In this document: positions 1 through 64,000 of the stretch, one piece after another
Position numbering within the stretch: the stretch's first letter is position 1
Layout: the number at the start of each line of letters is the position of its first letter
Assembly (NCBI GenBank): GCA_964641255.1
Contig: CAZXMM010000001.1
Coordinates: forward strand, 143,757 to 207,756
Length of the DNA stretch: 64,000 bases
Direction of reading: 5' to 3'
Source of the DNA: an uncultured Gammaproteobacteria bacterium
Lineage (GTDB): Bacteria > Patescibacteriota > Microgenomatia > JAMCZE01
Position numbers and translations under genes: made by a program
The notes under the pieces: model-generated
Seen by the model: the letters and a program-made list of their open reading frames with translations, nothing else
Database searches by the model: none
Told to the model about the DNA's origin: nothing

Positions 1-100
1 ATGATCAGATTAGCCTTGGGACCTGTAACTTTGACCGGAATAATAGGACGACGAATAGTTCTGGTGGCAGCCGGGTAAGGAGTCTTTTTGAACGGGAAGA

Positions 101-319
101 TCATTTCACTTTCATTAGCGGCACGCTTATGAGGGGATAAGGAGCGTTTTTATAAAATGTGTGTTTTTTTCCGGTTTTATCTGCCTGTTTTTTTGCTTGG
201 GCCAAAGTAGTCCCCGAACCCAACACCTTTTTATAATCCATAGAAAGCGCTACCCACTTGTCTTTAAAAGGGAGTAGCACTTTTGTTAGGTCAATGGGCT
301 TTAACTTTTGAGTATTCAT
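101..319 (-). CDS. small hypothetical protein (possibly DUF5678-like)
   Basis: 72-aa ORF; pattern KWVAL..D..KVLGSGTTLAQAKKQA resembles small DUF5678-type proteins; by-eye similarity only. Confidence 0.3.
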   Translation of the reverse strand: MNTQKLKPIDLTKVLLPFKDKWVALSMDYKKVLGSGTTLAQAKKQADKTGKKHTFYKNAPYPLISVPLMKVK

Positions 320-694
320 ACCTATATTATATAGTATAAAAGCAATTTCCCTTTCCCAGCCGTACGCAAACCTTGTCGCATCTGGTAAAAAAACTCTTGA
401 AACCAGGAGGTGGGCTACTTCCTTTCGGGGAGACCTACTAATTTGTTCCTCAAAGACTGTTCCTACCGAACCCGCGGGCTATGCCTTGTGTGTTGTTGAG
501 CTAGCAGCAATTGAGCCAATGCAGCGAAAACACGAGAGAGACGCCTGCATAAAACTATATGACAGAGCGAAGGTTTGGCATCTGAAAAACCTTCGCTTAG
601 TGGACCCTATTTTTAAAGTCAAAGGAAAACTCAGCCTGTTTGATGTCAAGCTTCCTAAAAACACCCGTCTTCTCCCTGTTGGGAAAGGGTATAA

Positions 695-1432
695 TTGCCA
701 AAATATAAAACTATGATTACACTTCCTGGTGCAGTCTTTGCTAACAAACACGCTATTTTATCCCTCGGTGGTTCGCTAGTTGTCCCAGATGAAGTAAATG
801 TTACTTATCTTAAAGAATTTCGTTCCTTCATTCTTTCCAAAATTACCGAGGGCTGGAGCTTTGTTTTGGTGGTGGGGGGAGGAGCCCAAGCCAGACGCTA
901 TATTGACGCTGCTACTCAAATTCTTGATAAAGAGATTACAAAAGATGATCAAGACTGGTTAGGCATCCACGCCACTCGCTTTAATGGCCATTTGGTTCGT
1001 ACTATCTTTCGCTCCCACGCCCAGCCGGCCCTCGTAACTCATCCAGAAGATGACGAGATTGATAGTAGTTGTAAGTTGGTGGTGGCCTCTGGGTGGAAAC
1101 CAGGGTGGTCAACTGATTATGTGGCCAGCAAACTTGCCCATAGACTTAAAGCCAAGTTAATTATTAACCTCACGAATATTAGCCAGGTCTTTACGGCAGA
1201 CCCCAAGAAAGATCCCGGCGCTAAACCACTTGATCAAATGTTGTGGAGTGATTTTTGTGCCATGGTGGGAGACAAGTGGGTTCCGGGCATGAATGCACCC
1301 TTTGACCCTGTTGCTGCTAGTCTTTGTTGTAAAGAAAATATCGCAGTGGCAGTAATGGCGGGAGATAACCTCGCCAACCTTTCTGATTGTCTCAGTACAA
1401 GACCTTTTTTGGGAACGCTTCTTACAAACTAA
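695..1432 (+). CDS. pyrH: UMP kinase (archaeal/short type amino-acid-kinase fold)
   Basis: 245-aa ORF with the motif VVGGGAQARRY and overall amino-acid kinase family pattern. Confidence 0.7.
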   Translation: MPKYKTMITLPGAVFANKHAILSLGGSLVVPDEVNVTYLKEFRSFILSKITEGWSFVLVVGGGAQARRYIDAATQILDKEITKDDQDWLGIHATRFNGHLVRTIFRSHAQPALVTHPEDDEIDSSCKLVVASGWKPGWSTDYVASKLAHRLKAKLIINLTNISQVFTADPKKDPGAKPLDQMLWSDFCAMVGDKWVPGMNAPFDPVAASLCCKENIAVAVMAGDNLANLSDCLSTRPFLGTLLTN

Positions 1433-1434
1433 AG

Positions 1435-2643
1435 CTACTCTTCAAAGCCGTCACGCTTTACCGGTGAAAAGATAAACACTAGTAGAGCTAAGGCACTTAA
1501 AAAGAACAAGGGGATGGCAAGTGACCGGTCAGCCATAAGACCAATTACGGGATTGAGAAATACAAGCACCACTCTTCTAAACATTGAGATGGACGACAAT
1601 ACAGTTGCTCGCTGCTCGGATTGAATAAATTTGTTCATATAAGAGCTCATTAGTTCCATTCGTGTCAAACCAAAGCCGCCAGCAGTAACCAGAAAAATAA
1701 TTACAGTAATTGGACTGGGGAAAAGTGCGACAATTAAAAACCCAACAGCCACAATTCCAGCGGAAATTCGCAAATAATTTTTTGCCCCACCCACCAGTCT
1801 TTCCAAAAAAGGAAAATTGGCTGCAATGATTATTTCAGAAACGATCAAGGTAACACTAAACCAACCGAAAACATAAATAGACACTCCAGCTTTTTCCAAG
1901 AGAGGCTGACTTAACCACAGAACAAAATAACCCACTGCGGCAATGCCAATGGCGTCAATGGCCAGGCTGCGGAGTTTTTTGTGACCCAGAAAAAACCGGA
2001 CGCCACTTTTGGCGATGAGTAAATAACGTTTGCGCTCTGGGATTTTGTCTTTGGTGCCTGGCTCTTTAAGTGACCAGGCTACCATAGTGGCTAAGAAAAT
2101 CGGAACAGCTGTCAAAATAATCGGCCAGTTCAGTCCCAATCTGGCGGCAATCAAACTGCCGATCGGGGCGGCCACGGCAATACCAATTAAATGCAACGAG
2201 TGGGCTCGAGCAAACACCGCCTTGCTTTCGTCCTCTCTGCCTAATTCTTTTAAGCTGTCGTACAGTAGCGCATCGTCAGCGCCAGATAGCAAAGCGGTAC
2301 CAAGGGCAAACAAGAATTCTCCCACCAGAAAGATTTCAAATTTGGGTACCAGTCCGTAAATGACGGCAGCCACCGCTATGACTAGCGCTCCCAAAGTTAA
2401 AGAGTACTTGCGGCCAAAAAAGTCGGCAATCGTCCCCGTGGGAATTTCTAGAACAAAGATCCAAAACATGAACCAGGATTGTAGAAACTGCACTTGGGCC
2501 AAAGACAGATTTCCCCAATGAGTCAACATTGGTACAAGTACCGCCCCGAAGAAGGTCAGGCTTACGAGAAACTGAAAGGCATAATAACGCCAGACCACAC
2601 TGTGGATACTATTTCTAATTGATGAGATAGGTGGTTGTTTCAT
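1435..2643 (-). CDS. MFS transporter
   Basis: 402 aa, about 12 predicted TM helices, MFS-type loop motif (GRKYSLTLGA). Confidence 0.75.
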   Translation of the reverse strand: MKQPPISSIRNSIHSVVWRYYAFQFLVSLTFFGAVLVPMLTHWGNLSLAQVQFLQSWFMFWIFVLEIPTGTIADFFGRKYSLTLGALVIAVAAVIYGLVPKFEIFLVGEFLFALGTALLSGADDALLYDSLKELGREDESKAVFARAHSLHLIGIAVAAPIGSLIAARLGLNWPIILTAVPIFLATMVAWSLKEPGTKDKIPERKRYLLIAKSGVRFFLGHKKLRSLAIDAIGIAAVGYFVLWLSQPLLEKAGVSIYVFGWFSVTLIVSEIIIAANFPFLERLVGGAKNYLRISAGIVAVGFLIVALFPSPITVIIFLVTAGGFGLTRMELMSSYMNKFIQSEQRATVLSSISMFRRVVLVFLNPVIGLMADRSLAIPLFFLSALALLVFIFSPVKRDGFEE

Positions 2644-2648
2644 AGATT

Positions 2649-2680
2649 AAAAAACCAGCCGTCTTTGGCTGGTTTATGGT
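2649..2680 (-). terminator. intrinsic terminator (8-bp GC-rich stem AACCAGCC/GGCTGGTT followed by T6 on the minus strand)
   Basis: hairpin plus U-run read on the minus strand, downstream of the 2825..4228 gene. Confidence 0.55.
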
Positions 2681-2824
2681 TTAAATGCTAGGTAATGTGC
2701 GTCAGTGTTCTAAACCATAACCAGCCCTCTCGGCGTTGCCAAGGGTGACGGGGTATTGGTTAATAAAACTACCACAGTTCATAGATAGTATTTTAAAGAG
2801 GGGTCGGGGGAAAGTCAATGGGAA

Positions 2825-4228
2825 CTATAGGGTTGTCGAAAAAGTTTGGATGCTGTCTTTCCTAAGGGTAATGAGGTGACGCCTAAGAATTTTGTAAGTA
2901 TCCAGGTCAAAAGTTACATCATCCATCGAGTCTTTGGTAACGCCTTCGTCTCCATAAGTTTCTTTCCCAAGGTAACACCACTGATCAAAGATGTGCCGCT
3001 CTCCCAAATTCGTTTCCGGATCTTTCTCATCAATGGCAATCGCTCCGGAAAAAGGCCACTGTTTAATTTTGGCAGCCGACAGGGCAATAAACAGGCGACT
3101 ATTATAAAGAGCCGGATTTTCCTTCCCTACACACCCGCCTTTACATCTTCCTAAACGATACCCAAAGCAAGCGACTTTACTGTGATCAATGCCAAGTAAC
3201 TTCTCACATAGCTGTTGGTCCTTGGCAATCTGAGTAAGAAACGTAGTTGCCTGCTTTTTGTTTTTAAACACTCCCATGACCGAGGCTACTTCTGTAGGAG
3301 TAATATGATCGACATCCTCGAGGTAGGGCTGCAAGTAACCTTGTTCATTTGTTTTTGTCTTAAGTATCAGGAGTTTTTTAGTGAGTCGTAACTGGCGATT
3401 ATAAAGGGGTTGCAGTTTCTTGACGAGCTGAGCTTCTTTAAACAGGGCTCCCAATTCACCGGTGGTGGGAATAGTTTCAATCGAGGTAACTTGCTGGGAT
3501 AGCTGCATTTCTTTAGATGAGAAATGATCCGAGGAGAAGTGGTCTTTTACTCGGGACTGAATATTAATACTCTTACCTACATAAAGCGGTGCCCCGCTTT
3601 CCCCGTAAAAAATGTAGACTCCGGGGCATTCGGGGAGACTGTCGAGGAGTTCTTCTGATAGGTTAATAGGGACGGTGGGTCGTTGCATCACCTTCATGAT
3701 GGTCTGCTCGAGTTTTTTCTGGGGGAAGAGTGTAAACAGCTGTTCGTAAAATTGCCAACAGACCCAGGCATCATCAAAGGCGCGGTGACGATGCTCACAA
3801 TTAAATCCAAAGCGCTTAATAACCGCATCAAGACTATGCCGCTTAAACTTAGGAAATAGTGCCCGGGACAGTTTTACCGTACACAAATTTCTTGCTCGGT
3901 AGGAAATATCTTGACGGGCTAACTCTTGTTTAACAAATCCGTAATCAAAGCGAACGTTGTGAGCAGAAAAAACGCAGTCTTTAAGAAGGCCAGAGATATC
4001 TTTGGCGACACTCGAAAAGCTTGGAGCTCTTGAGAGTAGCTCTGTACTGATTCCTGTCAGGGCTGAAATTTCTGGCGGAAGGTAGGAGTCTGGATTAACT
4101 AGTGTCTGGAACTGTTCAACCACCTGATTATGTTCTACGCGAATGATACCGATTTCAATGATGCGATCGGCTCTAGTGGAGGTACCAGTGGTTTCAATAT
4201 CAACAAAGGCAATTTTTGAGGGAAGCAT
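2825..4228 (-). CDS. DnaQ-like 3'-5' exonuclease fused to a GIY-YIG nuclease domain (Cho/UvrC-homologue-like)
   Basis: N-terminus FVDIETTG and SAHNVRFD exonuclease motifs; C-terminal half GVYIFYGESGAPLYVGKSINIQSR GIY-YIG motif. Confidence 0.75.
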   Translation of the reverse strand: MLPSKIAFVDIETTGTSTRADRIIEIGIIRVEHNQVVEQFQTLVNPDSYLPPEISALTGISTELLSRAPSFSSVAKDISGLLKDCVFSAHNVRFDYGFVKQELARQDISYRARNLCTVKLSRALFPKFKRHSLDAVIKRFGFNCEHRHRAFDDAWVCWQFYEQLFTLFPQKKLEQTIMKVMQRPTVPINLSEELLDSLPECPGVYIFYGESGAPLYVGKSINIQSRVKDHFSSDHFSSKEMQLSQQVTSIETIPTTGELGALFKEAQLVKKLQPLYNRQLRLTKKLLILKTKTNEQGYLQPYLEDVDHITPTEVASVMGVFKNKKQATTFLTQIAKDQQLCEKLLGIDHSKVACFGYRLGRCKGGCVGKENPALYNSRLFIALSAAKIKQWPFSGAIAIDEKDPETNLGERHIFDQWCYLGKETYGDEGVTKDSMDDVTFDLDTYKILRRHLITLRKDSIQTFSTTL

Positions 4229-4248
4229 AATAGTGGTACACTAGGCAA

Positions 4249-6003
4249 ATGATTGTACTACTTCTTTTTGCATTTTTGTCAGGGTTGGTCACACTTCTGG
4301 CTCCCTGTATTTGGCCGCTTCTACCGATTATTCTTTCCTCATCAGCTACCGGTGGATCAAGAAAGCCTTTAGGAGTGACCTTGGGAATAATGGTGAGCTT
4401 TGGTTTTTTTACTCTTACCCTAACTTATCTAGTCCGGCTCTTCCACTTTGACCCGGATATTTTAAGACTCGGTGCGGTCGCAATTATTATTGTTCTAGGA
4501 CTATCTCTTATCATTCCAAAGCTTTCGGCCCAATTGGAACTGCTGGTTAGTAAATTAAGTAGCAAGTTTGGCGGGGCAAGTGGTGTCAAGCGTGAGGGAT
4601 TTGGAGGCGGATTTTTAACCGGTTTGGCTCTGGGGGTAGTCTGGACACCCTGTGCCGGCCCGATTTTAGCTACTATCACTGCTTTGTCTGTTACCGCTTC
4701 GGTTAATTGGCAACTGGTTTTAATTGTAGCCGTGTATGTTACCGGCGTGGGAATTCCTCTTTTTGTCTTTGCCAAGCTAGGTAATCATTTTTTTAGTAAA
4801 GCGAGAGCCCTCAATAGGTACACGGGAAGAATCCAGCAAATCTTCGGGATCATCATGATTGTTACGGCCCTAGCAATTCTCACTAATGTTGATAAACAGC
4901 TCCAAGCAGGGCTCCTCGATAGAATCCCAGCTTACGGCACCTTCCTTATTAAGCTTGAGAGTAATCCCCAAGTCACCTCCGCTCTTAATGGACTAAAAGG
5001 TGGGACCAATCCCACTTCCATGGTTGGGAAACCCGTGGGACCCAGGAATGACGCTCTCAGTGCTCCCCTGGCTCCCGAGTTTAGTGGCGGGACAATGTGG
5101 CTTAATACAGATAAGCCGCTTACCCTTAGCGACTTAAAAGGGAAAGTAGTCTTGGTAGATTTTTGGACTTATACCTGTATCAACTGTATTCGTACCCTAC
5201 CTTTTGTTACTGGTTGGGACCAAAAGTACCGCGATCAAGGACTAGTGGTAATCGGAGTCCATAGTCCCGAGTTTGAGTTTGAAAAGAAAACGACCAATGT
5301 TGAAGATGCTATTAAACGTTTTAAGATTAAGTACCCCGTGGTGCAAGATAACGACTTTGCGATTTGGCGCAGTTACAATAATCACTATTGGCCGGCCAAA
5401 TATCTGATCGACAGTCAGGGAAGAATTCGCTATAGCCATTTTGGAGAAGGTGCCTACGAGGAGACGGAGAGAATTATACAGGAGCTTCTCAGAGAAGCAG
5501 GAAGAAAAGTTGACGATGAGGTGGTTAGTGTTACTAACGAAGCACCAAGAACACCGTCCACCCCGGAAACCTACCTAGGCAGTAACCGCATGCAATATTA
5601 CTATCCCAGTGGCCAGCTTTCGGTGGGGAAGAAAAATTTGACTCCGTCTTTAGCCCTTCCTGTTAACACCTTTTCCTTAGGGGGAGCCTGGACAGTCAAT
5701 GAGGAAGAATCCATTGGGGGTAAAGGATCTACTCTGATTCAACATTTTGTCGGGAAAAAAGTCTTTCTTGTCATGCGTAAAGTGGATACCACCGATGCTA
5801 GCCCAGCAGTGACAGTCAGAGTTCTTTTGGACGGAGTAGTAATCACCCCTGAGGCAGCGGGAAGCGATGTAGTAGACGGGAGAGTCACAGTCACCGAAGA
5901 TAGGCTCTATACCTTGGTCGAACTAGCTAGCCCGGGTCCCCACAGTCTCACGTTAGAGTTTGAAACCGGTGGGATAGCTGTTTTTGCCTTTACCTTCGGC
6001 TAA
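4249..6003 (+). CDS. DipZ-like protein: CcdA/DsbD-type membrane domain + thioredoxin-like domain + C-terminal beta-rich domain
   Basis: N-terminal multi-TM region with conserved Cys pair (LAPCIW, TPCAGP); central WTYTCINCIRTLP redoxin motif; about 200-aa C-terminal extension. Confidence 0.7.
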   Translation: MIVLLLFAFLSGLVTLLAPCIWPLLPIILSSSATGGSRKPLGVTLGIMVSFGFFTLTLTYLVRLFHFDPDILRLGAVAIIIVLGLSLIIPKLSAQLELLVSKLSSKFGGASGVKREGFGGGFLTGLALGVVWTPCAGPILATITALSVTASVNWQLVLIVAVYVTGVGIPLFVFAKLGNHFFSKARALNRYTGRIQQIFGIIMIVTALAILTNVDKQLQAGLLDRIPAYGTFLIKLESNPQVTSALNGLKGGTNPTSMVGKPVGPRNDALSAPLAPEFSGGTMWLNTDKPLTLSDLKGKVVLVDFWTYTCINCIRTLPFVTGWDQKYRDQGLVVIGVHSPEFEFEKKTTNVEDAIKRFKIKYPVVQDNDFAIWRSYNNHYWPAKYLIDSQGRIRYSHFGEGAYEETERIIQELLREAGRKVDDEVVSVTNEAPRTPSTPETYLGSNRMQYYYPSGQLSVGKKNLTPSLALPVNTFSLGGAWTVNEEESIGGKGSTLIQHFVGKKVFLVMRKVDTTDASPAVTVRVLLDGVVITPEAAGSDVVDGRVTVTEDRLYTLVELASPGPHSLTLEFETGGIAVFAFTFG

Positions 6004-6017
6004 ACTGAGATGTTATC

Positions 6018-6368
6018 TTGACACACTCCTCACTTGGCAGTACCCTTCTTATATTCATGAGGATTGTTCTGTCCATCGCAATTCTTCTCCTTTTGATCTT
6101 AGTCGCCGTAGGGGGTTATCTCTACTTTACTGGTCGGTTACCTATGCAGCAGTCTGCTCCCTCAGATGCTCTTAGTTCTACAGAGGAGAGTGGCCTCTCT
6201 AGTGACTACCCGACAGACAGTAGCGATACCGCTCTTACTGATGGTACGGGTGACAGCGATTTAGAAGAGGACGATCAACTTATTGAAATGAAACTAAAGC
6301 AGTTAGATGCTAAAGCTGGGGATGTAGAAGTAGGACTAAATGATAAAGAGCCAGATTTGAATCCGTAG
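6018..6368 (+). CDS. hypothetical membrane-anchored protein with acidic C-terminus
   Basis: single N-terminal TM helix, Asp/Glu/Ser-rich tail. Confidence 0.4.
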   Translation: MTHSSLGSTLLIFMRIVLSIAILLLLILVAVGGYLYFTGRLPMQQSAPSDALSSTEESGLSSDYPTDSSDTALTDGTGDSDLEEDDQLIEMKLKQLDAKAGDVEVGLNDKEPDLNP

Positions 6369-6378
6369 CTAAAACACT

Positions 6379-7131
6379 ATGAAAGCAAAATTTCTTTTAA
6401 GCTTCTTAACTATCTTCCTTTTGACACTCACCCTCGCTGAGAGTGTTTATGCAGTTAACGAACTTAGGGTTAAAAAAGCCGCTTCGTCTGCTGCTCAGAA
6501 ACAAATGATCAGACAAGAAGATAAAGTGGCCAATCTCAAAAAAAGAGCCACCAGTGAAATTGATCGCAGGGTAAAAGCGCTTAACGCCTTAAAGGAACGA
6601 GTGAGTGGGCTAAAGCGTCTTAGTGATAGTCAGAAAGCGGAATTCGCTGGAAAGATTCAAACAGAGATTGATGGTCTGACTGCCCTTAAGGCTAAGATCG
6701 AAGCTGAGACCGATTTGGAAACCCTTAAGGCTGACGTTCAGTCCATTGTTAAGTCCTATCGTATTTTTGCTTTCTTTATGCCCCAGATCCAAATCTTAGT
6801 GGCCGCCGATTCTCTGGGAGAAGCCGCTGATCTTTTGGTGGGACACGCGGATAAGTTGACTCTGCGTGTTACCGAAGCCAAAACCGCGGGACACGATGTT
6901 ACTGGCCTAGAAGCTAAGCTTAGCGACATGAGAAGTCAAATCGACCTGGTCAAAAACATCAATTCACAAATTGAGTCGTCAGTAGTCGTCCTGACCCCTG
7001 AGGGGTTTCCAGGTAATAAAGCGGCGTTACAGGTTGCTAGATCTTCTCTGGGGACAGCCCGCAAGGCGCTTGATGCTACCCGTCAAGACGCAGCCTCAAT
7101 TCGTAATGGTCTATTAGTGTTAAAAAAGTAA
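6379..7131 (+). CDS. hypothetical secreted coiled-coil protein
   Basis: signal-peptide-like N-terminus (LLTLTLAESVYA), heptad-rich sequence. Confidence 0.45.
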   Translation: MKAKFLLSFLTIFLLTLTLAESVYAVNELRVKKAASSAAQKQMIRQEDKVANLKKRATSEIDRRVKALNALKERVSGLKRLSDSQKAEFAGKIQTEIDGLTALKAKIEAETDLETLKADVQSIVKSYRIFAFFMPQIQILVAADSLGEAADLLVGHADKLTLRVTEAKTAGHDVTGLEAKLSDMRSQIDLVKNINSQIESSVVVLTPEGFPGNKAALQVARSSLGTARKALDATRQDAASIRNGLLVLKK

Positions 7132-7137
7132 GAGGCG

Positions 7138-7401
7138 GTGAGTAGTATGTCAATTCTGGCTTGGATTGTCTTTGGTTTGATCGCCGGATCGATCGCCAAT
7201 TTTGTTAGTCCCAATTCTGCAAAAGGAGGAATTCTCGCTTCGATCATTTTGGGTGTGGTAGGAGCGGTAGTTGGTGGGTACCTAGGAGAAATGTTTTTTG
7301 GAGTGGGAGTAACTGGCTTTAATGTCACCTCTTTTATTGTGGCTGTTTGTGGATCGCTCCTGGTTTTATTTGTGGGAAGAGTGTTATCGCGTTCCAGCTA
7401 A
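7138..7401 (+). CDS. GlsB/YeaQ/YmgE family stress-response membrane protein
   Basis: LAWIVFGLIAGSIAN...GILASIILGVVGAVVGGYLG family signature. Confidence 0.75.
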   Translation: MSSMSILAWIVFGLIAGSIANFVSPNSAKGGILASIILGVVGAVVGGYLGEMFFGVGVTGFNVTSFIVAVCGSLLVLFVGRVLSRSS

Positions 7402-7498
7402 GAGGACAATAACTCTCCTGGCTGTTTTTAGGGCGGTCGATTTTTCTTTTCGTGGTTGGCGGGTGCCTACGTAGGTGCTAAAATTGAGTAACCATTAA

Positions 7499-7570
7499 TC
7501 CCCTGTAGCTCAATGGTAGAGCGCTTCGCTGTTAACGAAGATGTTCTAGGTTCGAGTCCTAGCGGGGGAG
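7499..7570 (+). tRNA. tRNA-Asn (anticodon GTT)
   Basis: 72-nt cloverleaf folded by hand: acceptor TCCCCTG/CGGGGGA, anticodon loop CTGTTAA, T-loop TTCGAGT. Confidence 0.85.
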
Positions 7571-7622
7571 CTGCGTTCCAAAACTCGTCCTGTCTGCACC
7601 AGTCTTCTGATAGAATTCATTA

Positions 7623-8333
7623 ATGTCAGCCGAGCAAATAAAGGTACTTCTAGATAAGGGTGTTCAGGCCCGAGAGGCTGGCGACTATATAACTGGGTTA
7701 CAGGATATTCAGAGAGCCTTCACTGATTCAATAGGTTTAGATGATCAGAGTAGGATAGTTGAATCGGGTAATCAATTATCTATTCAATTACGTCTTCTCG
7801 CGGGAAGAAGCAGTAGGTCTGGTAACAAAGATGAGGCCACCAGATTTAGTAACGAATCATTGGCGGTCTATAACAAATTGGAAGAACTGGGATTATTAAA
7901 CCTCCAAGATCCTAACATAGCTCGTAATTGGGCCCATTCCTTATTGTATGCAGGCAAATACGAAGAGGCGGTCAGGGCTTTGGAGCAATCAGCTAGGATA
8001 CAAACAAATCAGGCTGCTCAAGGTGATGAAATGTGCCACCTTGCATCAGCTAAACTAATTCAGGGAGATATTAATGGAGCCACAGATCTCGTTGATAAGG
8101 GAACCAAACTGATACAGGACAATAATGGGTCAAATATTTGGCTAACCTTTGGCTACATGACTCTTGCAACCCTGCTTGCTAAAAAAGCTGAGTTCACTAG
8201 GACCAGCGCTATTTTACGGGAGGCGTTAGTAATTGCTGAAGAGAATGGCCTAATGGTTGGTGAGGAGGAGATAAAATACTTGCTGACACTCCCGCCAGCC
8301 GAAGTCAATGTTCTAAAAGCCGTGGGAATTTAA
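7623..8333 (+). CDS. hypothetical helical-repeat (TPR-like) protein
   Basis: 236 aa, alpha-helical repeat composition, no catalytic motif. Confidence 0.35.
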   Translation: MSAEQIKVLLDKGVQAREAGDYITGLQDIQRAFTDSIGLDDQSRIVESGNQLSIQLRLLAGRSSRSGNKDEATRFSNESLAVYNKLEELGLLNLQDPNIARNWAHSLLYAGKYEEAVRALEQSARIQTNQAAQGDEMCHLASAKLIQGDINGATDLVDKGTKLIQDNNGSNIWLTFGYMTLATLLAKKAEFTRTSAILREALVIAEENGLMVGEEEIKYLLTLPPAEVNVLKAVGI

Positions 8334-8400
8334 TAGTCTAGAACTCATTCGTCCTGGCGAGCTAAGCTCAGCAGTCCGTTAATTATGATAATATCTATAT

Positions 8401-8574
8401 ATGGCAACCATTACCATTGAAGATTCAGTAGAATTTCCCAGGTGCCCACACTGTGATAAAGAAATAAAAACCATTCTTAAGCAGCAGGTTGGTTCACTTC
8501 AAGTCCATATTATCTACTTCTGCCCCGAGTGCAGGAAAATCTTAAACGTAGTATCTGAAGTCTACGGTTTTTAG
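8401..8574 (+). CDS. small zinc-ribbon protein (57 aa)
   Basis: ORF below the track threshold; two CxxC pairs (CPHC ... CPEC); translation checked codon by codon. Confidence 0.35.
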   Translation: MATITIEDSVEFPRCPHCDKEIKTILKQQVGSLQVHIIYFCPECRKILNVVSEVYGF

Positions 8575-8633
8575 ACATAATAAGTCCGAACTTCATCCAT
8601 TACCCGGAGCCAAGAACATATTAAAAACTGATA

Positions 8634-8900
8634 TTGTATAATTACATGACTATGTGGATGATCGGAGATATCATTTCCGCACTATTTATTCCTGTAGGTA
8701 AAAGATATTTAGAGTTAACTTCAGATCGGAAGTTAAAATTTAAACGCAATTGTTTTGTTTATCTACTGGTTTTGTTCGTCGGGTCTGTTTTATGTATTGT
8801 AGATTTTGCATACGATAAGAACTCATTGTTTTTCTTACCGGGTATTATTGGATTAGTTTTAACTGCGATTTTCTTCTTCAAACTTAAAGGAATTAAATAG
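8634..8900 (+). CDS. small hypothetical membrane protein
   Basis: 88 aa, two hydrophobic helices. Confidence 0.3.
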   Translation: MYNYMTMWMIGDIISALFIPVGKRYLELTSDRKLKFKRNCFVYLLVLFVGSVLCIVDFAYDKNSLFFLPGIIGLVLTAIFFFKLKGIK

Positions 8901-8920
8901 TTTACCAAGCGTAGGAAAAA

Positions 8921-9346
8921 TTAAATTCGTGTGTAAAAGTTTCGGATGGTGTCAACTGCTCGGAGCCACAGTTGACGACCAGCGAAATTTGCGATGGTGT
9001 CAAAGGGTTTTGTCGCTTCGTACTGCAACGTTTTACCCTCTAGTCTTAGGTTCTGAAGTGTCAGCTTGATGAGTTGTCTCTTTTCCTCGACTTCCGAACT
9101 TTGGAAAAGCTCATAGGCTCGTTTAGCCAGCTCCAGTATGTAGTTTGCCGTAACGTAGTAATTGTCTTCGGCATCCTGTAGCAGGGCAAGACGGGCATCA
9201 AAATCAGCTATTTTGCCTCGAAAGGATTGAAAGAATTTGTCATAGCCATCCTCAGTAATGCACCATAGTTTTAGTAGAATATGAGTGTGTATACTCCTAG
9301 CGAAGAGATCAGATTGAAGATTAGGGCACTGTTTGAGCCCCGCCAT
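8921..9346 (-). pseudogene. C-terminal remnant of a large serine recombinase
   Basis: the terminal segment KRQLIKLTLQNLRLEGKTLQYEATKPF resembles the conserved C-terminal segment of large serine recombinases, including the intact one at 49199; no catalytic N-terminal domain upstream. Confidence 0.35.
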
Positions 9347-9489
9347 GGGCGCAGATTAAGGGAGTCAGAAGTATTAGAGATTGCCCTTAATCTTGCTGGC
9401 TTTGCGGAAGTCGCAATTGAAGCAGCGTTGGATAAGAAGGTTAAAAATAAACGTGTTCTAGGTAAGGCTCGGTCTGGTAGAATGGCTAA

Positions 9490-10203
9490 ATGATCAAGCT
9501 GATAGTAAACGGTGATGATTTTGGCATAACAAAGGGAGTTAACAGAGGTATTCTCGAAACGGCTAAAAAGGGCATTTTGACCTCAACTTCGGTTATGGTC
9601 AATCGCCCATACGCCGCAAAAGTCAAAGAGTTTCATCAGACAGTCCCACAAGTAGGTATAGGCTTACACGTTGAGTTCGCAAAGGGGTTTCTTGATCGAA
9701 CTAAGAATCAAGGCGAGGTTGGACAAAGCGAAATCTTGCAGACTATCGAGGAGCAAATTACCAAGTTCAAGGATATGGCCGGATTTATGCCCGATCATAT
9801 GGACTTCCACAAGGTTGCTATTCGTCCGACCAAAACGTTTGTTATTGACGATATTTCCTTATTTAAGAATCCAGTTAACGCTGTCTCAGAGAAATATAAT
9901 CTTCCGTGGCGTGGAATAGATGAAATTACAGTTATTGATACCTTCCATGGAGCTATCTACGATTCGCAAAGTCATAAAAAGTCGAGCATGAATTTGGAAA
10001 GAATTTCTCCGGCTGCACTTATCAAGGTTTTAAGGTCGCTGAAAGATGGAACATACGAACTTATGACGCATCCTGGCTATGTTGATGAAGAATTAACCAG
10101 CAGCTATGCGCAAGAAAGGGAAGTAGAAGTAGCTACCCTTTGTGACCCAAAAGTTATTGAGGAGATTAAAAGATTAGATATAAAGCTCGTCCCATATGAG
10201 TAA
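9490..10203 (+). CDS. ChbG/YdjC-family carbohydrate deacetylase
   Basis: N-terminal NGDDFG motif and conserved His/Asp positions of the YdjC-like family. Confidence 0.65.
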   Translation: MIKLIVNGDDFGITKGVNRGILETAKKGILTSTSVMVNRPYAAKVKEFHQTVPQVGIGLHVEFAKGFLDRTKNQGEVGQSEILQTIEEQITKFKDMAGFMPDHMDFHKVAIRPTKTFVIDDISLFKNPVNAVSEKYNLPWRGIDEITVIDTFHGAIYDSQSHKKSSMNLERISPAALIKVLRSLKDGTYELMTHPGYVDEELTSSYAQEREVEVATLCDPKVIEEIKRLDIKLVPYE

Positions 10204-10783
10204 AAAATCAAAAACAGAAAAAGGTGGACAGCGCTTAGAACCTGCCGGTTCAGGTACTGTTCAAATAGTGCAATTGTCTCCTAACGACTGGACCGTGCTT
10301 CGTGATCTGAAATTAAAATCAATTGATCAAGAGCCAATAGCTTTTGCTGATCCCGGACCAGAGCGAAATAAGTATGTTGCTAGAACGGAGGATGAATGGC
10401 GAGATATTCTTGCCGGCAAAATGTCGAATGGCGAGCCTGGCGAAACAGTCATGTTCTTTGCCAGAGTTGGTAATGAATATGTTGGTATGGTATCTGCGAT
10501 AGTGCCAGCTGATAGATCAAGGACGGCAACAATTCAGCATATGTTTGTCGACAGAACCCAGCGTGGACGTCATATTGGGCGACAGCTTCTTGAACATTTA
10601 GTCGTTGAACTAAAAAGTAAGCCAAATCTTGATAAGGCAGAGCTTCAAGTTGTGGCAACGCAGACTCCGGCGGTTATGCTCTATCAAAGTCTGGGCTTCC
10701 AGCAAACTAAAGTATTTGAAGGTGAAGCGGTTCGAGATGGCATATCTTATGACGAAATCGAAATGGAACTAGACTTGAGGTAG
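10196..10783 (+). CDS. GNAT family N-acetyltransferase
   Basis: QRGRHIGRQLLEHL acetyl-CoA-binding motif. Confidence 0.75.
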   Translation: MSKKSKTEKGGQRLEPAGSGTVQIVQLSPNDWTVLRDLKLKSIDQEPIAFADPGPERNKYVARTEDEWRDILAGKMSNGEPGETVMFFARVGNEYVGMVSAIVPADRSRTATIQHMFVDRTQRGRHIGRQLLEHLVVELKSKPNLDKAELQVVATQTPAVMLYQSLGFQQTKVFEGEAVRDGISYDEIEMELDLR

Positions 10784-10978
10784 TTCTATTTGTAAGAACG
10801 AATAAGATCGCAAAACTTCCAAGCTAGCTAGTGATATTTCTCGGTTAAGAAATGCGTCCTTCAAGGGGAGCCAGATTTTTGAAATTTCTTGATAATCACC
10901 CTAGGACAAAACAAGATAGGGAAGCGGGGTAGGTTATAAAAGTGGTAGGTGAGACTCACTCCACCCGGCGAGTAGTGA

Positions 10979-11185
10979 TTACATTAGCTGGGTATAAACC
11001 ATTGTCCCGAAGATAGCACCAATTACCGTAAGAACAAACTTTAGGATTTTATTACTCTCGCTTTTCTTAAAAAGAAGGTAAAGGCCAACAATCGGGATGG
11101 CAAAGACCATAAAGAAAATCCCAGGAACCAGGTAAAGAAGCGTTGCAGTGTCACTGTTTGCTTTTACTGGTTTGCTATCTGCCAT
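10979..11185 (-). CDS. small hypothetical membrane protein
   Basis: 68 aa, two TM helices. Confidence 0.3.
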   Translation of the reverse strand: MADSKPVKANSDTATLLYLVPGIFFMVFAIPIVGLYLLFKKSESNKILKFVLTVIGAIFGTMVYTQLM

Positions 11186-11189
11186 ATGT

Positions 11190-11723
11190 CTACCAAATTT
11201 CTACCGTGTCAAGCATTGCTTGAGCTTGCGGGAGATATTGGTCATAGGTTTCAGGGAAAGCGGTGTAAGAGAAGGCGTATGACTTTCCGTTTTTAAGGTT
11301 CCAAACTTGAAGGTTTTTGTATTGGTTGCCGTCCACAGCGTTCATGTAAACTACTTTGTGGTATTGCACTCCGTTTAGGGTAATATCTGACTGTTCAACC
11401 AGTTTATAGCCAGGAATCTGAGTTACTGCAGCCATGGCTAGCTTGGTATAAGTGGTTAAGGTCATGCCTTCATCAATTTGATCGTCAATTAGGAACTTAA
11501 ATTCTGCCTCTTTGCCTTTTGTGAAGGCCACTTTTATGATTGTAGGCTCTTTGTACTCGGTCTTTACCCAATCGGATGGGTATTTGAACTTCACTTTCAG
11601 AACTGGATTGTAGTAATCTTTTGTCCCTGCAACTGTTTTTTGGGTGTTGACGTTAGTCGTTGGGAAGATACCATTTGGACGAAGAAGTTTAAGACAAGCT
11701 ACACCAACTACAGAAGGCTCCAT
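11190..11723 (-). CDS. hypothetical protein
   Basis: 177-aa ORF, beta-rich, no recognised motif. Confidence 0.35.
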   Translation of the reverse strand: MEPSVVGVACLKLLRPNGIFPTTNVNTQKTVAGTKDYYNPVLKVKFKYPSDWVKTEYKEPTIIKVAFTKGKEAEFKFLIDDQIDEGMTLTTYTKLAMAAVTQIPGYKLVEQSDITLNGVQYHKVVYMNAVDGNQYKNLQVWNLKNGKSYAFSYTAFPETYDQYLPQAQAMLDTVEIW

Positions 11724-11744
11724 ATTTTGTGATAGAATTTATCT

Positions 11745-12419
11745 GTGAACCCCTACGTAGTCTTCGCTTTATTGTTTCTGGGTTTAAGTAATTGGATCCA
11801 ACTTCGTTATCTTCTCGGAAATTTATTTGTACACCACAAACTTAGCAATACGGATGGAAAAGGGTTACTTGCCTCATTGAACAGAAAAACTGGATTGAAT
11901 TTATCAATTAAATTAATAGATGGACGAGATAAAGCAATCGGATTCATGGTTAGTAGTCCTCCATTTAAACCTGTGATGATATTTTCGGAAAAACTATATG
12001 AATTACTGAATAAGGATGAGTTTGAGTGGGTGGCCTTACACGAGTCTGGCCACTATTTAATGTGGCATAACTTGAAAATGGCCCTAACACAATTGGCTGT
12101 CGGCACGCTTGGAATAGCGCTTCTAAGTTTATTGCCGAGTTCCTTATTAACTCCAGCATTACTATCGGTGATTCTTAGTATTTTGTATATCCAATTAGCA
12201 AAGATTTACGAATATCAGGCAGACAATTATTCTGTTACCAACATGGACAATCCAAAAGGAATGATATCTGGAAACATTAAAATGAAAAAAGCAAATATGA
12301 CTCTAGGTGGTAATAAAATTTTACAGTTGGTATGGGTCATCGCTGTTCCCTACGAGAAACGGATAGCGATGGCAGAGAAGGAGATTGATCGGAGAGAGGG
12401 TAAAGGACAAAAATCTTAA
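11745..12419 (+). CDS. putative membrane zinc metallopeptidase (HExxH)
   Basis: ALHESGHY HExxH motif next to TM helices (M48/M56-like arrangement). Confidence 0.45.
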   Translation: MNPYVVFALLFLGLSNWIQLRYLLGNLFVHHKLSNTDGKGLLASLNRKTGLNLSIKLIDGRDKAIGFMVSSPPFKPVMIFSEKLYELLNKDEFEWVALHESGHYLMWHNLKMALTQLAVGTLGIALLSLLPSSLLTPALLSVILSILYIQLAKIYEYQADNYSVTNMDNPKGMISGNIKMKKANMTLGGNKILQLVWVIAVPYEKRIAMAEKEIDRREGKGQKS

Positions 12420-12598
12420 ATCTGTGCGCAAAAGTTCCAAACTCCATCTTTTAGTCTACCGAAGCTGAAGGCGAAGGGGACCGCCAGGGCGGTCTCTATC
12501 CTATAGTTTGGTTACCTTCTTGTTTTGCGACAAAATACAAGCATGGGTAAGGAAGATGACGAAAATCTGCCGTACGAATCCCTACTTTATTTGCCCTC

Positions 12599-12646
12599 TT
12601 GACATATTAGAACATGTGTTCTATTATAACTAGAACATCTGTTCTA
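12599..12646 (+). promoter_or_regulatory. sigma70-type promoter (TTGACA, 17-nt spacer, TATTAT) overlapped by two palindromic TetR-type operators TAGAACAnnTGTTCTA
   Basis: -35 at 12599..12604, -10 at 12622..12627; operator copies at 12608..12623 and 12631..12646. Confidence 0.6.
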
Positions 12647-12649
12647 TAT

Positions 12650-13225
12650 ATGAGAGTTAACACCAAACAAATTATTCTTCAAAAGGCAACCCGAGTATTT
12701 GCTAAAAATGTGTATCAACATTTCAGCATAAGAAATGTTGCTAAAGAAATTCCACTGGCTCACTCTGTTTTATATCACTATTTTAAGGACGAAGAAGAAT
12801 TATTGAAGGAGATGTATGAATCTTTGAACAGTGCCCTTGGTGAAAAGAGAGCAAAATTGCCAAAAACTAAAACTGCGTCTGAAATGCTCAAACAACGTAT
12901 TAAATTTCAGATTGAGAATGAAGAAGAAATAGTTGCTGTTTTAAAGTATTACCTTTCTCATAGAAAGAATTTTAAAAGATTTAAAAATGGCTTTGTTCCT
13001 GACAAAAGCTCACTACATATAGAAGAGGTTTTACGATTTGGAATGGAAACGAAAGAATTTTTTGTCGAAAATCTGGATGATGATGCAAAAGTAATAACAC
13101 ATGCAATTAATGGCTTTCTACTTGAATACTATCCTCATATCCCAACGGGGAAAGAAAAAAACGAACTCGTTGATAGAATCTTTAACTTTTTAATAAGAGC
13201 CTTGAAGGGAGGTGAAAACAAATGA
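12650..13225 (+). CDS. TetR/AcrR family transcriptional regulator
   Basis: N-terminal HTH (RNVAKEIPLAHSVLYHYF) typical of TetR; start chosen at the ATG after the operators (MRVNTKQ). Confidence 0.8.
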   Translation: MRVNTKQIILQKATRVFAKNVYQHFSIRNVAKEIPLAHSVLYHYFKDEEELLKEMYESLNSALGEKRAKLPKTKTASEMLKQRIKFQIENEEEIVAVLKYYLSHRKNFKRFKNGFVPDKSSLHIEEVLRFGMETKEFFVENLDDDAKVITHAINGFLLEYYPHIPTGKEKNELVDRIFNFLIRALKGGENK

Positions 13226-13419
13226 AATTGATAAATATTTTAACTTTAGTACTTGTTGTTGTAGGGGGTCTTAACTGGGGTCTTGTTGGATTATTCAAAT
13301 TTAATCTAGTAACTACTTTATTCGGTGAAGCATCAATACTTTCAAGTATAGTTTTCGTTCTTGTTGGTCTTTCTGCTGCTTACGTTGCAGCTATTATGTT
13401 GCCAAAAGAGATGAAGTAA
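13222..13419 (+). CDS. DUF378 family membrane protein
   Basis: VVGGLNWGLVGLF signature; ATGA overlap with the tetR stop implies an operon. Confidence 0.7.
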   Translation: MKLINILTLVLVVVGGLNWGLVGLFKFNLVTTLFGEASILSSIVFVLVGLSAAYVAAIMLPKEMK

Positions 13420-13845
13420 TTACAACTTAGGTGGCACAGTCCTTGTGCCACCAGTAGTGATAGGTACCAATAGTATTTCTTTTGAGGGTGTAGAGTTGGG
13501 GAAGCTAGGCTGCAGACTAGCTTCCCTATATAAAGATTTGTTACAAACTAGATAAAAAAGGTTTCAAAAGCACTATCAATTTTGCTATTAGCATTAATTA
13601 TCTTTATTCCCCATACCGATTATGCACACCAGCCCGTCTTACAGAAACAAACATACTCTAGTGACTGATTCGAAAATTTCTAAGACATATTACGACAAGC
13701 TCAGTAGTAAGCGGAATACGTACTTCTCTTGGGGATCCTTTACTTATTTTTTGGGGCTTTGCTCTTTTCGGAGCATTAGTTAGCATTTTATACTGTGTTT
13801 GGCAAAAAATATTCGTCCTATAAATAATTAAGGTATAATTTAAAC

Positions 13846-14244
13846 ATGAATACTGCCTATAATTGGTATCAACAATTAATAAAGCCTTCATGGGCGCCCC
13901 CGTCTTTTCTTTTTGGACCCGTATGGACAGTACTTTATATTCTCATAGCCGCTTCATTTGGTAAGGTATTTTTGATGGCTTTTCAAAAACAGATACCTTT
14001 AATAGTTATTTTGCCATTTGTGCTGAATCTTATATTCAATTTTGCTTTTACACCGATTCAATTTGGTCTAAAGAATAATTTTCTTGCCAGTATTGATATT
14101 TTGCTTGTGCTTATAACCATTATTTGGACAATTTTTGTAATTTATCCCCATGCTCGTTGGCTTGCCTACCTACAAATTCCATATCTATTTTGGGTAGTTT
14201 TTGCAACCTGCTTACAACTGACAATTACTTATTTAAACTGGTAA
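13846..14244 (+). CDS. TspO/MBR family protein (short, apparently lacking the first TM helix)
   Basis: WYQQLIKPSWAPPSFLFGPVWTVLY signature motif at the very N-terminus; stop codons upstream in frame. Confidence 0.7.
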   Translation: MNTAYNWYQQLIKPSWAPPSFLFGPVWTVLYILIAASFGKVFLMAFQKQIPLIVILPFVLNLIFNFAFTPIQFGLKNNFLASIDILLVLITIIWTIFVIYPHARWLAYLQIPYLFWVVFATCLQLTITYLNW

Positions 14245-14586
14245 ATCTACGAATACGGGGTAATGCCTAATTGTAATTTATTTTTCTCCATTCTGGCTGT
14301 GTTCTAAAACACTCATGTAAGCTAGTTTCTAAATTGCGCCAAAACCTTAGGGTATAATAAGTCGAGGCTCGGAGAGCTAATGAAAGTGGGCACGAGCCTT
14401 TCCTGTTCTCGGCAGAATATTGGGACTTTTGTAGAATCTAGATATGAAGGTAAAAGACAAGGCAGGAAATATCTATAACAAGTCGGCAAAATTGTGGCAT
14501 CAGACCAGAGCGGCAACGCTGGAGCGAACTAATGATCCCAAACTACCGAAACAGAATCGCCCCCATTTGTTTATAGAAAAGCCAGC

Positions 14587-14943
14587 GTGTATTCCAAAGT
14601 ACCAGACTTAAGTGGGAAGAGGGTTTTGTGTTTGGGGTGTGGTTCGGGGGGAGAAACTGAATTTTTACTTACCAAGAAACCAGCCGAGCTATTTGGAGCC
14701 GATATTTCGGAAAAATTAATTAAGTTTGCTAAAAAAGCGTACCGGAGGACATGTTTTTCAGTCATCGATGTGGAAAGCTTGATCTTCCCAAGTAATCGAT
14801 TTGATTTTGTCTATTCCAGCTTGCGGGTTGACTGTTTTGAGAGTTGGGAGAAGATGCTTTCGGAAGTAAGAAGGGTCTTAATGCCAAATGGAATATTCCT
14901 TTTTTCAGACAGTCACCCTGTTAAAATGACGCAGAAAGTATGA
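14587..14943 (+). CDS. class I SAM-dependent methyltransferase (short, possibly truncated)
   Basis: VLCLGCGSGGE motif I; GTG start; only 118 aa. Confidence 0.5.
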   Translation: MYSKVPDLSGKRVLCLGCGSGGETEFLLTKKPAELFGADISEKLIKFAKKAYRRTCFSVIDVESLIFPSNRFDFVYSSLRVDCFESWEKMLSEVRRVLMPNGIFLFSDSHPVKMTQKV

Positions 14944-15055
14944 CATCGATTATTGGGAAGTCAATAAAAAAATCCCAAATTTTATAATTTTCGAGCGTCA
15001 GAAAATTTATGAGTAAGTACCTAAAACAATTTCTATTACTCAATACAATCAACTT

Positions 15056-15406
15056 ATGACTTTAAGTACTTCTTGGTTTGAGATTTCTGTGACTGACTTA
15101 ACAAGAGCCATGAATTTTTATAGTCATGTTTTTGGAGTTGAGTTTCGAGTCGAAAGTATTCACAGAAATGAAATGGCCATATTCCCTGATAGGGTTGGTG
15201 CTCTTGCGAAAGGAGCTAGTTATAAACCGTCAAAATATGGAACCAGGATTTATCTTAATGTTGAAAACATTGACAAGGTTTTAAAAAGGGCTATAGAAAA
15301 GGATGGCAAAGTATTATTTCCCAAAACGGCTGTTGGGGTGTATGGATTTGTGGCAGAAATCGAGGATTCGGAGGGCAATTGCATCGCTTTAAGTTCTACG
15401 TGTTAG
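15056..15406 (+). CDS. VOC (glyoxalase/bleomycin-resistance fold) family protein
   Basis: FEISVTDLTRAMNFYSHVFG N-terminal VOC pattern. Confidence 0.55.
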   Translation: MTLSTSWFEISVTDLTRAMNFYSHVFGVEFRVESIHRNEMAIFPDRVGALAKGASYKPSKYGTRIYLNVENIDKVLKRAIEKDGKVLFPKTAVGVYGFVAEIEDSEGNCIALSSTC

Positions 15407-15416
15407 AATAAATTAA

Positions 15417-15917
15417 ATGAGTAAACTAATTAGCTGCATCTGGTTTGCTAATAATGACGGAGAAGAGGCAGCTAAATACTACCTCGATACTTTCAACTCA
15501 GCCCCCGGTGACCATAGTGCAGAAATGGGAGACATCACAAAAACCCCTAAAGCAGTAGAAGAGGTGGGGGGAAGACCAAGGGGATCTGTTTTAACTGCCG
15601 AATATGAACTTGATGGAATAAGCTTCATGGCTCTTAACGGGGGTCCCGTTGATCAGTTCAAGCTTAATGGTGCCACTTCATATATTGTTGAGTGTGAGAC
15701 ACAAGAAGAAATTGATTTCTTCTGGGAAAAACTCTCAAGTGTTCCCGAAGCGGAGCAGTGTGGCTGGTGCACGGATAAATTTGGGGTAACGTGGCAAATA
15801 GTACCCAGAATCCTAGATGAGTTAATGCGTAATCCCGAAAAGGCCGAAGCCCTAACAGCTGCTTTTATGCCTATGAAAAAAATTGATCTTGAAACAATTC
15901 GAAAAGCTGGCGAATAA
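15417..15917 (+). CDS. VOC family protein of the 3-demethylubiquinone-9 3-methyltransferase-domain (PhnB-like) type
   Basis: CGWCTDKFGVTWQI C-terminal signature. Confidence 0.6.
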   Translation: MSKLISCIWFANNDGEEAAKYYLDTFNSAPGDHSAEMGDITKTPKAVEEVGGRPRGSVLTAEYELDGISFMALNGGPVDQFKLNGATSYIVECETQEEIDFFWEKLSSVPEAEQCGWCTDKFGVTWQIVPRILDELMRNPEKAEALTAAFMPMKKIDLETIRKAGE

Positions 15918-16031
15918 ATTTGACAAGATTTTACAAAAATAATTTAAGACAGTTTTAAAGTAACCCATATTGTTTTCGGCACTTCGGCAAAGAAATCATC
16001 ACCGACTTTGGGATTTTGATTAAATCAATTT

Positions 16032-16778
16032 ATGAATAAGAAACGAGGAAATGTGTTAGTCATTATTCTCGGAGTGTTGCTAGTTGTTGCCGTTTCCGTA
16101 GGGGGATATTTTTATTGGCAAACTCAATCTTTATCCAAGGATACAGATTTGGTTTCAATCGTAAAAGAGACAAAGCCAATTCAGACGCTTGAGCCCAAAG
16201 GGTCAGAGCCGCCTGCTAATCGAAGAGCTTTTGAAACTGCGGTTTTAAAAGTGGTTGCCCAAGGAGGCCTGGACCTAGATCTGTATGAAGTCTCAGTCAC
16301 TTTTACAAAAGAGGAAGGCGAGATGGTGGCAGTAGTAAAGAGGGTCGATGCTGATAACCCCTTCTATCGAGGGGCGGGAGATGAAAAATTAGTTATCCAG
16401 AGAGGAAAAGACCAATTGACAGTTAGACCAGTGTTTGAGGGCGTGGGATCGGCTCTTTCTAAAAAACTAACCACAGAAGTTGTTTATAACAATAGCCTGA
16501 CGAGGAAACCCATTTATCGATTAGTGGAAAAGGATGTAAGCGGCAATAATGGTCTGAGGGGGTCTGTGTATACAACACAATACACCGATGATCCCGAAAT
16601 ATGTAGTGCATTCCAGTCTATTGATGTAAAGGCTTATCCCGCCTGTATTCCTGGGGGATTGGATATTTTCCTCCAAGACGGAAACCACGTGTCGATTCAT
16701 TGCTCGCTAGAAAGAAGTGATGCAATGTGGTGTGATGATAAGGTTAAAAGTCTAGCCGTTTCTGTAAGGAAGCTATAA
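16032..16778 (+). CDS. hypothetical membrane-anchored protein
   Basis: N-terminal TM helix, no recognised domain. Confidence 0.35.
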   Translation: MNKKRGNVLVIILGVLLVVAVSVGGYFYWQTQSLSKDTDLVSIVKETKPIQTLEPKGSEPPANRRAFETAVLKVVAQGGLDLDLYEVSVTFTKEEGEMVAVVKRVDADNPFYRGAGDEKLVIQRGKDQLTVRPVFEGVGSALSKKLTTEVVYNNSLTRKPIYRLVEKDVSGNNGLRGSVYTTQYTDDPEICSAFQSIDVKAYPACIPGGLDIFLQDGNHVSIHCSLERSDAMWCDDKVKSLAVSVRKL

Positions 16779-17078
16779 CATTGTCTGAGACCAAGGCTCT
16801 GAGAGGTTGCGCAGACGATAGAGACGGACCTCCATATACTACTTAGAATAGAATCCCAAAATTCATTCGCCCCGCACAGTCAAGCCGCTGAGAAAGGATT
16901 TGGTAAGCTTACATCGTTGTTCTGTTCGTAAGAATTTTCCTGAAATCCTAGGTTATACCGAGCCGGATCAGAGAAAATACGGTGAGACCAATGACGATTA
17001 CAGGATTAGTGAATGATAAGAGGTTGATAGGAATCGAAATTGATATAGGTCCGAGCCCTCCCTTGGTATAATTTAGTT

Positions 17079-17565
17079 ATGAGTCGGCAAAACGGGGCGT
17101 TTTTGATTTTATTCAAGGACGACTTAAGAAAGGAGGTCTTTTTGGTGTTGCGGACAGATTATCCTGTTTGGGTTCTAACTGGTGGAGGAATTAAACCAGG
17201 AGAAACACCAGAAGAAGCTGCTTTTGAGAGAGTGTTATGAAGAAACAGGTTTTAAGGTTAAGTTAGTTGGACCAATTGGAAAATATGTTTATCCTGATAA
17301 AATAAGCTTTATTTTTTAAGGTCGCCATATTGCTGGCTCTTATAGAGCAGAGTTTGTTGGCAATATCGGCAAGTGGTTTCCTGTAAATAGTCTGCCGCCA
17401 GAGATTATTGGCACACCACGGCAGATAATATTGGATGCAGTTTCTCATAAAGATAAGCCGATCATAAAAAATATCAGTTGGTGGCAAGCCTTTATCTTTA
17501 CTAAACTCTTGGCTATTCGCCACCCCAGGATTTTCTTAAAATATCTTCTAAGGAAGAGTAAATAA
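17079..17565 (+). pseudogene. NUDIX hydrolase pseudogene (frameshift + in-frame stop)
   Basis: the NUDIX box GGGIKPGETPEEAAF|RECYEETGF is split by a +1 frameshift near 17227..17240; in-frame TAA at 17317; the downstream frame continues to a stop at 17563. Confidence 0.55.
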
Positions 17566-17569
17566 TCTT

Positions 17570-17824
17570 ATGGCAAAATATATAGTTTCTGGCGGTGTAG
17601 TCCACGCCACCCCACCCGATTTGAGCAAAGCTTTAGCTGCCGACTTGAAGGCGTGGGAGATTTGGGAGAATCTTACCCCGCTGGCCCGCAACGAATGGAT
17701 CTGTTGGACGACCTCTGTTCAAAAAGATAAGACGAGGGGTGAGCATATAAAAAGGGTAGTTGGTGAACTTAAAGAGGGCATGCGGCGGCCGTGTTGTTGG
17801 GCCGGTTGCCAACATCGGCAGTAA
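17570..17824 (+). CDS. YdeI/OmpD-associated family (DUF1801-like) protein
   Basis: 84 aa; TPLARNEWICWTTSVQKDKTRGEHIKRVVGEL family pattern. Confidence 0.45.
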   Translation: MAKYIVSGGVVHATPPDLSKALAADLKAWEIWENLTPLARNEWICWTTSVQKDKTRGEHIKRVVGELKEGMRRPCCWAGCQHRQ

Positions 17825-17842
17825 GCATCGAGTAACCTTTGA

Positions 17843-17865
17843 CATATACCCCCCCAGGGTATATG
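17843..17865 (+). promoter_or_regulatory. CsoR-type operator: perfect 9-bp inverted repeat CATATACCC-N5-GGGTATATG
   Basis: palindrome 10 nt upstream of the csoR ATG; resembles known GC-core CsoR boxes (TACCC...GGGTA). Confidence 0.55.
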
Positions 17866-17874
17866 ATTACTACC

Positions 17875-18153
17875 ATGAAGTCTCACTATCAAGATGGCAA
17901 AGTTCAGGCTCAAAAGAGAGTCAATATTATTAGGGGCCAACTGGACGGACTTCTTAAAATGATCGAGAGAGATGAATATTGTGTCGACCTTCTTAACCAA
18001 AGTTTAGCCATTCAAAATTCTCTTCGCAGTCTGGATTCTGTACTTTTTGAACGCCACGTGTCCACTCACGTTCCACACCAATTCCACACTGATCCCAATA
18101 AAGCCAGTCATGAGCTAGTTGCCCTCTTTAAACGGATTAATAAAAAAAGCTGA
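17875..18153 (+). CDS. csoR: CsoR/RcnR family metal-sensing repressor
   Basis: conserved Cys...His...Cys arrangement (YCVDLL ... [11 protein letters not shown]) of the DUF156/CsoR family; immediately upstream of copA. Confidence 0.7.
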
Positions 18154-18155
18154 CT

Positions 18156-20462
18156 ATGACCCGAACATTTCCTGTGATTGGCATGCACTGTGCTTCTTGC
18201 GCCGCAGTTATTAAGCGGAAACTGGAAAAAATTGACGGGATTGACTCTTGTGTCGTTAACTTTGGAACAGAAAGGGCTGAAGTTACTTTTAATCAAGCGA
18301 AGACCTCAGTTTCTAGGATGAATGAAGAGATCGGTCAACTGGGATACTCCCTAATGGATGCAGACATAACGATCGGTATGGATGACTCAGGCAACGTGGA
18401 CTACGCCTCAATGACACCCGTCTCTTCAGGCGTAAAGATCAAGGAACAAAAGCTCCGTGAGCTCACTAAGCTGAGGCACTACATTCTAATCGGCTTACCA
18501 ATGGTAGCCATAAGTGTGATTGTCATGGTGGCGGAAATTGGCGCTGAGCCTTTAAGACTATGGCCAAAGTTGCCAGAAATGGTGATGATTTTTTTTCACC
18601 ACCTGCTCCCGATTTTGGCTACTTATGCACTTTTTGTGGTTGGTGCTCCGTATCTTCGGGGGGTAGCGAGGTTTCTTAAATACCGAGTGGCCAACATGGA
18701 TACACTCGTTGGGATAGGAACGGCGGTGGCATTTTTTTATAGCTTTATTATTACTGCTTTTGAAGGCATTTTAGCGCCATTTATTAATACCCAACAAAAC
18801 TACTATGACGTTACTATCGTAGTTATTGGCTTTATTACCTTGGGTAAGTTTCTCGAGGCCAGATCAAAACTGCAAACTGGGGAGGCGATAGAAAAGCTCC
18901 TCGGATTACAAGCGAAAAATGCACTGGTACTTCGGGAAGGAAAAGAAATCGAACTTCCCATAAATCGGGTAGCGGTGGGTGATATCGTCATTGTTAAGCC
19001 CGGCCAAAAAATTCCGCTTGATGGAATAATTGTAGGGGGGAGATCTGCGGTTGACGAGTCCATGATTACCGGAGAATCGCTTCCTGTTGACAAGGAAGTA
19101 AATGACATGGTGATTGGGGCGACGCTGAATAAGCAGGGATCTCTTCGAATCAAAGTAACTAAAGTAGGTGGCCAGACAGTGTTGTCACAGATTATCACCA
19201 TGGTGGAGCAAGCCCAGGGTTCAAAAGCGCCAATAGAACGACTCGCAGACCAGGTGTCAGCTATCTTTGTCCCCATTGTCCTAGTGTTGGCTATTCTCGT
19301 TTTTACCATTTGGTTGGTAGTGGGTTCCCAGTTCCTACCTTTCTCTCAGGCCTTTACACTGGGGATTTTAAGTTTTGTTGGCGTTCTTATCATTGCCTGT
19401 CCTTGCGCCATGGGACTGGCTACCCCGACTGCTATTATTGTTGGAGTCGGTAAAGCGGCCCAAAGTGGCATTCTCATTAAAAACGCTGAAAGTCTGGAAA
19501 AGTTTAGCGGAGTCAACTTTGTAGTCATGGATAAGACCGGAACCCTAACTAAGGGTGAGCCACAACTAACTGATATTCGAGGGGTTAGTGAACAGTCAGA
19601 AGAAAAAGTATTGCAACTACTCGGTTCTTTAGAAACCCACTCCGAACACCCTCTAGCTAGGGCAATAGTGAAGAGGACGCAGGAGGTCAAAACTAAACTT
19701 CTAAACGTACAAGACTTTGTAGCACTGGAGGGAAGAGGACTCAGAGGGATAATTGGCAAAACAGAGTACTATGCAGGCAATCTTAAACTAGCAGCCGATC
19801 TTAAACTCCAAGTGGACGAAGATATAATCACAGAACTCGTCGGGGAGGGTAAAACTCCAGTCTTACTTTTGACTAAAAAAGAGATTCTAGCCTATGTTGG
19901 CATCGCCGATATTATTAAAGACGACGCAAAAACTACTGTTGCCCAGCTCCATAGTAGTGGAATCAAGGTGGCTATGCTCACTGGTGACAACAAAAAAACC
20001 GCTCAGTACATTGCCTCACAAGTGGGTATTGACCGAGTCATTGCCGAGGTGTTGCCTGGCGACAAAGCGAATGCAGTCAAGAAACTTCAAACCGAAGGCT
20101 TTAAAGTCGCCATGGTGGGTGACGGTATTAATGATGCCCCCGCCCTGGCCACGGCTGATGTAGGGATTGCGATGGGCACGGGGACTGATGTCGCTATTGA
20201 ATCAGCCGGCATTACACTTTTAGGTGGCCATATCTCTAAGCTTCCCAGAGCTATTAAGTTGGCTCGTGCCACTATGCGAACCATCAAAACTAATCTTTTC
20301 TGGGCCTTTTTCTATAATATTATTGGCATCCCTGTTGCGGCGGGGCTGTTGTATCCAGTCTGGGGAATCCTACTCAATCCTGCCGTAGCGGGGGCAGCGA
20401 TGGGACTGTCCTCAGTCTTTGTAGTTGGCAATTCACTCTTACTTAAAAGAGTTAAAATTTAG
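18156..20462 (+). CDS. copA: copper-translocating P1B-type ATPase
   Basis: N-terminal HMA domain [19 protein letters not shown] motif [18 protein letters not shown] phosphorylation site, GDGINDAP hinge. Confidence 0.95.
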
Positions 20463-20465
20463 GCT

Positions 20466-21446
20466 ATGGATTTTTGGGCCATTTTTATCACGGGATTAAC
20501 AGTTGGAGGATTGACCTGTCTGGCTGTTCAGGGGGGATTATTGGCCTCAGTCATTGCGGTTCGAAAAGAAGAAACTTCCGCCAAGTCTAGTGGTGGGTTT
20601 TTCCTAGCTACAGGGGCCTTTTTAGTAACCAAACTGATTGCCTATGTAGCTTTGGGTTTTATTCTCGGGTGGTTTGGAGGACTAATTAACATTAGTAGTA
20701 GCGTACAGATTACCATGCAGCTGGCAGCCGGCATTTATATGCTGGCCGTAGCGGGTAACCTTCTTAATCTTCACCCCCTCTTTCGTTACGCAATTATTCA
20801 GCCTCCACGGTTTTTAACCCGGTTAGTAAGGAATCAATCAAGATCAAAAGATATTTTTGCTCCGGCTCTTCTTGGAGCAATGACTGTTTTTATTCCCTGC
20901 GGCACCACCTTAGCAATAGAAGCCCTCGTTATTAGTGGCGCCAATCCGTGGGTGGGTGCCACTATTATGGGAGTATTTGTAATGGGGACAATTCCGTTAT
21001 TTTTTGGTATCGGTTTTATAACTTCACTACTGGGAGAAACGTTTAGAGCTAAATTTTTTAAGTTAGCTGCTTTAGCCGTGATTTATTTGGGGGTGACCTC
21101 GATTAGTGGTGCCCTGATCGCCTTGGGAGTACCACTATCCTTATCTTCCTCACCAAATAAGCTTTACAGTGAATCACCTACCACCCAGAGTGCCGAGATT
21201 TTTATCACCTCGAGTGGATATTCTCCCAGCTATCTCCGCGTAAAAAAGGATTTGCCTGTCACCCTTAAATTGGTAAGTAGAGATGCTTATAGTTGTGCCT
21301 TGGCATTTCGCATTCCCTCGCTTGGTATCAGTCGAGATCTTGGGGCGAATGAAACGCAAACTATCACTTTTACTCCCACTAAAGCAGGTAAGATTCCGTT
21401 TTCTTGTTCGATGGGGATGTACCGGGGTGTAATTGAAGTTCTGTGA
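20466..21446 (+). CDS. multi-TM membrane protein fused to a C-terminal small Cys/Met-rich beta domain (cupredoxin-like), probable copper homeostasis
   Basis: about 230-aa polytopic N-terminal region; C-terminal about 90 aa with SCALAF ... FSCSMGMYRG; position between copA and copZ. Confidence 0.45.
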   Translation: MDFWAIFITGLTVGGLTCLAVQGGLLASVIAVRKEETSAKSSGGFFLATGAFLVTKLIAYVALGFILGWFGGLINISSSVQITMQLAAGIYMLAVAGNLLNLHPLFRYAIIQPPRFLTRLVRNQSRSKDIFAPALLGAMTVFIPCGTTLAIEALVISGANPWVGATIMGVFVMGTIPLFFGIGFITSLLGETFRAKFFKLAALAVIYLGVTSISGALIALGVPLSLSSSPNKLYSESPTTQSAEIFITSSGYSPSYLRVKKDLPVTLKLVSRDAYSCALAFRIPSLGISRDLGANETQTITFTPTKAGKIPFSCSMGMYRGVIEVL

Positions 21447-21658
21447 CTATGATCAAAATCAAGAAAAAATATAAAGTGGAGGGCATGCACTGTGCCAGTT
21501 GTGCCATGCTTATTGAAGGTGAATTAGAAGATATCGGGGTCTCGGCGAAATGCAGCTATGCGGCACAATTACTTGAGGTCGAAATTGAGCCGACTCAAGT
21601 TAGTGAGGACACAATCAAAGAAGCGGTTCATAAAGCCGGGTATAAGCTAGTTATTTAG
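21443..21658 (+). CDS. copZ: copper chaperone (HMA domain)
   Basis: [16 protein letters not shown] MxCxxC motif, 71 aa. Confidence 0.8.
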   Translation: MTMIKIKKKYKVEGMHCASCAMLIEGELEDIGVSAKCSYAAQLLEVEIEPTQVSEDTIKEAVHKAGYKLVI

Positions 21659-22111
21659 ATTGGCCTGTCCACCATTTCCGTATTTTAGGCGCCACACATT
21701 CATTAGCTCACAGAGTTGTTCTAATTTCATCCCATAGCCACTTTCCAAGGCGGCTTCGTATCCAGTCATAGCTTTTGCTAATTTTCGGGTAGTCACCAAG
21801 TCAGGATACGAATCGATGTAATCATAAAAGATTGCCCTCACACTACCGCTTGCCCCTGGCATTTTGTCGACTGTAAACTCCTTTACCTCTAACCATTTGG
21901 TAAGTTTTGTTCTAAACAGGCTTTTGACAGTAAAACCTTCTGGGGTGAGGAGGAGATAATTACTATCAGGAAAGAGCATTACTAAAAAAAGCAACGTACC
22001 AGATCCGAAGCAGATGAGATCGGCCCATACCCACCAGGATCTTTCGTTGCTGAAAAAAGCAACCAGACCGAGAGTAAAAAAATCAGACAGAAAGCTAGCA
22101 TTGATAGCCAA
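21647..22111 (-). CDS. hypothetical membrane protein
   Basis: 154 aa, three TM helices. Confidence 0.3.
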   Translation of the reverse strand: MAINASFLSDFFTLGLVAFFSNERSWWVWADLICFGSGTLLFLVMLFPDSNYLLLTPEGFTVKSLFRTKLTKWLEVKEFTVDKMPGASGSVRAIFYDYIDSYPDLVTTRKLAKAMTGYEAALESGYGMKLEQLCELMNVWRLKYGNGGQANLNN

Positions 22112-22149
22112 AACCAGGGGCTGTTTTTTAGTTTTAATCTCTCAGTCAT

Positions 22150-23073
22150 TTAAATTATCCCTGGGCTAGGGAGTCCCTTTAAATCTAAAATGCCCTGCTC
22201 AAGAGAGATTTTTGGTTGCCAACCCAACAGTTTCCTAGCCTTACTATTATCCGCTTGAGTAATAGGATATTCACCTAAACGTTCGGTAATATGGATATCT
22301 GGTCCGCCGATTAGCTGCGCTATTTCATTAATACTATAGTTTTTGCCTGTTCCTAGGTTAATAACTTCACCGGGAGGAATAACCTTTTGCCAAGCCAAGA
22401 TATTGGCTTCGACAATGTCAGACACGTGAGTGAAGTCGCGTCTTTGTTTACCATCGCCCACAATGGTCATGGGCCTACCCTCTCTGGTTTGTTTCAAAAA
22501 GATTCCGATGACCGTAGCGTAGGATCCCTCGGTTAACTGTCTGGGACCATAAACGTTAAAGTAGCGAAAGATTACGGTGGGCAAGCCATAGAGGCTACTA
22601 AACAGTTGGCAATATTGTTCGCCAACTAACTTTTGTAGCGCATAGGGGCTACTGGGATGGGTGGGAAGGGTTTCTTTAAGGGGAAAATTTTCGGTCGGTT
22701 GTAAACCATAAGCTGACGACGATCCGGAGTAAATTACTTTGGTGACTCCGTGTTTTTTTGCCGCCCAAAGAACATTCAAGGTGCCTGTTACGTTAGTGTG
22801 ATTGGCCGGAAGCGGGTCTTTAATTGAGGGTTGAATTCGGGCTAGGGCGGCGAGGTGAAATACTACCTCTACTTCAGCAAAGTGTTTTTCAATAACTGTA
22901 AAATCAGCGATGTCACATTCAATCAGCTTGGCTTTTGAGTTAAGATTATCCCGCTTGCCAGTAGAAAGATTGTCTAAAACAACAACTTCGTGGCCGTCAG
23001 TTATCAAGCGGTCAACGAGGTGAGAGCCAATGAATCCAGCTCCACCCGTGACTAATACTTTAGCTTTACGCAT
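22150..23073 (-). CDS. NAD-dependent epimerase/dehydratase (UDP-sugar 4-epimerase/decarboxylase family)
   Basis: VLVTGGAGFIGSHLVDRL Rossmann motif; YxxxK SDR catalytic pattern. Confidence 0.8.
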   Translation of the reverse strand: MRKAKVLVTGGAGFIGSHLVDRLITDGHEVVVLDNLSTGKRDNLNSKAKLIECDIADFTVIEKHFAEVEVVFHLAALARIQPSIKDPLPANHTNVTGTLNVLWAAKKHGVTKVIYSGSSSAYGLQPTENFPLKETLPTHPSSPYALQKLVGEQYCQLFSSLYGLPTVIFRYFNVYGPRQLTEGSYATVIGIFLKQTREGRPMTIVGDGKQRRDFTHVSDIVEANILAWQKVIPPGEVINLGTGKNYSINEIAQLIGGPDIHITERLGEYPITQADNSKARKLLGWQPKISLEQGILDLKGLPSPGII

Positions 23074-23134
23074 AAATAGTTAGATTAATAATAGCGCAAA
23101 GACCGAATAATGGGAACACCGCCTGGGAGTATAA

Positions 23135-23719
23135 TTGGGTATGGTTCGCAACCACAAGGTTTTTAGGGGAGATGAGCTCAAAGGAGCGGAACTGAGGGAC
23201 ACGACGTTTGAATGTTGTCAATTTCAGGATTTAAATCTCCATTTCACTTCGTTTAACAATTGTCAATTCCACAGCTGTGATCTGTCTGGTTGCAAATTTG
23301 ACCTTACCAGTGTTAACAGTTGTACTTTTGCCGAGAGCAAACTGAGTAATCTTGATTTTGCCGACCTAGTCGTAAGGGACTGTGACTTTTCTCGGGCGAT
23401 AATGGCCAATTGTGTTTTTGCTCAGTATAAATCTGGTAGCCATCAGGAAAAGAAGCTGTTTAAATTAGCAAATACTAGGTTTGATTATGCTGACTTGTCC
23501 CGATCAGTCTTTTCTTGGTGCGACCTAACTAGTAGCAGCTTTGTGGGAGCTAATTTGACTGAGGTGGTTTTGGAAAACTGCATACTGGTTAAGGCCGATT
23601 TAGCAAAGGCGGTCTTAGATAGAGTCACTATTACTGAGTGCAAAATTGATCAGACTAAGCTGGATTTGGGAGGGTTTATTACTTACGGCCGTTCCAAAGG
23701 TTTTAGTCTTGTTAGTTAA
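23135..23719 (+). CDS. pentapeptide-repeat protein
   Basis: tandem A(D/N)LxF-type pentapeptide repeats throughout. Confidence 0.7.
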   Translation: MGMVRNHKVFRGDELKGAELRDTTFECCQFQDLNLHFTSFNNCQFHSCDLSGCKFDLTSVNSCTFAESKLSNLDFADLVVRDCDFSRAIMANCVFAQYKSGSHQEKKLFKLANTRFDYADLSRSVFSWCDLTSSSFVGANLTEVVLENCILVKADLAKAVLDRVTITECKIDQTKLDLGGFITYGRSKGFSLVS

Positions 23720-23773
23720 ATTCTTGCAAAAGTTTAAAAAAGAAATATTATTAGTTAAGAGTATACTACTAGT

Positions 23774-24217
23774 ATGGGTAATTTCTTTTTAGTTTACGTC
23801 AACTACCTGGCTGTTCTTCTTGGAGGGATAGCGGCAATGGTAATTGGGGCGCTATGGTATGGTCCTCTCTTTGGTAAACCTTGGATGAAGCTAGTCGGTT
23901 GGGAGGAAAAGAAACAGGCTAAGGAAAGCAGTGACATGACCAAAACCTATGGGGTGATGTTTCTCGCCTCACTAGTGATGGCCTACACTCTAGCTCATTT
24001 TGTTTGGTACGCGGCTCCCGGGTCACTGACGCTAGTCATCTCCCTTAAAACAGCCGTTTGGTGTTGGGTCGGTCTAATTTTCCCCTTTGCCCTGTCTCGG
24101 TATCTATTCTCACCACAAAAGCGCTCACTCAAACTACTTGCTATTGATACCGGTTACTATTTAGTAACGCTTCTAATTATGGGCGTTATCTTTGCATCTC
24201 TCCAGTCTGCTCCCTAG
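23774..24217 (+). CDS. DUF1761 family membrane protein
   Basis: VNYLAVLLGGIAAMVIGALWYGPLFGKPW signature. Confidence 0.55.
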   Translation: MGNFFLVYVNYLAVLLGGIAAMVIGALWYGPLFGKPWMKLVGWEEKKQAKESSDMTKTYGVMFLASLVMAYTLAHFVWYAAPGSLTLVISLKTAVWCWVGLIFPFALSRYLFSPQKRSLKLLAIDTGYYLVTLLIMGVIFASLQSAP

Positions 24218-25581
24218 TCAACAAGACTAGTAACTTCGTTCATTTGTGGGGTGTGGATGAGATCGATTCCCAGGTCAGTTTTAATTTTTTGAGCCAGTAC
24301 CTGTCTGGGTCCATCATCTCCGTGGGTGAGAAATACTTGCTTAACACCGGAAATTGCCCCGAGCCAATTAAGCAGTCTGGGTTGGTCGGCGTGGGAACTT
24401 AGAGCTTGGGTTTCGTTAATACTGGCGTGAATCGGGACAAAGCGTTTGTCGATTTGGACTCTTTTCGCCCCCTCAAGAATTTCTCTCCCTAGAGTTTCTT
24501 CTCCTTGGTAGCCCACCAAAAGAAGTCGAGTAGTGCGCAGTGGTAAAAATTCCGCAGCGTGGGCGAGAATTCTACCTCCCGTCATCATGCCGGCCCCAGC
24601 AATAATCACTTTGGGGCCACTAAATTTTTTAATTCGCTGACTTAGTTTGTAGTCTTGGACAATTTCCAGGCCGGAAAAATCAAACACATTATCCACTGTT
24701 AGGCGTTTTTTAAAATCAGCATTAAAAAGATCTGGATAGTGGAGGTAGACCTCGGTCGCTCGAATGGCTAGTGGGCTATCTAAGAAAAAAGCGACTCGAG
24801 GGCTGACTCGGTTGCACTTTACTAGATCTCCCAGTAGCACTAAGATATCCTGAGTCCTCTCTAGTGCAAAAGCGGGGATCAGTAGTGTTCCTTCTGTCTG
24901 CTCAATAGCAGCAATTTCTTGGGCGAGAATATCCGACGGATTGTCTGTAGGATGAGCGCGGTCTCCATAGGTCGATTCCATGATTACCGTCTCGGCCTGG
25001 TCTAGTAGTTCAGTGGGTCGAAGAATCAGTTGGGGGGTGTTACCTAAATCGCCACTAAAGACTACGGTTTGTTTGTTGCCAGTGTCATCTCGTTTATCAA
25101 TTGTCACACTCGCTGATCCGAGTAGGTGGCCGGCGTCGTAGAAGGTAGCGGTAAAATCTGCCACCTTAAATTCTTCGTGGTAGCCAATCGTCTTAACTTG
25201 GCGAAGGATTTGGTCGACATCCTCTTCTGTATACAAAGGGCGATTATTATCCTTATGGCCACTTTTAGCGATTTTCGCTGAGTCCATTAGGATGAGTTCT
25301 ACTAAATCATAGGTGGCGGGAGTCATAAATATCGTTCCAGTAAAACCCTGGCGGCTAAGAAGTGGCAAGCGGCCACAATGGTCGAGATGGGCGTGGGTCA
25401 GGATAACAGCGGCAATGTTTTGAGGATTAAACTGTAGGGGTTGAAAGTTCCAAGCGGCCTCTTTTGCTGTCCCCTGAAACATTCCCATATCAATTAGAAT
25501 GCTGCTGTTTGGGCTACTGGTCAGTTGGTAACAAGAGCCGGTGACCATCCCGGCAGCACCTAGAAATTTAAGGTCCATCAT
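24214..25581 (-). CDS. MBL-fold metallo-hydrolase, beta-CASP RNA-metabolising family
   Basis: HAHLDHCG motif and downstream beta-CASP Asp/His positions. Confidence 0.7.
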   Translation of the reverse strand: MMDLKFLGAAGMVTGSCYQLTSSPNSSILIDMGMFQGTAKEAAWNFQPLQFNPQNIAAVILTHAHLDHCGRLPLLSRQGFTGTIFMTPATYDLVELILMDSAKIAKSGHKDNNRPLYTEEDVDQILRQVKTIGYHEEFKVADFTATFYDAGHLLGSASVTIDKRDDTGNKQTVVFSGDLGNTPQLILRPTELLDQAETVIMESTYGDRAHPTDNPSDILAQEIAAIEQTEGTLLIPAFALERTQDILVLLGDLVKCNRVSPRVAFFLDSPLAIRATEVYLHYPDLFNADFKKRLTVDNVFDFSGLEIVQDYKLSQRIKKFSGPKVIIAGAGMMTGGRILAHAAEFLPLRTTRLLLVGYQGEETLGREILEGAKRVQIDKRFVPIHASINETQALSSHADQPRLLNWLGAISGVKQVFLTHGDDGPRQVLAQKIKTDLGIDLIHTPQMNEVTSLVD

Positions 25582-26714
25582 GAGTTAGTGGCTACTGCCG
25601 TAGCGACAATTTCTGCTAGATTGGGAGTAAATGGACCAGGAATGATTAAATCGGGAGTCGGATCACTAATGGTTTGCGCAATAGCTTTAGCGGCAGCTAC
25701 TTTCATGGCTGGACTAATTTTACTGGCTCGACAGCGTAGCGCTCCCAAAAATATTCCCGGGAAAGCCAAACTATTATTGATTTGGTTGGGAAAATCTGAC
25801 CTACCGGTGGCCACAACATATGCTCCTCCTTGTTTGGCCATTTCGGGCATAATTTCGGGAGTAGGGTTGGCTAGGGCAAAAATAATTGGCCTACTAGCCA
25901 TCAAGGTAATAGCCTCGGGTTTTAGCACATCAGGCTTGGACACTCCAATAAAGACGTCAGCTCCCTTAAGAGCGGCGTTTAAGTCGCCTTGTAAGTTGCC
26001 TTTATTAGTAAATTCGGCGAGTGCCCTCTTGTAGGGATGTAGATCATTTCGCGCTTTACTAATAATTCCCAAACTATCCACCAGAATGATGTTGTTAACC
26101 AGTGGTTCCAAAATCTTGGCAATGGCGCTACCTGCCGCACCGGCGCCCGAAATTACTACTGTTAAACTGGCTAAATCTTTTTGGGTCACTTTACTGGCAT
26201 TGATTAATCCGGCTAGGGCGACTACCGCTGTCCCGTGTTGGTCATCGTGCATGATTGGTATTCCCAAGTTCTGGAGCCGGTCTTCGATCTCAAAACAGCG
26301 TGGGGCGGAGATGTCTTCCAGGTTGATTCCCCCAAAGACTGGAGCGAGTAGCTTAACGGCTTTAATAATTTCCTCACTATCTTGGCTATCAAGACAGATG
26401 GGGAAGGCATCAATATTGGCAAACGTTTTAAATAGCGCCGCTTTTCCTTCCATAACTGGTAAGGCGGCTTCGGGGCCAATATTGCCCAGTCCTAGAACCG
26501 CCGACCCATCGGTAACTATGGCTATAGTGTGGCTTTTGATCGTTAAATCGTAAGCGGCTGCTTTATCCTTCGCAATTAGTTGTGAAACTGCGGCAACACC
26601 AGGGGTATAGCTTAGAGCGAGCTCTTCTTTGGTGGTAATTGGGACTACGACCGCTGTTCCAATTTTCCCTCGATATTTTCGGTGTAGCGAGACTGCTTGC
26701 TCGTCAATTGTCAT
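25578..26714 (-). CDS. NAD(P)-dependent malic enzyme (short form)
   Basis: strong match to the malic enzyme N-terminal and NAD-binding regions (VVTDGSAVLGLGNIG, GAGAAG). Confidence 0.85.
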   Translation of the reverse strand: MTIDEQAVSLHRKYRGKIGTAVVVPITTKEELALSYTPGVAAVSQLIAKDKAAAYDLTIKSHTIAIVTDGSAVLGLGNIGPEAALPVMEGKAALFKTFANIDAFPICLDSQDSEEIIKAVKLLAPVFGGINLEDISAPRCFEIEDRLQNLGIPIMHDDQHGTAVVALAGLINASKVTQKDLASLTVVISGAGAAGSAIAKILEPLVNNIILVDSLGIISKARNDLHPYKRALAEFTNKGNLQGDLNAALKGADVFIGVSKPDVLKPEAITLMASRPIIFALANPTPEIMPEMAKQGGAYVVATGRSDFPNQINNSLAFPGIFLGALRCRASKISPAMKVAAAKAIAQTISDPTPDLIIPGPFTPNLAEIVATAVATNS

Positions 26715-28176
26715 TAGGACTCGGTTGGTTCTTAATCCTCAAACGACCCTTTTCTTGATATTCCTCTTCTGACCCTACGGCGTCGAAATCAACTGGTGTT
26801 TTGGTTACAACAGCTGTAGCTGCTGCTAATCCCATCTCAAGTGAATGATCCTGATTAGTATAGCGAAATCTGCCAGGTCTGCCAATATTGGCAAGATTAG
26901 TGAAATGGTCGAGATATTTATTGATTGCCTTAAGGTGTTTTTTGTAAGCTAGATCATAGACGGGGTAAACGTTAGGTTGTCTAAAGATATAACTAGCTAT
27001 AACCTCGCTTTTTTGGATGAAGCCTAATTTTTCTAACCAAGTAACGGTCAGATCCTCTAGTTCGTTCTTGGACATTGTCCAGGTAGTATCACCTTCCCAA
27101 CAAAAATATTCGACAAATAAGGATGTTTTTGTTTTGGGTGCCATTAGGGGAGAAAAATTTTTCATTTCCGAGATCCGGCCAAAAGGGATGTCCTTATCAG
27201 GAAAATAAATCCACTGGTCAAGACTGACTGACGGTTTATCAATAGTTAAAAATAAGTAGACCTGAGCTCTAAAGCGCAGTTTAGTAGTAGCGGTTTGGAT
27301 GTCTTTGGGGGCGGGCGGGTCGAGTAGGGAGACTAAAGTAGTAATTGGGATAGAGGTGATGACTGCCTCTAAGTTAGAGTAGGTAACTTTATTACTGAGC
27401 GTAACACTGGTAATTTTTCTGCCATCATGTTTAATAGCGGTGGGGGTGGTGTTTAGCAAAATGGGGTTATCATTTTTGATTTTAGCCGCAATGGTGTCAT
27501 AAATTAAACCAGTACCTGATTCCGGGTAGTAAAATTCATCAGTCATGGTTCTTGGGGAAAACTTTTTAAGTAGCGTTCCCTTAATTAGCGAGGTGATTGA
27601 GAGGTTGGGTATTCGTTGGGTAGACCAGTCAACAGACATTTGTGTTGGGGGGATGCCCCAAATTTTGGCATTATAATGAAGCATATTAAATTCAGCTAGG
27701 GACCGGCCAAATGTGCTGACGGCGAATTCCTCAAAATTTTTGGGCTTACGAGGAGTAATTTTATTGCGTACCCTTTCAATTAAAAAATCACCAATAATGC
27801 GCACCATCCGCATTTTTTCCATAGTCAGTAAAACATTACCGGGTTTAATGGGCCAATGGTAAAAGCGTCCATTAATAAAGAAGCGGGTATGGCGCTTTAC
27901 TCGGATCCACTTTTCGTTTAACAGCCCTTCAATAAACTCGTAAAGTTTGGGATTTTTTGAAAAGAAGCGGTGGGGGCCATTATCGGTGCGAAAATTTCCA
28001 ATTTGATAGGTTTTAGATAGACCGCCAACCCTAGTGTCTTTTTCAACTACAATAAACTTTCTCCCTTGTTGGCTGAGTCCCATTGCCGCGGCCATACCGG
28101 CCGGACCAGCTCCAATAATGAGGATTTGTTTTTTAGTGTCTACTTTTTGCTTCATTTGTCTGACAGATTTTAGCAC
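26704..28176 (-). CDS. FAD-dependent oxidoreductase (amine oxidase/protoporphyrinogen oxidase-like family)
   Basis: ILIIGAGPAGMAAAMGL...VVEKDTRVGG dinucleotide-binding motif. Confidence 0.65.
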   Translation of the reverse strand: MLKSVRQMKQKVDTKKQILIIGAGPAGMAAAMGLSQQGRKFIVVEKDTRVGGLSKTYQIGNFRTDNGPHRFFSKNPKLYEFIEGLLNEKWIRVKRHTRFFINGRFYHWPIKPGNVLLTMEKMRMVRIIGDFLIERVRNKITPRKPKNFEEFAVSTFGRSLAEFNMLHYNAKIWGIPPTQMSVDWSTQRIPNLSITSLIKGTLLKKFSPRTMTDEFYYPESGTGLIYDTIAAKIKNDNPILLNTTPTAIKHDGRKITSVTLSNKVTYSNLEAVITSIPITTLVSLLDPPAPKDIQTATTKLRFRAQVYLFLTIDKPSVSLDQWIYFPDKDIPFGRISEMKNFSPLMAPKTKTSLFVEYFCWEGDTTWTMSKNELEDLTVTWLEKLGFIQKSEVIASYIFRQPNVYPVYDLAYKKHLKAINKYLDHFTNLANIGRPGRFRYTNQDHSLEMGLAAATAVVTKTPVDFDAVGSEEEYQEKGRLRIKNQPSPNDN

Positions 28177-28234
28177 CTTCCCAGTTCAAAAGTTAGTGAT
28201 AGAATAGACTGACAAGCACTCAAATATATATAGT

Positions 28235-29237
<1,003 letters not shown>

Positions 29238-29290
29238 CGGAGTCTGAGATAAACTTGCTCAGACTTTGGGCTGAATAATTTGTATTTCCT

Positions 29291-29797
29291 ATGGAGGCAC
29301 TTGGAATTAACCCGATTTATATTATCGCCCAGCTGATTAGCTTTGGAATTTTGTTTGCGGTTCTGGGGAAATTTCTTTATCCCCAATTAAGAAAAGCGCT
29401 CGAAGAGCGTCGGGCGCGAATTGCTGCTGCCATTGAAAAGGAGCAGGAACTAACAAAAAAAGTGGAAAAGCTGGCCCTTGAGAGTAAGAAGCGTCAACAA
29501 GAATCCCAGGCTGAAGCTCGGGCTGTTCTGGCAGAGGCCAAAAAAGCCACCGAGGAGCTTAGGAAACAAATTTTGGCAGAATCGGAAGAAAAGAGCCAGC
29601 GGATTGTTGAAGAAGCTAAGGTGCGCATTGAAGAAGAAAGAAAGCAAGCCGAAGTTGCTCTTAGGGGGCACGCAGCTGCCTTGGGCCGTCAGATGGCGGA
29701 GCAGATTTTGGCAGAAAACCAAACAACCGCTAAAGGTCGCAGAACTGATTTTGAAAACACGCTTAAGAAATTAAAAAAACAAAAACCTAAGGAATGA
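29291..29797 (+). CDS. atpF: F0F1 ATP synthase subunit b
   Basis: single N-terminal TM helix then charged coiled-coil; operon position. Confidence 0.8.
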   Translation: MEALGINPIYIIAQLISFGILFAVLGKFLYPQLRKALEERRARIAAAIEKEQELTKKVEKLALESKKRQQESQAEARAVLAEAKKATEELRKQILAESEEKSQRIVEEAKVRIEEERKQAEVALRGHAAALGRQMAEQILAENQTTAKGRRTDFENTLKKLKKQKPKE

Positions 29798-30123
29798 AGC
29801 AAGCCGAAGCGTTATCATTAGCTGATGGGATTTGGCGAGTGCTAGTTAAGCATCGGCAACAGCATTTGCTTCCTCAAGTCACCGCTTTACTGGAACAAAA
29901 ATTTACTGCCTGGCAAGGGCAGGTAGTAGTGGAAAGCGCCCATAAATTAAGTATTTCCGAGCAAAAAAAACTAATGGTTCTTCTTAAGAAAAACTATGGT
30001 ATCACTGAAGCCATCTTTACTGTTGAACCAAGCTTAATTGGAGGTATGAAGGTGCATTTCGGGGATAAAATTTTAGATTTGTCAACGAAGTTAAAATTAG
30101 AACAATTAGCTAATAGTTTCTAG
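29794..30123 (+). CDS. atpH: F0F1 ATP synthase subunit delta (unusually short, 109 aa)
   Basis: operon position; C-terminal OSCP-like segment [23 protein letters not shown]. Confidence 0.6.
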
Positions 30124-30125
30124 CT

Positions 30126-31667
30126 ATGGACATAACCAAAATTGCTTTGGAACTGGAAAAAGAACTGCGCGGAGCTGCTGGGAAATTTGCTGACGAAGCA
30201 GTTGTTTCTGTTGGTACAGTTGAGTCAGTCAGTGATGGAGTGGCGACTCTAAGCGGTCTGTCAGCAGGTATGGTTGGAGAACTGATTGCTTTCCCTCATA
30301 ACATTATGGGAATGATTCTGAATTTAAGAGACCAAGAAGTGGGGGCAATTATTTTGGGCGATTACACGAAAATTCATCAAGGGGATGAAGTTAGAGCTAC
30401 CGGAAAAGTTCTTAAGATCAGGGCGTCATATAGCCTCTTGGGGAGAATTGTCGATCCCCTAATGCGTCCCCTAGATGGTAGAGGAGTAGTGGCGAGTAAA
30501 AAAGAAGACCAAGAATTACCTATCGAAAAAGTGGCCCCCGGAGTGATTGAACGCCAAGACGTTCATGTGCCGCTGCAAACCGGCATTAAAGCGATTGACG
30601 CTCTCGTTCCCATTGGTCGGGGCCAGCGTGAACTTATAATTGGCGACCGGGGCATTGGTAAGACTGCTCTAGCCGTTGATAGTATTATCAATCAGGCCAA
30701 GATTAACAAAACACTGGGTAGCGGTGAAAAACGGGTCCTTTCTATTTATGTGGCTATTGGTCAGAAGCAATCAAAAGTTGCTCAGGTGGTTGCCAAGCTG
30801 ACTGAAGCCGAGGCCTTAAAAGATACAATTATTGTCAGTGCGGCTGCTTCTGACCCCGCCAGTCTGCAGTATTTAGCCCCGTTTGCCGCTTGTGCTGTAG
30901 CTGAATACTTTATGTCTCTGGGGGAAGATGTCTTAATAGTTTATGACGATTTGTCCAAACACGCCTGGGCTTACCGAGAGATTTCTCTACTACTTCGGCG
31001 CCCGTCAGGCAGAGAAGCTTATCCAGGAGACATTTTTTATCTTCATAGTCGTCTTCTTGAGCGTGCCGCTCGTATGAGCGAAGAGAATGGTGGGGGGTCA
31101 ATTACTGCTCTGCCTATTATTGAAACACTAGCGGGGGACATTTCAGCTTACATTCCCACGAATGTTATCTCAATTACTGACGGCCAAATTTATCTTGAGC
31201 CCGATCTTTTTTACTCGGGTATCAGGCCAGCCATTTCTGTAGGACTATCGGTGTCTCGGGTGGGAGGCGATGCCCAGGTGAAAGCTATGAAGCAGGTAGC
31301 CGGAACCCTAAAGCTGGATCTGGCCCAATATCGTGAGTTAGCTGCTTTCGCACAATTTGGTTCAGACTTAGATGAAGCCACCCAAAAACGTCTTAATCGG
31401 GGGGTTAAGGTGACGGAAATCCTAAAACAACAGCAATACGCTCCGTTAAGTTTAACAGAGGAAGTGGCTTCACTCTGGTTGGGGGTTCGTGGTCATCTAG
31501 ACGATGTAGCGGTAGCACAAATTGCGGAATTCCTCCCGACTTTCCTGGAACAAATTAAAAAAACTACTTTTGCCAAAGATTTGCAAAAAGCCGGCAAGCT
31601 CACCGAGGAGATCGAAAAGCAATTAACCAGTGAGGTTATAACCCTAAAGAAGAAATATCTCAGTTAG
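30126..31667 (+). CDS. atpA: F0F1 ATP synthase subunit alpha
   Basis: Walker A GDRGIGKT; full-length alpha subunit similarity. Confidence 0.95.
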
Positions 31668-31679
31668 GATAATAAAACT

Positions 31680-34041
<2,362 letters not shown>

Positions 34042-34046
34042 CTCCT

Positions 34047-34481
34047 ATGAATACCTTTACTGTTTCTGTTCTTTCTCCGGAAAGACAAGTGGCCAAAGTC
34101 GATTGTGTTGAGGCGATTATCCCCACCGAGATGGGTGTAATTACCGTTTTATCCGGCCACTCGCCACTCGCCACCCTTCTTAAAAGTGGAACGGTAGAAC
34201 TAAAACAAAAGGACGCTAAATCACTTTTTGTCGTAGTCAGTGGGGGCTTTGCCACTGTTGAGAGTAGTACCCTGACTTTACTGACAGATTTTGCAGCCAG
34301 AGACGACGAAATTGACGAGAAAGTAGTGCGAGCGGCCAAGGCGCAAGCTGAAAAAACCCTGGAAGAGATTAAGCACGGGGAGGTAGACTTGGCTAAAGCT
34401 CGCACTGAGCTGATGCGAGCTTCGCTGCAACTTGGTCTGATTGAGAAGCGGCGTCACCACCATTCTTCCCCCACTCCTTAG
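34047..34481 (+). CDS. atpC: F0F1 ATP synthase subunit epsilon
   Basis: operon position and N-terminal beta-sandwich pattern. Confidence 0.8.
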   Translation: MNTFTVSVLSPERQVAKVDCVEAIIPTEMGVITVLSGHSPLATLLKSGTVELKQKDAKSLFVVVSGGFATVESSTLTLLTDFAARDDEIDEKVVRAAKAQAEKTLEEIKHGEVDLAKARTELMRASLQLGLIEKRRHHHSSPTP

Positions 34482-34496
34482 AGTATACTTATTCAT

Positions 34497-35255
34497 ATGC
34501 TTGATCCTAGTATTTTGGTCGTGTTTTTAGCCGGTCTCATCTCTTTTTTTGCTCCTTGTTTTGTCCCCCTACTGCCGGTCTATATGAGCACTCTCACTGG
34601 CCTGTCGATTCGCGAGCTTAAACAAGTGAAAACAAAATCACGACAGTGGCAAATTCTTGGCACTAGCGCGCTTTTTATTCTGGGGTTTTCCTTGGTTTTT
34701 GTGACTTTAGGACTCAGTGCTAGTGCTATCGGACGCTTTTTCATCAGTAATCGCCTTCTTTTCTCCCAGCTCAGTGGTCTAGTACTCATAGGGTTTGGGC
34801 TCTTTATGTTGGGAATTTTTCGGGGGACTGCTTTGGGGTCGAGGCAATTTGGAGTGGCCCTGCCGAAGGGTTTGATTCATTTCCACTTCCTCGGTCCAGT
34901 TTTTATGGGTGTTGCTTTTGGCTTTGCTTGGACACCTTGTGTTGGTCCCATTTTGGGTTCGGTGCTCACTCTTGCAGCTAACTCTGCTAGTTTGGGGGCG
35001 GGAGTGAAACTGCTGCTTGTGTATAGTTTGGGCATTTCCCTGCCTTTCCTAGTCGTGTCACTGTGTATACACCGGGCTCTGAGCTGGATAGGTCGGTTAC
35101 AGGGTCTTTTGACACTTATAGCTGCTTTGGGCGGTATTTTTACTATTATCCTTGGGGTACTACTTCTTTTGGGACAGTACCCAACGATTATAGGTTCAGT
35201 GACGACAAGATTTTACCCTTCCTTTCTCTATAATTTCATTTTGGGTAGCGTGTAA
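34497..35255 (+). CDS. ccdA: cytochrome c biogenesis/thiol-disulfide transfer protein CcdA family
   Basis: FFAPCFVPLLPVYMS and WTPCVGPILG conserved Cys motifs in a 6-TM protein. Confidence 0.8.
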   Translation: MLDPSILVVFLAGLISFFAPCFVPLLPVYMSTLTGLSIRELKQVKTKSRQWQILGTSALFILGFSLVFVTLGLSASAIGRFFISNRLLFSQLSGLVLIGFGLFMLGIFRGTALGSRQFGVALPKGLIHFHFLGPVFMGVAFGFAWTPCVGPILGSVLTLAANSASLGAGVKLLLVYSLGISLPFLVVSLCIHRALSWIGRLQGLLTLIAALGGIFTIILGVLLLLGQYPTIIGSVTTRFYPSFLYNFILGSV

Positions 35256-35655
35256 AAACAGTTGATCCCGAATAAATCGGGATCAACTAGGCTCAAAATT
35301 GAGAAAGACCAAGCCCAACTTAGGGCGGCGACCGTGATTGCCAAACAATCATATTAAGAATTAAAATGGATAATGCTTCTGATCAGTCCAAAAGGAATGA
35401 ACAGCAAAAAGACGTATGCCTCCATCAGGGTGAGCATGGCCGAAAGAGTTTTTTCTTTCATATCTAATTTTGGCTCACAACTAAGGAGGAATCTCTAAAA
35501 TCAGCTAACCGCTGTGTGGTATTCCTCCTTAGTCTCTTGAGCTTTCCTGGTGTAATGATAAGGGAGAAAGTTGTGCCTAGCTTGAGTATAGGCTGCAAAT
35601 AACCTAGTAACTTAGGCACAAGTTTTCTGAGTTTCCTGAGTAACATCAAGGCGTG

Positions 35656-35684
35656 CGGTTTGCTTGGGGAATAAGCTTATAGTA
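35656..35684 (+). promoter_or_regulatory. sigma70-like promoter (TTGCTT, 17-nt spacer, TATAAT) for the 35696 gene
   Basis: hexamers and spacing read directly. Confidence 0.45.
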
Positions 35685-35695
35685 TAATCAGCTCT

Positions 35696-36109
35696 ATGGT
35701 TGACTCTGAGTTTGAACATCTAGATGAAGCGGTCAGGGAGATCACTCATGATATCCCGGCAAGGTTGTTATTGGGAATGTCTAGGGACGGAAAAGAAACT
35801 CATATAGTTTGTACCAAAGCCGAACTTGACGATTTTGATATTGATTATTATCGCATTGCTATATCCCCTAACGAGATTACGGTTTGGCAACAGCGCCACT
35901 TTTTTTACTGCGAACAAGTGCGACGGCGGACTGTACGAGTAGCCCAAAAAACATTTGGTGGAGCTCTTAACCTTTACCACGACAGTCATGGCTCATCTTT
36001 TGGGTCTTTGCGTAGTAACGACTTGACCCAAAGCAGAGCGGAAACTGGGCCTCATGGCGGACTTCGTCCAGCAGCTAAACCAGAAGAATATATCAACCAT
36101 CATCCCTAG
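35696..36109 (+). CDS. hypothetical protein (no recognisable domain)
   Basis: 137-aa ORF preceded by a good promoter. Confidence 0.35.
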   Translation: MVDSEFEHLDEAVREITHDIPARLLLGMSRDGKETHIVCTKAELDDFDIDYYRIAISPNEITVWQQRHFFYCEQVRRRTVRVAQKTFGGALNLYHDSHGSSFGSLRSNDLTQSRAETGPHGGLRPAAKPEEYINHHP

Positions 36110-36153
36110 GGATATCTATAAACATCGTTTATCTGCCTGAGAGGATTTTTACT

Positions 36154-38046
36154 ATGGCAGGTAAAAAGGCAGAAACAAACCCAAATGGAGGGCTTCTTGG
36201 CAGAAAGCAGGCCCACACTTTAGTAGGAGCTGATACTGATAGACGCCAGCTCAAGAGGATGTTGCACGAAAATCGCGCTACGAGCTCGAGAGCTGCCAGA
36301 GATCTTAGGCTTCAGGCAGCTGTCCAAAACAATATCTTTAATCTTGTCGACTCTATAACCTTCCTGATGCAACAGCCTTCAAATAGTTCAGTGTCCTTAG
36401 CTAATCAGCTTGGAGGCATAGCTGCGCTTCACTCGTTATCTTTTGATCTAACCACACTCGACTCATTAAAATGGCTGGCTAGTCATGTTAAAACAGCCAA
36501 TAGAACCAGTGTCTATGGCCAGGAAGGTTTAGCGGGGGGACTACTAGCGCAAGAGTTGGCATCGGCCCAGATGAATTTAATCAAGCGGGGATTTAGTGAC
36601 GACACAGTTATCGTGGGAACAGATCGGGGACTAAATTCAATACGGGGAGCGATTGTGACTGGAGATACAACAACTCGTTCACTTCTCTATGAGCTTGTAA
36701 CTGGTTCCGCGCTACCCGACTTAACAGAGTTAGGAAGTGTATGCGGTTATGCTGCCGTTTGTATTCATCCCGAAACTGGGGGGTTGGGAAATTATGGCAA
36801 TCTTAGGACTGATGTAGCTGAGAAACTAGCTAAACGTTTAGCGATAAGACTTTTGGACCTAGAGAGGTTTATTAAAGTTGCTAATAATACACGAGTTGAA
36901 AATGTTAGGTCTCCTTTTACACCAGATGCCGCTAAGATTCTAGCGAGTAATGCAGAAACTAACCGGAGAGCACTTGTTAATATGCTAGGAATAATGGGAG
37001 CAGAGTTTTTAGATCAAAATTTGACCTCTTTTCTTACTAGACCTAATTCTCAAAACGTCATTACCAATAATGCGACAATAATCATTGAAACTCTCATTAG
37101 TCGGGGGGTTCATTGGGTAAAGCCTTTAGAAACCATTCGGGATCTGTGCCAGTACTTTTTAGCCGCGGGTAGAGAAGAGCAAGCAAGAGAAATTATTCTT
37201 CAGGCTGCCAAGTCTGGGCTCATTAAGCTGTCGAAGTTTTCTCTAAAGGACTATCAGGATATTGGTTTTCCTTCAAGAAATGCAAAAGAGCATTTCGACT
37301 TTAACCGCGTTTGGTATAAGCATTTTACTAAGCATTGGGACTTTTCCGAAGACCCTTTTAGACATGGATTTGAGAATTTGAGTCATGTCCGTGTTTTTCA
37401 AGGGACACTTTTCCCAACCCATGATGGTCATCGAGCTATAGTTGCAGGAGATATGTTTCAGGGTGTTCGTAGAAGGGGGGTACGAACCGAACTGGTCCCT
37501 CCGGGAACCACATATTTAGTTTCAGTCAATACAACGAGGCCAGAAGGAGATTTTGGCCACACTAACGAGATAGCGCACGTTAATCATCGTCGACGGATCG
37601 CATTGCGGGGCTTTTCGGGGTTGCCCGTGAGGATAACCAGTCTCCCCGGGCGGGGTCCGCTAGCTAACCAAGAGTTAGTGCTGCAAATGGCTGGCGGGGC
37701 ACAAGAATCTAGAGCCTGTGGCCTAGATAGAATAGAAAGCACTTCATCCCTAGTTGCTGATTTAGTGGTGGCTATGAGGGATACTGATTTAAGACGGTTT
37801 CTAGATGATCCTGATAGAGTCCTTAACTTAAGACAAGCGTTTTCAAACGCAAAACAGCTTACTGGACTTGTTCTAAATGGTGTAGAAAGGGCAAGGGGCC
37901 AAAATACTTGGTTCTTGTTTGCCCAATCTCAACGCAGTGATTTGCCGGGAGATGTTAGGGCAGCATACAGAATTATGTTGCAACACGTTATCCACCCCAA
38001 CTCTCTAGCTTATCTCGAAGAGCATGCTGAGGAACTACTTGCCTAG
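36154..38046 (+). CDS. large hypothetical protein (630 aa, no recognisable motifs)
   Basis: long uninterrupted ORF with balanced composition; no nucleotide-binding or known catalytic motif found by eye. Confidence 0.4.
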   Translation: MAGKKAETNPNGGLLGRKQAHTLVGADTDRRQLKRMLHENRATSSRAARDLRLQAAVQNNIFNLVDSITFLMQQPSNSSVSLANQLGGIAALHSLSFDLTTLDSLKWLASHVKTANRTSVYGQEGLAGGLLAQELASAQMNLIKRGFSDDTVIVGTDRGLNSIRGAIVTGDTTTRSLLYELVTGSALPDLTELGSVCGYAAVCIHPETGGLGNYGNLRTDVAEKLAKRLAIRLLDLERFIKVANNTRVENVRSPFTPDAAKILASNAETNRRALVNMLGIMGAEFLDQNLTSFLTRPNSQNVITNNATIIIETLISRGVHWVKPLETIRDLCQYFLAAGREEQAREIILQAAKSGLIKLSKFSLKDYQDIGFPSRNAKEHFDFNRVWYKHFTKHWDFSEDPFRHGFENLSHVRVFQGTLFPTHDGHRAIVAGDMFQGVRRRGVRTELVPPGTTYLVSVNTTRPEGDFGHTNEIAHVNHRRRIALRGFSGLPVRITSLPGRGPLANQELVLQMAGGAQESRACGLDRIESTSSLVADLVVAMRDTDLRRFLDDPDRVLNLRQAFSNAKQLTGLVLNGVERARGQNTWFLFAQSQRSDLPGDVRAAYRIMLQHVIHPNSLAYLEEHAEELLA

Positions 38047-39408
38047 TTTGTATCCCCGTCCTCTAATGGTGGTAATTGAAGAATCTTTCAACCCAATCTT
38101 GGCGAGTTTTTTACGTAGTTTACTCATCAGCTGATCAATGGCCCAATCAGAGTACTTTTCGTATGATTCCTTTCCCCATAACTTTTCTGCCAACACATCA
38201 CGAGAATGAATCTTATCGGGCTCTTGCAAAAAATAAGCGAGAATCTCGTATTCTTGTCTTGTAAACTGATCTTCTATGGATTTGCCGTTAAAGGTTATTG
38301 CTCTAGTATTTTCATCAAACGAAAGCCTGGTCTGTTTTTCATCAACTAGCACTTCCGGCAAAGCTCTTTTGAGGACGGCATCCCTAAATAGTTGACAAAA
38401 AAGCTGATAGTAACCTTCGGGAGACGTGCGTATGATACCCAAGGCTAACAAGGCGTTAGTCTCTTCGTCGTTAGGAAGGTTTACTATTTGTTTGGACGCG
38501 ACTTCATGGAGGAGTTTTTTCATTTTCTGGGTAAAAATTCCTAACATCAGATCTGAGGTGGCGCGAATCTCATAGTTGGAACGAAAGAGTTCTTTGATCT
38601 TATCTACGGTAAACGGTCGGTCTGACGAGTCAGTTTTAGCCAGGGTTTCAAAGGCCAGCTTAAGTAGATAGGGGTGTCCGTCACACATTTCGGATACAAG
38701 CTGTTTCTCGAGAGGGCTTAAAACATAGTCGTACTTCTTTTGGAAAAATTCTAGAAGGTACTCTTCGTTGTCTTTGGAAACAGGAACGAAAAGTAGGTTC
38801 TGGAAAAAAAGATAACCCAACTCTTCCCCGTAGGGATTCTTTTCAAACAACAGCCTTAAATCTTTTATGAGAAAAACATAGTGCAGTTTATCGTCAAAAC
38901 TGTTCCACAGGGAACGAAGATTATTAGAAAATACATTGTTAACAAAGCCTAATTCGTCGATCTCTCCTAAAAAGAGAACCACCTTCATACCAGATTTTGT
39001 AGCTTTACTGATCAGGATCTTAAGGTGTTCGAGCAGTTTAGGATAAGCCAGGAGTTCGTTATCGAATGGAGCAAGGTCGGCTTCGCCAATATCACAATCC
39101 AAATTTTGATTCTTTTGACAAGCCTCAATGAAGGTTTTCCCAATGAGTCTTAGGTATCCAGCCTGACTTTCTTCGGTGAGGTCGAGCGGTTCAACGTAAC
39201 ACAGGAGGTACTTTTGGTAGTCAGGTAAGAATTTACTGAAGAGGTGGATATTATCGATTATAAATCTGTCGACAACCCTCCTCCCTGCTGTAGCGACCCA
39301 TACCGGGGTAACACATTCTCCTTTAGCTATCGCCCTAAAAAGTCTTGCCGCATATTGATCGACATAGTCCTGGGGGAACGGATAGCGAGGATTTACCCCA
39401 TCGCTCAT
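38035..39408 (-). CDS. transcriptional regulator with C-terminal OmpR/PhoB-type winged-helix DNA-binding domain and an uncharacterised about 350-aa N-terminal domain
   Basis: C-terminus RDVLAEKLWG...TIRGRGYKL matches the trans_reg_C wHTH; the N-terminal region lacks receiver-domain Asp/Lys and Walker motifs. Confidence 0.6.
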   Translation of the reverse strand: MSDGVNPRYPFPQDYVDQYAARLFRAIAKGECVTPVWVATAGRRVVDRFIIDNIHLFSKFLPDYQKYLLCYVEPLDLTEESQAGYLRLIGKTFIEACQKNQNLDCDIGEADLAPFDNELLAYPKLLEHLKILISKATKSGMKVVLFLGEIDELGFVNNVFSNNLRSLWNSFDDKLHYVFLIKDLRLLFEKNPYGEELGYLFFQNLLFVPVSKDNEEYLLEFFQKKYDYVLSPLEKQLVSEMCDGHPYLLKLAFETLAKTDSSDRPFTVDKIKELFRSNYEIRATSDLMLGIFTQKMKKLLHEVASKQIVNLPNDEETNALLALGIIRTSPEGYYQLFCQLFRDAVLKRALPEVLVDEKQTRLSFDENTRAITFNGKSIEDQFTRQEYEILAYFLQEPDKIHSRDVLAEKLWGKESYEKYSDWAIDQLMSKLRKKLAKIGLKDSSITTIRGRGYKLGK

Positions 39409-39479
39409 ATTGGTTTGCTTCGGTCAGGATACTCAGATTCTAGTCAGGAAAGAAGGGTCTGTCAACGGGGAGGTTGGGA

Positions 39480-40601
39480 TCAGTCCAAATAGTCTTTGAG
39501 CTTTTTACTGCGACTTGGGTGCTTGAGCTTACGAATAGCCTTCGCCTCGATTTGGCGGATGCGCTCCCGAGTCACTCCAAAAGCTTTGCCGACTTCTTCC
39601 AGGGTTCTGGGTCGTCCGTCTTCCAGCCCAAAGCGCATAATTAAGACTTTTTTCTCCCGGTCGTTGAGGGTAGCTAAGACTTCTTCTAGTTGCTCTTTAA
39701 GCAGGGCCTTACTGGTTTGTTCGTAGGGACTGGGAATGTGTTCGTCGGGCACAAAGTCCCCGAGCTGGGAATCGTCTTCATCACCAATTTTAGTTTGCAG
39801 GGAAGTCGGTTCCTGAGAAATTTTTTGAATCTCGTGGACCTTAGCCACGTCAATTTCCAGCTCTTTGGCAATTTCCTCGGGGAGAGGATCACGCCCCAGT
39901 TCGGCAGTTAGCTTATTACGCAACCTAACGTAGCGATTGATGGTTTCGACCATGTGCACTGGAATCCGAATCGTGCGAGCCTGGTCAGCGATGGCCCGGG
40001 TAATAGCTTGACGAATCCACCAGGTGGCATAGGTGGAGAATTTAAAGCCCCGACGCCAGTCATATTTCTCCGTGGCGCGGATGAGTCCCTGGTTGCCCTC
40101 TTGAATAAGATCGAGCATGGTCATGCCTCGACCCAAGTATTTTTTAGCAATTGAGACAACCAGGCGCAAGTTGGAGGAAATGAGCTTGTCTTTAGCTTTT
40201 CGCTCTCCCTTTTCTGCCCGTTTGGCCAGGTCAACTTCTTCTTTAGCGTTAAGTAGGGGGATGCGGCCAATTTCTTTAAGATACATGCGGACCGGGTCAG
40301 TAACACCGCTTTCATCTAGTCCGGCGATTCCTTCCAGTTCTTTCTCTAAATCGGAGACAGTTTTCTGTCCCTCTTCCAAATCCTCAGCTGTAGTTTCAAA
40401 AATGTCGACCTCAGCGTTGATGAGCAGGTCATAAAATTCGTCCAGTTCTTCTAGATGATCCTCAGCTTTGGGAAAGACTGCTAAAACTTCTTCTTGGGTG
40501 ACAAAACCGGCGGACTTACCTCTTTTGATCAGATCCAGTGCCGCGGGGGGAAGACTGACTTTCGTGGGAAGGACTTTTTTGTTAACCATAATCAGTAGCA
40601 T
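39480..40601 (-). CDS. rpoD: RNA polymerase sigma factor sigma70
   Basis: region 2 [18 protein letters not shown], region 2.4 [13 protein letters not shown], region 4.2 HTH. Confidence 0.95.
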
Positions 40602-40823
40602 GAATCTTGAGATAATCGAAGCCTGGTATCTTCGTCCGTCTCTTGAAATGCTTAGGGGATTTTAAGTTCACCCAGCTTCTATGTCAAGCTGTAACGAGAG
40701 TCAGTCACTTTAAGAATAAGGAGTTGATGATTAAAACCACATGTTTCCTTGTGGCACATTACTAATTTCGGCTGAGACAATTTGCCACTTGACTTTTCCT
40801 ACGGGCGTTTAATACAGTAAATC

Positions 40824-41708
40824 ATGGGTAGGATATTTACTCTCCTGGTAGTGGCTGTTTTAGTCATTGGTGGAGTCTACGTAGCGGTTGGTGCTGCCTC
40901 CGGAAATTCCCCCCTAGTTTTATTAACTCGTGCCTCGACTGGCAATTCAGTTACCATTAACGGTGGTGCAAAGTCTACCGACTCTCTCAATGTCTCTCTT
41001 GCTCTATCGGCAAAACCCGAAGCCACAGAGATGAAGATAGCTAATAGTCTTGTTGAATTGAAAGTAGCTAAGCCCACGGATTTCACGCCACAGGTCAAGT
41101 GGACACTAGCTAAAGGAGAACCAGGCAAGAGGACGGTGTTCGTTGTCTTTAATAACGGTGCTGAAGAGAGGGTGCAGCCGATGATGCCTGACACTTGGTC
41201 TGCTCCGGTCCTTGCGTCTATTCAATATAGTAATGAAGAGGCGCTCTTGTACCGGGAATTTTACTATACATGTCAGGGGCAGAAACAAAGATCAGGAATC
41301 TCGGAGTGCTCTTCATCTACTCAGTTAAAGACAGTGGCAGTTAAAATTTGTCGAGACAAATTTAGCGCACCGCTTACTGATTTCTCGGTTAATAAAGAAT
41401 CTCTATGCAACAAGAAGCCACCAAAGGAATCTTACCGAGTAGCCTTTTATACCTGCTCAGACAACCATTCTGGGAAATTCGATGCCAACGCCTGCCTAAG
41501 TGAAGAGGCATTAATGGATGGAGCAACAAAATTGTGCAAAATGAGACAAGCAGATTTAGCAAAATTTACCCCCGATACGTCTACCCGGTGTGAGACCGTA
41601 AAGCGAGGACTGGTCTGTATAAACCGTGCTTGCGTCTACGCCGAGGGTGCGGAGGATGATCAGTATTGCAAAAGTAAAAAACCGGGAGAGATTTGTAACC
41701 CCAAGTAA
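40824..41708 (+). CDS. hypothetical secreted cysteine-rich protein
   Basis: signal/anchor N-terminus, 18 Cys in repeated YTC/CxxK contexts. Confidence 0.4.
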   Translation: MGRIFTLLVVAVLVIGGVYVAVGAASGNSPLVLLTRASTGNSVTINGGAKSTDSLNVSLALSAKPEATEMKIANSLVELKVAKPTDFTPQVKWTLAKGEPGKRTVFVVFNNGAEERVQPMMPDTWSAPVLASIQYSNEEALLYREFYYTCQGQKQRSGISECSSSTQLKTVAVKICRDKFSAPLTDFSVNKESLCNKKPPKESYRVAFYTCSDNHSGKFDANACLSEEALMDGATKLCKMRQADLAKFTPDTSTRCETVKRGLVCINRACVYAEGAEDDQYCKSKKPGEICNPK

Positions 41709-41740
41709 TCTCGACCCCTTAAGACCGTGTGGCCTCGTTA

Positions 41741-43573
41741 TCAGGGTATAGATGCCGTAATGAGCTGGCGCTCCTCTTTTAGCTGGGCACCCTCATTTAA
41801 GAGCTCGGTTAGTTGTTGCTGTAATTGTTCGTTGTCCCCATCCCTTTTGATTTGCTCTCTTAGTAAATCTTGTTTTCTTTGAAGTGACAACTGCTTGATA
41901 TCCCAGGCCTTTTTTTGCACCTCCTCAAGGACTAAAGCTTCGTCTTCTATGTTGATATCAATTTCTTTGAGAAACAGCCGGTCAACAGTATCAATAAGCT
42001 CGGGAGGGACGAAATTGATAAAAGTTTTAATATCAAATCTTTGGGTTGGTAGAGTGACATCAGATTTGGGATTGGCTACCAAGGAGAGTAGCAGCTGATA
42101 GATTTTCCCCAAGCCTGGGTCGGTGAAATCTTCTACAAGTAGCCGGGGAGCGATTAGGAGTAGATAGTCCTCAGGTTTGGGTGATTGCAAGAGTAGTTCC
42201 AATAAGTATTCCTGAGATAGTTCTAACTGAGTGAGTTTTTTCTTGAAGTCAGTTGCCGGTGGCGCGATTTGTGTTGGTGTAGGCAACTGTTTTTTGCGCC
42301 AGTCCTTAAATAACTGTCCCTCAACGTCACTTTCCCTGACACCTAATTCTTCAGCTAGTCGTTTTACATAATGGTTTTTGACGACCAGGTTATCAATGGG
42401 AGCCAGAAAACGAGCGACGTCACTGATAATTTTCTTCGCGCCTTCTGCGGTTTTGGAGTCACTTTTAGTTAGCGCCGAGTCAATAACAAAGTCATAAAAG
42501 TTCCCCGCTTCTTTAACTGCCTTATGCCATAGGGCTGGGTCTTTTTTTATCAGCTCATCGGGATCCTTGCCTTCCTTAAAGGAGACGACTTTAATGCCTA
42601 GCCCTGCCTGGTCGGCGATTTCTATTCCCCGGTGGGCGGCAGCGTCGCCGGCAAAGTCAGCGTCAAGTGATAAGTAAATCACCTCAGTGTAGCGTCTTAA
42701 CAGGTTTACTTGGCCCAAGGTCAGGGCCGAGCCTTTGATGGCGACTACGTTGCGCACGCCAGCTTGATAGGAAGCGATAGCATCGATTTCTCCCTCTACC
42801 ACCACAGCGAAGCCACTTTTTTTAATCTCTTCTTTGGTGACATCGAGTCCGTAAAGAGTATTACCTTTTGTGTAGGCCGGGGTTTCGGCAGTGTTAATAT
42901 ATTTGGCTTCTTTTGCCTCTGGATCAAGTAGTCTGCCGGCAAATCCCACTACACTACCATAATGGTCAAAAAGGGTAAAAATCACTCGGCCTCGAAAGCG
43001 GTCAAAAATATTGCCAATACTTGATTTTGAGACTACACCAGCTTGCAAAAGGTCGGCATCACTATAACCTTTTTTGCGCAGAAAATTAGTTAGGGAATTC
43101 CAGGAATTGGGCGCAAATCCTAACTTAAACAGTTTAATCGAGGAATCACTAATGCGGCGCTCCTTAAAATAATTACGGCCTATTTGTCCCACCGGGTGGG
43201 TAGTAAGAATAAAATGAAAATATTCCGCAGCCAAGTGATTAATCTCAAGGACCTTTTCTTTAATTTCGCTTTGTTTACTGCTTTGAAAACTGGTAGATAC
43301 CGGTACCCCGGTGCGTTTGGCTAAAATCTTGACTGCCTCGGAAAACTCGATGTTTTCCAGACGCATCAGGAAACGAAAGATATCTCCCCCATCCTGACAA
43401 CCGCCGAAACAGTGCCAAATTTGTCGCTCAGCCGAGACAACAAAACTAGGAGTTTTTTCGCTATGGAAGGGGCACAACCCTTTAAAATTTGCCCCAGTTT
43501 TTTTTAGGGGGACATACTCTGAGATTAGGGTGACAATATCCAGGCGTTTTTTTATCTCTTCAAGATCGGTCAT
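41741..43573 (-). CDS. dnaG: DNA primase
   Basis: zinc finger CPFHSEKTPSF...WHCFGCQ, TOPRIM VVVEGEIDAIAS...D. Confidence 0.9.
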   Translation of the reverse strand: MTDLEEIKKRLDIVTLISEYVPLKKTGANFKGLCPFHSEKTPSFVVSAERQIWHCFGGCQDGGDIFRFLMRLENIEFSEAVKILAKRTGVPVSTSFQSSKQSEIKEKVLEINHLAAEYFHFILTTHPVGQIGRNYFKERRISDSSIKLFKLGFAPNSWNSLTNFLRKKGYSDADLLQAGVVSKSSIGNIFDRFRGRVIFTLFDHYGSVVGFAGRLLDPEAKEAKYINTAETPAYTKGNTLYGLDVTKEEIKKSGFAVVVEGEIDAIASYQAGVRNVVAIKGSALTLGQVNLLRRYTEVIYLSLDADFAGDAAAHRGIEIADQAGLGIKVVSFKEGKDPDELIKKDPALWHKAVKEAGNFYDFVIDSALTKSDSKTAEGAKKIISDVARFLAPIDNLVVKNHYVKRLAEELGVRESDVEGQLFKDWRKKQLPTPTQIAPPATDFKKKLTQLELSQEYLLELLLQSPKPEDYLLLIAPRLLVEDFTDPGLGKIYQLLLSLVANPKSDVTLPTQRFDIKTFINFVPPELIDTVDRLFLKEIDINIEDEALVLEEVQKKAWDIKQLSLQRKQDLLREQIKRDGDNEQLQQQLTELLNEGAQLKEERQLITASIP

Positions 43574-43624
43574 AGCTTAGGAGCAGTAAAGCGATAATAC
43601 CACGGTGGGTGTATACTTAGGTAT

Positions 43625-44065
43625 ATGGTTGGAAAATTTCCCCCGGTAATTTTTCTCTACGGCGCGTTCCTGATTTCTTGGCTGGCGATGCTCGGCAGTC
43701 TGTTTTTTAGTGAGATTTGGCACTACCCACCCTGCGTACTTTGCTGGTATCAACGGATTTGCATGTATCCCTTAGTAGTCATTCTGGCTGTGGGTATTTG
43801 GCGAAAGAACAAGGAAATTCACCTCTACACTCTGCCCTTGGCCCTAATCGGTCTCCTAATCGGTGTCTACCACAACCTTCTTTACTACCGGCTCATTCCC
43901 GAGGCGATCGCTCCCTGTGTGGCGGGGATTTCCTGCACTACTAAATTTATTGAATGGTTCGGTTTTATTACTATTCCCCTTCTTTCTTTACTAGGGTTTG
44001 TTGCCCTGACCTTTTGTCTTCTGGTGTACTGGTGGGTAGTGGCAAAGAAGAAAACAGTCAAGTAG
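43625..44065 (+). CDS. disulfide bond formation protein B (DsbB/BdbC family)
   Basis: PCVLCWYQRICMYPL motif and 4 TM helices. Confidence 0.7.
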   Translation: MVGKFPPVIFLYGAFLISWLAMLGSLFFSEIWHYPPCVLCWYQRICMYPLVVILAVGIWRKNKEIHLYTLPLALIGLLIGVYHNLLYYRLIPEAIAPCVAGISCTTKFIEWFGFITIPLLSLLGFVALTFCLLVYWWVVAKKKTVK

Positions 44066-44076
44066 CGCTAAGTTAG

Positions 44077-44161
44077 CGGAGGGGGCGAGATTCGAACTCG
44101 CGGTATCTTGCGACACGGCGGTTTAGTAAACCGCTGCACTAGGCCACTATGCGACCCCTCC
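44077..44161 (-). tRNA. type-II (long variable arm) tRNA-Ser-like gene with anticodon loop UUACUAA (apparent anticodon ACU)
   Basis: hand-folded 85-nt cloverleaf: acceptor GGAGGGG/CCCCTCC, D-stem GCA/TGC, anticodon stem GCGGT/ACCGC, variable hairpin GTGTC-GCAA-GATAC, T-arm GCGAG-TTCGAAT-CTCGC. Confidence 0.6.
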
Positions 44162-44940
44162 TATTTATTTCGTTCGTGTCTGACAAACAGAAATGTTCCC
44201 ACAACTATAAACAGAGTTCCGGTAATTACCACGACCGCGATATCAATCATTGGGCTAAAAAGTACTGTTCTAGAATAATATGGTGTACCGAAGTAATAGA
44301 TACTGCGTAGCAAATCAACTGCGTAGGTCATGGGGGCAATCCGAGAAGCAATAAAGATGGGTAGGGGAAGATTGTGAATGGGATTAAATACCCCGGCCAG
44401 AAAGAATTGGGGGAAAAGCAGGAAGGGGAATATCTGATTGGCGGATTTTTGGTCGGACAGAGTGGACATGACAATAACCCCAAAAGCGCCGCCAAAGAGG
44501 GCCACTAAGAGGAAAAAGGGTAGCAGTCGGATCAGCGCTATCCAGTCCAGGGGGACACCTATTAAAATTCCCAGAGCAATGACTCCCACGATTTGGAGTA
44601 AGGAAACGCAGGTTTCCCCCAGAATCTTACCCAGTAAAATAGCATAGCGGGAGATAGGAGCAATAAACATTTCTTGAGCGAAGTCGTTTTGTCTATCCTC
44701 CACGAGAGAAATAATTCCTCCAGCTGTTGACTGAAACAAGGTCTGAGCAATCACCCCAATAAAAACGAATTCTAAAAAGTTATAGCCTAAATTCTCGCCC
44801 AAATTAGCCTGAAGACTGGTTCCTAAGACGCCAATGAAGATAGCTGGAAACACTAGACTAAAGGCGATTCGAGTTCTATCCCGCAACAGTTTGATTACGT
44901 CACGGCCGGCGATGGTAATAATGGCGTTAAGTAGTTTCAT
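44161..44940 (-). CDS. ABC-2 type transporter permease
   Basis: 259 aa, 6 TM helices, adjacent to ABC ATPase. Confidence 0.75.
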   Translation of the reverse strand: MKLLNAIITIAGRDVIKLLRDRTRIAFSLVFPAIFIGVLGTSLQANLGENLGYNFLEFVFIGVIAQTLFQSTAGGIISLVEDRQNDFAQEMFIAPISRYAILLGKILGETCVSLLQIVGVIALGILIGVPLDWIALIRLLPFFLLVALFGGAFGVIVMSTLSDQKSANQIFPFLLFPQFFLAGVFNPIHNLPLPIFIASRIAPMTYAVDLLRSIYYFGTPYYSRTVLFSPMIDIAVVVITGTLFIVVGTFLFVRHERNK

Positions 44941-45886
44941 GGTGCTGTCTGATTATTTGCACGTAAGCACTTTCCAGAGTGGGACTATGAATTTCCAAGT
45001 GGGTCAGTTGGGTTTTAAGGCCAGCTATAATTTCCTGTCCGGTATTTTCTCCGGTATTAATTTTAAATGGTCCATTCCCTTCAAAAGTCAGCCCTTTTTG
45101 GTTTAACTCTTTTGTTAAGCCCATTCGATCCTTGGCATCAAGCACAAGGTGGTTTTGGATCAGGGTTTTTTTGATTTCACTAGGAGTGCCTTTGGCTACA
45201 ATGGTCCCTTCATCCATAATGCAGACATAATCTGAAGCCTCAGCCTCCTCTAGGTAATGGGTAGTTAAGAAAATTGTTATCTCTTGGGACTTACGAATAT
45301 CTTGAAGATATTTCCAAAGATTTTGCCGGCTGATTGGGTCGAGTCCGGTGGTTGGTTCGTCGAGAAATAACACTTTGGGTTCGTGCATCAGGCTACGGAT
45401 AATCTCTAACTTACGTTTCATTCCCCCAGAGAGAGTTTTGACCGGCTTATGGAGATCCTTTTCCAGCCCTAGGACTCTGGCTAATTCGGCCACCTTGTCT
45501 TTATAGGCTTGGGGCATGAGGGTGTAGCTAGGCAGATAGGGATAGAGATTATAGAGATTAGCGTGGAAGCGAATATTTTCTTCGGCGGTTAGATTGAGAT
45601 CTAAACTGGGATTTTGAAAAATTACGCCAATTTGTTGTCTGACAGCGGCGGGATTTTTACTGACATCGTAGCCGGCGATAGTTACAGTGCCTGCACTGGG
45701 GGAAAGGATAGTTGTTAAGATAGAAATAGTCGTGGTCTTTCCGGCTCCGTTGGGGCCCAGCAGGGAAAAGAATGAACCCTCCTCGACATAAAAAGAAACC
45801 GCCTTAACGGCATCAGCAGGCGCCTTTTTGTAACGCTTGGTTAAATTAGTGACTTCGATAATTCGAGATTTAACTTTCTTGGCCAT
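44927..45886 (-). CDS. ABC transporter ATP-binding protein
   Basis: Walker A GPNGAGKTTT, signature LSGGMKRKL, Walker B LFLDEPT. Confidence 0.9.
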   Translation of the reverse strand: MAKKVKSRIIEVTNLTKRYKKAPADAVKAVSFYVEEGSFFSLLGPNGAGKTTTISILTTILSPSAGTVTIAGYDVSKNPAAVRQQIGVIFQNPSLDLNLTAEENIRFHANLYNLYPYLPSYTLMPQAYKDKVAELARVLGLEKDLHKPVKTLSGGMKRKLEIIRSLMHEPKVLFLDEPTTGLDPISRQNLWKYLQDIRKSQEITIFLTTHYLEEAEASDYVCIMDEGTIVAKGTPSEIKKTLIQNHLVLDAKDRMGLTKELNQKGLTFEGNGPFKINTGENTGQEIIAGLKTQLTHLEIHSPTLESAYVQIIRQHHETT

Positions 45887-45924
45887 TGGCTACTTTCTCA
45901 TTGCTAAAAATAACTACTAGCTAG

Positions 45925-46114
45925 GCGGTATTCATTGTACAAAATTCGAACCTTTTTTGAAACCAATCCTGACGAAGAAATCTGAACTGCACCCCGCCAC
46001 AATATTTCTGGGGCAAAGGAGGCGGGGTGATGGACTCGCCCGCGCGGAGGAGGGGTCTGGGGAGGAATCCGCGCGGGCTTCGGCTTTTTGTTTTGGCGAA
46101 ATTCTGGCGGGCTA
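45925..46114. repeat. IR-A left copy (190 bp, GC-rich, internal hairpin GCCCGCGCGG/CCGCGCGGGC)
   Basis: base-for-base reverse complement of 48866..49055, verified over the full length by hand. Confidence 0.85.
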
Positions 46115-47941
46115 TTAAAACTTGCCTTCTATATTCTCAAACAATTTGGTTAAATTATCTTTCGTCGTTGTGTCCAAATTGATTGAGGTTCCATTTTGGC
46201 AAGTTTCTAAAAATTTCTTTGCGAGCAAAACCTTATCCAGTTTACTCTTTTTTACATACTCCGAATTAGATTCCGTATAAGTTTTGCTCGTATCATTCAA
46301 CACAAATTCTTGAAAATTAGCCGGCGAGAAAATATCCTCCACACTCCCTGCGGTACTTAGCACAGCAAGAACTAAATCTTTTGTAACTAACCAATTGTCT
46401 TTTAGATTTTTCTCGCCATCCTTTTTCCCTTTGTCGTTGTCGTAGAGATATACAACCTTTCCACCCCAACCATGCAATATAGTACCTACAACTGGCATAT
46501 TTCCAGCTCCACCACCGAAAATAAAGTTCACGCTGTCTTTGCTAAGGATTTTCTTAAACGCATTTAGATAGTAGAGATCGGAAGCTCCCTCAACTACAAT
46601 ATTATTTACTTTATCTAAAGCCGTAATTCCTACACTTAATTCCAATCCAATGGCAGTCATAATAGGAGTTAAGGTTTCTTTATCCGCCAAAGCGTGAACT
46701 TTATTTTCTATTTTCGTTCCTGCTTTTTTTGTACGATGAATCAATCTAATTCGATTTAGCTTGTCGGCTTCCAAAAGATATGGCGAATGCGTTGAAAATA
46801 CTAACTGGACTTCTTTCGCTGAATCTTCAAGTTTGCTCAAAATATCTTCTTGAGCTTTGGCGTGGAGAAATAAGCCTGGTTCGTCAATCAAAATAATGTT
46901 TGGGACATCCTCATTTGCTCTTGCTGACACTTTTATATAAAACGCGAGGTGCCATTGTCTACCTTTACTTCGCAAACTTGGCTCATACGGGTAGCCGTCT
47001 TCTTGAATCCAAAACTGGAGGTCTTGAGAATCCCAATCAACGCTCAAACTTGAAACATCTTGCGTCCAAAACTTTTTGTAATCGTCATTGAGGTTGATAT
47101 TTATATCTGTTTTATGTTTCTGCTTATCGCGAGCAGTAGAAGTTTTGATCGTGGCAACATTCAAATCGCTGATTACTGACAAATCCTTAATCCATTCATT
47201 GGTTTCAAGTTCCGCAAAAGGTATCTTGTTTGGAAAAATATCTTCAAACGAATTAAAGAACACGAAATTTGGAATCCATCGTTTTAGAGCTTCTAAAAAC
47301 TTTTCCTCTATTGCAGTTAAATTTTCAAGATTTTGAATTTCTGTTTCTATCTCGGCTAAAAGTTTTGGCAAATTCTCACGATCTTTTTCATCTATTTGTG
47401 GGATATTTGGTGTAGTAGCAGTTTTGAAAGCAGTAAGAAGGGTTTTCTCATTCGTTAAATCAGAAAATTCAAAATCAAAGAAAGTTCCTCCTAACTGTGG
47501 ATATTTCGTGTGCAATGCTTTTACTTTGCCCCACTTGTCCTTGATTGATTTTTGAATTTTCTCAATTTCCTTTGCTCCAAAAAGGTCATTCTTCAGAGTA
47601 TCTTCTCCAAAAGTGTAGGTATCAGGAAAAGTTTTTATGATTTCGAGTTCAATATTGGCGATTGCTTTTTGGGTGCTACCTATCTCGGTTAAAACTTCTT
47701 TAACGGTATCTCTTTCAACGGTAAAAGTTATAGAGATTTCAGGTATCGCTTCTGGTGATTTAATAGGTTTAGCACTCTCTCTTATTTTTCCGTCCGTATC
47801 AAAATCCTCTAATGCTTCAAGAATAGAAGTTTTCCCAGATTCGTTTTTCCCAGCAAGAATGGTAATTGTATCCGTTAAATAGCAATCGCCGCTGTCGGTT
47901 ATGGACTTAAAATTTTTAATTCTAAATTTCTTAAGTTTCAT
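46115..47941 (-). CDS. OLD-family nuclease: N-terminal ABC-type ATPase + C-terminal TOPRIM domain
   Basis: Walker A LAGKNESGKTSILEAL, Walker B ILIDEPGLFLH, FSTHSP; C-terminal TOPRIM-like NIVVEGASDLYYL ... YLYDNDKGKKDGE. Confidence 0.7.
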   Translation of the reverse strand: MKLKKFRIKNFKSITDSGDCYLTDTITILAGKNESGKTSILEALEDFDTDGKIRESAKPIKSPEAIPEISITFTVERDTVKEVLTEIGSTQKAIANIELEIIKTFPDTYTFGEDTLKNDLFGAKEIEKIQKSIKDKWGKVKALHTKYPQLGGTFFDFEFSDLTNEKTLLTAFKTATTPNIPQIDEKDRENLPKLLAEIETEIQNLENLTAIEEKFLEALKRWIPNFVFFNSFEDIFPNKIPFAELETNEWIKDLSVISDLNVATIKTSTARDKQKHKTDININLNDDYKKFWTQDVSSLSVDWDSQDLQFWIQEDGYPYEPSLRSKGRQWHLAFYIKVSARANEDVPNIILIDEPGLFLHAKAQEDILSKLEDSAKEVQLVFSTHSPYLLEADKLNRIRLIHRTKKAGTKIENKVHALADKETLTPIMTAIGLELSVGITALDKVNNIVVEGASDLYYLNAFKKILSKDSVNFIFGGGAGNMPVVGTILHGWGGKVVYLYDNDKGKKDGEKNLKDNWLVTKDLVLAVLSTAGSVEDIFSPANFQEFVLNDTSKTYTESNSEYVKKSKLDKVLLAKKFLETCQNGTSINLDTTTKDNLTKLFENIEGKF

Positions 47942-47948
47942 AATCTTT

Positions 47949-48560
47949 TTAAGTATTTCTTGCCTTTCTTTCTTGAATACTTTTTAGTAGGAAGGGTGCG
48001 GCTTCTTCCTGCGTTTTACCCGATTTGATGCTATTACAAATCAGACAACTTGTTTTTAAGTTTTCTTTTGTATGCTTTCCACCCTTGTATTGAGGAGTTA
48101 GATGGTCAAGCGTTGCGTTTTCTGTAGTTACTTTCTCTCCACAATAAAAACAAGTGTATTTATCACGCTCAAAGATTTCTTTTCGTTTTTCTGCGTTGGT
48201 AAAATAATCTTCTTCAATAGGGTCAGCAGTGATTGAAAGTTTTTCTTTTACCAATGGAATTTCTTCTGGCAGAAAAATACTATAGAGCGTTCCCTCGCGG
48301 TTAGTGTCGCCAATCTTAATACACGATTTTTCTTCTAGTCCAGATACAAGTTTTGTAATATGAGCGTAATTCGATTTTTCACCGCGAGAAGAACCAAGAT
48401 TGTCAGCAATAGTCCTTTTACCAATTCGTATTTCTGCTGAACCATTTTTTATATACGAATTACGCAAAAAGAAAATGTAAAGTCCCGCTTCGTATGGAGT
48501 TAAGGATGGTAAGAGTAGATCAGTATATTGCTCAATAATTTTTTGTAAATCTTCTTTCAT
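47949..48560 (-). CDS. HNH endonuclease domain protein with N-terminal wHTH-like region
   Basis: C-terminus CFYCGEKV...LDHLTPQYKGGKHTKENLKTSCLICNSIK HNH motif. Confidence 0.7.
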   Translation of the reverse strand: MKEDLQKIIEQYTDLLLPSLTPYEAGLYIFFLRNSYIKNGSAEIRIGKRTIADNLGSSRGEKSNYAHITKLVSGLEEKSCIKIGDTNREGTLYSIFLPEEIPLVKEKLSITADPIEEDYFTNAEKRKEIFERDKYTCFYCGEKVTTENATLDHLTPQYKGGKHTKENLKTSCLICNSIKSGKTQEEAAPFLLKSIQERKARNT

Positions 48561-48563
48561 AAT

Positions 48564-48761
48564 TTATTTCACTATTTCCTCCATCGGAACGCCTAGCGAC
48601 TTGGCGATTTTTTGAATTGTTTGAACGCTTGGCTTGGTAACGACACCACCCTCAATTTTTGTAAGGGTAGAGTATTTGATATTGGCTTTTTTCGCCAAGT
48701 CGTCTTGCGTTAATCCTTGTTTTGCTCGTATCCTCTTTATGTTTTCAGATATAGTTGCCAT
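48564..48761 (-). CDS. XRE-family helix-turn-helix transcriptional regulator
   Basis: 65 aa; IKRIRAKQGLTQDDLAKKANIKYSTLTKIE HTH_3 pattern. Confidence 0.75.
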   Translation of the reverse strand: MATISENIKRIRAKQGLTQDDLAKKANIKYSTLTKIEGGVVTKPSVQTIQKIAKSLGVPMEEIVK

Positions 48762-48865
48762 AGTATGCTACTTTTGATAGTATATAAATATGAGCCATTA
48801 CTTTCTTTGCTCACAAAACAAGGATAGCAAAAATCAGAGATTTTTTCAAGGTGTATTTTTTATTT

Positions 48866-49055
48866 TAGCCCGCCAGAATTTCGCCAAAACAAAAAGCCGA
48901 AGCCCGCGCGGATTCCTCCCCAGACCCCTCCTCCGCGCGGGCGAGTCCATCACCCCGCCTCCTTTGCCCCAGAAATATTGTGGCGGGGTGCAGTTCAGAT
49001 TTCTTCGTCAGGATTGGTTTCAAAAAAGGTTCGAATTTTGTACAATGAATACCGC
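48866..49055. repeat. IR-A right copy (inverted, 190/190 identical to 45925..46114)
   Basis: see IR-A left. Confidence 0.85.
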
Positions 49056-49057
49056 AA

Positions 49058-49171
49058 ATTTTCGAAAAGGGTTTCGGAACCAAAAATATGGTCGGCGCGA
49101 AGCGCCGACTGTTCTGCATTCCCCCCACAAAATCCTGATTCTGCAAGGATTCGCCACGCTCCGCGTGGCTC
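49058..49171. repeat. IR-B left copy (114 bp)
   Basis: exact reverse complement of 50601..50714; with one mismatch the match extends 6 nt further on each side. Confidence 0.85.
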
Positions 49172-49198
49172 CTCGTTTGCCAATACAATTTCAATTTT

Positions 49199-50815
49199 AT
49201 GAATAATCACACCAGAAAGTTTTTTATATACACTCGCAAATCAACCGATACAGAGGATCGGCAAGTGAGAAGCATTTCAGACCAACTGGCCGAACTAAAA
49301 CAATTGGCGATAAAAGAGGATATTGATGTCGTTGATATTTTCGTGGAAAAACAAACCGCTAAAGCTCCGGGTCGGCCAGTATTTAATGAAATGCTTCTCC
49401 GTATCGAGCAAGGTGAGGCAAATGGAATTTTAGCTTGGCACCCCGACAGGTTAGCGAGGAATAGTGTTGACGGTGGAAAAGTTATTTACTTGCTCGATAC
49501 GGGAAAGATTGCCGAGCTGAAATTTCCAACTTTCTGGTGTGATCCGACACCGCAAGGCAAATTCATGCTCTCAATCGCTTTTTCGCAATCCAAGTATTAT
49601 GTTGATAACCTGTCGGAAAATATCAAGCGTGGTCATCGCAACAAAGTGAAAGACGGAATATGGCCTCAAATGTCTCCGCTCGGATATGTAAATGTGAAAG
49701 GTGCTGGAATTATTCCCGATATTGAAATTGCCAAACTGATTAAAAAGACATTTGAGGCATATTCGTCTGGGTCTTTCACTTTGCGACAACTCCGGGACAA
49801 GTTTAATGGACTTGGATTGAAGCGAAAAAGCGGAAAGGAACTTGCGGTGTCGAACTATCAGCAAATCCTCAAAAATCCTATCTACACAGGACTAATGAGA
49901 TATAACGGAGAGATTTTTGAGGGGAAGCACGAACCGATTATCACAAAGAAACTTTTTGATTCCGTTCAAGAAGTGATGATGAAAAAGAGCAAACCACATT
50001 CCAAAGGCCTAAAACCATTTTTATACAGAGGATTTTTCCGTTGCGGAGAATGTGGATGTTTCATCACTACCGAAACGCAGAAAGGTCATAATTATTTGAG
50101 GTGTACCAAACGGAAAAATCCTTGTGAACAAAAATATGTTCGTGAGGAAATCATCACTTCTAAAATCAGAACGGAATTACAAAAAGTTTCTTTGCCACTC
50201 GATTGGGCAAATTGGATGATTGTCGAAAACGAGAAAGATCGGCAATCAGAAACCCAATCGAGTGAGATTTTTTCTCAAAAAACAAAAGACGAAATTTCTC
50301 TTTTGGATTCCAAAATTGAGAAGCTGATGAACGCATATCTTGAAAACGCACTTTCGCTAGACGAATATCGTGATTCTAAAAACAAGTTGGTAAGCTCAAA
50401 ACAGCTTCTCAAAGAGAAATTATCAGCTTTTGAGAAAAAATCTCATAATCGGTTCGAACTTGCTGATAGATTCATAAAATCCAGTATAAACAATATGGAA
50501 TTGGCAAACGAGGGAATTCCCGAAAAGATTTTTCGGGAATTCAAAAAAGTCGGTTCGAACTTTCAAATTAAGGACCGAACCGTACTTTTTGAGCCACGCG
50601 GAGCGTGGCGAATCCTTGCAGAATCAGGATTTTGTGGGGGGAATGCAGAACAGTCGGCGCTTCGCGCCGACCATATTTTTGGTTCCGAAACCCTTTTCGA
50701 AAATCTGCGGAGGAGGCGAGATTCGAACTCGCGCGAGCTTGCGCTCAATTGCTTTCCAAGCAATCGGAATGGGCCACTATCCGACTCCTCCAACTTTAGA
50801 ATTCTATCAAATTGA
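49199..50815 (+). CDS. large serine recombinase (resolvase catalytic domain + recombinase domain + zinc ribbon + coiled coil)
   Basis: N-terminus YTRKSTDTEDRQVRSISDQ (catalytic Ser context), zinc ribbon CGECGC...C...C. The annotated 3' end runs through IR-B and into tRNA-Ser without a stop, so the functional C-terminus probably lies before about 50600. Confidence 0.8.
   Translation: MNNHTRKFFIYTRKSTDTEDRQVRSISDQLAELKQLAIKEDIDVVDIFVEKQTAKAPGRPVFNEMLLRIEQGEANGILAWHPDRLARNSVDGGKVIYLLDTGKIAELKFPTFWCDPTPQGKFMLSIAFSQSKYYVDNLSENIKRGHRNKVKDGIWPQMSPLGYVNVKGAGIIPDIEIAKLIKKTFEAYSSGSFTLRQLRDKFNGLGLKRKSGKELAVSNYQQILKNPIYTGLMRYNGEIFEGKHEPIITKKLFDSVQEVMMKKSKPHSKGLKPFLYRGFFRCGECGCFITTETQKGHNYLRCTKRKNPCEQKYVREEIITSKIRTELQKVSLPLDWANWMIVENEKDRQSETQSSEIFSQKTKDEISLLDSKIEKLMNAYLENALSLDEYRDSKNKLVSSKQLLKEKLSAFEKKSHNRFELADRFIKSSINNMELANEGIPEKIFREFKKVGSNFQIKDRTVLFEPRGAWRILAESGFCGGNAEQSALRADHIFGSETLFENLRRRRDSNSRELALNCFPSNRNGPLSDSSNFRILSN
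50601..50714. repeat. IR-B right copy (inverted), inside the 3' end of the recombinase ORF and abutting the tRNA-Ser(GGA) 3' end
   Basis: see IR-B left. Confidence 0.85.
50718..50801 (-). tRNA. tRNA-Ser (anticodon GGA)
   Basis: 84-nt type-II cloverleaf; anticodon loop TTGGAAA; T-arm GCGAG-TTCGAAT-CTCGC. Confidence 0.85.
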
Positions 50816-50830
50816 TGATACAATTGAGCT

Positions 50831-51235
50831 ATGAATGCAAAAGTTAATCATCTCCAGTTAAACATAGATTACAAAAATGCCCAATTCTATAAGGATCTAA
50901 TGGTGTTTCTTGGCTGGAAGGTGATTGGGGAGTGGGGTGACATTATGGGTTGGCAGGGCGAGGGGGAGGTGTCACTGTGGTTTAGCCAGAGTAAAAACGA
51001 GACGAAAAACGATCGTGACGGCCAGGGACTTAACCATGTAGGTCTTAAGGTGAAAGCAATTAGTGATGTTGACAAAGCCGCTAACTATTTAAAAGAGCAA
51101 GGGGTGGAGCTCCTCTATGGCACACCGCAGCATCGTCCCGATTTTACTCACAGTGAGGATACGACATACTACCAGGTCATGTTTGATTCTCCCGATAATA
51201 TCCTCTTCGAAATCATGTATACCGGCCCTAAGTAA
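50831..51235 (+). CDS. VOC (glyoxalase-fold) family protein
   Basis: 134 aa; beta-alpha-beta-beta-beta module pattern and HVGLKV motif. Confidence 0.5.
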   Translation: MNAKVNHLQLNIDYKNAQFYKDLMVFLGWKVIGEWGDIMGWQGEGEVSLWFSQSKNETKNDRDGQGLNHVGLKVKAISDVDKAANYLKEQGVELLYGTPQHRPDFTHSEDTTYYQVMFDSPDNILFEIMYTGPK

Positions 51236-51650
51236 AGGTGCTGGCTATATCTAGTAATTTTCGGTCATTAGCATGAGTTAACTTGGCTTTGGCTTCATTG
51301 GGGGGTAGCCAGAAAATGGCGGCGATTTCTTTCGGCTGGGGAGCGTCCACTCCGGAGACGTATTCCATTAAAAAATAGGTTACGATCTTAAAAATCTTTT
51401 CTCCTTTAAAGGTATAAAAAATTTTACTCTCACCCAGTTTCTTAAGCACTCGCGCCGTAATTCCTGTTTCCTCTCTCACCTCACGAATTGCTGCGTCGAT
51501 CGCTTTCTCACCGGGACCTATAAGGCCCTTAGGAAAGCCAAAGCGAATCTTGGGAAAGTCAGTACTGGGTTTGGGCTGAATCAGGAGAAATAGAGAACTA
51601 CCCCCCTGTTTTTTAAAGACTACTCCACCAGCTGAAAATTGTCTAACCAT
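51228..51650 (-). CDS. NUDIX hydrolase
   Basis: NUDIX box GFPKGLIGPGEKAIDAAIREVREETGI; start taken at the internal Met (MVRQFSAGG) so as not to overlap tRNA-Arg. Confidence 0.75.
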   Translation of the reverse strand: MVRQFSAGGVVFKKQGGSSLFLLIQPKPSTDFPKIRFGFPKGLIGPGEKAIDAAIREVREETGITARVLKKLGESKIFYTFKGEKIFKIVTYFLMEYVSGVDAPQPKEIAAIFWLPPNEAKAKLTHANDRKLLDIASTFT

Positions 51651-51667
51651 ACTTAGTACCCACAGTG

Positions 51668-51739
51668 TGCTCCTAAGAGGAATCGAACCTCCATCACAGC
51701 CTTCGGAGGGCCGTACTCTATCCATTGAGCTATAGGAGC
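51668..51739 (-). tRNA. tRNA-Arg (anticodon CCG)
   Basis: 72-nt cloverleaf; anticodon loop CTCCGAA. Confidence 0.8.
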
Positions 51740-51745
51740 AAGCGG

Positions 51746-51827
51746 CGGAGGGTAGAGGAGTCGAACCTCTTAGTCCTTGCGGACATTAGTTTTCAAGACT
51801 AACGCATTACCGCCCTGCCCACCCTCC
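51746..51827 (-). tRNA. tRNA-Ser (anticodon TGA)
   Basis: 82-nt type-II cloverleaf; anticodon loop CTTGAAA. Confidence 0.85.
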
Positions 51828-51834
51828 ACCATGG

Positions 51835-51906
51835 CGCTCCCAGACAGAATCGAACTGTCATCACTAGGTCCGCAACCTAGTACTCTATCCATTAAGCTAT
51901 GGGAGC
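51835..51906 (-). tRNA. tRNA-Arg (anticodon reads GCG)
   Basis: 72-nt cloverleaf nearly identical to the Arg-CCG gene except for the anticodon arm; loop TTGCGGA. Confidence 0.7.
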
Positions 51907-51941
51907 AGGCTCTATTTGGCTTACCAATTATAACGGTTTAG

Positions 51942-52571
51942 CTAGGAGGGTGCCACCTCGGTTGGAGTGGGGGGAGAAGTGGGTACGGTTTTTTCCGCTT
52001 TGGTAGCGAGCATTTTTTCCATAGGAAATTTTTTAGCTAACCAATCGGTCAATTTCTCGGTGGCGGATTTTTGCCAAACTTCAATAAAGGGAAGAAACTG
52101 GGCAAGGTGGTCCCTAATTACACCTTCGTCCTCACGGTGAATTAAAAAAATTAGTTGACCAAAGACGTTTCTGTAGCCCACATGCAGTAGCCGCTGATCA
52201 CCTTTATCAGAAAACCAGAACACTCCCAGCTCAATCCAGAGGTAGGTGTGGCCTTGAGAGATTATCCCCTGGGTAGTTATTCGGTGTTCCACTTCTTCTG
52301 GTTGGACTTTGGAAAGAGCAAACAGTAAAAAAACAGTCGCCCAAGATAAAACAATTAGCAACCATTCCTGGAAAAAGGCAAAAATGATGGATAACAAAAG
52401 GGCGATGGTAGCGATTGTTGTAAACGCCCCTTTGGGGTACTGCCTTTCCGGGTGGGAGAGAGACTTCCAGACAAAGAGGTCGCGAACGCCTCGTTCGGCC
52501 TTGTTAGGTCGTTGCCAAATGGAGTCACTTTCTGTTTCTGGTGTGGGACTTGGGGCAGAATTTTCCATCAA
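51942..52571 (-). CDS. hypothetical membrane protein
   Basis: 209 aa, two central TM helices, Pro/Thr-rich N-terminus. Confidence 0.35.
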   Translation of the reverse strand: MMENSAPSPTPETESDSIWQRPNKAERGVRDLFVWKSLSHPERQYPKGAFTTIATIALLLSIIFAFFQEWLLIVLSWATVFLLFALSKVQPEEVEHRITTQGIISQGHTYLWIELGVFWFSDKGDQRLLHVGYRNVFGQLIFLIHREDEGVIRDHLAQFLPFIEVWQKSATEKLTDWLAKKFPMEKMLATKAEKTVPTSPPTPTEVAPS

Positions 52572-52873
52572 GTTTAACTATACGTCCAAACCACTGGTGT
52601 GTAAAGTAAAAGAGGTCCAGAGTTTTAGTAAGAGGTTTGGCCAAGAACGGTATTGCCAACAAGTGGACTTAAGAAGTTTCCTGGATTACTGACAAGTAGT
52701 AATAAAATTACCACAACCACTAAAAGTAGCAGAAATTCGTTTTGATCGAAGTGATGGTGGTTGTTTGATCTTGGTCCACTTTTTGTCAGCCTTTTCCGTT
52801 TCATAATATTAGTATGGGATTTTGGGCGAATAATGTCAATTACCCACAAGGTTCGTTATAATAAACAATTAAA

Positions 52874-52956
52874 GGAGAGCGGGCAGGACGGTAATGCGCT
52901 GGTTTCGAAAACCAGTGCCCTAACTGGGCTAACAGGTTCGACTCCTGTGCTCTCCG
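52874..52956 (+). tRNA. tRNA-Ser (anticodon CGA)
   Basis: 83-nt type-II cloverleaf; anticodon loop TTCGAAA; T-arm ACAGG-TTCGACT-CCTGT. Confidence 0.85.
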
Positions 52957-52990
52957 CCCCAATTGAGTGTTGAGTGGATTAAGACATATA

Positions 52991-54412
52991 ATGAACCAAA
53001 TGATCGTGACTAAAAAAACTAAGATTGTGGCTACGCTCGGGCCAGCCTGTGACAGTGTCGACCAAATCAGCTCTCTTATTGGAGCCGGCGTCAATGTGTT
53101 TCGTTTTAATATGAAACACAACGAATACGCTTGGCACGAGGAGCGAATGATAAGAGTGAGACAGGTAGCCCAGCAAATGGCGGCGGTAGTGGGGATACTA
53201 ATTGACCTCCAAGGCCCCGAGATTAGGATTGCCACTAGGGATCAACAGGTGGTCAATCTAGCCAGTGGGCAGGAGGTAGTATTTGGTAATAGCTTTGCCG
53301 ATCCTACGGTACAAATTCAACTGTCTCACGAAAACATTCTCCATTCGTTAGTGGCTGGTGATAGTTTGTTAATTGATGACGGTTTCGTCGAGCTCGTGGT
53401 TGTCAAAAGGGAGGCTGACAAAGTTGTGGCCAGGTCTCTTGAGGCCGCAGTTATAAAAAATCACAAGGGTTTAAATATTCCCGCCAAGGAGATAGATTTA
53501 CCGTCGTTAACTGCCAGTGATTTAGAGAAACTGGAGTTAGCGGCAAAACTAAGAGCAGACTTTGTTGGCCTGTCTTTTTGCCGAACCAAGACTGACCTGG
53601 AAATCTTAAAAAAGGAAATGGCTACCCGCGGTGTTAGCGCTAAAATTGTGGCCAAAATTGAAAATCAACAGGCCCTTAACAATATTGACGAGATTATTGA
53701 AAACGCCGATGCCGTTATGGTGGCTAGGGGCGATTTGGGGGTGGAGGTGCCCATGGAACAGCTGGCTTTTTGGCAAACCGAGATGATAAATAAATGCCGG
53801 CTGGCCGGTAAGCCGGTGATTGTGGCGACCCAAATGCTTCAGTCGATGATAGATAATCCCCGGCCCACCCGGGCTGAAGTCACTGACGTTGCTAACGCCG
53901 TGTTGCAAGGCACTGACGCAGTAATGCTCTCTGGGGAAACCGCTTCCGGTAAATACCCGGTTAAAACTGTAGAGATTATGGCCCAAATTGCCAACTATAA
54001 TGAGCAAAAAGCCAAAGTTCTAGAGTTAAACCAATCGCCAACTACTATGACGCAGTTGATTGCTTTGGGTGGGGCGCAAATTTTGCGGCAAACTGGCAAA
54101 CTGGCTATTGACGCCATTTTAGTTTTCACCCAAACAGGTAGAACTGCTGAAGTGATTTCCTCCTTTAGGTCCACAGTGCCGATAATTGCGGTTACCGATC
54201 AACAGGATAGTATTGGGAAATTGACCTTGTCTTACGGGGTGAATCCGGTTTTTGAAGAATTTCCCAGTGGCGAATTCTTGACTCCCACTGCGGTGGTTAC
54301 TCGGCTGGTAGCCAAAGGGGTTTTTAAGAAAGACCAGACAATTTTAGTTGTCCACGGTCAGCACTGGAAGACTCCGGGCCTCACTAACTCACTGTCAATT
54401 ATTACAGTTTAA
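52991..54412 (+). CDS. pyk: pyruvate kinase
   Basis: KIVATLGPA, MVARGDLGVE and C-terminal allosteric-domain similarity; start at the ATG at 52991. Confidence 0.9.
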   Translation: MNQMIVTKKTKIVATLGPACDSVDQISSLIGAGVNVFRFNMKHNEYAWHEERMIRVRQVAQQMAAVVGILIDLQGPEIRIATRDQQVVNLASGQEVVFGNSFADPTVQIQLSHENILHSLVAGDSLLIDDGFVELVVVKREADKVVARSLEAAVIKNHKGLNIPAKEIDLPSLTASDLEKLELAAKLRADFVGLSFCRTKTDLEILKKEMATRGVSAKIVAKIENQQALNNIDEIIENADAVMVARGDLGVEVPMEQLAFWQTEMINKCRLAGKPVIVATQMLQSMIDNPRPTRAEVTDVANAVLQGTDAVMLSGETASGKYPVKTVEIMAQIANYNEQKAKVLELNQSPTTMTQLIALGGAQILRQTGKLAIDAILVFTQTGRTAEVISSFRSTVPIIAVTDQQDSIGKLTLSYGVNPVFEEFPSGEFLTPTAVVTRLVAKGVFKKDQTILVVHGQHWKTPGLTNSLSIITV

Positions 54413-55865
54413 AACTCAGGATCATTTCGGAGAGATAGCGGTCAGTTGGAGCGTAGTTATCAGTTAACAAAGGAACACTACTACTAGTGTAGTATTTTGG
54501 TACCGGTTGATAAAAAAGGGTAGGGTGGGCAGAAGTGACCAAGTCGGTGTCTATTGGTTTATTTCCGGCTACTATGACCACATTGACGGCGGCCGGGTTT
54601 TTCTGGCCGTTACTGATTGGCAATAAACTGATGTAGGCAAACTCCTGTTTTAAAGTCTGGTAATAGGCCTGAAGCATTGTTGAGTCGTTATTCTTGGTAC
54701 CCGAGACCATGTTAACTAACAACATTCCATCAGGTTTTAAGCCCCTTTTAAGCAGTTTAATAGACTCATGGGTCGTTAGTTGGTAGGGAAGGCTATAAAA
54801 CGAGGAAAAGGCGTCAAGGAAAATCAGATCATATTTTTGGTGATTGCGGCCCAGAAATATTCGCCCGTCTTCGCTGTAGTTCTTAACTTTGCTCGAGGGC
54901 CGATAACCCAGGTACCGTTGAGACAATTGTGGCAACTGCTCGTCAATTTCCACGATGTCAAGACTACTGAGGGGAAACTGGGCGAGGAAATATTTCGGTA
55001 GAGTGTAGCCCCCGCCACCAATAAGAAGAGCTGACTGCGGGTGGGGATGTAAGTGACTAAGAACGAGAAAGGCTTCTAAATAGGGGAAAACGATCTCATC
55101 GCTGCTGAGATTTATTGCCGAGTGCATTTCTTTGTTGATTTGTAAGTAACGAATCTTGTCCACATCAAAAATTTTTACAAAACTGTAGAGAGTTTCACCT
55201 TGAAAAATCAGTCCTGTCCCGCCCGGTTGACTTATAAACAGTCCCCCGGCTAGAAGAGTGAGTATTAGAAAAGACTTCCCCATTGTATTAGCTCGGTAAA
55301 GCACCAGAGCCAGAATAAGAAGGGAGACCGCCAAAATAGCAAGGATTTGGGTAAGACCCAAATAGCTGACTAGCACAAAGCCCGCTAAAAAAGTGCCCAC
55401 GATACTGCCGATAGTGGCAGTGGCGCTGAGTTTTCCGGCAATTTCCCCACTGTCCCCCACACTATTTATCGCTAGGCGGGTAGCGTAAGGTGAGACCATG
55501 GCCAAAAAAATACTGGCGGGAGAAAATAGCAGTAAACCGGCTAGGACGGAGGCCAGTCGTAAATCTGGAGTAACTATTAGGACCAAACTAAGCAGTGGGT
55601 CTTTCAGTAGGGTTAATAGACTAACGGCTACGGCTGCGGCTAATACCAGTTTGCTGAGGGTTATCAGACTTGGGTTGTTATTAGAGATTTTACCGCCGAG
55701 ATAGTAGCCCAAACTCAAGCTCCCTAGGATGACACCGATTAGCCCGGTCCAAGTGTACAGAGAGACACCCAGGTAAGGAGCCAGGATTCGTGAGCCGATG
55801 ATTTCTAGTATCATCACGACCGCTCCACAGACGAAGACAACTAGTTTTAAGGTAGTATTGATCAT
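54402..55865 (-). CDS. fusion protein: N-terminal polytopic membrane domain + C-terminal spermidine-synthase-like (class I MTase fold) domain
   Basis: about 200-aa multi-TM region; C-terminus LLIGGGGYTLPKYF ... DIVEIDEQL ... YDLIFLDAF aminopropyltransferase-like motifs. Confidence 0.6.
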   Translation of the reverse strand: MINTTLKLVVFVCGAVVMILEIIGSRILAPYLGVSLYTWTGLIGVILGSLSLGYYLGGKISNNNPSLITLSKLVLAAAVAVSLLTLLKDPLLSLVLIVTPDLRLASVLAGLLLFSPASIFLAMVSPYATRLAINSVGDSGEIAGKLSATATIGSIVGTFLAGFVLVSYLGLTQILAILAVSLLILALVLYRANTMGKSFLILTLLAGGLFISQPGGTGLIFQGETLYSFVKIFDVDKIRYLQINKEMHSAINLSSDEIVFPYLEAFLVLSHLHPHPQSALLIGGGGYTLPKYFLAQFPLSSLDIVEIDEQLPQLSQRYLGYRPSSKVKNYSEDGRIFLGRNHQKYDLIFLDAFSSFYSLPYQLTTHESIKLLKRGLKPDGMLLVNMVSGTKNNDSTMLQAYYQTLKQEFAYISLLPISNGQKNPAAVNVVIVAGNKPIDTDLVTSAHPTLFYQPVPKYYTSSSVPLLTDNYAPTDRYLSEMILSFKL

Positions 55866-55957
55866 AATTTTGGCGGTGTTTATTAGAAAATATTCCTATG
55901 GACCACTGGCGACTTACTATGAAATCCTAAAGGATTTAACTCGAGCAGCCGATTGTT

Positions 55958-56896
55958 TTAGTTTTTATCTATATGCCTTTCAAAATCGTTCACTAAGGTA
56001 ACTACCGAGTCGCCTTTGCCTTCTTGCTCCCAATCAATTTTTGGCGGGTGGTAATTTGGAGGACGAAAATCAGTCATACTTTTATAGTCGCTTTCTGACA
56101 TCTGAAAATCTGTTGACGCGACATTTTCGTCTATATGATTATTATTCGTAGAAAACACCATCGGACTGTATCCCAAATAGCAAATCCAATTTAATATGAT
56201 TTGGCTTTGGGTCTTACCATATTTCTTCGCGAGCTGGACAAGAAGTTGCCAATTATGTTCGAACGTCAAACTTCGCCGAAGCGGCCGCCAGATAATGTTT
56301 TTAACCCCTAACTCGTCGCAAGTAGCAAAAACTCCTTTGTCTTGCAATGCCCTGACCTCAAAACTGAGATGTCCCTCGTGTGCATAAAATTTATCACCAA
56401 ATTTTTTCTTAAAGGCTCTAAGACATTTCGGACTTGCGTTTGAAAGACTAACAAATCTTGTTTTTCCAGATTTTAGAAGTTCGTGTAAAAGAGAGAAACT
56501 TGGTTGTTCGCCAAATTTAGCTATAAAAGATTGGGTGATAAGAGTCGAATCGGCATAATCAGTTTCCATTATTTCATAAAATCTGGTGATGTCTTGATTA
56601 GCGATTTCTATTGACGCTAAATCTCTCGGATATAAAGAGTGTGTTAAAAATATATCTTGCCTATCGATAGAGCTTTCATCGAGAGCCTCTTTAAAAAGAG
56701 TGAGAGATTCGCCATGACCATACCCTAAGGCAATCTCGGTGAAATTGACATTTTTCTTGAGAGTGTGGACTAGAGCATCAACGTATTTTTTACCCCCAAC
56801 CCTTTCGGTAAGAGCCATATCTCTATGGCCTCGTCCTCCGACACCGTAAGTCCCGATACCAATTTTTGATAAATTCTTACCAGATAAAGTTTTCAT
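55958..56896 (-). CDS. aldo/keto reductase family oxidoreductase
   Basis: IGIGTYGVGG N-terminal motif and AKR-fold length. Confidence 0.7.
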   Translation of the reverse strand: MKTLSGKNLSKIGIGTYGVGGRGHRDMALTERVGGKKYVDALVHTLKKNVNFTEIALGYGHGESLTLFKEALDESSIDRQDIFLTHSLYPRDLASIEIANQDITRFYEIMETDYADSTLITQSFIAKFGEQPSFSLLHELLKSGKTRFVSLSNASPKCLRAFKKKFGDKFYAHEGHLSFEVRALQDKGVFATCDELGVKNIIWRPLRRSLTFEHNWQLLVQLAKKYGKTQSQIILNWICYLGYSPMVFSTNNNHIDENVASTDFQMSESDYKSMTDFRPPNYHPPKIDWEQEGKGDSVVTLVNDFERHIDKN

Positions 56897-57155
56897 AATT
56901 ATCTCAATAAATCTTCAACGAAAACGCTGCGGGCTTTAGCAATTTTTGTTACCATCTGTGCTCCTGACTTGGTTACACAATTGCTTTCGATCTTGGCGAG
57001 AGTGGAATACTTGTATCCGTAAGATTATGATAGCAATTTTTTTAATTCTCTCCAAGAAAGCCCAGCTTCTACCTTAGTAAATAACGGGCTGCAATATCAC
57101 AAAAAACGGCTGGGGAGTCCGCGTAGCGGCCGAGCCCATGACTCCATTTCCTAAC

Positions 57156-57245
57156 TGGCGGAGGAGACAGGATTCGAACCTGCGCGAGCCTTGCGGCTCA
57201 GAGAGTTAGCAACCCTCCGCAATGGACCAACTATGCGACTCCTCC
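57156..57245 (-). tRNA. tRNA-Ser (anticodon GCT), 3' CCA encoded
   Basis: 90-nt type-II cloverleaf; anticodon loop TTGCTAA. Confidence 0.85.
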
Positions 57246-57320
57246 CGGCAAATTTCAATTATAACAGCTACCGAAGCCCTCTTCACTTGATTGTCTGGAC
57301 TAATCTATTAAGATTGCCCT

Positions 57321-58019
57321 ATGAAAGCTACTTTGGAGGTTCACGAAATTCAGCGCCAGATTATTGTTTCCCTACTGCTTAAACCCAAGCAATCATTTGG
57401 GAAGTTGAATGCTGCCAAAATTCCTAGTGACCACTTTAACTTTCACCTTCAGTCGTTAGTAGGGTCAGGGCTAGTAAAAAAGACTGGTGATGGGTACGAA
57501 CTTAGTAGTACTGGTAAGGAATTTGGCAACCGTTTTGACACTGAGGCAGTTCAATTAGAGAAACAAGCTAAGGTCGGTATTCTCCTTGTTTGTCAACGCA
57601 AACAAAAAGGAAGCACTCAGTATCTTATTCAACAGCGTCTTAAACAACCCTATTATGGTTATTACGGATTTCCTGGGGGCAAAGTCAGATATGGGGAGAC
57701 CATAGTTGAGGCTGCCAGTAGGGAATTACTTGAAGAAACTGGACTGACTGGTACTCTTACAATTGTTGGGATCAAACATAAAATGGATTATTCACCGACT
57801 AAAGAGTTACTTGAAGATAAGATTTTTTTAATTTTCAAAGCCACCAAAGTTAAGGGTGACTATAAAACTACTTTTCGTGAAGGTCGGAATAAGTGGCTAA
57901 CAAGGCAGGAAATTTTAAGGCTCCCCAATTTGTTTGATGGGGTCAGTGAGACGATTGACATGAGTAATGCTAAAGCGCTTCAATTTGTTGAAGCTAAATA
58001 TACTGTGAGTGGATTCTAG
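57321..58019 (+). CDS. NUDIX hydrolase with N-terminal wHTH-like domain
   Basis: NUDIX box GFPGGKVRYGETIVEAASRELLEETGL in the C-terminal half. Confidence 0.65.
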   Translation: MKATLEVHEIQRQIIVSLLLKPKQSFGKLNAAKIPSDHFNFHLQSLVGSGLVKKTGDGYELSSTGKEFGNRFDTEAVQLEKQAKVGILLVCQRKQKGSTQYLIQQRLKQPYYGYYGFPGGKVRYGETIVEAASRELLEETGLTGTLTIVGIKHKMDYSPTKELLEDKIFLIFKATKVKGDYKTTFREGRNKWLTRQEILRLPNLFDGVSETIDMSNAKALQFVEAKYTVSGF

Positions 58020-58044
58020 TCGGGGAAGAAACAGTTACAATTGA

Positions 58045-58743
58045 GTGATGTGGGATTTTGTTCTCGATGTACTTTTCCCCCGACACTGCCTCTCCTGTGG
58101 TAAATTCGGCTCTTTCTTTTGCCCCCGCTGTCAGCAACTAGTGGTTAAGTACACTACGACTCTTTGCCCGTATTGCCAGCGGCCCAGTCGCTCCGGATTG
58201 ACCCACCAAAAATGTCAACCCAAAAACGGACTGGACGGCTTGTTTGTTTGGGCTCACTACCGGGGGCCAATCCCAATGTTGGTCCACGTGATTAAGTACG
58301 AGGGGGTTTATGGGGTATTAGGAGAGTTGGCCACTCTTATGGCCAAGGATTATGGTGGCGGCTTTACTTTTGACTATCTCGTCCCCATTCCTTTGGCCAA
58401 GAAGCGGCTGCGAGACCGGGGGTTTAATCAGGCCGAGGTGTTAGCTAAGAAGTTACAGCCGCTCTTAAATTCTTCGGTAGCCAGTCTGTTAAAAAGAACC
58501 AGAGAGACCGAACCCCAGTTTGATTTAGGTTACCAAGCCAGAAAGAAAAATTTAGCCAACGCTTTTGCTCTCAACACTAGTCTTTTTGTTACTCCAGTGA
58601 GCCTTTACCCCCTTGCTGGTGGCTCATTTTGTCTAATTGACGATGTGGTGACTACCGGCACCACCCTTTTTGAGTGTGCCAGTGTTTTAAAACAGGCTGG
58701 GGCCAATAAAGTCTACGCCATTGCTATTGCTAGGGGCGGGTAA
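58045..58743 (+). CDS. comFC: ComF family protein (zinc-ribbon + phosphoribosyltransferase domain)
   Basis: N-terminal CxxC...CxxC pairs, C-terminal PRTase motif CLIDDVVTTGTT. Confidence 0.7.
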   Translation: MMWDFVLDVLFPRHCLSCGKFGSFFCPRCQQLVVKYTTTLCPYCQRPSRSGLTHQKCQPKNGLDGLFVWAHYRGPIPMLVHVIKYEGVYGVLGELATLMAKDYGGGFTFDYLVPIPLAKKRLRDRGFNQAEVLAKKLQPLLNSSVASLLKRTRETEPQFDLGYQARKKNLANAFALNTSLFVTPVSLYPLAGGSFCLIDDVVTTGTTLFECASVLKQAGANKVYAIAIARGG

Positions 58744-58748
58744 ATATG

Positions 58749-59161
58749 TGGAGATGGGGGGAATGATCCCCCGTGTGAAATCACGACCTCTAAACATCTA
58801 CAAGCTTAGATGATTCTGGAATTTCAAAGCAATCAATCGAATCATCAAGAAAATTACCTCTAGATTTATTGTCTTAGTTTATTAAAGAAAATCAGCCTTT
58901 AATAACAGCGTCTTGGCTGTGTTTATGCTCCAAAGATCCCACCAAGAGAAGACCTTGGGAACAGACTTACGCTACTTGAGCGTAGGCAAAAGCAAAATTG
59001 CTTTTGCGCGTTGCGGAAAGAGCTTTTTCAAGCTTTTCGTAAAACGCGGTCAGTGTGGATTGTGTTCCAGCACTTAAGTTTTCGATACCGTCTTTTACGA
59101 TGAAGGTATCCTAATCGGCTTGCAGTTTTTAAAGTGCGACTTCGTCGATTCGTACATCCCC
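58749..59161 (-). ncRNA. ssrA: tmRNA (ssrA) candidate
   Basis: 5' GGGGATGTACGAATCGACG pairs with 3' CATCTCC to form a tRNA-like acceptor stem; G5/C5 T-arm near the 3' end; internal ORF ending GCT CAA GTA GCG TAA; immediately downstream of smpB. Confidence 0.55.
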
Positions 59162-59166
59162 ATTTT

Positions 59167-59604
59167 TTACTCTTTTCCTCTTAAAGCTTGTTCAACTTCG
59201 CGATCCTCAGTGCGTTTTTTTATGGATGCTCTTTTATCCCACTTTTTCTTACCTTTGCCAATGGCGATCTCCAGCTTGAAGAGGTTGCCCTTATTATACA
59301 GTGCCAAAGGGACTACGGTCAAACCGTCTTTAGCCACTTTGGTCGCAAGAGAGAGGAGTTGTCTTTTATGAAGAAGTAGCCTGCGGCTACGGGTAGGCTC
59401 GATGATTTGCTGCGAGTTTTGGTAAGGATGGATGTGGGCTCCTACTAAAAAGGCTCCCCCGTCTCGGAAGTGGACAAAAGCCTCTTGGAGAGAAATTTGC
59501 CCGGCTCGTACTGATTTAACTTCGGGACCCAAAAGAGCGATTCCTGCTTCCAGGGTCTCTAAAATATCATAATTAAATCTGGCGGCACGATTTTCCACTC
59601 TCAT
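59167..59604 (-). CDS. smpB: SsrA-binding protein
   Basis: full-length SmpB similarity (KSVRAGQISLQEAFV ... LLLHKRQ). Confidence 0.9.
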   Translation of the reverse strand: MRVENRAARFNYDILETLEAGIALLGPEVKSVRAGQISLQEAFVHFRDGGAFLVGAHIHPYQNSQQIIEPTRSRRLLLHKRQLLSLATKVAKDGLTVVPLALYNKGNLFKLEIAIGKGKKKWDKRASIKKRTEDREVEQALRGKE

Positions 59605-59646
59605 GAGCCTATTATCTCACAAGCACGGGGAGAAGAAGGGAAATTT

Positions 59647-60054
59647 TTAAAAGGGAAATTGGATTTTTAGCTCCTTGAAGCTTTTTAACCGCTTATCATT
59701 GGTGATAAACCTACTTGCCTTTGCGCTCTTGGCGGTTGCTAGTTGGATGGCGTCAGGTAAACGATAGGAATATTCTCTTCTAATTCTTGCTGCTTCAAGA
59801 GCGATTTCTTGGTTAACTTCCAAAGTTACTAGGTTTGGTGTTTCAAAATAAAGTGACTGTAGTTGCTTGGCTATCTCGGACGTAGTAGTGAGGGAGAGAA
59901 GTTCGATCAGGGTGATAACACTAGTGACAGCCCTAGTCTTGTTAAGGGCTAATGATGTAAATATCTTTTGGGTGGTTGGACCAAATTTTGGATGGGACTG
60001 ATAATAGTAGATAAAAATGTTGGTGTCGATTCCAACTAGACTGTCTCTTACCAT
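59647..60054 (-). CDS. vapC: PIN-domain toxin (VapC-like)
   Basis: GIDTNIFIYYY N-terminal PIN motif, conserved acidic positions, ITNDKR near the C-terminus; overlaps the upstream antitoxin gene. Confidence 0.7.
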   Translation of the reverse strand: MVRDSLVGIDTNIFIYYYQSHPKFGPTTQKIFTSLALNKTRAVTSVITLIELLSLTTTSEIAKQLQSLYFETPNLVTLEVNQEIALEAARIRREYSYRLPDAIQLATAKSAKASRFITNDKRLKSFKELKIQFPF

Positions 60055-60284
60055 TCGTTGCGCATTTTTTCTAACTGCTTAATAACATTTAGATTCTTCC
60101 AGGTTTTAGCCATAGCTCCGTAGCTGCTCTCTAGCCAACTATTCTGGCTTACTTTAAGAGCCACAGTATTTTGATCTAGGGGGTAGACAATAATTTTTCG
60201 GCCCGGTCTCATTCCGATAACCCTTTCGCGGATCTCCTTGGGAATAACAATTTGATTTTTCGACCCAATAATAGCTTGTTGCAT
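60048..60284 (-). CDS. vapB: AbrB/MazE/SpoVT-type antitoxin (VapB-like)
   Basis: 78 aa; IIGSKNQIVIPKEIRERV swapped-hairpin motif. Confidence 0.65.
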   Translation of the reverse strand: MQQAIIGSKNQIVIPKEIRERVIGMRPGRKIIVYPLDQNTVALKVSQNSWLESSYGAMAKTWKNLNVIKQLEKMRNEW

Positions 60285-60335
60285 AGTATGTCAATACTAC
60301 TAAATTTTGACATACTAGTCAAGGCTTAGTTGCAG

Positions 60336-62171
60336 CTAACGCAGATCAAATGAGAAGATCTTACTCTCAGACACCAAAAAGACTTTTTTAACCTTTTCGT
60401 CAACTAGGAGTGACCTAACAACTAAATTTTTCTTATCTGGCAACACGTATTGGGCCACATAAGTTCCCTTTTTAGTGACGACCCAGACGCGACTACTATT
60501 GTCGTCGAGAAAATAGAGATTTTCTGTCCCATCAGTGACAAAAAGATGGCTGGGATTTTTTAGTTCTGTTGGCAGTCCGATAAAGCTAAAGTCTTCCGGG
60601 GAGCCGCCACTAAATTTAACGAGTGTTCCTGATTGGGAAAGCACATAGACTGAGCCGTCAATGCCCAGAGAGTTAGTCTTAGATAGGTTAAGAGATAACC
60701 CCTTGACTAAGTAGGAGGTTAGATCGCTAAAGCCAGTCTCACTGCCTTGATATTTCCAAATTTCATTCTTGTCACTGTCCAAGAGATAAAGGTTGCCAGC
60801 AAAAGTGACCATACTCTTAATACTGCCCCAGTCACTGCTGGCGGGAATAATTTTTTTAAGTGGCCCCTCGTCTTTAAAGAGTTTGGTATAAATACCGGTA
60901 TTGCCCAGAACGTAAACGCTGGTGGGGGAAAAGTCCACTAATTGAGCCGATTTTAACTCCTCAGTCCCGCCAACAATCACCGCGTTTTTAGTGTCGGTAG
61001 TTAGCGAGTAAACCGCCCCATTTTTGGCATCAAGAGCCACAACTTTCCCATCGTGTAAGTTGGCCGAAACAATGCCGGGACCATTTCTAAGGAGAGCAAA
61101 ATCGTAAAAAGTGGTCAAACTGGCGACAGAGTGAATTTTGGATACCTGGCGTATTTGGTCATCTAATTTAGCGATCAACAAATTCACCGCTTTTTGCTCT
61201 GTTGGTCCCAGTCCCTTAGTTTGTTGTTCCAGATTTAGTTTTTGGGTGAGAAGAGCATTTCTGGCAGCCAGTTGGTTGAGTTCACCTAAGTTTTTAGCAC
61301 TAACAATACTGGTATCTACTTCGGTTGTCAGGTTGGCAATCAGTTGAGCACTACTTTCCGAAGCCCGGGAGCGGAGCTGAAAAGCGAGTAAGGACATTAA
61401 AGTAACCAATACGATGAGGGCCAGGTAAAGCGGCTTGCGCACTGACCTGGGGGCAGTTGGATCACTAAAAGAGCGGAGTAGATGGTGGGGACTAAACTCT
61501 CTTAATAATCTTTGGCTCCAGAGCGGTTTAGTGACCAAGATGTCTTGGCTAACTACTCTCTCTGGAGGAGCTGCCTCTGGTTCGGTAGTGATTTCTGCTG
61601 GTTCGTTATAATTTACAAAAAGGGCGCTTACGGGTTCGGGAGTGGTGGCTGATTCCACGAGCGCGAGTAGGCCGTCCCTCTGTTCTACTGCCGAAGCATT
61701 ATTCCCTTCAGCCAGGGTGGTTAAAACTACTAAATCAAAAAAAGCCTTAGTGCCCAGGATCAAAAGATCGTTTTTTTCTAAGGGTCCATGAAGCTCTTTT
61801 TGCTCCTGGTCGTTAAAGTCCAACAAACTAACAATTTTTTTGGCGCGAATCAGTTTGGCTCCGACTTGACCCAGCTTGCTGATTATTAAGTGTCGGCCCT
61901 CAACTTGGGTTAGAACAATACTGAGAGAGAGTTCGGGAAGTAGCGACTGCTTAACCTGCGTAATAATCTCATTAGGCGGAGGAGCTGGAGACTGAGTGAG
62001 GAAATTCTCGATGAGGCTAACAACGCCGCGACCCTGTTCAAGGTCAATGGGGGTTTCTGAGCTGAGAAGGATTAGTCCATAGTAGTGACCACTAGCGATG
62101 GTTTGAGTGTAAAATTGACTCTGCACTTTGCCGCTAAGAGCAGCATGGTCAAGCATGGATCTAGTATACAT
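60336..62171 (-). CDS. hypothetical membrane protein with C-terminal beta-propeller-like repeats
   Basis: central TM helix (LYLALIVLVTLMSLLAF), repeated hydrophobic-Y/W beta-strand motifs in the C-terminal about 330 aa. Confidence 0.35.
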   Translation of the reverse strand: MYTRSMLDHAALSGKVQSQFYTQTIASGHYYGLILLSSETPIDLEQGRGVVSLIENFLTQSPAPPPNEIITQVKQSLLPELSLSIVLTQVEGRHLIISKLGQVGAKLIRAKKIVSLLDFNDQEQKELHGPLEKNDLLILGTKAFFDLVVLTTLAEGNNASAVEQRDGLLALVESATTPEPVSALFVNYNEPAEITTEPEAAPPERVVSQDILVTKPLWSQRLLREFSPHHLLRSFSDPTAPRSVRKPLYLALIVLVTLMSLLAFQLRSRASESSAQLIANLTTEVDTSIVSAKNLGELNQLAARNALLTQKLNLEQQTKGLGPTEQKAVNLLIAKLDDQIRQVSKIHSVASLTTFYDFALLRNGPGIVSANLHDGKVVALDAKNGAVYSLTTDTKNAVIVGGTEELKSAQLVDFSPTSVYVLGNTGIYTKLFKDEGPLKKIIPASSDWGSIKSMVTFAGNLYLLDSDKNEIWKYQGSETGFSDLTSYLVKGLSLNLSKTNSLGIDGSVYVLSQSGTLVKFSGGSPEDFSFIGLPTELKNPSHLFVTDGTENLYFLDDNSSRVWVVTKKGTYVAQYVLPDKKNLVVRSLLVDEKVKKVFLVSESKIFSFDLR

Positions 62172-62190
62172 AATTTGTTAGGATTAGTGC

Positions 62191-64000
62191 ATGGCTGACC
62201 CTGCCCAAAAGGCTGCTAGTACTATTTCTCCCCCCATTCCGCTAAAAGATTTGGATAAGGCTATTCGGTTGTGGCTCTCACTTGACCCTCTAAAAGAGGT
62301 TTGGCCCATTACTGACGAAGAGCAAGGCACTCTGAACATTGTGCGGGGTGAGGCGATTAGACAAATTGACAAATTAAACTTAGGCGGGCATCTATTTAAG
62401 CGAGGAGAGCTCGATCCAGCGACTCGCACTTACTGGGAGGAGGCCGACAACTTTATAAAAATCTATGGTGATTTGCCGCAAATCTTTGATTCCAATGTTC
62501 CCGACCCCGCCCTTCTTAAAGATCTGGAAAAACAAAAAGCTGAGGCGGATGTTCGCGAGACTAGTGCCGATGACCAACAGCGAATTGCCAGACAGCTTCA
62601 GATAAAGAGATTATTAAATATGGGACTATCGATGCCTGAGGCGCTTCGGGCGGTAGAGGCTGGGGTAGCTGATACCATCATTGCTGGACAGTCCCTGTCT
62701 CCAGTAAGAAGTTCCAGCAAAACGGCTACCCAAACTAAAGCGGGAGCCCAGAAAACTGGGGGTACTAAGGCTACCACCCGGTTTGATCGGGAAATGGCCT
62801 GGCGGATTAAAAACGCTGAGCTGCAGCGGCAAATGGGCGCTTACAGCATTCTTGGTCAACCTTTGCAGTGGTTTTGGATGAGAGCGGCTGGATTGAAACA
62901 TAGTGTCATTGGTAAGTTCCAGGGGTATAAACCAGATTATTCCTCCATTAGTTCCCCAGTTCAAGATAGTGGTGGTGAAATGGTTGGTGCCGAAGGAGGG
63001 GGCAGTGAAGATAGCTCAGAGTCTCCAATGCCCCAGTCCTATGGACACCCCAGTGCCGAAATTGGTCCCAGTCAGGATCTAGTTAGTGGCCACAGTGGGG
63101 GAAGCTCGGGACCCAGCTCTAAATCCAGCTCTCATTTTACCCCCAGCTCTTTAGGGGGAATGGGTAAGAGCGTCGGCGGTAAAATTGCCGGGGCTAAAAA
63201 TTTGACTGCCAAAGCGAAAGAGGCAGTGACTGCCGCTAAAGCTATTGGTAGCGGTTTTGCTGATCTGAAGTCGGATCTGCAACTACTTAAGCAGGTACTG
63301 GGTAATAAGTACGTCCAAAAAGGACTCAAAGCTCTAAAAGTTGCTGCCTTAGGGGGAGGACTCTACGGCTGGTTACTTCTTGTTGACCTAGCTGCTAAAG
63401 TCGGAACTGTAGCTTCCATCGCCGCCGGAGCAGTGGGAGGGGCGGCGCTTGGGGCGGTGGTTGGGTCGATTATTCCTGGAGTGGGCACTCTTGTGGGGGC
63501 TGGAATTGGAGCTGTTGTTGGAGGGACGGTAGGGTTTTTTGCTGGACTAGCTGGGGGAGCAGGTATCTTTGGTTCTGGAACTGCGATTGCCGGTAGTACC
63601 AGCCTGGCTTCGATTAGCAGTGTAACTGCCGCCACTACCACCACACTAACTGCAGGTGGGATTGGAACGGCGGGTGGTTTTTTGGGGGGAGCCCTTAGTA
63701 CCTCGGCAACTGTAGCGGTGGGTAGTCTGATTCCCCTGACAGTTGGTGGAGTGGTAGGAATATCAATTCTGGGTCAACAGCAAAAAATGCTGGCCTTTAT
63801 CGCTCCTGTGGAGGACACCAAATTAATCAGAGTGCAAAAAACGGTGGACCAACCATTTTTACCCAACAATCCCAACACCAGCTTAGTCTATAAAGTAGAA
63901 GTTACTACCAATAGTGAAGATCCTCTAGTCATCACAATTGAGGAGGTGGGGATTAAAATTACTCCGGAGCAGACTGGACTGGCTCTAGTGATGCCAGAAC
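62191..64000 (+). CDS. large Gly/Ala-rich protein with glycine-zipper membrane region (partial, continues past the window end)
   Basis: hand translation from the ATG at 62191 found no stop to the window end; only short opposite-strand ORFs lie across it. Confidence 0.4.
   Translation, partial: MADPAQKAASTISPPIPLKDLDKAIRLWLSLDPLKEVWPITDEEQGTLNIVRGEAIRQIDKLNLGGHLFKRGELDPATRTYWEEADNFIKIYGDLPQIFDSNVPDPALLKDLEKQKAEADVRETSADDQQRIARQLQIKRLLNMGLSMPEALRAVEAGVADTIIAGQSLSPVRSSSKTATQTKAGAQKTGGTKATTRFDREMAWRIKNAELQRQMGAYSILGQPLQWFWMRAAGLKHSVIGKFQGYKPDYSSISSPVQDSGGEMVGAEGGGSEDSSESPMPQSYGHPSAEIGPSQDLVSGHSGGSSGPSSKSSSHFTPSSLGGMGKSVGGKIAGAKNLTAKAKEAVTAAKAIGSGFADLKSDLQLLKQVLGNKYVQKGLKALKVAALGGGLYGWLLLVDLAAKVGTVASIAAGAVGGAALGAVVGSIIPGVGTLVGAGIGAVVGGTVGFFAGLAGGAGIFGSGTAIAGSTSLASISSVTAATTTTLTAGGIGTAGGFLGGALSTSATVAVGSLIPLTVGGVVGISILGQQQKMLAFIAPVEDTKLIRVQKTVDQPFLPNNPNTSLVYKVEVTTNSEDPLVITIEEVGIKITPEQTGLALVMPE

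Follow-up and report, generated by a model that had tools for sequence, protein, structure and literature searches.

Gene organisation between ccdA and rpoD

The window analysed here is a stretch of 64,000 nucleotides, in which a block of three genes is enclosed by ccdA and rpoD as follows:

34497-35255, ccdA with a DsbD_TM domain, the upstream flank of the block
35696-36109, plus strand, ORF of 137 aa
36154-38046, plus strand, 630-aa partner gene, encoding a helical N-domain (residues ~1-400) and a C-domain of nucleotidyltransferase fold
38035-39408, minus strand, regulator gene (457 aa), encoding an N-domain that is diverged and AAA_35/STAND-like, followed by an OmpR/PhoB-type winged helix at the C-terminus
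39480-40601, rpoD, the other flank

The 137-aa ORF was confirmed, as was the convergent arrangement proposed in the initial annotation, in which the 3' ends of the 630-aa and regulator genes overlap by 12 bp (38035-38046). The same annotation regarded the proteins as unknown. This still applies in that both large proteins represent unannotated families, and the 137-aa and 630-aa proteins, taken as single sequences, have no match in Pfam, NCBIfam or PADLOC; it no longer applies to the C-terminal part of the 630-aa protein, in which a NadD-like domain was found.

The regulator combines a winged helix with a diverged AAA_35-like domain

Three features define the domain make-up of the regulator:

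38044-38265, minus strand, winged-helix DNA-binding domain (residues 382-455), with a nearly invariant recognition-helix region YSDWAIDQLMSKLRKK
38383-38742, minus strand, residues 223-342, which match the C-terminal third of AAA_35 and contain the conserved C-x-G-H-P-Y motif
39277-39288, minus strand, A41-G-R-R44 at the predicted Walker-A P-loop position, without GK[ST]

The OmpR/PhoB-type winged helix already recognised in the initial annotation corresponds to a Trans_reg_C match over residues 382-455 (E 3e-17; score 62.9 bits, cut-off 26.2), and the winged-helix profile matches the PhoB DNA-binding domain (1gxp, E 3.8e-12). The N-domain had been described as being no receiver domain and no obvious ATPase, which our searches support: Pfam and NCBIfam report no receiver domain in the regulator, the NCBIfam response-regulator matches being confined to the winged-helix end, while the ATPase core is matched by no profile and a profile of the N-domain finds nothing in the PDB. 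Its supposed novelty does not fully hold, given a sub-threshold similarity to Pfam AAA_35 (PF14516, 'AAA-like domain'; E 6e-4, 19.2 bits, below the gathering cut-off of 27). Residues ~217-342 are collinear with positions ~205-327 of the 331-position profile, whereas the N-terminal two-thirds of the domain, comprising the P-loop core, are unmatched. Within the family, Trans_reg_C is present in 36 of 36 members and AAA_35 in 28 of 36, and two members pass the AAA_35 gathering score (28.8 and 31.6 bits). G42-R43-R44, D151 and H245-P246 are invariant in the regulator alignment. The placement of AGRR at the Walker-A position follows from collinearity with the AAA_35 profile, and the label 'STAND-like' is based on the AAA_35 C-terminal third together with motif reading; judged in this way from its sequence, the N-domain belongs with diverged AAA_35/STAND-like domains and does not constitute a new fold class.

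The partner protein carries a NadD-like domain

The 630-aa protein, initially thought to be devoid of recognisable motifs, contains the following features:

37366-38043, plus strand, NadD-like HIGH-motif nucleotidyltransferase domain (residues ~405-630)
37414-37431, plus strand, PxHxGH signature P421-T-H-D-G-H426, intact in the window copy

Structure prediction, which the initial annotation had proposed as a check, gave a confident AlphaFold2 model from a 10-sequence alignment (pLDDT 82.8, pTM 0.85) with a helical N-domain and a C-terminal Rossmann domain. When the model was compared with the PDB using Foldseek, NaMN adenylyltransferases were the only high-probability matches (5lm3, probability 1.00, TMt 0.68; 4x0e, 0.99, 0.64; 1kaq, 0.95, 0.62). 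A profile of the domain retrieved NadD 1yul (E 5.3e-6) over a span including both signature motifs, and all 55 of its PDB matches belong to the HIGH-type nucleotidyltransferase superfamily; the best viral match of the domain is a cytidyltransferase-like protein. The C-terminal ~230 residues thus adopt the fold of HIGH-motif nucleotidyltransferases and come closest to NadD, a known domain of the kind that the initial annotation had itself named as speaking against its reading of the block.

The second signature, [SH]-S-[ST] (the ISST motif), occurs in 19 of 20 relatives; the window copy, the only one to have lost it, has R-G-Q instead (residues 581-583), and no frameshift was found at this site. 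Four of the 20 relatives carry Y or Q in place of the catalytic histidine. Catalytic competence of the window protein is doubtful because the ISST motif is lost, though HxGH is kept, and since this loss is accompanied by the histidine replacements elsewhere in the family, the domain may be a pseudo-enzyme.

No partner member reaches the Pfam CTP_transf_like threshold (best E 0.016-0.05), and an exhaustive HMMER search for homologues of the 630-aa protein gave 11 matches, the others being located by position. By BLASTP, the window partner is 31% identical to that of locus L002 (E 8e-71) and 23% identical to that of L003 (E 1e-17), and hhalign comparisons of disjoint partner clusters gave 98.3% (E 1.5e-14), 98.4% (E 5.8e-15) and 82% (E 1e-5). 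Partners are 31% identical where the regulators are 68% identical, and in a second comparison 23% for the partner contrasts with 58%, 86% and 63% for regulator, rpoD and dnaG, respectively. It is because of this very fast evolution that the 630-aa protein came out of a word-index search looking like an orphan.

Regulator and partner form a conserved pair in Microgenomates

At least 161 homologues of the regulator, mostly full-length, were found in Microgenomates/Woesebacteria; among the 120 homologues listed, nearly all are full-length and the named sources are Microgenomates or Woesebacteria. A gene of 557-810 aa lies at the 3' end of the regulator in 17 of 17 distinct orthologous loci (12 convergent, 5 co-directional), at a distance of -31 to +68 nt from the 3' end of the regulator, so that the pair shows the lineage conservation which the initial annotation had likewise set against its own reading. 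In a related genome, whose rpoD is 86% identical, the pair again adjoins dnaG-rpoD, and in Woesebacteria it resides within a stable neighbourhood of genes for Fic, DNA ligase, a cation ATPase and a Na/Ca exchanger, with MamF_MmsF and PCMT downstream. A single genome of ~1 Mb contains several paralogous modules of the type 'regulator + large unknown protein'.

Leader region and 137-aa ORF

The 440-bp noncoding leader reported earlier is real (35256-35695), the longest ORF within it encoding at most 61 aa. It contains:

35259-35289, no strand assigned, hairpin with a 13-bp stem right after the ccdA stop codon, with a T-run on the minus strand only
35338-35367, promoter-like TTGCCA-18-TAAAAT
35660-35688, plus strand, promoter-like TTGCTT-17-TATAAT, stopping 7 nt short of the ATG of the 137-aa ORF

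The terminator-like call at the hairpin is on the minus strand. The short distance between the promoter-like site at 35660-35688 and the ATG suggests that the mRNA of the 137-aa ORF could be leaderless; a TAGTATAAT-type -10 box is followed by an ATG at 5-8 nt in L003, L012 and L018 and at 16-17 nt in L006 and L014. With a codon score of 0.084 the ORF falls inside the in-frame range of the window's real genes and above every off-frame chunk. Public assemblies call it as a gene and clustering leaves it a singleton. As the first gene after the conserved element described below, it is kept in place and not in sequence: tblastn against the related loci detected no relative in any of them, and ORFs of 174-217 aa fill the same slot in L006, L014, L018, L081 and L083.

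Direct repeats are common to the two promoter regions

35580-35641, plus strand, conserved 62-nt non-coding element upstream of the 137-aa and 630-aa genes
35627-35640, plus strand, pair of direct CTGAG repeats (CTGAGTTTCCTGAG) that would serve the winged-helix regulator as operator
39423-39465, minus strand, the regulator's own promoter with putative operator

The 62-nt element consists of GCTTGAG (-35-like), 17 nt, TAGTAA within CCTAGTAA (-10-like), AGGCAC and CTGAGTTTCCTGAGT. Using nhmmer, 16 copies were located over 12 loci, in tandem in some, and all of these loci except the paralogue locus L026 have an orthologous regulator. Its invariant columns (CTTGA, CT, CTA, CTGA, CTGA) are spaced ~9-12 nt apart, and the gap between the -35-like and -10-like boxes is strictly 17 nt. 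In the regulator's promoter, on the minus strand, the -35 box TTGACA (39465-39460) is followed by CTGAC-TAGAAT (39447-39437), in which a repeat and the -10 box are joined, and by further repeats CTGAGT (39436-39431) and CTGAC (39427-39423).

CTGA[CG]T direct repeats common to the regulator's promoter and the 62-nt element are the new feature of this locus, and they are enriched at both promoters: the layout cTTGACa-N12-13-CTGA[CG]TA[AG]AAT-CTGA[CG]T-N3-5-CTGA[CG] is present as a strict pattern in 13 of 17 orthologous loci and CTGA[CG] repeats occur in the distal element of 12 loci out of 17, against a background of 21 matches when both strands of 578 kb of non-orthologous loci are counted. L017 and L019 are without the repeats. 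The putative operator assignment derives from comparative genomics of promoters that are related rather than independent. Among paralogous regulators that share this recognition helix, 14 of 57 have a CTGACA-N7-8-TGTCAG palindrome separating the -35 and -10 boxes of their own promoters, versus 0.0056 expected per 120 nt. A metagenome scan with the element DNA alone found 8 loci; a partner-family gene adjoins the element in 4 of them and the full convergent module is present in 1. In the co-directional loci L016 and L028 the element is found immediately 3' of the partner gene, in antisense orientation and without a clear ORF behind it, and therefore is not simply 'the partner's promoter'.

A probable self-regulating transcription module

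In the reading that we consider likely, the block is a transcription module that is conserved within the Microgenomates lineage (Patescibacteria; candidate-phyla-radiation bacteria) and probably regulates itself; it is an undescribed lineage-specific regulatory module assembled from known domain superfamilies. The 457-aa protein would act as a one-component transcription factor, with a winged helix predicted to recognise CTGA[C/G]T repeats. Because AGRR occupies the predicted P-loop position, its N-domain would probably not hydrolyse ATP but bind a ligand or partner and mediate oligomerisation. As the repeats overlap the regulator's -10 box and start region (39423-39447), autorepression is implied, a sign of regulation that we infer from this position. 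The promoter/operator element at 35580-35641 would head the opposing unit, the 137-aa ORF and then the 630-aa gene, which extends into the regulator gene from its 3' side through the 12-bp overlap, so that the two units converge. The 630-aa protein itself would be a cytoplasmic two-domain protein whose most likely ligand is a nucleotide of the adenine or nicotinamide type; it could either adenylylate a substrate or act only as a nucleotide sensor. A functional link may exist between this nucleotide pocket and the degenerate NTP-binding domain of the regulator.

The initial annotation instead saw an accessory block, an inserted island of three horizontally acquired genes placed between atp/ccdA and rpoD. 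The orphan result for the 630-aa protein, the singleton 137-aa ORF, the long upstream leader, a neighbourhood that varies between relatives and a DDE transposase ~3 kb from the L002 partner gene point in this direction, but the orphan status is an artefact of fast divergence, and the pair is kept in every orthologous locus, beside dnaG-rpoD in the related genome and in a stable Woesebacteria neighbourhood. Nor were island hallmarks found: the block has no integrase, flanking repeats or adjacent tRNA (the nearest, tRNA-Ser, is at 44076), its GC content of 0.40-0.48 resembles that of the flanks, and no relatives were found on viral contigs. The island reading is largely refuted and we regard it as extremely improbable. 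A conflict or defence system, with a STAND-like sensor and a fast-evolving nucleotidyltransferase effector in an arms race with phages or hosts, would suit the divergence of the partner relative to regulator, rpoD and dnaG as well as the multiple paralogous modules per genome, and STAND NTPases are common immune sensors. It is nevertheless unlikely in view of the missing GK[ST] signature at the predicted P-loop, an output that is a sequence-specific winged helix with a putative autoregulatory operator and not an effector, conserved housekeeping neighbourhoods, no PADLOC matches and no observed association with mobile elements; HIGH-type nucleotidyltransferases are not known to be immune effectors.

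The proximity to NadD by both structure and profile, the intact PxHxGH of the window protein and the lack of a canonical nadD within the 64-kb window (of a 950-kb genome) would agree with a role in NAD metabolism, the 630-aa protein being the organism's NaMN/NMN adenylyltransferase, extended by a regulatory domain, and the regulator acting like NadR/NiaR in the control of NAD synthesis. An essential NadD would not, however, drift to 23-31% identity among close relatives. The catalytic histidine is replaced in some members, the window copy is devoid of the ISST motif, and every member stays below the CTP_transf_like threshold. This role is quite unlikely. Strong conservation in a 5' leader and tandem copies could also mark the 62-nt element as a structured RNA (leader, riboswitch or small RNA) in place of a DNA operator or promoter. 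This we hold to be very improbable: RNAalifold predicts no pairs from the 16 copies, Rfam has no match to the element, conservation takes the form of short invariant blocks with the strict 17-nt gap, and the same CTGA repeats overlap the -10 box in the regulator's promoter.

Relation to known systems

The proposed self-regulating module resembles several known systems in part. Like LAL/MalT-type STAND regulators, the 457-aa protein has a STAND/AAA-like domain at its N-terminus and a DNA-binding domain at its C-terminus, and its activity is expected to be under ligand or protein-partner control (MalK, MalY and Aes in the case of MalT); it differs in its OmpR/PhoB winged helix in place of a LuxR HTH, its half size without a sensor-repeat arm, and AGRR at the predicted Walker-A. 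With SARP/AfsR proteins (winged helix, BTAD and NB-ARC) it shares an OmpR-type winged helix joined to a STAND-type module and an expected binding to direct repeats near promoters, but the domain order is reversed, the winged helix being C-terminal, the NTPase motifs are degenerate, and a profile search found no BTAD or TPR in the regulator or its family. OmpR/PhoB response regulators (PhoB with its pho boxes) have the homologous winged helix, a self-regulation apparently found here too, and tandem direct-repeat sites at or upstream of the -35/-10 boxes (putative here), whereas the 457-aa regulator has neither a receiver domain nor a cognate kinase and the module has CTGA[CG]T as its repeat unit, spaced by 9-11 bp; OmpR/PhoB sites are typically spaced by 10-11 bp, and the repeats in the 62-nt element are more closely spaced, at 9 bp. 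The partner has in common with NadD/NMNAT/PPAT (Pfam CTP_transf_like) a Rossmann-like fold (TM 0.62-0.68, normalised to the NadD targets) and, across its family, (H/T)xGH and [SH]S[ST] signatures. It departs from them in that the domain follows a ~400-aa helical domain without detectable relatives and is fast-evolving and below the Pfam threshold, with partly degenerate signatures; unlike in NadR, the DNA-binding function of the module resides on a separate protein.

A conserved regulator gene is paired with a large, fast-evolving gene

The block between ccdA and rpoD comprises three ORFs, and the ORF calls agree with the arrangement described in the initial annotation, including a 12-bp overlap between the convergent 630-aa and 457-aa genes:

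35696-36109, plus strand, 137-aa ORF
36154-38046, plus strand, 630-aa gene (the partner)
38035-39408, minus strand, gene of the 457-aa winged-helix protein (the regulator)

The block is preceded by the atp operon and a DsbD_TM/ccdA gene and followed by rpoD, a 294-aa ORF and dnaG. In single-sequence searches the 137-aa and 630-aa proteins gave no Pfam, NCBIfam or PADLOC hit above threshold, with sub-threshold Pfam matches for the latter (Cytidylate_kin2, E 0.14) and none for the former. A word-index search of 5.8 billion proteins matched the 630-aa protein to its own sequence only, and so did a search of the same kind with an 11-sequence family profile. This orphan result was misleading: a family then emerged from homologues identified by position and from exhaustive HMMER searches. 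In the genomic contexts of six regulator homologues a large unannotated gene lies at the 3' end of the regulator gene (6/6). By direct comparison, two of the six are homologues of the 630-aa protein: at the related locus L002 the partner is 31% identical to it (E 8e-71), with regulators that are 68% identical; at L003 the values are 23% (E 1e-17) and 58%. The family is small and very fast-evolving: only 11 proteins reached E <= 1e-3 when 1.84 billion representatives were searched exhaustively with HMMER. A 4912-aa protein from the exhaustive HMMER search (P0126) was dismissed as spurious. It appears to be a repetitive protein of eukaryote type with a C-terminal protein-kinase domain, and it matched the 630-aa protein at residues 414-500 in eight stretches (E 1e-9); its many partial, repeat-like Pfam hits point to an artefact of composition or repeats and not to homology.

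One genome per GTDB species was scanned with the regulator alignment, which added 65 loci. Orthologous regulators, defined by E < 1e-160, occur at 17 distinct loci in the pooled data, and all 17 have an ORF of 557-810 aa at the regulator 3' end (-31 to +68 nt), in convergent orientation at 12 loci (nine of them overlapping) and co-directional at five. The partners fall into four BLAST clusters. Profile-profile comparison links disjoint clusters at 98.3% (E 1.5e-14) and 98.4% (E 5.8e-15), and a third link (82%, E 1e-5) covers the C-terminal domain only. In the genome of L003, whose rpoD and dnaG are 86% and 63% identical to those in the window, rpoD and dnaG point leftwards and are followed by the regulator gene pointing rightwards and the partner gene converging on it, so that the module lies beside the same housekeeping genes on their other side. 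In Woesebacteria it occupies a different yet stable neighbourhood.

The regulator joins a PhoB-type winged helix to a diverged, probably STAND-type N-domain

The regulator has at least 161 homologues; among the 120 listed, nearly all are full-length, with 32-68% identity, and those with a named source come from Microgenomates, Woesebacteria or Patescibacteria. The family alignment is strongly conserved (mean column identity 52%). As initially proposed, the C-terminus is an OmpR/PhoB-type winged helix: Trans_reg_C (PF00486) matches residues 382-455 with 62.9 bits (gathering score 26.2, E 3e-17) and is found in 36/36 family members, the profile matches structures of the PhoB DNA-binding domain at E ~4e-12, and the recognition region YSDWAIDQLMSKLRKK is almost invariant. 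Pfam gave no Response_reg hit that would indicate a CheY-like receiver domain with a phospho-acceptor Asp, and the response-regulator models of NCBIfam align from profile position ~117 onwards only, over the winged-helix part. The protein does not qualify as a two-component response regulator. The domain order also sets the protein apart from SARP/AfsR regulators, as had been anticipated: in these the winged helix is N-terminal and a BTAD domain comes next, whereas the regulator has its winged helix at the C-terminus and none of the 36 members gave a BTAD hit. LAL/MalT proteins, in contrast, end in a LuxR-type HTH, and the regulator C-terminus shows Trans_reg_C only.

For the N-domain, AAA_35 (PF14516, gathering score 27 bits) scores 19.2 bits in the regulator, covering only the C-terminal third of the profile. 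The model matches 28/36 relatives, mostly below threshold, with two homologues passing it (P0102, 28.8 bits; P0063, 31.6 bits). The alignment always places residues ~217-342 on profile positions ~205-327 of 331, and this collinearity implies that residues 1-216 correspond to the P-loop core, which the profile does not recognise. The Walker A consensus GxxxxGK[ST] is absent, with no GK[ST] in any of the 36 sequences; the predicted Walker A position reads V-A-T-A-G-R-R (residues 38-44), of which G42-R43-R44 are invariant. From the sequences, we further assign a Walker-B-like V-V-L-F-L-G-E-I-D-E-L (143-153; family FLGE[IF]DEL, D151 invariant) and, after the core, a GxP-type motif C-x-G-H-P-Y (242-247; H245-P246 invariant). 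An N-domain profile found nothing in the PDB. The domain is probably a diverged, non-hydrolytic module of the STAND/AAA_35 type. The earlier view of a domain that is not a receiver and not a canonical ATPase thus holds; that it is novel does not, in the sense that present evidence does not make it a new fold class.

The partner carries a NadD-like nucleotidyltransferase fold

The 630-aa protein had been described as devoid of recognisable motifs. The family alignment revealed G-x-[FY]-x-P-x-[HT]-x-[GA]-H, present in the 630-aa protein as G417-TLF-P421-T-H-D-G-H426, and thereby the (H/T)xGH signature of HIGH-motif enzymes after the first beta-strand (H423-D-G-H426). Across the family, position 1 of this signature is H, T or Q and position 3 is G or A; the final His is kept in 16/20 members and replaced by Y or Q in 4/20. 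A late [SH]-S-[ST] motif occurs in 19/20 members, the sole exception being the 630-aa protein itself, which has R-G-Q at 581-583 (a difference that no frameshift explains) and lacks an ISxT / SxxxxR signature near its C-terminus.

A single-sequence AlphaFold2 prediction of the 630-aa protein was unusable (pLDDT 36.7), and a 10-sequence alignment gave a confident model (pLDDT 82.8, pTM 0.85) with an all-helical region (residues 1-400) and a beta-alpha-beta Rossmann-type domain (405-630). The only high-probability Foldseek matches in the PDB are NaMN adenylyltransferases:

Foldseek matches of the partner model in the PDB
5lm3, prob 1.00, TMt 0.68
4x0e, prob 0.99, TMt 0.64
1kaq, prob 0.95, TMt 0.62

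The top BFVD match is a cytidyltransferase-like protein. At the profile level a domain-only query was needed, the full-length partner profile being only suggestive (NadD, E 0.5): with the 20-sequence domain profile A6, NadD 1yul is hit at E 5.3e-6 in an alignment that covers 198 of 244 positions and takes in both signature motifs, and all 55 PDB hits of this profile are HIGH-type nucleotidyltransferases (PPAT, ECT, NMNAT, NadR, GCT). Searched singly, family members do not reach the threshold of Pfam CTP_transf_like (best E-values 0.016-0.05). The modelled C-terminal domain thus has the predicted Rossmann-like fold of a HIGH-motif (NadD-like) nucleotidyltransferase, superimposable on NadD structures.

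CTGA[C/G] repeats mark two opposing putative promoters

Comparison by blastn of the 440-bp leader (35256-35695) with the related loci revealed a match of ~40 nt upstream of partner genes, which iterated nhmmer searches extended to a conserved 62-nt element. It faces a second conserved stretch, the regulator promoter:

35580-35641, 62-nt element: GCTTGAG, 17 nt, TAGTAA within CCTAGTAA, AGGCAC, then CTGAGTTTCCTGAGT
39465-39423, minus strand, regulator promoter: TTGACA (39465-39460) through the last CTGAC repeat (39427-39423)

We found 16 copies of the element in 12 loci, all of which encode an orthologous regulator except the paralogue locus L026. Its invariant columns are CTTGA, CT, CTA, CTGA and CTGA. 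Seen from the regulator, it is always located beyond the partner gene and points back towards the regulator, and a TAGTATAAT-type -10 box lies 25-41 nt downstream of it. The distance from this box to an ATG is 5-8 nt in the window, L003, L012 and L018, predicting leaderless mRNAs there, and 16-17 nt in L006 and L014. The regulator promoter has the conserved layout cTTGACa-N12-13-CTGA[CG]TA[AG]AAT-CTGA[CG]T-N3-5-CTGA[CG], in which one repeat runs into the -10 box, with one or two others just downstream. A strict two-repeat pattern is found at the regulator promoter in 13/17 loci and at the distal element in 12/17; the background in other loci is 21 hits in 578 kb (both strands). As an independent test, metagenome contigs were scanned for the element DNA alone. 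Eight loci were recovered, four of which have a partner-family gene beside the element, and one (L079) contains the complete module of element, partner and convergent regulator. These patterns suggest that CTGA[C/G] is the half-site of the regulator's winged helix, and that the regulator would repress its own promoter and control the element-driven unit.

The element stands in tandem in L002 (4495-4556 and 4837-4898), L003 (11276-11336 and 11504-11565), L018 (9859-9919 and 10334-10394) and L028 (9332-9392 and 10555-10616). Extra CTGAG repeats suggest a third copy in L002 and L003, and in L028 the two copies bracket, in antisense orientation, an unrelated 324-aa plus-strand gene.

The loci fall into two architectures. 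In class A (window, L002, L003, L004, L012, L014, L018, L020, L022, L079) the element is followed by a small ORF, where present, and the partner, with the regulator converging on them; in class B (L006, L081, L083, and also L016 and L028, which show no clear small ORF) the regulator is followed by the partner, and the element and small ORF converge on this pair. In both classes, therefore, the element-driven and regulator-driven units are convergent, and the partner may belong to either. Among the small ORFs (137-217 aa) position is conserved and sequence is not: no homology among those after the element could be demonstrated, the comparison of L006 with L014 giving 25% identity over 185 aa at E 1.5. 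The 137-aa ORF of the window has coding-like codon usage; it is alone in its 90%-identity cluster, and tblastn against all related loci gave nothing significant. The small ORFs of L006 (11448-12101, minus strand) and L014 (9747-10352, minus strand) both end in L-P-L-A-A, reminiscent of the LAA end of ssrA degradation tags.

Paralogous regulators have other partners

Many paralogues sharing the YSDWAIDQ recognition helix are found in Microgenomates, Gottesmanbacteria, Roizmanbacteria, Levybacteria and other groups (loci L021, L023-L027 and L029-L075, for example L035 5385-6602, L043 5032-6270 and L051 1604-2851), often two or three per genome and sometimes two in tandem. Downstream of most full-length paralogues lies a gene for a different large protein (500-880 aa), in most cases without a Pfam domain, and profile comparison found the partners of distant paralogues unrelated to the 630-aa family. 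In 14/57 paralogous regulators a CTGACA-N7-8-TGTCAG palindrome lies between their own -35 and -10 boxes, compared with an expectation of 0.0056 per 120 nt. One 745-aa partner (L025 7094-9331, minus strand) gave weak hits to winged helices of the MarR/GntR/TrmB type at residues 579-734; some paralogue partners may themselves bind DNA.

Proposed mechanism and alternative explanations

The evidence best supports an autoregulated one-component transcription module, whose target would be the small-ORF/partner unit and whose partner protein would contribute a nucleotide-binding, possibly adenylyl-transferring, domain. By analogy to MalT, one may speculate that the partner, or a nucleotide bound by it, controls the regulator.

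Other explanations appear less likely. The block had initially been taken for an inserted island. We reject a horizontally acquired island because the pair is conserved at orthologous loci, the very observation named at the outset as speaking against it, and because the hallmarks of a genomic island or mobile element are missing: the block contains no integrase or transposase, the nearest tRNA lies at 44076, no flanking repeats were found, a scan of viral contigs gave no relatives, and its GC content of 0.40-0.48 is like that of the flanks. A defence system is likewise less probable; the three proteins have no match in PADLOC-DB at E <= 1. The fold of the partner would be compatible with a bona fide NadD under a NadR-like regulator, and fast divergence and degenerate motifs argue against the 630-aa protein being NadD proper. 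A structured RNA could account for a conserved non-coding stretch; RNAalifold found no consensus structure for the element, and neither element nor leader matches Rfam.

A broader reading, which we consider rather improbable as a whole, would extend the autoregulated module to an expanded, lineage-specific Microgenomates family of paralogous two- or three-gene switches. Its regulators may be degenerate-STAND/winged-helix proteins reading CTGAC/G sites, as direct repeats in one clade and palindromes in others. Each may have its own large, hypervariable, unannotated protein, here with a NadD-like fold, and the regulator-side unit may oppose a convergent unit driven by CTGAG repeats, with the partner on either. 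The partner may make or sense a nucleotide ligand read by the regulator's non-hydrolytic NTP pocket. If true, one-component signalling would here follow a logic not described so far, and the regulators might be the dominant transcription-factor family in these minimal genomes.

All domains of the module belong to known superfamilies, and we found no relevant literature on AAA_35/PF14516 or on Patescibacteria with OmpR regulators. As far as our searches go, the two protein families with their obligatory pairing, the CTGA[C/G] operator grammar, and the expansion to several modules of a regulator and a large "dark" protein per ~1-Mb genome are undescribed. Candidate-phyla-radiation bacteria have ~1-Mb genomes with few recognisable transcription factors, and almost no regulons are known in them from experiment or computation. 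The analysis adds a conserved transcription-factor family for which a half-site, autoregulation and a target promoter are predicted; a NadD-like nucleotidyltransferase fold for a family that was an orphan to standard annotation and to the word search; and evidence of a regulator scaffold duplicated several times per genome with a different large partner each time. A block of "hypothetical proteins" from an uncultivated lineage is thereby turned into predictions that can be tested on recombinant proteins without cultivation.

Additional features of the leader and neighbouring genes

The leader contains a very stable hairpin (35470-35545, plus strand; -33.3 kcal/mol, z-score -6.9) with a perfect 13-bp stem ACTAAGGAGGAAT/ATTCCTCCTTAGT (arms 35481-35493 and 35520-35532) and a Shine-Dalgarno-like AAGGAGG; it is not followed by a U-run and is not conserved in the related loci. 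On the minus strand (35354-35461) this "non-coding" region could encode a 35-aa hydrophobic mini-protein, MKEKTLSAMLTLMEAYVFLLFIPFGLIRSIIHFNS, after which comes a 13-bp hairpin (35259-35289) with a T-run on the minus strand. This hairpin behind ccdA may accordingly terminate a minus-strand transcript instead of, or besides, the atp/ccdA operon. Between rpoD and dnaG, a 294-aa ORF (40824-41708, plus strand) encodes a cysteine-rich protein with an N-terminal hydrophobic segment, for which neither Pfam nor NCBIfam gave a hit and tblastn against all fetched loci found no relative. As dnaG and rpoD are directly adjacent in L003, this gene resembles a lineage-specific insertion more than the block itself does.

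Follow-up and report, generated by a model that had tools for sequence, protein, structure and literature searches.

The tRNA-Ser(ACU) gene and its position

According to ARAGORN, the window (the whole stretch of DNA that was analyzed, 64,000 nucleotides) carries eight tRNA genes, one of which is a tRNA-Ser with the anticodon ACT, called as tRNA-Ser(act) at 44076-44161 on the minus strand. The features on which the analysis turns are listed below, with the basis of each assignment in brackets.

44076..44161, minus strand: tRNA-Ser(ACU) gene, class II, discriminator G73, no encoded CCA (ARAGORN, Rfam, fold, family covariation)
44123..44129, minus strand: anticodon loop U32-U33-A34-C35-U36-A37-A38 (sequence reading; the same in 85/85 family members, the five obtained through the permease among them)
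44102..44117, minus strand: long variable arm with a 5-bp stem and a GCAA loop, a class-II feature recognized by SerRS (fold, covariation)
44161..44940, minus strand: ABC-2 type permease gene, the last base of whose TAG is position 1 of the tRNA (open reading frame; Pfam PF01061/PF12698)
44927..45886, minus strand: ABC transporter ATPase, first gene of the putative operon (open reading frame; PF00005)
51667-51739: tRNA-Arg(CCG) (ARAGORN)
51832..51906, minus strand: tRNA-Arg(GCG) (ARAGORN)
57156..57245, minus strand: tRNA-Ser(GCU), the ordinary AGY decoder and a divergent paralogue of the ACU tRNA (ARAGORN, Rfam, comparison)

An earlier note on this DNA placed the gene 1 nt from the permease stop; the two genes in fact overlap by 1 nt, G1 of the tRNA (44161) being the last base of the permease TAG. 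Because of this overlap, tRNA-Ser(ACU) is probably co-transcribed with the ABC-transporter genes, the permease lying upstream on the same strand. A promoter-like site is found at 45961-45934, upstream of the ABC ATPase, in a region where such sites are not above chance, and a promoter and terminator scan around tRNA-Ser(ACU) gave matches that were not above the shuffled expectation.

Structure of the tRNA

Read on the minus strand, the 5' part of the gene is GGAGGGG-UC-GCAU-AGUGGCCUA-GUGC-A-GCGGU-UUACUAA-ACCGC-C, and the 3' part continues as GUGUC-GCAA-GAUAC-C-GCGAG-UUCGAAU-CUCGC-CCCCUCC-G. The cloverleaf has stems of 7/4/5/5 bp (acceptor/D/anticodon/T) in addition to the 5-bp variable arm; the final pair of the D stem is U-G, the anticodon loop UUACUAA has 7 nt and the T loop is UUCGAAU. 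The minimum free energy of the fold is -38.7 kcal/mol (z = -3.8). The anticodon occupies 44127-44125, so that A34 falls on base 44127 of the window. The elongator-tRNA elements are all canonical: U8, A14, the D-loop G18G19, U33, and T54-Psi55-C56 and A58 of the T loop are present, and they are invariant in the family alignment described below. The Rfam model RF00005 matches 44077-44161 over all of its positions (1-71 of 71) with 52.1 bits against a gathering score of 29, within the range of the four other tRNA-Ser genes of the window (45.6-52.9 bits). The canonical serine-type cloverleaf with A34 that the earlier note had read from the sequence is thus confirmed by ARAGORN, Rfam and the fold, and the covariance score, which the earlier note had named as a possible sign of a pseudogene, is at the level of bona fide Ser tRNAs.

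The 3' CCA is unencoded in six of the eight tRNAs of the window, tRNA-Ser(ACU) among them, and its absence here is therefore normal for the genome. Only the Arg(GCG) and Ser(GCU) genes encode it; with CCA encoded in two of eight genes, the organism must depend on a CCA-adding enzyme.

SerRS recognizes the long variable arm, the acceptor stem and G73 of its tRNA and ignores the anticodon. The serine identity set of Escherichia coli and Thermus thermophilus comprises G73, the pairs G1-C72, G2-C71 and A3-U70, C11-G24 and a variable-arm stem of at least 4-5 bp. All of these elements are present in the tRNA-Ser(ACU) family. On every feature tested, the predicted gene product is a tRNA and a tRNA-Ser, and its new part is the anticodon.

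Distribution of the family

A protein search with the permease against contigs of one genome per species returned 18 loci. Named relatives among them are Candidatus Woesebacteria and Amesbacteria, several of the names given to metagenome-assembled genomes being evidently wrong; homologues with 71-75% identity likewise bear the name Candidatus Woesebacteria. On the evidence of these relatives, the window derives from a bacterium of the Candidate Phyla Radiation (CPR) of the Microgenomates type. In 3 of the 18 loci (L008, L012 and L018) a tRNA-Ser(ACT) lies downstream of the permease, and what separates these tRNAs from that of the window is a set of compensatory changes in three stems (acceptor, anticodon and T).

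Metagenome contigs were then scanned with the 5' half of the tRNA as a pattern in which position 34 and three variable positions were set to N. With position 34 left free, 97 contigs matched, 79 with A34 and 18 with G34. Two more ACU tRNAs (L118 and L119) came from contigs encoding close permease homologues; their sequences do not fit the search pattern, yet the loop is again UUACUAA. In total, 85 low-GC contigs carry A34. The tRNA sequence played no part in finding five of them (L008, L012, L018, L118 and L119); these five share the order permease, then tRNA-Ser(ACU). The GC content of all A34 contigs lies between 29 and 49%. The viral contig collection contained no match to tRNA-Ser(ACU), and a phage origin was rejected on this ground.

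The G34 contigs are of another kind. All but one (17/18) have 60-75% GC, which places them in other phyla. One sequence type or near-identical versions of it account for 16 of the 18, and 15 of the 18 adjoin Arg(GCG); L068 and L094 differ from this main type and adjoin other Ser tRNAs. Judged from their sequences and neighbors, most of the G34 matches are ordinary Ser(GCU) tRNAs of another phylum that share the conserved 5' half. The earlier note had reasoned that G34 in related genomes would imply a sequencing error at this position; contigs with CPR-like GC content show A34, L094 (G34, 48% GC) being the lone exception.

By permease identity L117 is the closest relative (84%); the permease of this contig is followed by dnaG after 104 nt in which there is no tRNA, which means that the ACU gene can be lost or relocated. 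The same stretch of this contig (2432-2535, corresponding to 43574-44160 of the window) also lacks the DsbB/BdbC-like gene found at 43625-44065 of the window.

The open reading frames within 4 kb of 81 ACU tRNAs were clustered. No dedicated partner gene was found among them: the best families, a GIY-YIG protein and a ComF-like protein, occur in 16/81 loci, and the neighborhood is therefore regarded as just a variable tRNA cluster. The usual setting of the gene is indeed an ordinary tRNA cluster, for example Leu(CAG)-Ser(GCU)-Ser(ACU).

Selection on the cloverleaf

The 66 distinct ACU sequences were aligned and the 26 cloverleaf pairs counted. Standard pairs occupy 99.9% of the 1712 pair cells, and changes on both sides are found at 11 of the 26 pairs, with 223 cells showing a double-sided change. 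The covariation score of 0.348 compares with 0.104 in shuffles, none of 500 of which reached the observed value, and with at most 0.087 in a control with slid partners. In the variable arm, four of the five pairs show compensatory changes across the family.

Every helix that varies is kept by compensatory changes; no variation occurs in the D stem. The search pattern by which most family members were gathered fixed columns 10-48 (D arm and anticodon arm) and C35/U36, and part of the invariance in this region is therefore a product of the way the family was collected. Most of the compensatory changes are found in the acceptor stem, variable arm and T arm, on which the pattern set no constraint, and the variable pair of the anticodon stem (A-U, C-G or G-C) lay at N positions of the pattern. 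G1-C72, G2-C71, A3-U70, G4-C69, C11-G24 and G73 are invariant in the 66 sequences and common to the other Ser tRNAs of the window. The ACU cloverleaf is under purifying selection, with A34 fixed and the gene intact, and there is little doubt that the gene is functional and conserved.

These data bear directly on the suspicion that the window holds a non-functional copy, whether through a sequencing or assembly error at position 34, decay of a paralogue or a chimera made by integration of a mobile element. Several features invite this reading: a serine-recombinase element lies nearby, a normal GCU tRNA is present in the window, and the T arm together with the 3' acceptor strand is 89% identical to tRNA-Ser(GGA) over 37 nt, the T arm itself being identical to that of tRNA-Ser(GGA) at 50707-50791, as had been noticed before. 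However, A34 recurs in 85 independent contigs from many samples, compensatory changes maintain every varying helix, the Rfam score is that of other Ser tRNAs, and in genomes that lack the element this T arm is still the consensus of the family. L117, moreover, has no such element, and its tRNA-Ser(GGA) immediately adjoins the ABC operon; the element therefore belongs to Ser(GGA) and not to the ACU tRNA. A defective or artefactual copy is thus scarcely credible. Two of the three origins offered by the earlier note fall with it: a decaying paralogue does not agree with 66 distinct sequences that keep their pairs, and an integration hybrid does not agree with a full-length family that usually has the same T arm in many genomes without the element. 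The third, a variant decoder, is the one favored by the evidence.

Relation to tRNA-Ser(GCU)

ACU and GCU tRNA-Ser genes are co-resident in at least 35 other contigs as well as in the window. In 29 of these 35 loci the GCU gene precedes the ACU gene on the same strand, and in 25 of the 29 no more than 211 nt separate the two, a layout that looks like an old tandem duplication; the same-strand adjacency also suggests co-transcription. The arrangement in the window is unusual, the two genes being 13 kb apart and the ACU gene ending the ABC-transporter operon. The description of the ACU copy as redundant holds in so far as a GCU tRNA co-exists with it, but the copy is kept by selection.

The two tRNAs have the same class-II architecture, G73, the pairs G1-C72, G2-C71 and A3-U70 and a U32-U33-N-C-U-A37-A38 loop, as in bacterial tRNA-Ser(GCU) generally, from which the ACU tRNA differs in having A34 instead of G34. 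Sequence comparison agrees with the reported likeness between its 5' half and that of the tRNA-Ser(GCU) at 57156-57245, and this half is nearly identical to the GCU tRNAs of other phyla. Over the whole length, the ACU tRNAs form a tight family of their own: the nearest neighbor of each is always another ACU tRNA, and the mean distance within the family is 0.14, as against 0.33 (minimum 0.24) between the ACU and GCU tRNAs of the same contig, a difference of about 33%. The co-divergence of ACU and co-resident GCU tRNAs is weak (Spearman 0.10, permutation p about 0.04) and is therefore not relied on. A special 32-38 pairing was considered as a feature of the ACU tRNA and rejected, U32 and A38 being equally present in the GCU tRNAs.

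The most likely ancestor of the ACU tRNA is tRNA-Ser(GCU), by tandem duplication. A duplicated tRNA-Ser(GCU) would then have undergone the change G34A, and the product would have been inherited vertically in a Microgenomates-type (Woesebacteria-like) CPR lineage. Because SerRS is blind to the anticodon, the G34A copy would have kept its serine identity.

Genetic code and codon usage

AGU is used more often than any other Ser codon of the window (303 AGT, as against 158 AGC). The ratio AGT/(AGT+AGC) is 0.66 in the window and 0.62 in the other ACU loci, and the same ratio in the other NNY boxes is 0.38-0.79 and 0.57-0.77, respectively. Since the value for AGU falls within this range, there is no codon-usage signature that would explain retention of the tRNA, and co-adaptation with codon usage was rejected as the reason for its existence.

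AGA is the most used Arg codon, with 192 occurrences in the window and 1361 in the related loci. In the ABC genes, AGA codons stand mainly opposite Arg residues of the orthologues (58 of the 108 cells listed, followed by Lys with 27), mostly encoded by CGN, and those of the ATP synthase subunits align with Arg of solved homologues. AGT codons align with Ser, Thr or Ala in homologues. Besides the ABC genes, those used in this check encode a CopA-type P-type ATPase, the alpha and beta subunits of F1 ATP synthase and pyruvate kinase (housekeeping genes at 18156-20462, 30126-31667, 32515-34041 and 52967-54412). From these alignments the genetic code of the lineage looks standard, AGA and AGG being Arg codons.

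In a reassigned or deliberately ambiguous code, an unmodified A34 would superwobble over AGN, and AGA and AGG would be partly or wholly Ser. Unmodified A34 can read all four codons of a box in Mycoplasma and in mitochondria, and an ACU anticodon has been measured to read AGG at 0.36% (PMC11066159). On the other side, AGA aligns mainly with Arg in the orthologues and in ATP synthase, it is the most used Arg codon, and its reading by ACU is below detection in E. coli (PMC11066159). Reassignment is very improbable.

A role outside decoding would put the lack of a codon-usage reason for an extra AGU decoder in another light. The tRNA might supply serine to a tRNA-dependent transferase, act as a regulator or decoy, or serve as a reserve copy spared by an anticodon-specific nuclease, and the gene missing at the orthologous site of L117 suggests an accessory character. 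Such a role is decidedly unlikely: the elongator elements are all canonical, no protein gene is consistently linked to the tRNA, and its usual place is in ordinary tRNA clusters.

State of A34

Whether A34 is converted to inosine bears on how the tRNA reads the AGN box. In the related loci 30 Arg(GCG), 7 Arg(CCG) and no Arg(ACG) genes are found, and the window itself has Arg(GCG) and Arg(CCG). The presence of Arg(GCG) and absence of Arg(ACG) suggest decoding without inosine-34. Shulgina and Eddy (PMC8629427) reported that CPR appear to lack tRNA-Arg(ACG) and to use Arg(GCG), Arg(UCG) and Arg(CCG), and that inosine wobble is unused in some deep-branching bacteria. The pair Arg(GCG)/Arg(CCG) without Arg(ACG) corresponds to the archaeal-type CGN decoding reported there for CPR.

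TadA was sought with a deaminase-motif regular expression in the window and by tblastn of E. coli TadA against 750 kb of DNA; together the searches covered 64 kb of this genome and about 0.7 Mb of related DNA. Neither a deaminase motif nor a TadA match was found in the 64-kb window or the A34 loci, which cover a small fraction of each genome. The sole TadA-like match (L019, 64-396 on the minus strand) has 37% identity to E. coli TadA over 111 aa; it lies on a non-CPR contig of 71% GC in which, even so, tRNA-Arg(GCG) adjoins tRNA-Ser(GCU). A literature search on TadA in CPR gave nothing useful.

The main rival to an unmodified A34 is its conversion to inosine by a TadA-like enzyme that has no Arg(ACG) substrate in this lineage. 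The tRNA would then read AGU, AGC and, weakly, AGA, as a broader AGY decoder. Genomically encoded A34 is converted to inosine in most organisms (PMC8007984), an engineered split-box Phe-tRNA(AAA) is A-to-I modified in E. coli (bioRxiv 10.64898/2026.05.15.725136), and the ACU loop keeps U33-A34-C35 and A37-A38 of a TadA substrate. The loop departs from the substrate motif of tRNA-Arg2 (U33-A34-C35-G36-A37) at position 36, which is U and not G. In E. coli, an orthogonal tRNA carrying the ACU anticodon in an Arg2-like loop received no inosine from TadA; it read AGU at 9.4% and AGG at the low level given above, AGC and AGA being below detection (PMC11066159). I34 would also invite Arg-to-Ser errors, because AGA is the most used Arg codon. 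The count of 0 Arg(ACG) against 30 Arg(GCG) and the reports on CPR and deep-branching bacteria (PMC8629427) speak in the same direction, as does, weakly given how little of each genome was covered, the search for a deaminase. Inosine at this position is therefore considered unlikely.

A wider version of the alternatives, in which A34 carries a lineage-specific modification (inosine from a retargeted deaminase, or one not yet described) or superwobbles, and Ser/Arg ambiguity at AGR codons is tolerated or exploited, has a slim chance of being correct. If true, it would constitute a new decoding mode in a split codon box.

A proposed AGU decoder

The reading that we favor, and hold with some confidence, is that tRNA-Ser(ACU) is a functional extra Ser isoacceptor of this CPR lineage whose unmodified A34 makes it an AGU-specific decoder. 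We infer that the tRNA is expressed, serylated and unmodified at A34, and that its reading is specific for AGU. In such a scheme it would be transcribed, in the window, together with the upstream ABC-transporter genes, released by RNase P and 3' processing, and completed by post-transcriptional addition of CCA. SerRS would charge it with serine. A34 would stay unmodified, which is likely because the lineage shows no sign of a TadA/inosine-34 system, and the ACU tRNA would read AGU through a Watson-Crick pair between A34 and the U of the codon. AGC and, by wobble, AGU would be read by the GCU tRNA of the same genome.

The rarity of wobble-A tRNAs is a long-standing puzzle of the genetic code, sharpest where two amino acids share a box. 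A 2021 review (Ehrlich et al.; PMC8007984) calls A34 of the Ser-Arg box 'universally missing' and gives the same verdict on every split-box ANN anticodon except that of Ile, and seven split-box tRNA(ANN) are given as universally absent in a recent preprint (Raval et al., 2026; bioRxiv 10.64898/2026.05.15.725136), in which such tRNAs, engineered in E. coli, were more often deleterious. Our own search of the literature on Ser(ACU) or Ser-ACT, incomplete in its coverage, returned eukaryotic database mentions and engineered tRNAs and no bacterial report. The conserved and selected tRNA-Ser(ACU) family is a natural exception to a rule stated as universal: a bacterial lineage keeps this tRNA, apparently without an inosine system, and the exclusion is not absolute.

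Three kinds of known tRNA may be compared with it. Mycoplasma capricolum tRNA-Thr(AGU) and yeast mitochondrial tRNA-Arg(ACG) have an encoded A34 in systems without TadA or out of its reach (PMC3711424; PMC11066159), as is likely here. They serve four-fold boxes, where extra reading is harmless, whereas tRNA-Ser(ACU) serves the split AGN box, where misreading of AGR would put Ser for Arg. The TadA/inosine-34 tRNAs, namely Arg(ACG) and the Leu(AAG) and Thr(AGU) of Leuconostocaceae/Oenococcus, have in common with it the encoded A34, U33, C35 and A37-A38; tRNA-Ser(ACU) differs in its U36 in place of G36, its split box and a lineage with Arg(GCG) and without Arg(ACG). An engineered Methanocaldococcus jannaschii tRNA-Tyr(ACU) in E. 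coli bears the same anticodon (PMC11066159), but it is artificial, with another tRNA body and amino acid in a TadA-bearing host, whereas tRNA-Ser(ACU) is natural and conserved.

Serine is indicated as the permissive case because SerRS ignores the anticodon, and it may be the only split-box amino acid for which an anticodon-blind synthetase permits a tRNA of this kind. tRNA-Ser(ACU) also offers a definite case in which to test what normally forbids such tRNAs, be it misreading, modification or another cause. Annotation pipelines should not flag Ser(ACU) of Patescibacteria as a pseudogene.

Other features of the window

A perfect inverted repeat of 190 nt (45925-46114 / 48866-49055) surrounds 2751 nt of low-GC DNA that encodes an OLD/AAA-like ATPase (46115-47941), an HNH protein (47949-48560) and an XRE regulator (48564-48761). 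The left arm of this repeat forms the region upstream of the ABC operon, whose last gene is tRNA-Ser(ACU). A directly adjoining inverted repeat of 120 nt (99%, 49052-49171 / 50591-50710) encloses most of the open reading frame of a large serine recombinase. The region may represent a module that inverts or moves, or else an artefact of assembly.

The recombinase open reading frame (49199-50815, plus strand) runs into or through tRNA-Ser(GGA) (50707-50791, minus strand). Homologues with 28-55% identity (L001 2419-4002, L112 428-2056, L062 9335-10990 and L020 3-530) likewise run into or through tRNA-Ser genes; the gene concerned is Ser(TGA) in L001 and the ACU gene in both L112 and L062. The pattern suggests that integrative elements of one family use the tRNA-Ser genes of this lineage as targets.

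A standard one-piece tmRNA (80.9 bits) is located at 58746-59161 on the minus strand, with an open reading frame of 145 aa just upstream (59167-59604), and in several of the related loci SmpB genes are found close to the ABC operon or to the ACU tRNA.

Follow-up and report, generated by a model that had tools for sequence, protein, structure and literature searches.

The window, which is the whole 64-kb stretch of DNA that was analysed, contains two pairs of inverted repeats, a small cargo operon and a large serine recombinase (LSR) gene next to a tRNA-Ser(GGA) gene. The features are listed below with window coordinates, strand and, where given, the evidence used.

45925..50706 (or 45929..50710, with GCGG at both ends), no strand: whole element, 4782 bp (empty site, GC)
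45925..45928, plus: left core GCGG of the attL-type junction, in which host flank, GCGG and arm a follow one another (junction comparison)
45925..46114, plus: arm a, outer copy, P'-type (repeat and junction comparison)
46115..47941, minus: cargo gene 3, OLD-like/AAA_15 ATPase with a weak TOPRIM match (Pfam, PADLOC)
47949..48560, minus: cargo gene 2, HNH endonuclease (Pfam HNH_5/HNH; PADLOC PtuB-like)
48564..48761, minus: small XRE-type HTH regulator, a family backbone gene adjoining block X (Pfam HTH_3, 5e-17)
48762..48865, no strand: unique control region with face-to-face promoter-like sites (consensus matches only)
48790..49206, plus: uORF-X, a stop-free leader of 138 codons (ORF survey across loci)
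48866..49055, minus: arm a', inner copy, reverse complement of a (repeat search)
48866..49171, minus: block X, 306 nt, an intact inverted attP-like junction a'/CCGC/b, core at 49052..49055
49052..49171, minus: inner copy of arm b, ending 27 nt ahead of the integrase ATG (repeat search)
49199..50815, plus: LSR (integrase) ORF, 538 codons as integrated (Pfam, NCBIfam and PDB matches)
50591..50710, plus: arm b', outer copy, P-type, within the integrase ORF at its 3' end; differs from b only at 50705
50653..50682, plus: terminator-like hairpin and T-run within b', ahead of any stop codon
50707..50791, minus: tRNA-Ser(GGA), the integration target

Structure and assembly support of the repeats

The repeat search returned the IR-A arms (45925-46114 and 48866-49055) as 190 nt of 100% complementary sequence lying 2751 nt apart, exactly where an earlier note on this DNA had placed a perfect 190-bp pair. 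The IR-B arms (49052-49171 and 50591-50710, 1419 nt apart) were 120 nt long and 99% complementary. The 114 perfect nucleotides and the left arm described before were borne out (49058-49171 with 50591-50704, the single mismatch being at 50705), but the right arm had been put at 50601..50714, a shift of 10 nt. The inner ends of the two pairs do meet, as had been said, and the actual contact is a 4-nt overlap of a' and b, CCGC, at 49052-49055. Within the 64-kb window the arm sequences had no other occurrence, and 100 shuffles gave no match. Measured GC content was about 0.51 in the arms and 0.31-0.42 in the cargo, in agreement with the GC-rich arms and AT-rich cargo noted before, and the whole element had about 0.36 vs about 0.45 in the flanks. 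The interior of arm a contained GC-rich hairpins, with a hairpin and T-run facing the cargo, and the hairpins of arm b were GTCGGCGC-GAA-GCGCCGAC and GCCACGC-TCC-GCGTGGC.

A similar picture could arise from faulty assembly or from two adjacent IR-flanked transposons with no relation to each other; many contigs break in the arms, and in contig L131 a walk through X has yielded a palindrome. However, SPAdes, MEGAHIT, IDBA-type and Logan assemblies agree on the junctions in more than 100 samples, and the independent Logan assemblies of SRR14932608/9 supplied three contigs that support the repeat junctions here: one joins the ABC-gene flank to 30 nt of arm a, one of 2811 nt consists of the 2751-nt cargo with 30 nt of arm a at either end, and one begins 30 nt inside b'. 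The faulty contig joint that the earlier note had kept in mind was therefore not what the independent assemblies gave. As for two transposons, no DDE transposase was found, ends a and b' are unrelated, no target sequence beyond the 4-nt core is duplicated, and at the tRNA end the element was inserted precisely, so we give these explanations practically no weight.

Precise insertion at tRNA-Ser(GGA)

The outer IR-B copy does lie at the 3' end of tRNA-Ser(GGA), as noted earlier, but not at position 50718, because the gene occupies 50707-50791 and the arm overlaps its last 4 nt. These 4 nt (GCGG on the plus strand) form the core of the right junction, which is of attR-type, with b', GCGG and the tRNA in succession. 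The syntenic relative L167 has an empty site, in which tRNA-Ser(GGA) ends in ..CCGC and 38 nt follow before the ABC ATG; removal of 4782 bp from the window restores the identical 38-nt spacing between the tRNA and the ABC gene. This alignment with the empty site in a relative shows, at the level of the letters, that the insertion was precise. The three junctions have only GCGG in common, and the same was found in about 20 other complete elements. The first 28 nt of arm a consist of GCGG, 16 nt and TTCGAA, and TTCGAA stood 16 nt from GCGG in 68/68 arm a sequences, vs 11 nt in the tRNA T-arm; the sister family at tRNA-Ala has the same 5-nt half-site offset. A 5-bp offset between P and B half-sites is a general rule of LSRs (Rutherford / Van Duyne model).

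The precise insertion and the shared GCGG uphold the earlier proposal of a recombinase-driven arrangement whose repeat ends are recombination sites. The idea of a small mobile element likewise stands, given the empty site, but the idea of transposon terminal repeats does not, as a is unrelated to b' and each of them is mirrored by one half of block X. The attachment region is present twice in the element, hence the two inverted-repeat pairs, and we are highly confident that the locus is an integrative element with an internal inverted attP.

Recurrence of the design in Patescibacteria

Relatives numbered 170 among GTDB genomes and 425 among metagenome contigs, and IMG/VR gave no convincing ones. 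The same design was present at more than 100 loci in Patescibacteria MAGs and metagenomes. In more than 100 loci, an IR-B of about 120 nt ended where a tRNA-Ser gene, of whatever anticodon, has its 3' end, and an IR-A of 100-405 nt bracketed 1.3-6.4 kb of variable cargo in 41 elements. Whether cargo varies between like repeats had been raised before, and it does, with restriction-modification systems in the family and an OLD-like ATPase plus HNH here. The OLD-like gene, whose stop codon abuts arm a, matched Pfam AAA_15 (2.5e-21) and PADLOC Old (1.4e-27), as well as AriA, PtuA and GajA. HTH homologues were at the X-proximal cargo end in 24/25 elements where they were detectable, and a module of about 300 nt with this gene was common to elements with different cargo. 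Tandem arrays showed b'/a junctions. A sister family at tRNA-Ala(GGC), 40% identical, had the same design. Family-wide comparison of the sequences thus shows a conserved second, inverted attachment region.

Members of the family occur, at 75-95% identity, in very distantly related Patescibacteria; they were not found on viral contigs and carry no transfer or replication genes, features that would suit a single-strand fold-back device that spreads by natural transformation. In such a device a would pair with a' and b with b' in single-stranded DNA, and X, serving as splint, would restore a dumbbell-shaped double-stranded attP from the separated ends, so that circularisation or integration could proceed without prior excision. 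Folded single-strand sites have precedents in the folded attP of CTX phage and the attC sites of integrons. Each arm has a perfect partner, both stems would stack on the continuous X strand, and selection for pairing would account for arm identity. The argument is purely one of geometry, however, and about one third of IR-B pairs are imperfect (74-97%) yet persist. Moreover, the integrase could not be expressed from single-stranded DNA, and serine recombination of a dumbbell with the duplex chromosome would leave hairpin-capped ends. We consider the fold-back device very unlikely.

The predicted circle, with two unique segments between two inverted 306-bp blocks that each hold a site, also resembles an amphimeric replicon of the yeast 2-micron kind, in which a free circle flips between inverted repeats for copy-number amplification. 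But a Rep or origin-like gene was found in 0 of 105 cargo proteins, circular contigs were not found, and every copy found was chromosomal and at a tRNA gene, so such a replicon is highly improbable.

The integrase gene and its C-terminal tail

The integrase matched Pfam Resolvase (1e-18), Recombinase (2e-15) and Zn_ribbon_recom (3e-7), a CcrB/XisF-like NCBIfam model and, in the PDB, SPbeta integrase (2e-7). The gene had been described as enclosed by IR-B, which proved wrong: the ORF 49199..50815 continues into the right arm and then over the tRNA gene, which lies on the opposite strand. The integrase body ends at about residue 464, and its tail is translated from b', the core and the tRNA antisense; in comparison with the sister family, protein homology ends where b' begins. 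There was no in-element stop codon of this ORF in any locus and none in frame in 99 unique b' arms, and the stop of the ORF was met anywhere between 11 nt short of the outer end of b' and 420 nt past it.

When arm a is read in the integrase frame, it gives a natural tail of 16-19 residues (YSLYKIRTFFETNPDEEI here), then a stop. Entropy by codon position was 0.52/0.45/0.78 in the arm a tail, a periodicity of which DNA-site constraints could be part of the cause. There was no codon periodicity in b' (0.51/0.51/0.56), and therefore the tail translated there is not constrained as protein. As read from the sequences, the integrase ORF is shown to reach the conserved tail and stop only across the b'/a junction. 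Because the tail and its stop are found in arm a, on the far side of the core, integration rewrites the integrase C-terminus, and the same reading shows the natural tail swapped for arbitrary residues from the tRNA antisense.

Block X as a candidate leader of the integrase gene

Block X sits between the cargo operon and the integrase gene, which are divergently arranged, and the a'/core/b junction was upstream of the integrase in essentially all loci. The path of uORF-X starts at an ATG just outside a', passes through a', the core and b, and its stop overlaps the integrase start (ATGAATAA). An equivalent frame was open in 60/68 distinct loci (median 420 nt) and ended in ATGA (31), ATGAATAA (20) or at -14 (7). 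No codon periodicity and no Pfam match were found in uORF-X. Inspection of the reading frames shows that a stop-free upstream ORF ending on the integrase ATG spans block X, and X is by prediction a translated leader, with translation and coupling both predicted.

In the control region, a rightward, TG-extended promoter-like site (TTGCCA-17-TAGTAT, 48755-48783) lies six nt before the ATG at 48790, and a leftward one (TTGAAA-17-TATCCT) lies at 48849-48821. A -10-like box was located 4-9 nt before the leader ATG in 36/60 loci vs 10% of control ATGs. The promoter, the leaderless start and the translational coupling are candidates read from the letters. Retained X most likely serves as integrase leader and operator, which we infer to be the reason for keeping the spare attP; that expression control, and not inversion, is the main reason for retaining X is a tentative view, to which we give somewhat less than an even chance. 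An operator role requires about 50 bp, vs 306 bp in X, and it leaves the 99-100% identity of the copies despite lineage divergence without explanation; both observations count against our explanation.

The integrase module was flanked by two different tRNA-Ser genes in three loci (L001, L056, L060), and a further locus, L017, had the arrangement tRNA-Ser, b-rec-b', a. Judged from such rare recombination with a second tRNA-Ser gene, X appears to be still live as attP. Of the two copies, which are identical in sequence, the one at the 3' side served for integration about 20 times as often as X, a preference that also weighs against our explanation.

Orientation of the invertible-looking segments

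One of the readings offered in the earlier note was an inversion switch. In such a switch the cargo and/or the integrase segment would be flipped by the LSR or by RecA, the latter working on the perfect arms. After a cargo flip the integrase would no longer be linked to its promoter and leader start, and the promoter would face the host flank; a flip of the integrase segment would re-attach the natural tail from a'. Perfect inverted repeats with crossover sites at their outer ends fit a switch, as do the conservation of a natural tail that is unused in the integrated form and the tandem arrays, according to which attR-type sites are still usable targets. The predicted integrase promoter and uORF start are located in the cargo module, and a cargo flip would therefore silence the integrase. 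However, the integrase read towards the tRNA in every standard locus (>100 independent genomes), and cargo orientation was alike in 39/41 complete elements, being flipped in L030 and L067. A freely flipping switch is unsupported because orientation is almost invariant. In addition, the cargo operon has its own predicted promoter, so its expression would not change, and a flipped integrase gene would lose its leader. The Logan unitigs of the source sample had no branch at the core and no variant junctions. The assemblies, a data type unable to resolve such forms, contained neither an excised circle nor an empty-site read nor an alternative orientation. An inversion switch is thus unlikely in our judgement, and a rare or regulated cargo flip may still occur.

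Discussion

Beyond what the earlier note had described, the analysis brought out the role of the tRNA end as core, the stop-less integrase ORF, the predicted translated leader and the recurrence across the family. We propose the following life cycle for the integrative element with its internal inverted attP. The LSR would have placed the 4782-bp element at the very 3' terminus of tRNA-Ser(GGA) by a crossover inside GCGG; for the LSR, the T-arm of the tRNA would be a B'-type half-site that stands 5 bp nearer the core than the arm a motif. Integration would split one attachment copy into the outer arms a (left) and b' (right), and the second copy, block X, would be kept intact and inverted. Recombination of attL with attR would release a circle of 4.78 kb that holds the 306-bp region twice, in inverted orientation. 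From this circle the integrase could be made with its natural tail, through leaderless transcription and termination-reinitiation through X, and could then recombine the copy at its own 3' end with the tRNA-Ser gene. Overall, this is probably the best explanation of the locus; that tail rewriting and leader coupling are both functional is a view towards which we lean less firmly.

Like LSR elements and prophages (phiC31, Bxb1, A118, SPbeta SprA; SCCmec CcrAB; Tn4451 TnpX), the element has a resolvase, recombinase and zinc-ribbon protein, a crossover in a very short core without long direct repeats, P-type and B-type half-site motifs spaced 5 bp differently and an att site adjoining the recombinase gene. 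Unlike them, it carries an intact inverted second attP inside (arms of 120 and 100-405 nt), its recombinase ORF is stop-less and crosses attP, its target is a tRNA-Ser 3' end, a site type usual for tyrosine integrases, and a predicted long translated leader drives the gene; a directionality factor was not identified. With tyrosine-integrase tRNA islands (P4-like; phage mv4 at tRNA-Ser) it shares a small cargo island at a tRNA 3' end, an intact tRNA, tandem arrays and defence plus restriction-modification cargo, but the recombinase is of the serine class and, instead of a tRNA 3' direct repeat, only 4 nt are in common.

Serine invertases (Hin, Gin, Cin; P1 C segment) also have inverted repeats that cross over at their outer ends and a block beside the recombinase, and in the C segment of phage P1 the repeats are 0.6 kb long with crossover sites at the outer ends. 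Those enzymes are small and require an enhancer and Fis, and both orientations coexist, whereas here a large integrase, an almost fixed orientation and outer sites hybrid with host DNA were found. The yeast 2-micron plasmid has FLP sites inside 599-bp inverted repeats. Our predicted free form is similar in having two unique segments and two long inverted repeats each holding a recombinase site, with both segments built to read correctly into either repeat; but FLP is a tyrosine recombinase of an autonomous replicon, and neither replication functions nor a free circle were found here. In Tn3 and gamma-delta, the res site lies between divergent tnpA and tnpR, and the position of a serine-recombinase site here, likewise within a control region that separates divergent genes, is suggestive of autoregulation; res, however, does not duplicate the element ends, and resolvase uses directly repeated res in cointegrates.

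In mycobacteriophages with integration-dependent immunity, attP reportedly lies within the repressor gene and integration removes a C-terminal tag (work attributed to Broussard et al. in 2013), and Tn4451 has a circle-junction promoter for TnpX. As in these systems, recombination itself would alter a gene product or its expression, so that free and integrated states would be told apart without a separate sensor. Unlike in these systems, the recombinase's own C-terminus and stop are exchanged, and the internal copy would preserve the promoter-leader link instead of breaking it. Together the elements make up a large family in ultra-small bacteria (Patescibacteria) that seems not to have been described before and in which the integration event would alter the enzyme's own C-terminus.

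Two inverted-repeat pairs and the anatomy of the element

A repeat search recovered both long inverted-repeat pairs (IR-A and IR-B) that the earlier note had described, and the resulting 4782-bp island (45925..50706, here called the element) is composed as follows.

Features of the element
45925-46114: arm a, outer left copy of IR-A (190 nt, 100% complementary to a')
between a and a', strand opposite to the integrase: cargo operon encoding a 65-aa XRE-type HTH protein, an HNH nuclease and an OLD-like AAA_15 ATPase
48866-49055: arm a', inner copy of IR-A
49052-49171: arm b, inner copy of IR-B (120 nt, 99% complementary to b')
48866-49171: block X, one 306-nt block formed by the contiguous inner arms, with CCGC at 49052-55 as their junction
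49199..50815, + strand: large serine recombinase (LSR) gene, the integrase, with resolvase, recombinase and zinc-ribbon domains
50591-50710: arm b', outer right copy of IR-B
50707-50791, - strand: tRNA-Ser(GGA), called by ARAGORN and Rfam

IR-A is real exactly as claimed. IR-B exists too, but its right-hand coordinates had been given about 10 nt off, and its perfect stretch is 49058-49171 / 50591-50704 with a single mismatch at 50705. The tRNA-Ser(GGA) gene does lie beside the repeat, with its end about 10 nt from where it had been placed. The reported contrast between GC-rich arms (about 51% GC) and AT-rich cargo (31-42%) was also found, the flanks being about 45%. Outer arm a opens with GCGG (45925-28) and outer arm b' closes with GCGG (50707-10), the latter being also the final four bases of the tRNA gene. 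The arm sequences had no further copy anywhere in the window and never occurred in shuffled sequence. A known RNA in the arms was rejected, as Rfam at E<=1 returned nothing but the tRNA.

An assembly artefact, which the earlier note had named as one way its reading could fail, was excluded by the agreement of independent Logan unitigs and more than 100 assemblies. Independent Logan assemblies of two sequencing runs (SRR14932608 and SRR14932609) gave the contigs expected of true repeats collapsed at k=31, namely one joining the host flank to 30 nt of arm a, one of 2811 nt with the cargo between two 30-nt ends of arm a, and one starting 30 nt inside b'.

Precise insertion at the tRNA-Ser end

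GCGG was the only sequence common to three junctions of the element, which by their composition correspond to an attL, attP and attR pattern.

Table. Junctions sharing the GCGG core
Position; junction; pattern
45925; host flank-GCGG-a; attL
49052 (reverse complement); b'-GCGG-a (other strand of block X); attP
50707; b'-GCGG-tRNA; attR

Unusually, the integrated element contains an intact attP-type site in inverted orientation. Hybrid junctions around the shared core, part element arm and part host half-site, also occurred in about 20 other complete elements.

An unoccupied site was found in the syntenic relative L167, whose ABC ATPase is 80% identical to that of the window and which shares the gene order NUDIX / tRNA-Ser(GGA) / ABC / ABC-2 / DnaG / sigma-70. 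In L167 the ABC start codon follows the CCGC end of tRNA-Ser(GGA) after 38 nt, and excising 4782 bp between the GCGG copies of the window gives back the same 38-nt spacing. The mobile element suggested earlier therefore holds as an insertion that is precise against this empty site and has arm/host hybrid junctions; in sequence terms it entered the end of a tRNA gene in the manner of an LSR. The left flank of other loci often carried a hairpin and T-run on the tRNA strand, as expected immediately 3' of a tRNA gene. A glyoxalase-family gene (50831-51235) between NUDIX and tRNA-Ser(GGA) is missing from L167 (552-582), a second small indel at this locus.

Terminal repeats of a transposon did not survive as a reading, nor did a pair of transposons, because ends a and b' are unrelated, share only the 4-nt core, and are accompanied by no DDE or other transposase.

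A family in Patescibacteria with variable cargo

Relatives of the integrase numbered 170 in GTDB species genomes and 425 in JGI metagenome contigs, and 160 loci with 75-95% identity were fetched (L-numbers), all of which underwent self-comparison and a tRNA scan. Nearly all carriers were Patescibacteria MAGs. Carrier MAGs labelled Bdellovibrionales, Gammaproteobacteria, Bacteroidota or Lentisphaerae (L003, L016, L031, L041, L050, L053, L062-L065, L073, L076) are probably mis-binned or mislabelled, since their flanking genes are Patescibacteria-like. IMG/VR gave no convincing match to the family, and a phage origin was rejected because the family is essentially absent there. Full-text literature searches returned no description of this family or architecture.

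Across the 160 loci scanned, IR-B (about 120 nt) brackets the integrase body, and its outer end overlaps the 3' end of a tRNA-Ser of any anticodon by 4-6 nt, the tRNA always being on the strand opposite the integrase. Essentially all loci had the block a'-core-b upstream of the integrase gene. IR-A (100-405 nt) surrounded 1.3-6.4 kb of cargo in the 41 elements whose contigs reach far enough; many contigs end inside the arms because the arms are repeats, which accounts for the frequent MAG contig breaks at these loci. As the earlier note had proposed to check, cargo between the same repeats was highly variable, including type II restriction-modification systems (HindVP, HpaII, TdeIII, EcoRI-type, C5 methylases), OLD/HNH, trypsin-like peptidases, LysE, Ltp lipoprotein and metabolic enzymes. 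The sole conserved accessory gene was the 65-aa HTH.

A sister family with the same double-repeat plan targets tRNA-Ala(GGC); its protein is 40% identical and homology stops exactly at the start of b'. L070 carries such a second element (9632-13062; integrase 40% identical, core GTGG) with double inverted repeats (154 and 132 nt), the internal block of which is spanned by a leader ORF. Six members (L025 ~1669, L055 ~1815, L064 ~9497, L119 ~3294, L138 ~3228, L031 ~9500) sit not at a tRNA but at another conserved sequence ending ..CCGC(CA), with the pattern ..ACTCGRGT..CCCTTGTAAGGGTATTTTAGCATATT..GGGTCGG.., which gave neither an Rfam match nor a tRNA call and may be an unannotated small RNA gene. 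L025 also contains a LOOT RNA (Rfam RF03000, 82 bits) at 8735-8856 (-), about 7 kb from the element.

Attachment-site logic and apparent activity of block X

TTCGAA was located 16 nt from GCGG in 68/68 distinct arm a sequences, and the T-arm TTCGAA of the tRNA 11 nt from GCGG; the tRNA-Ala family showed the same 5-nt shift with the motif CGAACCC. In the Rutherford / Van Duyne model the zinc-ribbon-domain motif reportedly lies about 5 bp further out in attP than in attB half-sites, so the offset seen here resembles the attP/attB half-site difference of large serine integrases. The host left half-site was not conserved. Both arms also share a G-rich motif on the same strand (TCTGGGGAGGAAT in a, ~46040-46070; TGTGGGGGGAATGC in b', ~50625-50645), which flanks the core on both sides 70-140 nt out and could be an accessory-protein site; to our knowledge, large serine integrases normally have none.

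Locus layouts indicate that the internal copy X is still active in recombination. The integrase module of L001, L056 and L060 is flanked on its two sides by different tRNA-Ser genes, both with the 3' end towards it, and L017 reads tRNA-Ser-b-integrase-b'-a; these are the products expected of X recombining with a second tRNA-Ser gene. For Thermococcales, it has been proposed that integrases drive rearrangements between tRNA genes (PMC5495485). Integration favoured the 3' copy over the identical 5' copy by a factor of about 20. Tandem arrays (L007, L069, L156) contain b'-a junctions, which means that the site formed by b' and tRNA is still targetable.

No circular contigs were seen among the 160 loci, nor did whole contigs overlap at their ends, although assemblies cannot resolve excised circles. 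In assemblies, b'-a junctions were confined to the tandem arrays, L017 and L131, the last probably a misassembled palindrome: this 6676-nt contig is perfectly palindromic with 1971-nt arms (tRNA-b-integrase-b'-a-cargo-a'-b-integrase-b'-tRNA) and most likely reflects an assembler walking through block X, since L128 is the same element with a normal left flank.

The window holds five tRNA-Ser genes (ACU, GGA, UGA, CGA, GCU) within 13 kb (44076-57245), and the four unoccupied ones are potential targets for the internal attP; such recombination would invert or delete host DNA. The one at 44076-44161 (-) has a genuine A34 anticodon ACU (anticodon loop TTACTAA), and a normal tRNA-Ser(GCU) is also present at 57156-57245. 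Bacterial A34 tRNAs are unusual except for tRNA-Arg, and the ACU tRNA-Ser recurred in L005, L015, L056, L060, L077, L105, L116, L121, L126, L128, L165 and L166.

An integrase reading frame without its own stop codon

The large serine recombinase claimed earlier had all three expected domains, namely an N-terminal resolvase catalytic domain (PF00239, 1.1e-18, residues 9-154) with a Y-x-R-x-S-T motif (YTRKST), a recombinase domain (PF07508, 1.8e-15) and a zinc beta-ribbon (PF13408, 2.6e-7), besides partial matches to CcrB, XisF and the SPbeta integrase. By this domain content it is an LSR family member, with putative attP x attB catalysis. An exact protein look-up returned no record.

The integrase frame was open in all 99 distinct b' arms, while the other five frames contained 6-174 stops in total. 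Relative to the outer end of b', the position of the stop codon ranged between 11 nt ahead of it and 420 nt past it, and was mostly within tRNA-antisense or flanking DNA. The integrase ORF never holds a stop codon of its own. Yet b' varied without codon periodicity (0.51/0.51/0.56), so we rejected it as constrained coding sequence, and its hairpins kept pairing through compensatory changes, which indicates constraint as nucleic acid.

Across b'-GCGG-a, the integrase frame runs 16-19 codons into arm a and then stops. This tail showed codon-like variability (0.52/0.45/0.78) and a conserved peptide, [YC]xL[DY][KE][IV]Rx[FY]F[EG]xNPxD..; for the window integrase it reads ..ENLR-YSLYKIRTFFETNPDEEI. 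Because the natural tail and stop lie in arm a across the core, the natural C-terminus is present only at an attP-type junction (circle, tandem array or L017) and is replaced upon integration.

Block X as a probable translated leader

A reading frame in the +1 register of the integrase ATG was stop-free over a median of 420 nt in 60/68 distinct loci. This frame (uORF-X) opens at an ATG that lies in unique sequence immediately outside a' (window position 48790) and ends at the integrase start, with ATGA in 31 loci, ATGAATAA in 20 and an end 14 nt upstream in 7. It had no Pfam match and no codon periodicity, so it was dropped as a real protein and kept solely as a translated leader; the act of translation, not a protein, seems conserved. 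No Shine-Dalgarno sequence was found at the integrase. A TAnnnT box, often with an upstream TG, stood 4-9 nt 5' of the uORF-X ATG in 36/60 loci against 10% of control ATGs, which suggests a leaderless transcript. Both this box and the uORF-X start are located in the cargo module, and thus the integrase module would be promoter-less as well as stop-less. Taken across loci, these features show block X as a conserved internal inverted attP and a probable translated leader.

A promoter-like TTCAAA-16-TACAAT inside a' was dropped as a general integrase promoter because it is not conserved in other lineages; the same sequence in outer arm a (45934-45961, -) faces outward to the host ABC-transporter operon.

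Orientation of the modules and rival explanations

The earlier note had offered a recombinase-driven inversion switch as one reading, and inverted repeats around a segment with a recombinase gene nearby are indeed present. Both orientations were, however, not appreciably frequent among close relatives. The integrase pointed towards the tRNA in every standard locus (one orientation in more than 100), an HTH homologue adjoined X in 24/25 elements where detectable, and cargo was inverted by gene layout in only 2/41 elements (L030 and L067). Frequent flipping would randomise orientations, so a free-running switch does not hold, although a rare or regulated one may operate. A cargo flip would be predicted to sever the integrase from its promoter and uORF start, and an integrase flip to swap the integrase tail.

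A 2-micron-like flip is a further, improbable rival. 2-micron-like amphimeric plasmids are autonomous circular replicons with replication functions; no Rep-like family occurred in 105 cargo proteins, and all copies are chromosomal.

Within-element likeness of the arms

IR-A copies were more alike to each other than to the nearest other element in 27/33 cases and IR-B copies in 23/38, and about one-third of IR-B pairs were hybrids (74-97%). This pattern points to gene conversion or pairing selection, plus occasional exchange between elements. Some conserved-hairpin loops were flipped between lineages (GCAGGAGGGGTCTGGGGAGGAATGC versus its reverse complement in L011 arm a, 5994-6199; TCC versus GGA in the arm b hairpin of L041/L053), a pattern characteristic of template switching or of small inversions at stem-loops. 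Regeneration of the repeats at each transposition, by hairpin-capped chromosome intermediates, fold-back synthesis or cassette exchange at two tRNA genes, was not adopted, as none of these predicts anything beyond a simple two-attP circle. A fold-back role of the repeats in single-stranded DNA during natural transformation may be a further explanation.

Proposed life cycle

In the proposed cycle, attL x attR excision would release a 4.78-kb circle that carries the 306-bp block twice, in inverted orientation, and integrase with its natural tail would be produced from this circle. The integrase would then recombine a tRNA-Ser gene with the block next to its own 3' end, thereby altering itself, and the remaining block would stay as a leader and probably an operator. 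The cycle accounts neither for a block of 306 bp where an operator needs about 50 bp, nor for the likeness of the two copies within an element, nor for the preferred use of the 3' copy.

We tentatively consider a further reading, which we regard as rather unlikely, that the element is a self-rewiring integrase cassette, in which each recombination event would rewrite the integrase into state-dependent isoforms. Two orientation-agnostic modules would be separated by two mirror attP copies, the cargo module having the only promoter and the integrase body being promoter-less and stop-less. Recombination at the 3' copy would trade the conserved C-terminal peptide for junk, and the integrase would be cut off from its leader either by a flip of the cargo or by a recombination event at the 5' copy. 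The isoforms would replace a directionality factor and make integration self-limiting, and the mirror copy may let single-stranded DNA taken up by naturally competent hosts rebuild duplex attP. If true, the self-rewiring cassette would add a design principle new to serine-recombinase elements, and Patescibacteria would have in it their main vehicle of gene exchange.

Significance for Patescibacteria and serine recombinases

Both the enzyme and its basic reaction belong to a known kind. Apparently new are an internal attP in mirror image, a reading frame running across attP, the translated leader, tRNA-Ser as the target and the wide spread in Patescibacteria. For LSR research, three properties are unusual, namely a universally conserved tRNA end as target, a frame crossing its own attachment site and a spare inverted attP used as leader, and the element offers a natural test case for how direction is controlled where no accessory factor is known. 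A large share of bacterial diversity belongs to Patescibacteria (the Candidate Phyla Radiation), whose genomes are tiny and in which few mobile elements have been recognised, so their gene exchange is an open question. Integrase identity is 75-95% between lineages that bear the labels of different candidate phyla, and metagenome matches number 425; given this spread and its restriction-modification and other defence cargo, the family may be a major cross-lineage gene shuttle. With its compact integrase, conserved tRNA-Ser target and broad host range, it could become a genetic tool for these near-intractable organisms.

Follow-up and report, generated by a model that had tools for sequence, protein, structure and literature searches.

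Within the window, that is, the whole 64,000-nt stretch of DNA that we analyzed, three minus-strand genes encoding an OLD-like protein, an HNH protein, and an XRE protein lie inside a repeat-bounded element that also carries a large serine recombinase (LSR) gene and ends at a tRNA gene. The three genes were identified from the ORF list and Pfam, with PADLOC models also used. The features of the locus are as follows.

45925-46114: arm A, the attR-like end and left arm of a 190-nt perfect inverted repeat; its outer 4 nt, GCGG (45925-45928), are the shared core
45961-45934, minus strand: outward promoter-like site in arm A
46038-46078: E hairpin in arm A
46115-47941, minus strand: OLD-like gene, 608 aa
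47949-48560, minus strand: HNH gene, 203 aa
48564-48761, minus strand: XRE gene, 65 aa
48821-48849, minus strand: promoter-like site TTGAAA-17-TATCCT with a TG extension, inside the cassette and ~60 nt upstream of XRE
48866-49171, plus strand: unit U, an intact attP-like junction of arms A' and B'
48866-49055: arm A'
48902-48942: E hairpin in unit U
49019-49046: promoter-like site in unit U, facing the recombinase
49052-49171: arm B', overlapping arm A' on the core CCGC (49052-49055)
49091-49109, minus strand: terminator-like hairpin in unit U
49199-50815, plus strand: LSR ORF, 538 aa, with Resolvase, Recombinase, and Zn_ribbon_recom domains (Pfam)
50591-50710: arm B, the attL-like end, a 120-nt inverted repeat of B' (99% identical, one mismatch)
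50653-50680: terminator-like hairpin in arm B
50707-50791, minus strand: tRNA-Ser(GGA), the integration target, whose 3' end abuts arm B

The first-pass annotation had described three co-oriented, tightly spaced genes on a recombinase-associated cassette bounded by inverted repeats. The ORF list gave exactly the spacing reported (7 nt between OLD and HNH and 3 nt between HNH and XRE), and the LSR ORF alongside and a 190-nt inverted repeat (45925-46114 and 48866-49055), which is 100% complementary and far beyond chance, bore out the rest. The G+C content also dips over the cassette, to 0.34 to 0.40 across 46 to 49 kb compared with 0.44 to 0.47 in the flanks. The whole element spans 45925-50710 (~4.8 kb). 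The neighbors of OLD in the window are HNH, XRE, the LSR, and an ABC transporter. Arm A contains a T-arm-like GGTTCGAA motif, and the region of the promoter-like site at 48821-48849 is conserved with the region upstream of XRE in locus L074.

The element has LSR domains and ends at a short core shared with its target, as in integrative elements of large serine recombinases. The best NCBIfam matches of the LSR are CcrB and XisF; its conserved part ends within arm B, and its tail runs through the core into antisense tRNA-Ser. The core (GCGG/CCGC) is found at all three junctions of the window element, where arm B adjoins the 3' end of tRNA-Ser, and this arrangement was also seen in L001, L017, L067, L071, L072, and L077; L057 and L006 show the same junction pattern with the core CCAC. 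Arms end exactly at the shared 4- to 5-nt core in the window, L001, L017, L057, L006, L070 to L072, and L077. The general layout, in which repeat A surrounds the cargo, repeat B surrounds the LSR, and an intact attP-like copy (A'-CCGC-B') lies between them, was seen in at least 13 loci, which differ in sample, assembler, and cargo type. In L068 to L073 the same platform, with the same hairpin, bears cargos that include neither OLD nor HNH, showing that neither nuclease is needed for the architecture. Relative to the LSR, the cargo of L001 (and of L006) runs opposite to that of L017 and the window; these are different assemblies, in which the repeats may exceed the insert size.

Several other interpretations of the repeats were discarded. 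The arms are not transposon terminal inverted repeats with target duplications, as the flanking 4-mers are inverted rather than direct; a palindromic central dinucleotide does not account for the inverted attP, as L057 and L006 share the architecture with the nonpalindromic core CCAC; and the 907-nt terminal inverted repeat of L016 is not proof of inversion, as an assembler can make such a repeat from one isomer. Unit U did not correspond to a known RNA, giving chance matches only against Rfam at E values up to 10. An exact-protein look-up of the flanking ABC ATPase returned only L055, from the same organism, which ends 30 nt into arm A, and none of the related contigs recovered carried an unoccupied site or a circle junction. 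Searches of IMG/VR found no relatives of OLD or the LSR, and GenBank phages gave weak partial matches only, so a phage origin was set aside. In the literature library searched, which is incomplete, we found no account of this LSR repeat architecture or of OLD genes linked to restriction-modification (R-M) genes.

The 608-aa protein matched AAA_15 over residues 1 to 389 (2.5e-21) and AAA_21 (5.5e-13) in Pfam, with SMC_N at the N terminus. Its best PADLOC model was "Old" (1.4e-27, residues 340 to 511, reaching the DxD motif); the AriA, AriAB, PtuA, and GajA models also matched, and the Old and GajA alignments extended through residues 509 to 511. The Walker A (GKNESGKT, residues 31 to 38), Walker B (IILIDEP, residues 349 to 355), and STHSP (residues 383 to 387) motifs are invariant in 29 family sequences, and the TOPRIM residues E451, D455, D501, D503 (D501xD503), E535, and D536 are invariant in the family alignment. 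The Pfam OLD-like_TOPRIM model (PF20469) matched the window protein with an E value of 0.0047 and 17.9 bits, under the 23.2-bit cutoff, and matched 28 of 29 family members at an E value of 0.05 or better (best, 1e-4). Judged by its motifs and HMM matches, the protein appears to be an ABC ATPase joined to a TOPRIM domain, of the OLD family, with a TOPRIM part that is subthreshold in Pfam. Thus, the Pfam and PADLOC matches and the invariant acidic residues agree with the earlier placement of this protein in the OLD/ABC-ATPase-TOPRIM group rather than among ordinary RecF/SbcC repair ATPases; the ATPase and PADLOC Old assignments stood, but the window protein's own Pfam TOPRIM score did not reach the cutoff.

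Among solved structures, sequence matches were to PtuA, TsOLD (6P74), GajA (residues 300 to 476), and AriA; the top match was PtuA 8EE4 (2.3e-7 alone and 1e-9 with the family profile), and the matches in the profile search of the PDB were confined to the ATPase motifs. The NCBIfam PtuA model scored 61.7 bits (6e-17) against a 500-bit cutoff. AlphaFold models had pLDDT values of 61 (full length) and 62 (C-terminal part), with a disordered TOPRIM core below 50, and Foldseek searches with these models returned only SMC/Rad50/PtuA heads (TM score, ~0.2) and no match to a TOPRIM fold. A predicted helical insert at about residues 123 to 222 (long helices at 123 to 146, 162 to 182, and 185 to 222; pLDDT, 80 to 95), a candidate for the dimerization domain that OLD proteins carry within the ATPase, had no confident structural match.

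The HNH protein had been annotated as a wHTH plus HNH endonuclease. The HNH domain was recovered by Pfam (HNH_5, 4e-11; HNH, 1.3e-10) and occupies residues 137 to 186, with C137, C140, C172, C175, D152-H153, N167, and N176 invariant; the wHTH was not, since the N-terminal ~115 aa gave no Pfam match even at an E value of 10 and no PDB sequence match. PADLOC PtuB models matched the protein at 1e-6 to 1e-5. The ORF list and Pfam showed no methyltransferase between XRE and OLD, and a scan for (D/N/S)PP(Y/F/W) in ORFs of at least 150 aa across the 64-kb window found only SPPF in an unrelated ORF (11736-12416). The 950-kb genome may encode a cognate methyltransferase outside the window. None of the 10 HNH loci sampled (three homologues in three distinct gene contexts) contained OLD; members of the family either stand by themselves or form XRE-HNH alongside different partners. 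L057 to L060 have a conserved XRE-HNH pair (74% nucleotide identity), with the next genes encoding a 69-aa protein and an SDH-type protease rather than OLD, and in L061 to L066 HNH occurs without any XRE.

The XRE protein matched HTH_3 (5e-17) and the HipB, MqsA, and PezA-type antitoxin models. On this recombinase platform, XRE is conserved as the gene that opens the cargo segment: copies that are at least 90% identical precede many unrelated cargos, including metabolic-looking ones, next to the same family of LSRs, and roughly half of these loci have XRE ~430 nt from the LSR and divergent to it. Its presence ahead of cargos other than R-M genes makes XRE a regulator of the platform and not a dedicated C protein.

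We then compared the neighborhoods of OLD homologues in 54 loci (57 to 96% identity; ~1,300 homologues in all), a sample biased toward close relatives (at least 57% identity) and short metagenomic contigs. The HNH of the window was absent from all 54 (0/54), and the trio is not conserved, an outcome that the first-pass annotation had named as refuting its reading; a coevolving OLD-HNH-XRE system is not supported. What recurs instead is a link to restriction: of 46 distinct informative contigs, 39 have genes for DNA methyltransferases and/or restriction enzymes in the cassette of the OLD homologue, which is the last (3'-terminal) gene of those R-M or Type IV cassettes. At least nine enzyme types are linked in this way, usually with a spacing ranging from a 4-nt overlap to 10 nt, and comprise N6_N4 methyltransferases with MutH-like, MvaI/BcnI, or HNH enzymes; C5 methyltransferases with NgoPII or HinP1I; Dam/D12 methyltransferases; an EcoRI-like methyltransferase with GmrSD_N-HNH; DpnI; and Mrr. 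An upstream ORF could be scored in 43 loci, counting the window; in 28 of them the upstream gene is on the same strand and stops anywhere from a 4-nt overlap with OLD to 10 nt short of its start, and at least 12 different genes were coupled to OLD in this manner. Sister cassettes include genuine C-M-R operons (XRE and an N6_N4 or C5 methyltransferase, followed by MutH-like, MvaI/BcnI, HinP1I, or NgoPII). In L006, XRE is directly followed by OLD. On Lactococcus and Bacillus plasmids, full-length homologues (32 to 40% identity) stand singly, no restriction or modification gene being annotated within 4 to 5 kb; like the L006 arrangement, this favors an OLD protein that acts autonomously.

Overall, the three genes are separate modules on a small mobile element at a tRNA gene and not the parts of a conserved tripartite system; the novelty lies in the position of this OLD nuclease, which in its relatives nearly always comes after R-M genes. 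The suggestion of an undescribed defense module survives as the coupling of OLD to R-M and Type IV cassettes but is not supported for the three-part system. We know of no described R-M operon with a terminal OLD gene. OLD nucleases are classified by their neighbors, and, as first annotated, the usual partners of Classes 2 to 4 were not found at this locus. No GajB-like UvrD/PcrA/Rep helicase adjoins OLD in the window (Class 2, Gabija), and none was identified beside OLD among the annotated neighbors of the 54 loci, where several neighbor clusters had no Pfam match. The neighboring ORFs include no reverse transcriptase, and Rfam found only tRNAs and a tmRNA in the window (Class 3, retron). A single 608-aa ORF carries both the ATPase and TOPRIM parts, so the split TOPRIM of Class 4 (PARIS) is not present. 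Class 1 OLD genes have been described as single genes away from other defense genes (PMC10568477, PMC6755086), and whether they defend bacteria alone is an open question in the field (PMC10568477). The terminal position of OLD in R-M and Type IV cassettes contradicts this published isolation.

Judged by gene order, the HNH gene fills the slot held by R-M genes in related cassettes. Because it has no accompanying methyltransferase, the HNH is most likely a modification-dependent (Type IV-like) or otherwise self-sparing restriction nuclease. The methylase-less OLD neighbors found elsewhere, all of them Type IV or IIM enzymes (DpnI, Mrr, and GmrSD-HNH), support a Type IV-like reading, a label that is only an analogy given the unmatched N-terminal domain. 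We hypothesize, with a probability of roughly 55%, that the locus is an XRE-controlled operon combining a solitary, probably modification-dependent HNH with an autonomous Class-1-like OLD effector on an LSR element. The operon would be the cargo of the ~4.8-kb element, integrated by the LSR at the 3' end of tRNA-Ser(GGA), and would join two nucleases that each work alone. OLD would serve as a second-layer effector in which the ABC ATPase domain senses and the TOPRIM domain cuts; by analogy with P2 Old (bioRxiv 10.64898/2026.07.10.737580), it might be activated by aberrant or broken DNA and then degrade nucleic acid (DNA ends and/or tRNA), stopping the infection. XRE would belong to the element backbone, repressing or timing the cargo promoter as the specific partner of neither nuclease. 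Physical cooperation between HNH and OLD may still occur, given their 7-nt spacing and the PtuA-like and PtuB-like HMM matches.

The same spacing and matches, with PtuA as the top PDB match of OLD, could instead indicate an obligate two-nuclease complex resembling Septu (a TOPRIM-bearing PtuA-like protein and a PtuB-like HNH) with a dedicated XRE, which would make a new three-gene defense system. We consider this distinctly unlikely: the pair is not conserved, HNH is seen without OLD in all 10 loci sampled for its family, a TOPRIM region is present, the two genes run in the order opposite to that of PtuA and PtuB, and the PtuA matches fall under the cutoff and span generic ABC motifs only. A different HNH (C31) does lie directly upstream of OLD in L027, L040, and L050, but it has its own N6_N4 methyltransferase and is thus part of a normal R-M pair. 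It also seems unlikely that the cassette is mainly an addiction or stabilization module with no primary antiphage role, with XRE acting as antitoxin or repressor against a toxic HNH and/or OLD and loss of the element killing the cell. The antitoxin-model matches of XRE, the annotation of AAA_21 as an AbiEii/TA-type ATPase, the presence of Fic among sister-element cargos (L070), and the tiny size of an element with no other maintenance function are consistent with that idea. However, an unrestrained toxin would not persist as HNH does without XRE in L061 to L066, OLD homologues are single on plasmids, and the same XRE heads metabolic-looking cargos. The roles are also not mutually exclusive, R-M systems being both addictive and defensive.

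A further alternative, which we regard as very unlikely, is that OLD and/or HNH serves mobility (nicking, end processing, inversion, or cassette exchange at the hairpin-bearing repeats) and not defense. The OLD stop codon lies 0 to 4 nt from a repeat arm in the window and in most of the inverted-repeat-flanked cassettes surveyed, P2 Old recognizes single-stranded DNA hairpins (bioRxiv 10.64898/2026.07.10.737580) and the arms bear a conserved hairpin, and OLD, HNH, and the LSR are each 70 to 95% identical across distant CPR lineages. Nevertheless, the platform with its hairpin exists without either nuclease, the LSR alone is a sufficient recombinase for integration, and mobility leaves the coupling of OLD specifically to R-M genes unexplained. 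Finally, the inverted-repeat architecture could be an assembly artifact (e.g., misjoined integrated and excised forms), making the cassette context unreliable: the arms match at 100% and 99%, many related contigs stop within an arm, the terminal repeat of L016 is suspicious, and short reads cannot phase repeats longer than the insert. That explanation is extremely improbable, as independent loci have imperfect arms (79 to 96% for A and 77 to 92% for B), the B arms of the window differ at one position, the layout recurs across samples, assemblers, and cargo types, and the window is part of a 950-kb contig.

Beyond the operon with two independent nucleases that we favor, this OLD subfamily is attached, with stop and start codons that overlap, to no fewer than nine kinds of restriction system, suggesting that restriction and OLD may be partners more generally. 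More tentatively, it is possible that the subfamily is a dedicated, interchangeable restriction-enzyme partner (a fifth OLD context class) and that its carrier is an undescribed serine-recombinase cassette platform. In CPR bacteria, which to our knowledge largely lack RecBCD-type end processing, OLD would then respond to any restriction cut, or to restriction that has failed, by destroying the invader completely or by aborting the infection. The excised form would resemble the 2-micron plasmid, with two ~306-bp inverted repeats and flip-flop arcs; cassettes would be delimited by covarying palindromic hairpins resembling integron attC sites; and XRE-led defense cargos would be spread across Patescibacteria and neighboring phyla. 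The carrier could be a simple, recurrent vehicle for the horizontal spread of defense genes among ultrasmall CPR bacteria, and its LSR a serine integrase whose attP and attB sites, located at tRNA genes, are compact and defined by sequence.

Compared with known systems, the element resembles serine-integrase elements in its LSR (Resolvase, Recombinase, and Zn-ribbon domains) with an adjoining attP-like site and tRNA target, but those leave only short attL and attR sites, whereas the window has long inverted repeats and a retained attP. As in Hin/Gin/Cin segments, the recombinase lies beside or inside segments flanked by inverted repeats; Hin-family invertases, unlike this LSR, are small and nonintegrating, and inversion here is only predicted. 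The 2-micron plasmid likewise has two long inverted repeats parting a recombinase arc from a cargo arc, as in the circle predicted here, but it uses a tyrosine recombinase and replicates autonomously. With Septu (including the PtuAB of retron I-A) the cassette shares an ABC-type ATPase beside an HNH nuclease and the PtuA/PtuB HMM matches; the differences are a TOPRIM region, which PtuA does not have, the opposite gene order, the absence of the pair from all 54 loci, window scores that are all far below family cutoffs, and the lack of the reverse transcriptase and noncoding RNA of retron I-A. C-protein-controlled Type II R-M operons similarly begin with a small XRE/HTH gene followed by nuclease genes, but the window cassette has no methyltransferase. 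Gabija (GajA/GajB) shares the OLD-type ATPase and TOPRIM chemistry and differs by its UvrD-like GajB. PARIS is linked to restriction conceptually, as it senses the anti-restriction protein Ocr (PMC11464382); we found no evidence at the window for sensing of anti-restriction proteins, and the ATPase and TOPRIM parts are fused here, whereas AriA and AriB are split. The likeness to Class 1 OLDs (P2 Old, Thermus scotoductus OLD 6P74, and Escherichia coli YbjD) is as follows: the window protein has no helicase, retron, or split-TOPRIM partner, "Old" is its best PADLOC model, TsOLD is among its top PDB matches, and its plasmid homologues are single genes. It differs from them in being carried by a serine-recombinase element and in belonging to a subfamily that is operonically joined to R-M or Type IV genes in ~85% of the contigs sampled, and it resembles the solved OLDs in sequence only across the ATPase motifs.

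The cassette lies on an element at 45925-50710, beside a gene for a large serine recombinase (LSR) and at a tRNA-Ser(GGA) gene. Its three genes are as follows.

Genes of the cassette (window positions; domains from Pfam).
46115-47941, minus strand: OLD-like gene (OLD), 608 aa; AAA_15, AAA_21 and SMC_N
47949-48560, minus strand: HNH endonuclease gene (HNH), 203 aa; HNH and HNH_5
48564-48761, minus strand: XRE regulator gene (XRE), 65 aa; HTH_3

The ORF list bore out the tight, co-oriented arrangement that had been described for these genes in the first-pass annotation, with gaps of only 7 nt and 3 nt, and the cassette constitutes one operon with XRE as its first gene. Within the cassette, 60 nt upstream of XRE, there is a promoter-like site that has a TG extension, and the region upstream of XRE is conserved with its counterpart in the related locus L074. 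The G+C content is 0.34 to 0.40 in the cassette, compared with 0.44 to 0.47 around it. Elsewhere in the window, the low G+C content of positions 12000-16000 (0.35 to 0.39, compared with about 0.45) suggests another horizontally acquired island.

The ATPase half of the 608-aa protein was assigned by sequence without ambiguity (AAA_15, 2.5e-21, residues 1-389). Among defence-system models, the top match was PADLOC "Old" (1.4e-27, residues 340-511), followed by AriA, PtuA, AriAB and GajA, and the PDB sequence matches were PtuA, the Class 1 OLD protein of Thermus scotoductus (6P74), GajA (over 300-476) and AriA. The Pfam OLD-like TOPRIM model gave 17.9 bits for the window protein, below its 23.2-bit cut-off; it matched 28 of 29 family members, with a best value of 1e-4. 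The TOPRIM signature (E451, D455, D501-x-D503 and E535/D536) is invariant in an alignment spanning 70 to 95% identity, and the catalytic residues are intact in the window protein. Two AlphaFold runs gave poor models (pLDDT of 61 and 62), with which Foldseek matched only SMC, Rad50 and PtuA heads; the predicted TOPRIM fold is based on HMMs and motifs, and structure is no part of that basis. The matches to PADLOC Old, the family-wide TOPRIM matches and the invariant acidic residues favour the original reading of an OLD-type ATPase joined to a predicted TOPRIM domain; an ordinary RecF/SbcC ATPase lacking TOPRIM is not what the TOPRIM HMM matches and motifs indicate. We accept the protein, on these features, as a predicted member of the OLD nuclease family.

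The three genes had also been proposed to form a new system, and that proposal did not survive a test of co-occurrence. More than 1,300 homologues of OLD were detectable; the best 120 are 70 to 95% identical and come nearly all from metagenome-assembled genomes of Patescibacteria (CPR), mostly on short contigs. We gathered 54 OLD loci and clustered the neighbouring ORFs, and the HNH family of the window was present in none of the 54. (An HNH fragment that opens locus L005 proved to be the C terminus of a GmrSD_N-HNH protein.) The HNH family itself is widespread, with 66 to 92% identity across CPR, Chloroflexi, Omnitrophica and DPANN. Of ten HNH contexts sampled, none had OLD beside HNH: HNH stands alone in L061-L066. 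In L057-L060 (e.g., L057, 2852-4878), on an LSR platform of the same kind, XRE and HNH precede genes for a 69-aa protein and a 319-aa SDH-type (ClpP/SppA-like) serine protease, which stand where OLD would be; such a cassette may be a further cargo that pairs a nuclease with an effector. At 90% identity, XRE falls into one cluster with a protein found on 436 contigs. Many cargos that are unrelated to one another are headed by this XRE; among them are a 2-hydroxyacid dehydrogenase operon, a DUF4145 protein and functionally uncharacterized proteins. In 4 of 10 such loci (L072, L073, L079 and L080), XRE lies about 430 nt from, and divergent to, a gene annotated as an LSR of the window's family; in L071 and L077, repeats like those around the window recombinase (B type) enclose an unannotated stretch at the usual position of the LSR. 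Since HNH occurs without OLD, OLD occurs without HNH and XRE heads unrelated cargos, the three genes are separable modules.

What does recur beside OLD is restriction. Restriction-modification (R-M) or Type IV genes were found in the OLD cassette on 39 of 46 distinct contigs with usable flanks, and the commonest architecture was XRE, DNA methyltransferase, restriction endonuclease and then OLD. The partner enzymes, named by Pfam on representatives of the neighbour clusters, are varied.

Partner enzymes of OLD.
N6_N4 methyltransferase with MutH-like, MvaI/BcnI-type, HNH or unassigned nucleases
C5 methyltransferase with NgoPII or HinP1I
Dam/D12 methyltransferase, often with an unassigned 391-aa protein
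EcoRI-like methyltransferase with GmrSD_N-HNH
DpnI
Mrr

An upstream ORF could be scored in 43 loci, the window among them. In 28 of these, the upstream gene is on the same strand and stops close to the start of OLD, at distances from an overlap of 4 nt to a gap of 10 nt, and at least twelve different genes occupy the upstream position in these tightly coupled loci. Two near-identical elements, L001 and L017, have kept XRE (96% nucleotide identity) and OLD (90%) and differ in the R-M genes between them, which in L017 are a methyltransferase and an MvaI/BcnI-type nuclease ahead of OLD. A conserved, unannotated 108-aa protein (cluster C11) is encoded about 50 nt after OLD, between OLD and the repeat arm, in five cassettes (L016, L017, L033, L035 and L049; e.g., L033, 3451-3777), and could be an accessory factor.

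Class 1 OLD genes, which are single-gene nucleases, have been published as isolated and away from defence genes; Class 2 OLD genes occur with a UvrD-like helicase, Class 3 genes occur with a retron, and a split form is represented by PARIS (PMC6755086, PMC10568477, PMC11464382). A Gabija-type pair adjoining the PluTI R-M system was noted earlier (PMC2875022). Our literature search returned no description of R-M operons to which a lone OLD gene is attached. Homologues of OLD on plasmids of cultured Firmicutes (32 to 40% identity) are single genes, one of them beside a small resolvase, which argues that the OLD-type protein works autonomously. The closest cultured homologue (L081; 40% identity, full length) is a lone "AAA family ATPase" gene at 50625-52433 of the Lactococcus lactis dairy plasmid pLLN8-2, where a gene for a small serine recombinase lies 80 nt upstream; the homologue would make the subfamily tractable in a cultured host.

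In the window, HNH occupies the R-M slot of the related cassettes without a methyltransferase, and a methyltransferase motif scan of the 64-kb window found none. Because the methylase-less neighbours of OLD at other loci are modification-dependent enzymes (DpnI, Mrr and GmrSD-HNH), we infer by analogy that HNH encodes a restriction nuclease that is Type IV-like or spares the host's own DNA in some other way; no match in Pfam or the PDB was found for the N-terminal 115 residues of the protein. Both nuclease genes of the operon are also found independently. In the proposed mechanism, XRE would repress or time the operon, HNH would cut incoming DNA and OLD would act as a second layer. P2 Old has been described as a tRNase that is kept inactive in a tetrameric state until aberrant DNA and single-stranded DNA hairpins activate it (2026 preprint, 10.64898/2026.07.10.737580), and earlier work on Old found ATP-stimulated 5'-3' exonuclease activity (reviewed in PMC10568477). 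An exonuclease would destroy restriction fragments, and a tRNase would abort infection upon failed restriction; either activity would fit a generic partner for restriction enzymes of any specificity. The window cassette has a Class-1-like OLD gene ending a restriction cassette, here with a solitary HNH, on a tRNA-targeting LSR element whose repeat architecture is unusual and recurs elsewhere. From the original suggestion of an undescribed defence module, the three-gene system falls away; what stands, and what is new, is the apparently undescribed context of a Class-1-like OLD gene, terminal in restriction cassettes. That restriction enzymes and OLD form a dedicated partnership, carried on a cassette platform of a new kind, we consider possible, with a probability of roughly one in four.

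The cassette had been called recombinase-associated and bounded by inverted repeats, and so it is.

Features of the carrier element (window positions).
45925-46114: arm A, forming with A' a 190-nt inverted repeat, 100% complementary, around the three genes
48866-49055: arm A', partner of A
49052-49171: arm B', forming with B a 120-nt inverted repeat, 99% complementary, around the recombinase
50591-50710: arm B, partner of B'
50707-50791, minus strand: tRNA-Ser(GGA), touching arm B
49199-50815, plus strand: LSR ORF, 538 aa; Resolvase, Recombinase and Zn_ribbon_recom (Pfam)

Three junctions share a 4-nt core: chromosome and arm A (GCGG, 45925), A' and B' (CCGC, 49052-49055), and arm B and the 3' end of tRNA-Ser (GCGG, 50707-50710). 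Read along the tRNA direction, tRNA-core-B is attL-like, A'-core-chromosome is attR-like and the intact A'-core-B is attP-like; the attP-like site is a 306-nt unit, inverted between cargo and LSR. The outer end of arm A carries a GGTTCGAA motif like a tRNA T-arm. This split-repeat layout, in which the arms end exactly on the core and a tRNA adjoins arm B, recurs in many loci. Arm B lies against tRNA-Ser in L001, L017 and L067 and, where junctions were examined, against a tRNA 3' end or remnant in L070-L073, L077 and L079; L068 and L069 have decayed arms (77 to 95%). L057 and L006, which have a different core (CCAC) and LSRs of only 44% identity, show the layout at tRNA-Lys and tRNA-Ala. An assembly artefact is argued against by the imperfect arms, the mismatch in the window B arms and the 950-kb length of the source contig.

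The recombinase ORF has no stop before arm B and runs across the core into the antisense of tRNA-Ser, and it contains a hairpin that resembles a terminator and has a T-run (50653-50680), so the candidate C terminus and the mRNA end are ambiguous. LSR has more than 7,000 homologues, and those at least 80% identical range from 444 to 625 aa. A promoter-like TTCAAA-16-TACAAT, a consensus match weakly conserved in sister elements, stands just before the core at the outer ends of A (45934-45961, minus strand, facing chromosomal ABC-transporter genes) and A' (49019-49046, plus strand, facing the recombinase).

At a distance of 1.8 kb from the element, immediately after the gene for an ABC-transporter permease, ARAGORN called a tRNA-Ser gene with the unusual anticodon ACT (44076-44161). 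The tRNA-like stretches of L059 that it matches are also those matched by tRNA-Ser(GGA), in both cases at about 80% identity, which suggests that the two genes are related; an earlier integration may have left the ACT gene behind as a diverged duplicate. A dense tRNA cluster (Arg-Ser-Arg), two more tRNA-Ser genes and a tmRNA gene follow (51667-51906, 52874-52958, 57156-57245 and 58746-59161), and the nearby tRNA-Ser genes offer the same recombinase several potential targets within 7 kb of the element.

The A arms each contain a hairpin (46038-46078 and 48902-48942) whose 9- to 13-bp stem varies in sequence between loci and whose loop, ATTCCTCCCCAGACCCCTCC, is conserved. In an alignment of 17 distinct hairpins, Watson-Crick or G-T pairs filled 152 of the 153 stem cells, compared with a mean of 90 and a maximum of 108 in 2,000 shuffles, and two to five pair types occurred at 8 of 9 stem positions; the stems thus covary. 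The invariant loop is C-rich, with two CCTCC motifs (GGAGG in the complement). The hairpin is also present in arms around cargos without OLD, and longer palindromic versions part successive cassettes in L074 (2695-2760, 4330-4392, 7048-7110 and 8663-8725), L076 and L078.

Our literature search found no description of a split-repeat layout with a retained, inverted attP-like copy, and our loci yielded neither a circle junction nor an empty site. The predicted empty site would read ...ctactagctag-GCGG-aggaggcgag..., joining tRNA-Ser to the region upstream of the ABC transporter. In L001 and L006, the orientation of the cargo with respect to the LSR is opposite to that in about twelve other loci; this is a possible inversion, seen in short-read assemblies in which long repeats are not phaseable. 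On the most economical reading, the excised circle would contain two full inverted repeats of ~306 bp parting a 1.4-kb LSR arc from a 2.75-kb cargo arc, and integration via one copy would split that copy into A and B. Candidate roles for the hairpin are those of insulating terminator, recombination site and RNA; where palindromic versions separate successive cassettes, they do so as integron attC sites do, and the predicted circle, with its two inverted repeats separating the arcs, resembles the yeast 2-micron plasmid.
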